A stretch of 19,659 bases of DNA from Octopus sinensis (taxonomy: Eukaryota), in the NCBI RefSeq assembly GCF_006345805.1, contig NW_021824186.1, positions 1 through 19,659 on the forward strand. The letters run 5' to 3'. The first letter of the stretch is position 1. Every line of letters starts with the position of its first letter. The position numbers and the translations under genes were made by a program. Positions 1 to 19,659 of the stretch are shown here, one piece after another. A model generated the notes under the pieces. That model did not search any database and was not told where the DNA came from. It saw only the letters and a program-made list of their open reading frames with translations.

Positions 1-39
1 AAATGTGAGGAAACAGAATTAGTAATAAATTATGTACAA

Positions 40-256
40 ATAGGTTATGTGTGTATGTATGTGTGTATATAGACATACATGCGTAAGCGCAAACATAATA
101 ACATGAATATACATAATATATATGCATACAAGCATATATATATATATAATATATAATATATATGATACATGTACGTGTATGTATAAATATATATGTATAT
201 ATGTATATGTAGATATATATAAATGTATGCATATATATATATGTAAATATATATGC

Positions 257-300
<44 letters not shown>

Positions 301-403
301 AAATATATATACATAGACGAGAAGAAAATGGGGGATAAATAACAAACATGCATCTCTCTCTCTTTCTCTCTCTCTCTCTCTATCTAACTATCTATTAATC
401 TAC

Positions 404-497
<94 letters not shown>

Positions 498-499
498 GC

Positions 500-530
<31 letters not shown>

Positions 531-551
531 CTATCTATCTATTCATCTCTC

Positions 552-585
<34 letters not shown>

Positions 586-615
586 TGTTTCTATCTATCT
601 ATCTATCCATCTCTC

Positions 616-649
<34 letters not shown>

Positions 650-655
650 TGTATG

Positions 656-718
<63 letters not shown>

Positions 719-830
719 GCATCTATCTATATTTCTGTCTGTCTGTCTGTATATATATGTATGCGTATACACAGAAAACACGCGCGCGCATACACACACA
801 GATGTAAAATATGCACACATATATATATGG

Positions 831-868
<38 letters not shown>

Positions 869-985
869 ATATGATATGAATGTATATCAGAAATTAGAAA
901 TACCATAGACAAAAAGTGACGTTTGTAATGCGTGCCTACGTTTGTATGTGAGTGTGTGTGTGTGTGTGTGTTTGTGCGCGCACGT
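40..985. repeat. Compound microsatellite block: TA/TG, (CT)n, (CTAT)n, (GTAT)n, (GT)n
   Basis: Directly visible, e.g. (CTAT)n ~400-495, alternating (GTAT)n/(CTAT)n 505-690, (GT)n 836-865. It accounts for all ORFs called in this interval. Confidence 0.95.
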
Positions 986-1771
986 ATGTGTGTGTGCGTT
1001 TGTACATGCGTGTGTTCGTATGTCTGTGCACACATGACCTTTTGCATATAATCTCTCCTTAGTCTTTATCCTATCTCCCACGCGTTTTATCTCCACTCAT
1101 CATTGTCAACAAGCTTCTCAGTCGCCAATCTTCTCACTTTCCGACTCTCACTGACTTCTCTCTCTCCCCCCCTCTCCTCTCCTCTCTTCCCTGCCCCCCC
1201 CCCACTTTCCCTTTTCTAATGGCATGTGACGTTATACGATACGCAATCATCTCTGCAATGTAATCACAAACAACGTGAAAATACAATACGTTGAAATTCC
1301 GCGAAAGATAACGCCGTGTTATGTGAGTGACAGTGTGAAATAGCGCACACACCGACACACACATACACAAATATATATATATATATATATACACACACGC
1401 ACATTCAATACCATACACACATTCAATACCATACTTAGCCACCTAGCTGCATATATTTACGCATGGTTCAGTGTGGGTGTTGATATTTGTATAGCAATGA
1501 AATTTTTTTCTTTTATTAAAGAAGATGATAAAAAAATCAGATGAATATATACAAAAGTTATTCCGTAAAAATTCCCGAAAAAGCTGTCCTTAAATTCATA
1601 AATTCACTGTTTAGAATCTAAACTTTTTGGGCCAACGTCCGCCTCATGGCCACATGATACCCTCAGCGCCTCTACCCCTATTTTTATGTATAAATAAATA
1701 TTTTATATTTTACTTATTTATATATACTATGAATTATTTGATATTTAATATATTATTATATAATTTGTACA

Positions 1772-2195
1772 GGCCTAGGAGTGTCTGTGTGGTAAGTAGG
1801 CTTGCTTACGAACCACGTAGTTCCGGGTTCAGTCCCACTGCGTGCTACCTTGGGCAAGTGTCTTCTAATTTAGCCTCGAGCATACCAAAGCCTTGTGAGT
1901 GGATTTGGTAGGCGGAAACTGAAAGAAGCCCGTCGTATATATGTATATGTATATATATATGTATGTGTGTATACGTTTGTGTGTCTGTGTTTGCCCCACC
2001 CCCCAGCATTGCTTGACAATGGGTGCTGGTGTGTTTACGTCCCCGTAACTTAGCGGTTCTGCAAAAGAGACCGATAAAATAAGTACTAGGCTTACAAAGA
2101 ATAAGTCCTGGGGTCGATGTGCTCGACTAAAGGCGGTGCTCCAGCATGCCCTCAGTCAAATGAGTGAAACAAGTAAAAGAGAATAGAAGAGAATA
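1772..2195 (+). mobile_element. Near full-length tRNA-derived SINE (family A in this window)
   Basis: A-box-like tgtgtggtaag (~1787), B-box ggttcagtccc (1826-1836), CORE-like ttgggcaagtgtcttcta, internal TA/TG microsatellite, 3' part ggggtcgatgtgctcgactaaaggcggtgctccagcatg and an A-rich gagaata tail. Homologous copies at 4395-4578 (+), 16983-17150 (-) and 18475-18826 (-). Confidence 0.9.
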
Positions 2196-2574
2196 CAATA
2201 CTATAATACTATAATAAATTCATAGCGTCCCCGAATTCACTGCTTACCTCCCAACGCCTCCTTATTCTCTACCCTACCCACCCCTCGCCCCCTTATGCAC
2301 CACCGCCCAACTGGACTGTCTCAACGCCGACTGGGGGGCGGCAGCGCTCATTTTGAGATTTCTTTTAGATGAATTCTTTTAATTTCATCATATAGATAAA
2401 TTCTTTAATCCTTTTATACTTTGATGCCTTTCAATCCAAAGGCTGTAAACATATTGGGTCTCCACCAGTATTATCTCTTTTACAATGGCCATTCTTATGT
2501 GGTTGACTTTTGGTGAATGAAACAGTTGAATACTGCTGCCCTCTTTTGAGATTCTCGCCATGAACTTCACAGCA

Positions 2575-2905
2575 GAAGGTCAATATGTTTTCTTGAAAAC
2601 ATCTCTCGTTCCATGTAGGTCTCTCAGATTTTTTGACCAGATGTTTAGCTGTGCGCTTTTGAATTCCAAGCTATAGCAGTACCTGGTCCTCTCTTTAGAA
2701 GAAGTGGTGTAGGATATTTGGAACAGGGCAGTGCACGTTGTGACCTGGGATACTTCTCGATACCAGAGTTTGTTACAGACACCTCTAGCATTTTCCGTAT
2801 GTATATCACCGTATATTTCGCCCGTCTTCGCTGCAGGAAGTAGAGCCGTACCTTTTTCAGTCTCTCCTAATAGCTCAGTTGTCCCATTGGTGAATACCTA
2901 CATTG
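2575..2905 (-). mobile_element. Degenerate CR1/L2-like LINE, 3' end of ORF2
   Basis: Hand translation of the minus strand gives MGQLSY*ERLKKVRLYFLQRRRAKYTVIYIRKMLE, then after a frameshift RTRYCYSLEFKSAQLNIWSKNLRDLHG..DVFKK. This matches the LSYxERLxxLxLxSLxRRR...LFNxLPxxLRD...FKxxLD C-terminal pattern of CR1-group ORF2, with stops and frameshifts. Confidence 0.75.
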
Positions 2906-3619
2906 AAATGACTGTATGGTGCAGCCCAAAGACACCTTGATGGTTGTGCCTTCGACCTCTCTTCGGGGCAGATTAGGGCCCTGAGTTGTCTCCCAACTAG
3001 ACTTACGTTCGTGGTTGACTCCCTTAGTTATAACTCCTTCACAGGCACACACAATGGGAATTTACGCTCAAGATCGTCCTTCTTATCTACCTGCTTTCTA
3101 AGGCTGATGAACCAACACTAGTTATGCCACCGGTGTAGTTGTGGTTTCTCTTAGAAACCTGAATTAAGAATAGCTAAAGAGTACCACACAGCTAGTGGTG
3201 TTACCCCACGTTAAACACTAATCTAGAATTTCAAAGTCTCTACTCTTAACTTTGATTATAGATGAACCTGTCTTTGTCCCGTTCGACCTTTTCACATTTT
3301 GACAAGATATTATTTTTGTCTCAACAACGTCTTTCCACTGCCAGGTTTTTGTGGTGGTTGTGATGATCGGCTGGGTTAGGCGTTAATGATACGACTATCA
3401 GACGGCGTGTACGGAGCTACATGAATATATATATATATGTGTGTGTGTGTATGTGTTTGTGCAAGCAAATACTTTGTAATAGAAAGTGTAAACAGAGTCA
3501 GAAAGAAAAAACAATAAAGAGGAAATAAGTGGAAGGTTGCTAGCACCTGCTGAAAATAGCAATAATTCAGATTCTATCGTTTTTAAATAATATAGTTAGT
3601 ACTTGTACAAAAGTATTCC

Positions 3620-3837
3620 GATATATGCAATAAGCGAAAAGATCTTACACATACGAACACACACACAGACACACACACAAACACACACAAACACACACAC
3701 ACACACACAGACTTTACATACCAAACGTTTCTTGGAACTGGCAACAGGATGGGAAAATGTCAGATGTGGATTAACTCAGTTTATAAAAAAAGAAGACTGA
3801 CAGTTACTTCGAAGATTCGACCACGTAGATTTCATGT

Positions 3838-3900
<63 letters not shown>
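3620..3900. repeat. (CA)n-like tract and long (GT)n tract
   Basis: acac repeats ~3655-3710 and (GT)n 3848-3900. Confidence 0.9.
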
Positions 3901-3902
<2 letters not shown>

Positions 3903-4184
3903 GTGAGTGCAAAGTCCTCGTTGAATGCATGTGAAATATGGGGGCGAGGTCAGTTGGAAAAATAATGTTTGTCATCGCCACCAATACAGGAAATAAGTAA
4001 AAGAAGTGGGTATTTTAGGAAAATATACTCACTATTGATGCTCGGAAAGGGACCCCCCCACCACCAGAGTAGCGAATTGTGGAGGTGGTGGTGGTGGTGA
4101 AGGTGGGGATATTGGTTTGCAATGTTTGCGGTTGTGGGCGGTTATCAAAAGCTACGTTCATTAGTCACCAGCAGAGTTACAGTA

Positions 4185-4192
4185 GCCATCAC

Positions 4193-4225
<33 letters not shown>

Positions 4226-4335
4226 ATTTCTTACACACACATTCGCGTACGCACACAAACATACGTGCACATACACACACACACATACACATATGTATAT
4301 ATAAATACACACGTGTGTGCGTGTGTATGTGCCTA

Positions 4336-4372
<37 letters not shown>
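4185..4372. repeat. (CAT)n, (CA)n and (GT)n microsatellites
   Basis: Directly visible; source of the poly-His/Met/Asp ORFs. Confidence 0.9.
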
Positions 4373-4374
<2 letters not shown>

Positions 4375-4394
4375 TTCTTAATCTCCACTCTACC

Positions 4395-4578
4395 GCGCTT
4401 GACAATTGGTGTTAGTAGCTGTCTCTGTGACAAAAGAAATCGGCAAAAGAAATCGATTGAATGAGTACCAGATTTATTTTTTAAAAGAATGAAAGAAGCA
4501 TAAGTAATGGAGTCGATTTGGTCGACTAAATCCATTTAAGTCGGTGCTCCAGTATGGCTGCAGCCAAATCACGAAAAC
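4395..4578 (+). mobile_element. Degenerate 3' half of a family A SINE
   Basis: gcttgacaattggtgttag...gagtacca...ggagtcgatttggtcgactaaa...ggtgctccagtatggctgcag aligns with 2010-2160. Confidence 0.75.
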
Positions 4579-5104
4579 CAATATGAGATGTGGATATAAA
4601 TGTGAATACGATGATGAACTGACACGTTTTCACATTTGATCAGCTGCTGTATGCAGATTGGTGTTTACTCACAACAAAATACACATACACATATATAAAA
4701 ATTCTACGATTATAAACATAATTGTAATTAGGGTTCAGCAACATTGCTTAACCACATACCGAAATTTAGAAATAGCAGTTAAATACTATCCCACTACCAT
4801 AAGATATCTCCCAGATAGCAATACTCTCAACTCACGCAGGCAAAGAGAAAAAATAACGAATTCAATCGACTTTGATTAACTATATACGCGTTTCTGGGTA
4901 AAAGAGATCTAAAATCAAACTTTTACTCACTTATTCCTGTCGTCAGTATAGTATTTCAATTTTAAATTTGAGAATACTGATAATTACATATGTATTCGAC
5001 CAAAGCGCCATCGAACAACTTATATCGAAAGACCAGTACTTCTGAATTCAAACAGACGAATGAAACCTCGCATTCTCCCCCAATCACCCACATATGTATA
5101 TTAT

Positions 5105-5171
5105 GCATCTATTCTCGTTTATCACTGAAGGCTGGTCCGACAAAACATCACAGTGATAAATGAATCAATGC
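5105..5171 (+). ncRNA. Pre-miRNA-like stem-loop (candidate)
   Basis: tttatcactg (5118-5127) pairs perfectly with cagtgataaa (5151-5160), with outer pairs attc/gaat and gcat/atgc. The 3' arm begins catcacag at 5146. Confidence 0.25.
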
Positions 5172-5627
5172 TAAATGAATGATCAGGTATTTTGTAAATG
5201 GAGCGAATCGTAGGTAGATTCATGGACACCAAACGCGCAGCCCTACATCTGCGAAGCCTCCACCTTTTACATATTTTCTTGGCCATCTCTGCCTTTTCCC
5301 GTTGTCAGTATACATGTCTCGCGTTGTTTGTTAGACTCAGGCGCCTTCACATATTGATGGGTACGAGTCCGTAAACCCGTACAAAAAAAATTAACGCAAA
5401 CAATAACCAGTATAATCTGGGTGACCAGGCATTGTGAAAGGTCACTGATGTACATTTTTCGGGCTCATTCAGAAACTTTGGCCAAACGCTGACCTGTGTT
5501 TATCAAAAAAATCCGCGATAAGCGCAATATGGTTCACAATTGAACGTTCCTTATTATACAGTGCAGTGTTGAATAAATTACTAATAAATGAGCCCCATGT
5601 AAACTATTTATGGATGTATGCTGTTAA

Positions 5628-6321
5628 TCAGTTTTATTTCAAAATTTCTTGCCAATAGGGAAAGAGCCGGTTTCTAACCTGTATGTGTGTATATATGTAT
5701 GTGTGTATATATATATGTATGTGTGTATGTATGTATGTATATATGTATGTGTGTATGTATATATGTATGTATGTATGTACGTACGTACGCACGTATGTAT
5801 GTATGTCATTTCCGAGTTTTATTTTTAAGATTTCTTTCCAATAGAGAAAGAATCGGTTTATAACCTAGATCCGAAGCTTTCATTTGAATTTCAACATCAA
5901 CAACAGGGTATTTTTGTATGTATGTATGTATGTATGTATGTATGTATGTATGTATGTATGTATGTATGTATGTATACGTGCAGATTTGAGTTTTGTTTTA
6001 TGTATATCTTCTCATGCGTGTATTTATTTGCATGTCTAGACATTCTCATATATACTTAAATGATAAACTTGTAAGTTTTACAGATGTTTAGTTTTAGTGA
6101 TAGATTGCATCTGTAGTCTTCGAATCAGCTTTCTTCTTTCTGGTTCTGAGAAGCCTAATTTCTCAAGATTGTTATTTAGGCAGTGTATTACATTATTCAG
6201 TTTTATTTCAAGACTTTTTGCCAATAGAGAAAGAAGCGGTTTCTAACCTAGATCCAAGACCCTTTCATTAGGATTTCAACATCAACCACAGGATATTTTT
6301 GTATGTATGTATGTATGTATG

Positions 6322-6350
<29 letters not shown>
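5628..6350 (-). mobile_element. Head-to-tail cluster of 5'-truncated RLE-type (R4/NeSL-like) LINE 3' ends separated by (CATA)n
   Basis: Minus 6197-6056 translates as IHCLNNNLEKLGFSEPERRKLIRRLQMQSIT/(frameshift)ICKTYKFII*, resembling the C-terminus after an RLE domain. UTR and (CATA)n follow. A terminal module occurs three times (6191-6300, 5806-5916, partial 5628-5680). Confidence 0.7.
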
Positions 6351-6352
<2 letters not shown>

Positions 6353-6425
6353 GGATGTATGGATGGATGGATGGATGGATGGATGGATGGATGGGTGGAT
6401 GGATAGATGGATGTACGTATGTATG
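6300..6425. repeat. (GTAT)n followed by (GGAT)n
   Basis: Directly visible. Confidence 0.95.
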
Positions 6426-6734
6426 TAATAATGAATGGATGGTTGTTTGTACGTATGTACGGTCTCTCTATTTTCGGTCATGTGAAGACATCCTGCATGG
6501 ATGGAGGTCGTACCTGACAAAATGAATCACTGGAATGTTGGTAACTTGAGAAAAGTCTTGAATATTTTTACTCTTCCTCTTACTGTTAGTATTTGTAATG
6601 TGCGTTTGCCGATTGAGGCGAAAATCTCAGGGTTCCTTATTACCTAAGATTTTTCGTGCTAGATCCTACTGTCTACTTCTTCTGCAATGGATGAGGGGGG
6701 CGAATCGTAATTTGGTCCTGTCTAGTCTTTATCT

Positions 6735-7615
6735 CTCTCTCTCTCTCTGTCACACATTCACACACACATACTCACTCATACACATGCACACAGAACAAAG
6801 ATACACATACACACCTGTACACACACACACACACACACTATTTCTTACTATCTCTCCCTCTTTTTCTCTCTTTCCCCCTCTCTCTCTACATATACACACA
6901 ACATATGCACACATATAAATACATACGCACATACACACACATACATATGTACACATTGACATTGCATATATACATAAATTCACGCATATACAAAGATGTG
7001 TGAGTGTGTGTGTATGTGTTAGTACATTCACTCATTCAGAAGAATGGGACTAATGGTATGTGAGATATAAATCACTGTGTAAGTGCACGCACACACACAT
7101 ACACATACACATACACATAGACACATATACACAGATATGCATACACACACATACACACAAACATACACATACAGCTATACATAGATAGGTACACACACTC
7201 ACACGCTGACACACACAGACAAATATACACAGATATGCATAGATAGGTACACACACACAATCACACACTTGCACACACATAGACACATACACACAGATAT
7301 GCATACACACACATACAAGTATGTATAGACAGGTACACACACTCACGCTGACACACACATAAACACATATATACAGAAATGCATAGATAGGTACACACAC
7401 ACAATCACACACTTACACACACACAGATATGCACACACACACACATATATACACACATACAGACACACACATACAAGTATACACATAGACACACATATAT
7501 ACAGATACACACACACACACACACAGATATGCAGACACACACATATACACACATACAGACACACTCATACAAGTATACACATAGACACATATATACAGAT
7601 ATACACACACACATT
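6735..7615. repeat. CA-rich microsatellite-derived minisatellite with higher-order units
   Basis: aggtacacacactcac at ~7188 and ~7331 (~143 bp period); cagatatgca...catacaagtatacacatagacac at ~7424 and ~7524 (~100 bp period). Confidence 0.85.
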
Positions 7616-7863
7616 TTGTATGCATTGCATGGTTGTACCAGAATACGAAACAACGTATGTAACGCAAACGTTATCTCTGCTTTGTGTGTAAATGTCACAA
7701 GCAATTAACACTCTACACAGTTCTAAATATGCGTGTGTGTATTTCAACGTTTCTTATCACTACTTAAACTGACATAATCTACATTCGAACCCCTCTCGCT
7801 CCCACCCACTCTTTTTTTTTTGTGCATTTCTTAAACACTCCTATTATCTTCTTGATTTTCTTT

Positions 7864-7864
<1 letters not shown>

Positions 7865-7919
<55 letters not shown>

Positions 7920-8600
7920 TTTCCAGTCTTTGTCGGTTTCATCGTCTTCTCTTCTATTTTGATTTTTCCATTTAACATCTTTATCTACTTATAGTAAAAT
8001 ATTTCATCATTCTCTTTCCATCCATTTCCTCCTCCTTCTCCTCCTCTTCTTCCTCCTCCTCCTTCCCTGTGTCTCTGTCTGCGTGTGAGCCCGTGCGTGT
8101 ATACTCGTACCTAAATAGGCACAGAGCTACGTATATATACGTAAAAAGTATACATGCGCCTATTACACACAAACACACACAAACACACACAAACAACACA
8201 CAAACACGCACATATATATGTATATGTGAATGTATATCTATAAGTATATGTAGATATATACACATATGTGTGTGTGTACATTTACAGATGTACTTATATA
8301 TTTACAATTATTCATATGCAAATACATTTATGCATACACACACATATACATGTGCGTATATATATATTATATATATATATATTATATATATATATATGTG
8401 TGTATATATATATATGTTTATATCTATATATGTATATATATTATGTTATATATATATGCATCTATATATATATATGATATATATATGTATATGTATTATA
8501 TTATATATATATATATAATCTATATCATATATAATATATATATGTATATGTATATGTATGTATATATATATTATATATATTATATATATATATATTAATT
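7865..8600. repeat. (GT)n, CT/CCT-rich tract and long imperfect TA-rich tract
   Basis: Directly visible. Confidence 0.9.
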
Positions 8601-8691
8601 TCAACAATTGAGGCAAAATTAATTAATATTATTAATTTCACCTAGTTGTTCAGTATGCAAGGGACCATCAGGCGAATTCAAATTATTACAT

Positions 8692-8778
8692 TATATAAAG
8701 GGCTTAGTAAAATAAATTACTTGCCGCATACTGATTCAGTATGCGGCAAAGTAATTTATTTTATAAGCCCTTTATATA
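8692..8778. repeat. Near-perfect palindrome, 43-bp arms with a 1-nt loop
   Basis: tatataaagggcttagtaaaataaattacttgccgcatactga-t-tcagtatgcggcaaagtaatttattttataagccctttatata; only two 1-nt indels between the arms. Confidence 0.9.
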
Positions 8779-9151
8779 TGTATATATATATATATATAAT
8801 ACATAAGCGCACACAAATGCATACAGATACGTTCGTTTTTGTGTGTGCATAAGTATTCATATTTATCTACGTTCACGCACCCTTTTTTAAAATAAAATTG
8901 TTTATATTTATTGCTCATTCATTTAACTTTCATTTCTATGTTATTTGTATTTTCGTCTGCCAGCAAAAAAAAAATAATAATAATTCGGAGACGTTCCACA
9001 ATATTTGAAGGCACCTAAGCATAATTACACATGCGCTCATACTTACAAATTTAACCTCCATATATATCTACAGATATTTTCACTGTTTTCTGTATTGTTT
9101 CATAGATAAACGACTGACAAAGGAAGTTGATTTTAACCCTAGGCGTCAAAT

Positions 9152-9205
9152 GCCGCTGATGAGAATTAAGGTGGTCTACACCAAAATTCGAAATCGCAAT
9201 ACGGC
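9152..9205 (+). ncRNA. Type I hammerhead ribozyme motif, family 1
   Basis: Stem I gccg/cggc; CUGAUGA 9156-9162; stem II gaatt/aattc plus ggtg/cacc; GAAA 9190-9193; stem III A-U, U-A with loop cgca; cleavage triplet AUA (cut after 9201). Enclosed by ccctag/ctaggg and a 12-bp gactgacaaagg/cctttgtcagtc stem. Confidence 0.75.
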
Positions 9206-9589
9206 TATATGCGCTAGGGACCTACCTCCCTTTGTCAGTCATTATGTATAATGCTTTAATGGCTTTGTAGTTAATTTAACTCTTATTTTAGCATAAGCAG
9301 TGCAAGTTAGAAAACTCAATAATTTTCGAGACCTCAATTAATTTTACGTTAAGATTCTAATTGCTAATAAGCAACCCTTTTAATTTGTATGTTCATACAT
9401 AGATATGTGTGTTTGCGCGCGTCTGGTATTCACGTTGTGCCCTTGTTTGTATAGGTGTATGTGTGTATGTGTGATCGTGCGCATACACACACACATACAC
9501 ATAAACACGCACACACATAAATATATACATAAATATATTTGTTGATGGAAGCTACATTTATGTTGAGTTAGTCATTGCTGCTTTTCTCA

Positions 9590-9719
9590 TTTGTATAATT
9601 TTCTTTTTATGCATCTGAAGATTGCTCTACTTTTTAAATTGATGTAATGTTTGCATTGTTCAATTAAATGGAGTCGCATGAAACGATCGTACTGCATTAC
9701 CTCTGGATATTCTTGTTGC

Positions 9720-9727
<8 letters not shown>
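9590..9727 (+). mobile_element. Short repeat abutting (TA)n and carrying a hammerhead (family 2, copy 1); Penelope pLTR-like or retrozyme-like
   Basis: About 90% identical by eye to 16506-16645 on the minus strand; both copies end directly in a long (TA)n. Confidence 0.7.
9609..9697 (+). ncRNA. Type I hammerhead ribozyme motif with long stem II, family 2
   Basis: atgca/tgcat stem I (one mismatch next to the core), CUGAAGA 9615-9621, ~58-nt stem II hairpin (tgc/gca, aattga/tcaatt, taatg/cattg), GAAA 9680-9683, palindromic stem III acgatcgt, triplet GUA. Confidence 0.7.
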
Positions 9728-9769
<42 letters not shown>

Positions 9770-9806
9770 TATATATAGATATATATATATATATATATAT
9801 ATATAC
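9722..9806. repeat. (TA)n
   Basis: Directly visible. Confidence 0.95.
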
Positions 9807-10054
9807 ATTGGAAACAGATATACACTTAGGTATAATTAATGTGTCGCTTACATGAATGTTAGTTCACCTAAGCGCGATATTTATTTACCGATAGTACGCA
9901 AAGGTACATCAACATGTTTCTACTTTGAAGTAGTGAAATAAATCACTTGAAAAATCTTCCTGCAAGAAAATATGAAGCATTCACCACTCGTTACTTCATA
10001 GGGTTCCTACACCTTTCGGTGATTATTCTCGTTGACAACCGCTCATTTAGTCCT

Positions 10055-10145
10055 TCACCAACACCAACACCAGTGCCACCACCACCACCACCACCACCAT
10101 CACCACCACCATCACCATCTCCATCCTCCTCCTCCTCCTTATCAC

Positions 10146-10181
<36 letters not shown>

Positions 10182-10232
10182 TGTTGTCGTCGTCGTCGTC
10201 CCCTCCTCCTCCTCCTCCGCCTCATCGTCATC
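10055..10232. repeat. Compound trinucleotide tract (CAC/CAT/CCT/GTC)
   Basis: Directly visible; source of the poly-Pro/Ser and poly-His ORFs. Confidence 0.9.
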
Positions 10233-10544
10233 CTCAAAATCAAATTAACCCGATTTCCGTGGCTTATGACTAACGAGGATCACGAGGCCACGCCAACGAA
10301 CACGATGCTACCCGTCGCAGGATTACCCATATACAGGTGAGTGCGCTGGAACAATGTGCAACGAAGGGATTTGTTCCGAAGCACAACATACTGCAACCAT
10401 GAATATAATACCCTAAACACTGGGCGTCGCGCATTCACTTCATTATCCGCTGTTGATCTCATGATTGGTTGGTACTGGAGAATCGATTACTGACGGGAAT
10501 GACAATGAAGCAGCTATGTTATGTATCCCGGTGAGAAAAATTAC

Positions 10545-10645
10545 AAGGCGGGCGAAGTGGCCGAATCGCTGGCGTTTTGGGTTAAATGCTTAGTGGTATT
10601 TCTTCCAAATATTTACGTTCAGAGTTCAATTACCGAAGTCAGCCA
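10545..10645 (+). mobile_element. Old degenerate SINE head (family B)
   Basis: aaggcgggcgaagtggccgaatcg...aaatgcttagtggtattt...tacgttcagagttcaatt aligns with the head of the SINE at 11234. Confidence 0.65.
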
Positions 10646-10686
10646 TACTTCGAAAGTACAAGTATCAATTGTAGATTTCTTTGATG

Positions 10687-10905
10687 TACGAGAGATTGCT
10701 GAAAAGTTTCTGGTTTTATGGTTATCGCGAAAGACCTGGTTGGAGGCCCAGCCTTCCGAGTTCTTTACAGGGCTTAGAAAAACTGCAAGGCCGCTGCAAT
10801 AAGTGTGTGAATCTGAGAGGGGAATATATTGAATGAAATCATAATTTACTGATCCTCCAATATTTTCTTTTACTCAAAGCCAGGAACTCTTCTGCACCCC
10901 TCATA
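10687..10905 (+). mobile_element. Non-autonomous Tc1/mariner-derived MITE
   Basis: TA at both ends; imperfect TIRs tacgagagattgctgaaaagtttctggtttt / aaagccaggaactcttctgcacccctcata; internal remnant ...CNKCVNLRGEYIE*, typical of a mariner transposase C-terminus. Confidence 0.85.
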
Positions 10906-10935
10906 ACCGTCTTCTAGCCTTATTAAAAATTTCAG

Positions 10936-11061
10936 GCCTTGCGCCAGTTGTAGAAAGAATTATAGAACAATACACGGAAAAAAAGTTGATAGAAATGAAT
11001 ATTATTTGTCCTCATTGCAATTTTTGGGAGAAATCATAAAAAAATCGGAAGAAAAAATATG
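10936..11061 (+). CDS. Candidate 126-nt coding exon with weak resemblance to the TMEM63/OSCA cytosolic region
   Basis: tttcag| acceptor, ATATG|gtaatt donor, 126 nt, open frame (R)PCASCRKNYRTIHGKKVDRNEYYLSSLQFLGEIIKKSEEKI. It is frame-compatible with the strong donor ACAG|gtgagt at 10336. The similarity was judged from memory only. Confidence 0.3.
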
Positions 11062-11233
11062 GTAATTTACTGATAGTGAATTCCAAATTGAAATCTAATA
11101 TAGATATCGTCCCAGGAATACGAGCTATGATCTTAAATGTAATTTGATTTGTGGAAACGCGCGTAGCGATGCATTAAATGTTTACAAATTCCATCCTCGG
11201 AATTATTGTTACTATTATTATATACTTACGCGA

Positions 11234-11466
11234 AAGGCAGCGAGCTGGCAGAAACGTTAGCACGCCGGGCGAAATGCGTAGCCGTATTTCGTCTGCCGCT
11301 ACGTTCTGAGTTCAAATTCCGCCGAGGTCGACTTTGCCTTTCATCCTTTCGGGATCGATTAAATAAGTACCCGTTACGCACTGGGGTCGATGTAATCGAC
11401 TTAACCCCTTTATCTGTCCTTCTTTGTCCTCTCTGTGTTTAGTCCATTGTGGGTAGAAAAGAAATA
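11234..11466 (+). mobile_element. Full-length tRNA-derived SINE (family B)
   Basis: Head aaggcagcgagctggcagaaacgttagcacgccggg, B-box gagttcaaattcc, central gaggtcgactttgcctttcatcctttcggg, 3' ggggtcgatgtaatcgact and an A-rich tail. Confidence 0.9.
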
Positions 11467-11630
11467 GGTATTTTGTCTGGTGCTACGTTCTGAGTTCAAA
11501 TTCCGCCTAGGTCGACTTTGCCTTTCATCCTTTCGGGGTTGAGAAAATAATTACCAGTTGAACACTAGGGTCGATGTAATCGACTCATATCCACCTCCCC
11601 TTAGCTGCCCCTGTAGCAAAAATTTGAAAT
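11467..11630 (+). mobile_element. 5'-truncated family B SINE with a different 3' end, directly abutting the previous copy
   Basis: gctacgttctgagttcaaattccgcc..ggtcgactttgcctttcatcctttcgggg repeated from ~11297-11352; tail diverges after gtaatcgact. Confidence 0.85.
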
Positions 11631-11670
11631 ACTTATTCTATAGATACACATATACCATATATCACATAGA

Positions 11671-11712
<42 letters not shown>

Positions 11713-11714
<2 letters not shown>

Positions 11715-12441
11715 AACTAGTTTAATTTAAACATCTTGGTATCCTGAGTTTCCAGTGTGTCGCTAACCTTCGGCCGTTGAGCTTAAATGAAAGTTTGATT
11801 GAAGAGTCAATGTTTTTCTACTAGATATTAGCCTGCGACTGGTCGAGAAAGGCCACGTTGTGTTGCAATTTGATGTTGGAATTTCAGCGACAGCAAATAC
11901 CGCATGGTGAACAAGAAATTGACCGCGTGATGGAGAGGTAGTCGGTCACGTGGTTGGGGGAATTATGACGGGGGCGGGCGATGCAAGATTATATATGCAT
12001 ATATATGTTCATGTGTATACCCATTTATCTGCGTGTATGCGCCCATACGCGTCCAAGTTTATAATTGTGCGTAGATGCACATTCACACACCTGCACGCGC
12101 GAAGAAAAGCACACACGAACAGTCACAAACACACGAACGCAGGAACTCACAGGCACGAACACACACTCACACACACGCAGAAACTCACAGACACACACAC
12201 ACTCACTCACACGATCGATTTCCTGTCCACCACGCGGTCAGTTTCCTGTTCACCATGTGGTATTTTCCCAGTAATTTTTGTTACCCTAAATACCACTATC
12301 AAACTGCGACACCACGTGACCTTTTTCAACCAATCGCGGTCCAGTAGTAAATATTGACTCTCTTTAATAAAACTCAATGAACGAAGACTAGAGAAACGCT
12401 TGAAACTCGGAGTACCAAGGTGTTTGGATAAAACTGATTTG
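11713..12441. repeat. Diverged inverted repeat pair (11713-11938 + and 12222-12441 -) around a CA-rich spacer
   Basis: Colinear alignment by eye, e.g. aaacatcttggtatcctgagtttcc vs aaacaccttggtactccgagtttca, and aataccgcatggtgaacaagaaattgaccgcgtgatggagagg vs aataccacatggtgaacaggaaactgaccgcgtggtggacagg. Confidence 0.85.
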
Positions 12442-12502
12442 ATCCACACATCTAACACCCGATAAATGTGTTGAGTCCTCTTCTTTCGTTTGTCTACTCA
12501 CT

Positions 12503-12503
12503 C

Positions 12504-12581
<78 letters not shown>

Positions 12582-12620
12582 CTGTGTGCGTGTGTGTGTG
12601 TGTATATATATATATACATA
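12503..12620. repeat. (TA)n(TG)n compound microsatellite
   Basis: Directly visible. Confidence 0.95.
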
Positions 12621-13331
12621 TTTATTATATTGTTATTATATGACCGAACGCACGCGTTGTTTTCTCTTCTCCAAGTAAGTTTTTAGTTGAATAATTATGA
12701 CGCGCACTCTTACTCTTTACTTGACCTTTCCTAACAGCCTGTCTGTCTTCCTCTCTGACCGTTGACCGGAGTGCTACTAAACTTTCTTTCTGCCCGTGCT
12801 TTCAACAAGCCAACATCGACTTCTCTGTCTTCCGCAAGCCGATTTTTCCCATGCGTTCTAATGAATTTTTCCACCGTCTATAGGCTTAAAAAAAGCCCTT
12901 ACTGTTGGTTTCCTTGTCCTGTTATTCTTTATTTGTAATGTTTTTATCTACTGTTTTTTCTTCATTTGTATTGCTTTTACGTCCTGTTCTTGTCACTTGT
13001 TTTACCCCTCTGCAAAAGAATTTTATTAAATTCCTTTTGCAGGAAGGATTGCTTCGGCCGGGTCGTGTTCTGCCCTTACCTTCGAAACACGTATTGAGTC
13101 AAACTAGGGGCAGCTGATGAAGGGGAATTTTCCTTGTATTGCTTGTCCTGTATTCTGTTTTTTCGTTGTTTAAAAAGTCCGTTTCCTTGTTTGATTTTAT
13201 GTTTTCGTTTCTCGTTGTGTTCTACGTTTATTTGTGGTGTCCTGTACTCATATATGCATGTATATATACATATAGATGTGAGTATGTACATATATGTATG
13301 TATATATGCATATGTTTTATTTATTATATTG

Positions 13332-13366
<35 letters not shown>

Positions 13367-13544
13367 TAAATTCTCAGTATAAAATAATGTACATCGAAAC
13401 ACAAGAGAAAACTACCTTTAATAGGTAATTTTTACACGCTGGAAGAAGCAGTCAAAACGACCAAAACAATTTCGAAGGGAATGAAAAATAAAAACTTCTA
13501 TCTTGTTATTTTTTATTTTTATTTATAAAAAAATTTTTTTTTAC

Positions 13545-13686
13545 CTTAGATAGATAGATAGATAGATAGATAGATACATACATACATACATATATGCATA
13601 TGTGTAGAAAGAGAAAGAGGCAGGGAGAGAGAAAGGGAGGGAGAGGTAGAGGGAAGGAAAGAGAGAGAGGGAGGGAGAGAGAGATA
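13545..13686. repeat. (TAGA)n, (TACA)n and GA-rich tract
   Basis: Directly visible. Confidence 0.9.
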
Positions 13687-13939
13687 ATCCTATCTGATCA
13701 AATGATAACAAGGAAGTTGTCTATACTTTACAGATTTTATTTTGATAGCTAGATAGATCAATATTAACTACAGCCGTCACTTGCGAGTGAATACGTCGTG
13801 ACAGCAAGTACGATGTTTTAGCCGATTGTTTCGGGTGATTATATATTAACCATCAATTAAAGATAACGACTTCATCCTCTCTAAATTATCCAATGAAAAG
13901 AGACATTGAAAAGAGAGACCTGCAGCGACGTTTGTTTCT

Positions 13940-14068
13940 GTCTCATTTCTAACTAGAGTGGAGCAACGTAAAATGGAGTATGACCCTCAGGAGCAAATGG
14001 TGCCGCAATAACCCAGAAACGAACCCGCGAACTTATGATCAATGGCACAATGCTCAATCCATTAAGCG
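13940..14068 (-). mobile_element. Old degenerate tRNA-SINE head and CORE-like region
   Basis: gagtggagcaacgtaaaatg...cagaaacgaacccgcgaacttatgatc...caatccattaagc parallels the SINE at 15690-15870 and contains a reverse B-box remnant. Confidence 0.55.
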
Positions 14069-14149
14069 TGGCTACGGTAATTCACAGAAACGTATACATA
14101 CTTTATGTAAAAACATACACATAAATGTGGTTATCTATGCATCTATCTC

Positions 14150-14580
14150 AGACACACACTCTCTCTCTCTTTCACATACACACATACATTCTCTCTTTCT
14201 CCTCCTCTCTCTGTGTTTCTTTCTCTCTCTCTGTTTTTTTCTCTCTCTGTCTCTTTCTCTCTCTCTGTCTTTTTCTCTCTCTTACTCACTCCACAGGTCT
14301 TTTAAATATCCAGACATTTTCTCGAACCTCACATACGCACGCATCCGTGCACTACACACCATATACACACGTAGATACGTAAACACATAAACGGGCGTGT
14401 AAGATAACAAACGCAACAACAACAGCAACAACAACAGCAACAACAACAACAACAAACCAAAACTACAACAACAACATCCATACCAACCATATTTCAACGT
14501 ACAAGAAGAATAAAATCGCCATCACCACCACCACCACCAACACCAACACCAACACCAACAACAACAACAAAATCAACAAG
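14150..14580. repeat. CT-rich tract followed by (CAA/CAG/CAC)n
   Basis: Directly visible. Confidence 0.9.
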
Positions 14581-14923
14581 AATGCCTGTAAATCTTTTAC
14601 TTCTAATGGTTTTATGACTCTGCAACTGTCTATTTTAGTAAAGAGCCTCATAAAATAATAATATGCTACCCATATTCAACCCTCATCTCTGTCTCTCACT
14701 CTCTCTCACGTATTCTCTCTCTCTCTCAGGTCCTCTCTAATTCTCTCTGTGTCACTCACATTCCATTATCTCTCTCCTTCCTCTCTTCTTCCCACTTTTG
14801 CTATCACCCATTGTATATACTATTTCATAGTTATCTACCCATTATATATTTTGCCTTATTTATTATAATAGTTGTTGCTTTTACCGTTCTTTTATTATTA
14901 TAATTTATTATATTTTGCTGCCG

Positions 14924-14924
<1 letters not shown>

Positions 14925-14977
<53 letters not shown>

Positions 14978-15035
14978 GTTATTATTATTATCGTTTTATT
15001 TTTGTTGCTGTTGTTGTTGCTGTTGTTGTTGCTAT
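14925..15035. repeat. (TTA)n followed by (GTT/GCT)n
   Basis: Directly visible. Confidence 0.95.
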
Positions 15036-15554
15036 TTACTTAGGCTGAACGATAGCGAAATACAGTGGAGGGTTTTATGATTATCGCGGAAGGCATCAGT
15101 CCAAGCCATTTATCAGATCAAGAGATATTATCCAAAAGATATTCCGTTATTGCCTGAGAAGTTGTCAGCATGTCTGGCAGTATGGATGCGCTCAAAAAAA
15201 CATAATGGCCGGGCAATTAGGAAAGAACTTCAAGATACTGCGGTATGGGAGCGGAGAAAGAGAGAGAGAGGAGGAGAGAAAGGGGGAGAGAGAGATGGGA
15301 AGGGCGTGGTGCGAGACGAACGCGTACTTATATCATTTTGTGGTTAAAAATGTCGAATGGGAGAGGAGCTATGCCTATGGCTTGCTTGGTAGATTGTTAG
15401 AGGTGTGGTGGTTTCATGGTTTAATACCGAGGTGGATCGTGTTACTGTTACTTAAAAGCTTCTTCGCTGCACTTTGAAACGGCGTTTCAGAATACCCTAC
15501 ATTTAAAAGAACCAAGTGCCTAGACTATAATAACAACAATAATAATAATTATTA

Positions 15555-15630
15555 TTTCTTCTAGAGGCACAAGGCCTGAACTTCGGCGGTAGGGGACTAG
15601 TCGCTCAAATCGACCCCAGTGTTTCACAGG
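15555..15630 (-). mobile_element. 3' fragment of a family B-like SINE
   Basis: Minus strand reads ctggggtcgatttgagcgactagtcccctaccgccgaagttcaggccttgtgcctctagaag, then a TAA/TTA tail; ggggtcgat is shared with 11382 and 11567. Confidence 0.6.
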
Positions 15631-15689
15631 TCAAATTGAATGTCTGATTACTTTTGGCTGTTTTGGCATATTATTTACATAAAAAAATA

Positions 15690-15870
15690 AATGCACCCTT
15701 TTAAAGACTACTCAGGCTCATGGGCCCGGTTTCCCGATTTCTATGGCGTATGTATTCCCCAGTTAGACAGGACGCCAGTCCATCGCAGCGTTACTCATTT
15801 TTGCCAACTGAGTGAACTGGAGCAACGTGAAATGAAGTGTTTTGCTCAAGAACACAGCGCGTCGCCCGTA
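15690..15870 (-). mobile_element. 5'-truncated CORE-like SINE (family C)
   Basis: Minus strand reads gtgttcttgagcaaaacacttcatttcacgttgctccagttcactcagttggcaaaaatgagtaacgctgcgatggactggcgtcctgtc...gggcccatgagcctgag...aaaagggtgcat, with a ttta-type tail. Confidence 0.75.
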
Positions 15871-16447
15871 GTTTTTATATTTTTATGTTTCAGTTTTTGA
15901 TTCATTGCTTATATGAGAAAAATTCAACATTATAATTCTGTTCCATACTACAACTACCGAAATAAATTCTAATAAAAATAAGCGAACTGGAGATTAAAGA
16001 GCGAAGTACCTTTTGACAAGTCACCTGAGGAAACACATCAGCACATTCGATGCATTAGAACTGTTTGTATTGCATCTCATCTGCGAGACACCGATGTACG
16101 ATGGGTCGAGACGATCGTAGTGAATCATAAGGAATCTCGTGAATTACATATTCTTTCTCTTATATTTTATAGACACTATGGACACGAAGGAATTGCTAGA
16201 GTCAATACAACGGCAAATGCCTTCATACTGTTGATGACATCAAGTAGCCGAATACTGTGACGGGGCTTTAAACTACATATTACAGGGTATATATATTTAG
16301 AGTCAGATCATGGCTGCTATTTTCAGCATGGTGGTATCTCGTAGATACCCTAATTTATAATCTTAATTATTGCATTTGAAGGTTACTTTTTCCATACTGA
16401 CCACTTGATGAAATCGTTATTTTATTTTTCAATTAACGAGCATGTCC

Positions 16448-16491
<44 letters not shown>

Positions 16492-16505
16492 ATATATATA
16501 TATAT

Positions 16506-16645
16506 AATCAAAATAGGCAACAAGGATATCCAGAGGTAATGCAGTACGATCGTTTCATGCGACTCCATATAATTAAACAATGCATGTATTACATCAGTTT
16601 TAAAATGTAGAGCAATCTTCAGCTGCATATAAATATAGAATTTAG
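16506..16645 (-). mobile_element. Short repeat abutting (TA)n and carrying a hammerhead (family 2, copy 2)
   Basis: Reverse-complement homologue of 9590-9727, adjacent to (TA)n 16452-16505. Confidence 0.7.
16539..16628 (-). ncRNA. Type I hammerhead ribozyme motif with intact core, family 2
   Basis: Minus strand: perfect 6-bp stem I atgcag/ctgcat, CUGAAGA, long stem II ending ggagtcgcat, GAAA, palindromic stem III acgatcgt, triplet GUA. Confidence 0.8.
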
Positions 16646-16861
16646 TTAAATTTAAAAGATACATTTTTATAGTTATTCCATTTACCAACATCACAAAGAG
16701 GGTAATTAGGTAGACAGAAAAACAAGTTTCATCATCATACATATATCATCATACATATTCAAAAACTAAAAAATGCGACAAGAACGTAACACATGCGGAT
16801 AGACGCTGGAAAGAAAACAAGGGCGGATCATCCAGAGCTTTCTTTCCTCAGTCGAGTTTCA

Positions 16862-16974
<113 letters not shown>

Positions 16975-16982
16975 GAACAAAC

Positions 16983-17150
16983 GTATACGACAGGCTTCTT
17001 TCAGTTTCTGCCTGCCAAATTCAGTAAAAATGCTCTGATTGGCCCAGGGCTACAATAGAAGACACTATCCGAGAATTGCCTCGCAGCGAGACCGAACCCA
17101 AGAATATGTAGCTGGGAAGCAAACGTCTTACCAGAGACCCACTCTGGCGC
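16983..17150 (-). mobile_element. 5' half of a family A SINE
   Basis: Minus strand gcgccagagtgggtctctggtaag...gggttcggtctcgctgcg...gatagtgtcttctattgtagccc is homologous to 1772-1935. Confidence 0.8.
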
Positions 17151-17418
17151 TTATATGTTTGTGTATCTCTGCAAACCACATACGATAATTCCAAAAAGCA
17201 TACATTTCATCTCGTTTTAAATGTAATGTGTGATAACTTGGTTATATCCAAACAACGCTGGCTTGATGCATTCTTTCATAAATTCTCGGGCATCAACCTT
17301 GTATCATTTAAACAGGTAAAGAAATAAGCAATATAAGCTTGTTTATGACTTACATAAAGAGAATAGTCATTTTAGTTGAGGTAAGTGTAATGCGGTGTAT
17401 GCAATACTAATGAATATA

Positions 17419-17584
17419 CATTATTTACATTATTTACATTTGACGGATATTTGTCCTCATCTTGTTTGTTGTTAACACAAAGTTTCAGCTCATATACCCT
17501 CCAGCCTACATCAGGTGTCTTGAGTAAATTTCGAACCTGGGTTCTCATTCCTAAGGTATTTTTCGATGTTATTATTATTATTAC

Positions 17585-17653
<69 letters not shown>

Positions 17654-17999
17654 TAGTTTTATTTTTATTTTTATAGCGTGCTTTCACTTCACTACCGAGC
17701 GCAGCTCTGTGTGCCTTGGGTATGTGCTGTGATTTGTTGTGATGCTCTGATCGTTATTGTATGGAAAGTGTTCTGCGTAGGGTGTGTGCAGTGCCTAGTA
17801 GTGCAATTTTCTGTATGTTATATGTGTTTGTAAGTCCTGGTGTTTTTGTTATGTATTTGTCTGAATATTTTTTTATCATACCTAATGCACCTACTATGAT
17901 AGGAATTGTTTCTGTTTTCAGATTCCACATTCTGGTTACCTCTATTTCCAGGTCTTTGTATTTTGAGAGTTTCTCCATTTCTTTTAGAGACACGTTGTC

Positions 18000-18003
<4 letters not shown>
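17419..18003 (-). mobile_element. 5'-truncated R4/Dong-type RLE LINE 3' end with internal (TAA)n and a terminal module
   Basis: 17754-18003 encodes NVSLKEMEKLSKYKDLEIEVTRMWNLKTETIPIIVGALGMIKK...IQKIALLGTAHTLRRTLSIQ*, with the KxxKYxxL...W...PxxVGAxG pattern of RLE domains. Then UTR to 17651, (TAA)n, a 150-bp module and an (AATGTAAAT)2 tail. Confidence 0.85.
17474..17519 (-). ncRNA. Degenerate minimal type I hammerhead, family 3, copy A
   Basis: gacac CUGAUGU A ggct..agct GAAA cu UU gtgtt; stems I and II intact, A9 mutated, stem III palindrome damaged. Confidence 0.5.
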
Positions 18004-18071
<68 letters not shown>

Positions 18072-18217
18072 TATTATAATTATTATTATTAGTAGGTAGA
18101 CAGAAAAACAAGTTTCATCAAAAAATTTAAAAATACGACAATAACGTAAAACATGCAGATAGACGATGGAAAGAAAACAAGGAAGGGTCATCATCGAGTT
18201 CCATATATATATATATA

Positions 18218-18422
18218 TCAGGACGCCATGATAGATCGTTAGCTCCTACACGCATTTTTTTCTCTCCTTGTTTCTTTTCTCTGTATCTTTCTGTCGAAGA
18301 GCGTAGGCTCGAAACGTAAAAGACTTTTTCTATTTCTATTCCTGCGCGTCATACTAATACATTTGTTTGTTTGTACTCCACCTGCCTTCGTCTTCTGTTT
18401 ATTTTCGTAAACCTTCCCGTTA
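18218..18422 (+). mobile_element. ~200-bp insertion in (TA)n carrying a minimal hammerhead variant (Penelope pLTR-like, family 4)
   Basis: Flanked by (TA)n on both sides and absent from the matching position of duplication copy A. Confidence 0.7.
18286..18323 (+). ncRNA. Minimal type I hammerhead variant with core CUGUCGA, family 4
   Basis: tcttt CUGUCGA A gagc-gtag-gctc GAAA cg UA aaaga: 5-bp stem I, 4-bp stem II, palindromic ACGU stem III, triplet GUA; A6 replaced by U. Confidence 0.55.
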
Positions 18423-18474
18423 TATATATATATATATAAGCATACCTGTATACATGGATGTTGCTTTTATCATG

Positions 18475-18826
18475 CTTCACTCATTGGACTGCGACCATGC
18501 TGGGGCACCACCTTGAAGAATTTCAGTCAAAAGAATAGACTCCGGTACTTGTGCCGAACTCCCAAGTTACGGGCACGTAAACACACCAACACCGGTTTCC
18601 AAGCGGTGGTGGAATTCAGACATAGCGAGAAACGCGCACACGCACGCACGCACGCACATAAGTATACGACAGCCTTCTTTCAGTTTCTGCCTGCCAAATT
18701 CAAAAATGCTCTGGTCGGCCCAGGGCTACAATAGAAGACACTATCCCAGAATTGTCACGCAGCGAGATTGAACCCAAGAATATATAGCTGGGAAGCAAAT
18801 GTCTTACCAGAGACCCACTCTAGCGC
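18475..18826 (-). mobile_element. Family A SINE, near full length with an internal deletion
   Basis: Head ends at 18826; 3' end cattggactgcgaccatgctggggcaccaccttgaag is the reverse complement of the family A tail. Confidence 0.85.
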
Positions 18827-19094
18827 TTATATGTCTGTGTGTCTCTGCAAACCATATACGATAATGCGAAAAAGCATACATTTCATCTCGTTTTAATTGT
18901 AACGTGTGATAACTTGGTTATAACCAAACAACGCTGGCTTGATGCATTCTTTCATAAATTCTCGGGCATCAACCTTGTATCATTTAAACAGTTAAAAAAA
19001 ACCCCAATATCAGCTTGTTTATGACTTACGTAAAGAGAATAGTCATTTTAGGTGAGGTAAGTGTAATGTGGTGTATGCAATACTAATGAATATA

Positions 19095-19498
19095 CATTAT
19101 TTACATTTGACGGATATTTGTCCTCATCTTGTTTGTTGTTAACACAACGTTTAGGCAAATATACCCTCTAGCCTTCATCAGGTGTCTTAGGGGAAATTTC
19201 GAACCTGGGTTCTCATTCCTAAGGTATTTTTCGATGTTGATAATATTATTATTATTATCATTATTATTATTATTATTATTATTATTCAGTAGTTTTATTT
19301 TTTATAGCGTGCCTTCACTTCACTACCGAGCGCAGCTCTGTGTGCCTTGGGTATGTGCTGTGATTTGTTGTGATGCTCTGATGGTTATTGCATGGAAAGT
19401 GTTCTGCGTAGGATGTTTGCAGTGCCTAGTAGTGCAATTTCTTTGTATGTTATATGTGTTTGTAAGTCCTGGTGTTTTTGTTATGTATTTGTCTGAAT
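19095..19498 (-). mobile_element. Second, shorter copy of the R4/Dong-type LINE 3' end with terminal module
   Basis: Colinear with 17419-17865, truncated at gtctgaata where it runs into (TAA)n. Confidence 0.85.
19141..19186 (-). ncRNA. Degenerate minimal type I hammerhead, family 3, copy B
   Basis: gacac CUGAUGA A ggc..gcc UAAA cg UU gtgtt; CUGAUGA and the AACGUU palindrome are intact, G12 is mutated to U. Confidence 0.55.
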
Positions 19499-19529
19499 AA
19501 TAATGATAATAATAATAATACTAATAATA

Positions 19530-19606
<77 letters not shown>

Positions 19607-19659
19607 TTCTCTTCTTATCATTATTATCATTATAAATATATATACACACTCATATATAA

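Follow-up and report, generated by a model that had tools for sequence, protein, structure and literature searches.

A hammerhead-like module beside a Dong/R4-like LINE end in Octopus sinensis is probably a separate, decayed retroelement fragment

Can the 3' end of a non-LTR retrotransposon be set by a hammerhead ribozyme? This question is raised by a locus in Octopus sinensis, where the end of an RLE-type LINE is followed, twice on the same strand, by a TAA array and a short module with a hammerhead-like motif. The original prediction for this locus took the two copies as replicates of one arrangement. It proposed a LINE that defines its 3' end by dimeric self-cleavage, with a LINE/PLE chimera or stable co-targeting of TAA repeats as alternatives. 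We analysed the whole 19,659-nt stretch of contig NW_021824186.1 (positions 1 to 19,659; "the window") and asked whether the module belongs to the LINE. Positions of all features are given in Table 1.

Table 1. Features of the duplicated locus and related elements in the window
Feature	Position	Strand	Basis and remarks
Upstream (TAA)n array, copy A	18002..18091	-	TRF: period 3, 30 copies, 95% matches
5'-truncated C-terminal ORF fragment, Dong/R4-like RLE LINE, copy A	17754..18003	-	Stop codon 17754-17756
LINE 3'UTR, copy A, 79 nt	17675..17753	-	Between stop codon and (TAA)n; 97.5% identity to copy B
Downstream (TAA)n array, copy A	17569..17674	-	TRF: period 3, 35 copies
Module, copy A	17441..17568	-	Putative 5'-truncated PLE-type or retrozyme-type fragment; 3' limit tentative (only two duplicated copies)
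Hammerhead-like motif, copy A, minimal type I	17474..17519	-	Descriptor scan
AATGTAAAT-type 9-mer repeat 3' of module	17414..17440	-	A/B alignment; 3 units in A, 2 in B
tRNA-derived SINE downstream of module, copy A	16973..17150	-	92% identity between A and B
LINE ORF end and 3'UTR, copy B	19288..19499	-	Stop codon 19385-19387; BLAST and alignment
Module, copy B (duplicate of copy A)	19108..19238	-	~89-91% identity to copy A by BLAST
Hammerhead-like motif, copy B, minimal type I	19141..19186	-	Descriptor scans
tRNA-derived SINE, copy B counterpart	~18652-18826	-	Alignment to copy A
tRNA-derived SINE, further partial inverted copy	1857-1973	+	Within-window comparison
Second motif resembling a minimal hammerhead	18286..18323	+	Descriptor scans
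Complete type I hammerhead	9139..9224	+	Zero core mismatches versus 0.003 expected per shuffled window

Layout of the locus and its duplication

Read directly, the minus strand runs from the end of the RLE-LINE ORF through a UTR of ~80 nt and (TAA)n into a module of ~130 nt and a 9-mer repeat, confirming the predicted layout. The LINE fragment of copy A keeps its last ~82 codons (...KEMEKLSKYKDLEIEV...LSIQ*; the ORF end also reads ...NDNVSLKEMEKLSKYKDLEIEVTRMWNLK...LRRTLSIQ*) and is flanked upstream and downstream by (TAA)n arrays of one orientation. The upstream array is the 5' side of the LINE's target microsatellite and is oriented as the downstream array is. The downstream array, which stands between LINE and module, is the LINE tail together with the 3' side of the same microsatellite. 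In the alignment of A and B, the (TAA)n between UTR and module measures 106 bp in copy A versus ~50 bp in copy B. The module itself is non-repetitive and carries the hammerhead-like motif ~35 nt upstream of the 9-mer repeat, which may be the tail of an element or a decayed TAA-type microsatellite.

Copy B repeats this layout only from inside the ORF (19499) downwards. At that position, within the ORF, the homology between A and B stops against an (ATT)n tract. On the minus strand at this upstream edge of copy B (19495-19640), (AAT)n turns into (ATT)n exactly where the homology to A ends, suggesting a duplication breakpoint or a small inversion inside the microsatellite.

To what extent can the two copies be counted as two observations? 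In a BLAST search of 16900-18110 against the window, 16973-17867 (copy A) matched 18652-19499 (copy B) at 90-94% identity. The duplicated block is ~0.9 kb long, lies at an offset of 1,668 bp and takes in not only the LINE end, TAA array and module but also 260 bp of flanking sequence and a tRNA-derived SINE. Since the SINE and the unrelated flank were duplicated along with the module, A and B are the products of a local segmental duplication and not of two insertions. As a single event, they do not count as replicates in favour of a LINE-module link, and the independent replication on which the original prediction drew is lost. The SINE consists of a head (GCGCCAGAGTGGGTCTCTGGTAAGAC...GGGTTCGGTCTC) and a body (...GGCAGGCAGAAACTGAAAGAAGCC.GTCGTATA) followed by a microsatellite, and is typical of an abundant octopus repeat.

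Comparison of the two copies segment by segment gave identities of 95.9% for the 5' part of the module, 84.8% for the 46-nt hammerhead-like motif and 100% for the 3' part of the module. The motif is therefore the least conserved segment between A and B (84.8% versus 92-100% in its neighbours), with no sign of constraint. Between 17474-17519 and 19141-19186 there are 7 differences, 5 of them clustered within 11 nt; this clustering could reflect chance, a multi-nucleotide mutation or a short conversion tract.

The hammerhead-like motif and other hammerheads in the window

The motif reads GACAC CUGAUGU A GGC..GCU GAAA CU U U GUGUU in copy A (17519-17474, minus strand) and GACAC CUGAUGA A GGC..GCC UAAA CG U U GUGUU in copy B (19186-19141, minus strand). 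The lesions are those originally described. Copy A has CUGAUGU (A9>U) and ACUU, a broken ACGU palindrome, with GAAA..UU intact, and copy B has UAAA (G12>U), with CUGAUGA and the palindromic ACGU intact; U17 comes next in both copies. Neither present-day copy has a complete core, and each carries an inactivating core change. It had also been proposed that the consensus of A and B is a complete minimal type I hammerhead. The minimal type I architecture holds up; the two-copy consensus does not amount to a family consensus, and at each of the three core sites that differ between A and B either base could be ancestral.

The topology is type I, with a helix I of 5 bp (GACAC/GUGUU) and a helix II of 3-4 bp (GGCU/AGCU in copy A) that carries a 12-14-nt loop. 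Helices I and II are both recovered in the MFE fold of copy A, at a stability no better than that of shuffled sequences (z +0.5). Several hallmarks of minimal hammerheads can be followed in the two copies. The unpaired nucleotide between A9 and 10.1 is present, as A, in both; the closing pair G10.1-C11.1 is G-C in copy B and G-U in copy A; and the palindromic 15.1-16.1 segment is ACGU in copy B and the broken ACUU in copy A. Where published PLE minimal hammerheads have a long helix II of 6-8 bp, the module has 3-4 contiguous pairs. No Rfam hammerhead model (Hammerhead_1, _3, _II, HH9, HH10) matched either copy, by gathering score or, in 200-nt searches of each copy, at E<=10. An Rfam scan of the whole window by E-value returned only microsatellite-driven miRNA noise.

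We used two descriptors to compare the window with dinucleotide-shuffled versions of itself. The type I descriptor (helix I of at least 4 bp, CUGANGA, 0-1 extra nt, helix II of at least 3 bp, GAAA, 0-6 nt, U, H) tolerates at most one core mismatch. It gave four matches at three independent loci, versus 0.13 expected per shuffled window (probability of at least three, 0.003). The hallmark descriptor adds one nucleotide between A9 and 10.1, G10.1-C11.1 and a palindromic A-NN'-U (PMC4209133). It was fixed only after the motif had been seen, and found two independent loci (copy B and 18286-18323) versus 0.0007 expected per shuffled window. In architecture, the motif corresponds to a PLE minimal type I hammerhead (PMC4209133), in agreement with the original prediction, and is best read as a genuine but decayed minimal hammerhead of known kind, beyond what chance would produce.

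The second locus found by the hallmark descriptor, 18286-18323 on the plus strand, lies between copies A and B, ~800 bp from the module and on the opposite strand to it, with no LINE adjoining. It reads UCUUU CUGUCGA A GAGC-GUAG-GCUC GAAA CG U A AAAGA and has one core lesion (A6>U). Its architecture is that of the module (an extra A after A9, G10.1-C11.1 and a palindromic ACGU), and its helix II consists of 4 bp closed by a GUAG tetraloop. We considered this motif and the module as an inverted PLE pair and rejected the idea, as the two show no similarity outside the core.

A complete hammerhead is found ~8 kb from the module, again with no LINE adjoining. Its core (9152-9205, plus strand) reads GCCG CUGAUGA GAAUU..GGUG-GUCUA-CACC..AAUUC GAAA UCGCAA U A CGGC, and it gave a weak match to Rfam Hammerhead_HH9 (15 bits, E 0.29 in a 161-nt search). 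The hammerhead sits inside a long hairpin (9112-9240; MFE -49.4 kcal/mol, z -5.7) with additional stems, one of them a perfect 12-bp outer stem (GACUGACAAAGG / CCUUUGUCAGUC). Judged by its sequence and predicted fold, 9112-9240 looks like a solo, highly self-paired retrozyme-type unit, whose hammerhead may still be cleavage-competent as a dimer. With this perfect hammerhead and the second minimal motif near the module, the window is enriched in hammerhead-bearing repeats. Elsewhere in the window, 9631-9725 and 16511-16605 form a 95-nt inverted repeat pair with 91% complementarity, 6.8 kb apart, and are probably two opposite-orientation copies of another dispersed repeat.

Identity of the LINE and the 3' ends of its relatives

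The LINE peptide is 86-90% identical to the Octopus-type matches P0001-P0003, which include O. bimaculoides A0A0L8I0U5, and 56-67% identical to hundreds of short C-terminal ORFs in other animals. Longer relatives add an upstream RPDI(I/V)IKD...(I/L)ID(M/I)S(I/V)P pattern. RVT_1 is present in a full relative (L002), and the best PDB matches of its RT are R2 proteins (E 6e-23). The C-terminus of the LINE aligns collinearly but weakly (E 0.2) to the R2 RLE region (residues 1046-1117), with a PD..D..K-type pattern. Together with the (TAA)n flanks on both sides, these matches uphold the predicted assignment to RLE-type LINEs of the R2/R4 kind, and by sequence the window LINE would fit a Dong/R4-type element. 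Dong sits in (TAA)n and carries an HDV-like ribozyme at its 5' end (PMC3774820), and a full-length Dong consensus has been reported in the O. bimaculoides repeat library (PMC9115989). When a 5'-truncated Dong-type element inserts into a TAA microsatellite, it leaves just this pattern of (TAA)n at either end.

In four other lineages, the LINE has relatives whose 3' ends are AATAAT, (TAA)n or (TAC)n(TAA)n, without a hammerhead. L002 and L003, which come from different samples, are alike through ...aagaacaa(g)aataat and unrelated beyond. The 3' end of L004 is (TAA)5 and that of L018 is AATAATAATAA, i.e. aataataataa. In several of the Tara contigs (L008-L014), the UTR is followed by (TAC)n(TAA)n, where the contigs end. 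The UTR is ~90-110 nt long in L002, L003, L004 and L018 and ~290 nt long in L008-L014, and A/T-rich trinucleotide runs come after it. With the same descriptor, no hammerhead-like motif was found in 38 kb of LINE-relative loci, a comparison with other animals at 56-67% protein identity, such that the end of the octopus family itself may differ. The Octopus-type match P0001 lies on a 743-bp contig and ends without downstream sequence.

Two further observations were made on these relatives. After position 1884 in L008-L014, the ~290-nt 3'UTR leads into (TAC)n grading into (TAA)n, the point at which most of the contigs break; members of this LINE group would thus seem to differ in their specificity for tail and target repeats. 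L002 (3470-3560) and L018 (1950-2050), from different samples, share similar downstream sequence (...acaatgatacacctc...aggcagtgta.aattggcttgtctg) followed by an antisense zf-RVT ORF. It seems that the LINE is nested at the same place in another retroelement, or that these are paralogous loci.

Origin of the module

To determine what the module is, we searched for further copies and for relatives. Within the window, a third copy was detected neither by sensitive BLAST nor by nhmmer. Six-frame translations of both copies, joined as one query, gave no protein match among 2,704 candidates, and the supplements of the octopus LINE paper did not contain the module sequence. Scans with module 21-/22-mers returned zero matches in genome contigs and viral contigs. 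In metagenomes they returned two matches, both due to chance, in unrelated sequence sharing only the 21-mer. Head-to-tail arrays of 170-400-nt units, each with a hammerhead, are expected of retrozymes, and TRF found none. A B-box-like GGTTCGAAA lies ~25 nt upstream of the hammerhead-like motif; since ARAGORN detected no tRNA-like structure in the module, this box is unsupported by a tRNA fold. Furthermore, no PLE ORF (RT or GIY-YIG) was found with the module and no second family member was found, so that an assignment to PLEs rests on motif architecture and the literature.

We conclude that the module is probably a dead solo fragment of a hammerhead-bearing retroelement at (TAA)n, most likely a 5'-truncated PLE or a PLE-derived non-autonomous element. 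Single, dispersed motifs make up the majority of PLE minimal hammerheads; they probably derive from truncated PLEs, and dimers formed through the palindromic helix III have been proposed as their active form (PMC4209133). In the elements themselves, the hammerhead is found close to the 3' end, and microsatellites are a favoured target of several PLE clades (PMC8557442, PMC11167929). In Anolis Poseidon, the hammerhead cuts 26 nt into the ORF and reverse transcription starts ~110-120 nt into it, from which it follows that truncated copies end within ~100 nt downstream of the hammerhead (PMC11167929). The giant squid genome is reported to contain Penelope elements as well as 235 Hammerhead_1 loci (PMC6962438). 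By analogy, a 130-nt fragment with its motif 35-65 nt from its end, beside a microsatellite, would fit the picture of a truncated PLE. Points against a PLE origin are the helix II of 3-4 bp with its 12-14-nt loop and the failure of the Rfam hammerhead models to score either copy. It should also be noted that the TAATGTAAA repeats after the module are TAA-like, which makes a layout of target, LINE, (TAA)n, module and target possible and counts against our preferred explanation.

If the module is such a fragment, the active element would have carried a minimal type I hammerhead with almost no helix III of its own, only A15.1-U16.1 and the palindromic ACGU. Judging from the family, a helix III this reduced would permit cleavage only when two copies pair through the palindrome on a multimeric transcript, and cutting after U17 would then yield unit-length RNA. 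The 5'-truncated Dong/R4-type RLE LINE copy would have entered the same (TAA)n array separately, through target-primed reverse transcription, and insertion into the array would account for the (TAA)n on both of its sides. Later, a block of at least 0.9 kb (the 3' part of the LINE, TAA array, module, 260 bp flank and SINE) was duplicated ~1.67 kb away, and each module copy has since gained different inactivating core mutations.

The original prediction had favoured a different relationship, in which the module is the true 3' terminal domain of the octopus Dong/R4-like LINE, with (TAA)n internal to the element, or, as a variant, one part of a stable LINE/PLE chimera. The hammerhead would then cleave read-through transcripts as a dimer and in this way set the LINE 3' end. 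The order of ORF end, UTR, (TAA)n, module and repeat is real, as such a domain requires, and the TAA-like sequence after the module could be the far side of the target. However, the two copies are a single duplicated event, the module lies outside the (TAA)n-bracketed LINE, the relatives in four lineages end at a trinucleotide run with independent flanks and no hammerhead, and minimal hammerhead motifs occur in the window without a LINE. Target-primed reverse transcription in R2-superfamily elements begins at the RNA 3' end, and a ribozyme cut 35-65 nt upstream of the tail would remove sequence needed for priming. We therefore find the hammerhead unsupported as a 3'-terminal system of the LINE, and consider a terminal domain or chimera very unlikely. 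Of the alternatives offered with it, the data favour an independent element beside a TAA repeat, or co-targeting. That a hammerhead module is systematically coupled to Dong-like LINE 3' ends in octopus, either as a terminal domain or as a non-autonomous TAA-primed partner, is likewise highly improbable. If true, this would be the first RLE LINE lineage to propagate or exploit a hammerhead and a new use of a ribozyme by non-LTR retrotransposons, and it would be relevant to the question of which autonomous elements mobilise animal hammerhead repeats.

A partnership of another kind is conceivable, with the module as a hammerhead-bearing non-autonomous element (SINE-like as Sm-alpha, or a solo non-LTR retrozyme monomer) that has a TAA-like 3' tail, (TAATGTAAA)n, and is mobilised in trans by a Dong-like or other LINE, the neighbourhood of the two reflecting shared target specificity. 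In favour of such an element are the (TAA)n 5' of the module, the TAA-like 9-mer 3' of it, whose unit number differs between A and B, and the B-box-like GGTTCGAAA upstream of the motif; in 2020, the mobilisation of metazoan retrozymes could not yet be assigned to LINEs or to PLEs (PMC7229834). Against it, the tail is not clean (TAA)n, there is no tandem arrangement, no A box and nothing tRNA-like according to ARAGORN, a 2026 preprint links animal retrozymes to PLE pLTRs (doi 10.64898/2026.07.22.740005), and this locus offers a single event only. We regard a solo retrozyme-like or SINE-like element using a LINE as rather unlikely, and as a weaker alternative than a truncated PLE. It is also possible that the module was never a ribozyme, and that its likeness to a hammerhead is a coincidence in an ordinary repeat or in unique DNA. 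Both copies carry one or more lethal core changes, no Rfam model matches and the folds are no more stable than shuffles. Scaled up from 0.13 expected per 19.7 kb, the loose descriptor would find thousands of one-mismatch matches in a genome of a few Gb, and the consensus first put forward takes the favourable base at all three differing sites. Coincidence is nonetheless quite unlikely, given the non-core hallmarks (a nucleotide bulged after A9, G10.1-C11.1 and palindromic ACGU) and given that, with 0.0007 matches expected per window, a locus of the same architecture occurs 800 bp away and a perfect hammerhead 8 kb away.

The analysis thus points to two decayed retroelement fragments that merely happen to lie side by side at a microsatellite and were copied once by local duplication, with a truncated PLE or PLE derivative as the probable source of the module. 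This octopus genome contains minimal hammerheads of the Penelope type, together with at least one type I hammerhead that is intact. Locally duplicated copies should not be counted as independent support, and the practical value of the locus is modest.

Among known systems, the LINE shares with RLE LINEs of the Dong/R4 clade (Xiong & Eickbush 1993; Eickbush et al. 2013, PMC3774820) a C-terminal RLE, insertion into (TAA)n and a TAA-repeat 3' end. The ribozyme of Dong is HDV-like and lies at the 5' end, which the 5'-truncated window copy lacks. To our knowledge, no 3' ribozyme has been described for LINEs of this clade. As far as it is portrayed within PMC4209133, Schistosoma Sm-alpha (Ferbeyre et al. 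1998) resembles the module in being a short non-autonomous hammerhead repeat with pol III box-like sequence upstream. The Sm-alpha hammerhead is canonical in that account, whereas that of the module is minimal and accompanied only by the B-box-like GGTTCGAAA, lacking both an A box and a tRNA-like fold.

Metazoan non-LTR retrozymes (Cervera & De la Pena 2020, PMC7229834; doi 10.64898/2026.07.22.740005) are, like the module, short, non-coding and AT-rich, and by analogy the two would also share a type I hammerhead that needs dimerisation. Retrozymes form tandem 170-400-nt units with strongly self-paired RNA, whereas the module is solo and not notably structured; the 9112-9240 element matches their description better than the module does. 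Compared with PLE minimal hammerheads (Cervera & De la Pena 2014, PMC4209133), the module differs in helix II, which is typically 6-8 bp long in PLEs versus 3-4 bp with a large loop here, and in having core lesions in both copies and being known here without a PLE ORF or pLTR context. It shares with them (PMC4209133) the occurrence as dispersed single motifs, a 5-bp helix I, CUGANGA (intact in copy B), G10.1-C11.1, GAAA (intact in copy A), the unpaired nucleotide between A9 and 10.1, and a helix III cut to A15.1-U16.1 around the palindromic ACGU.
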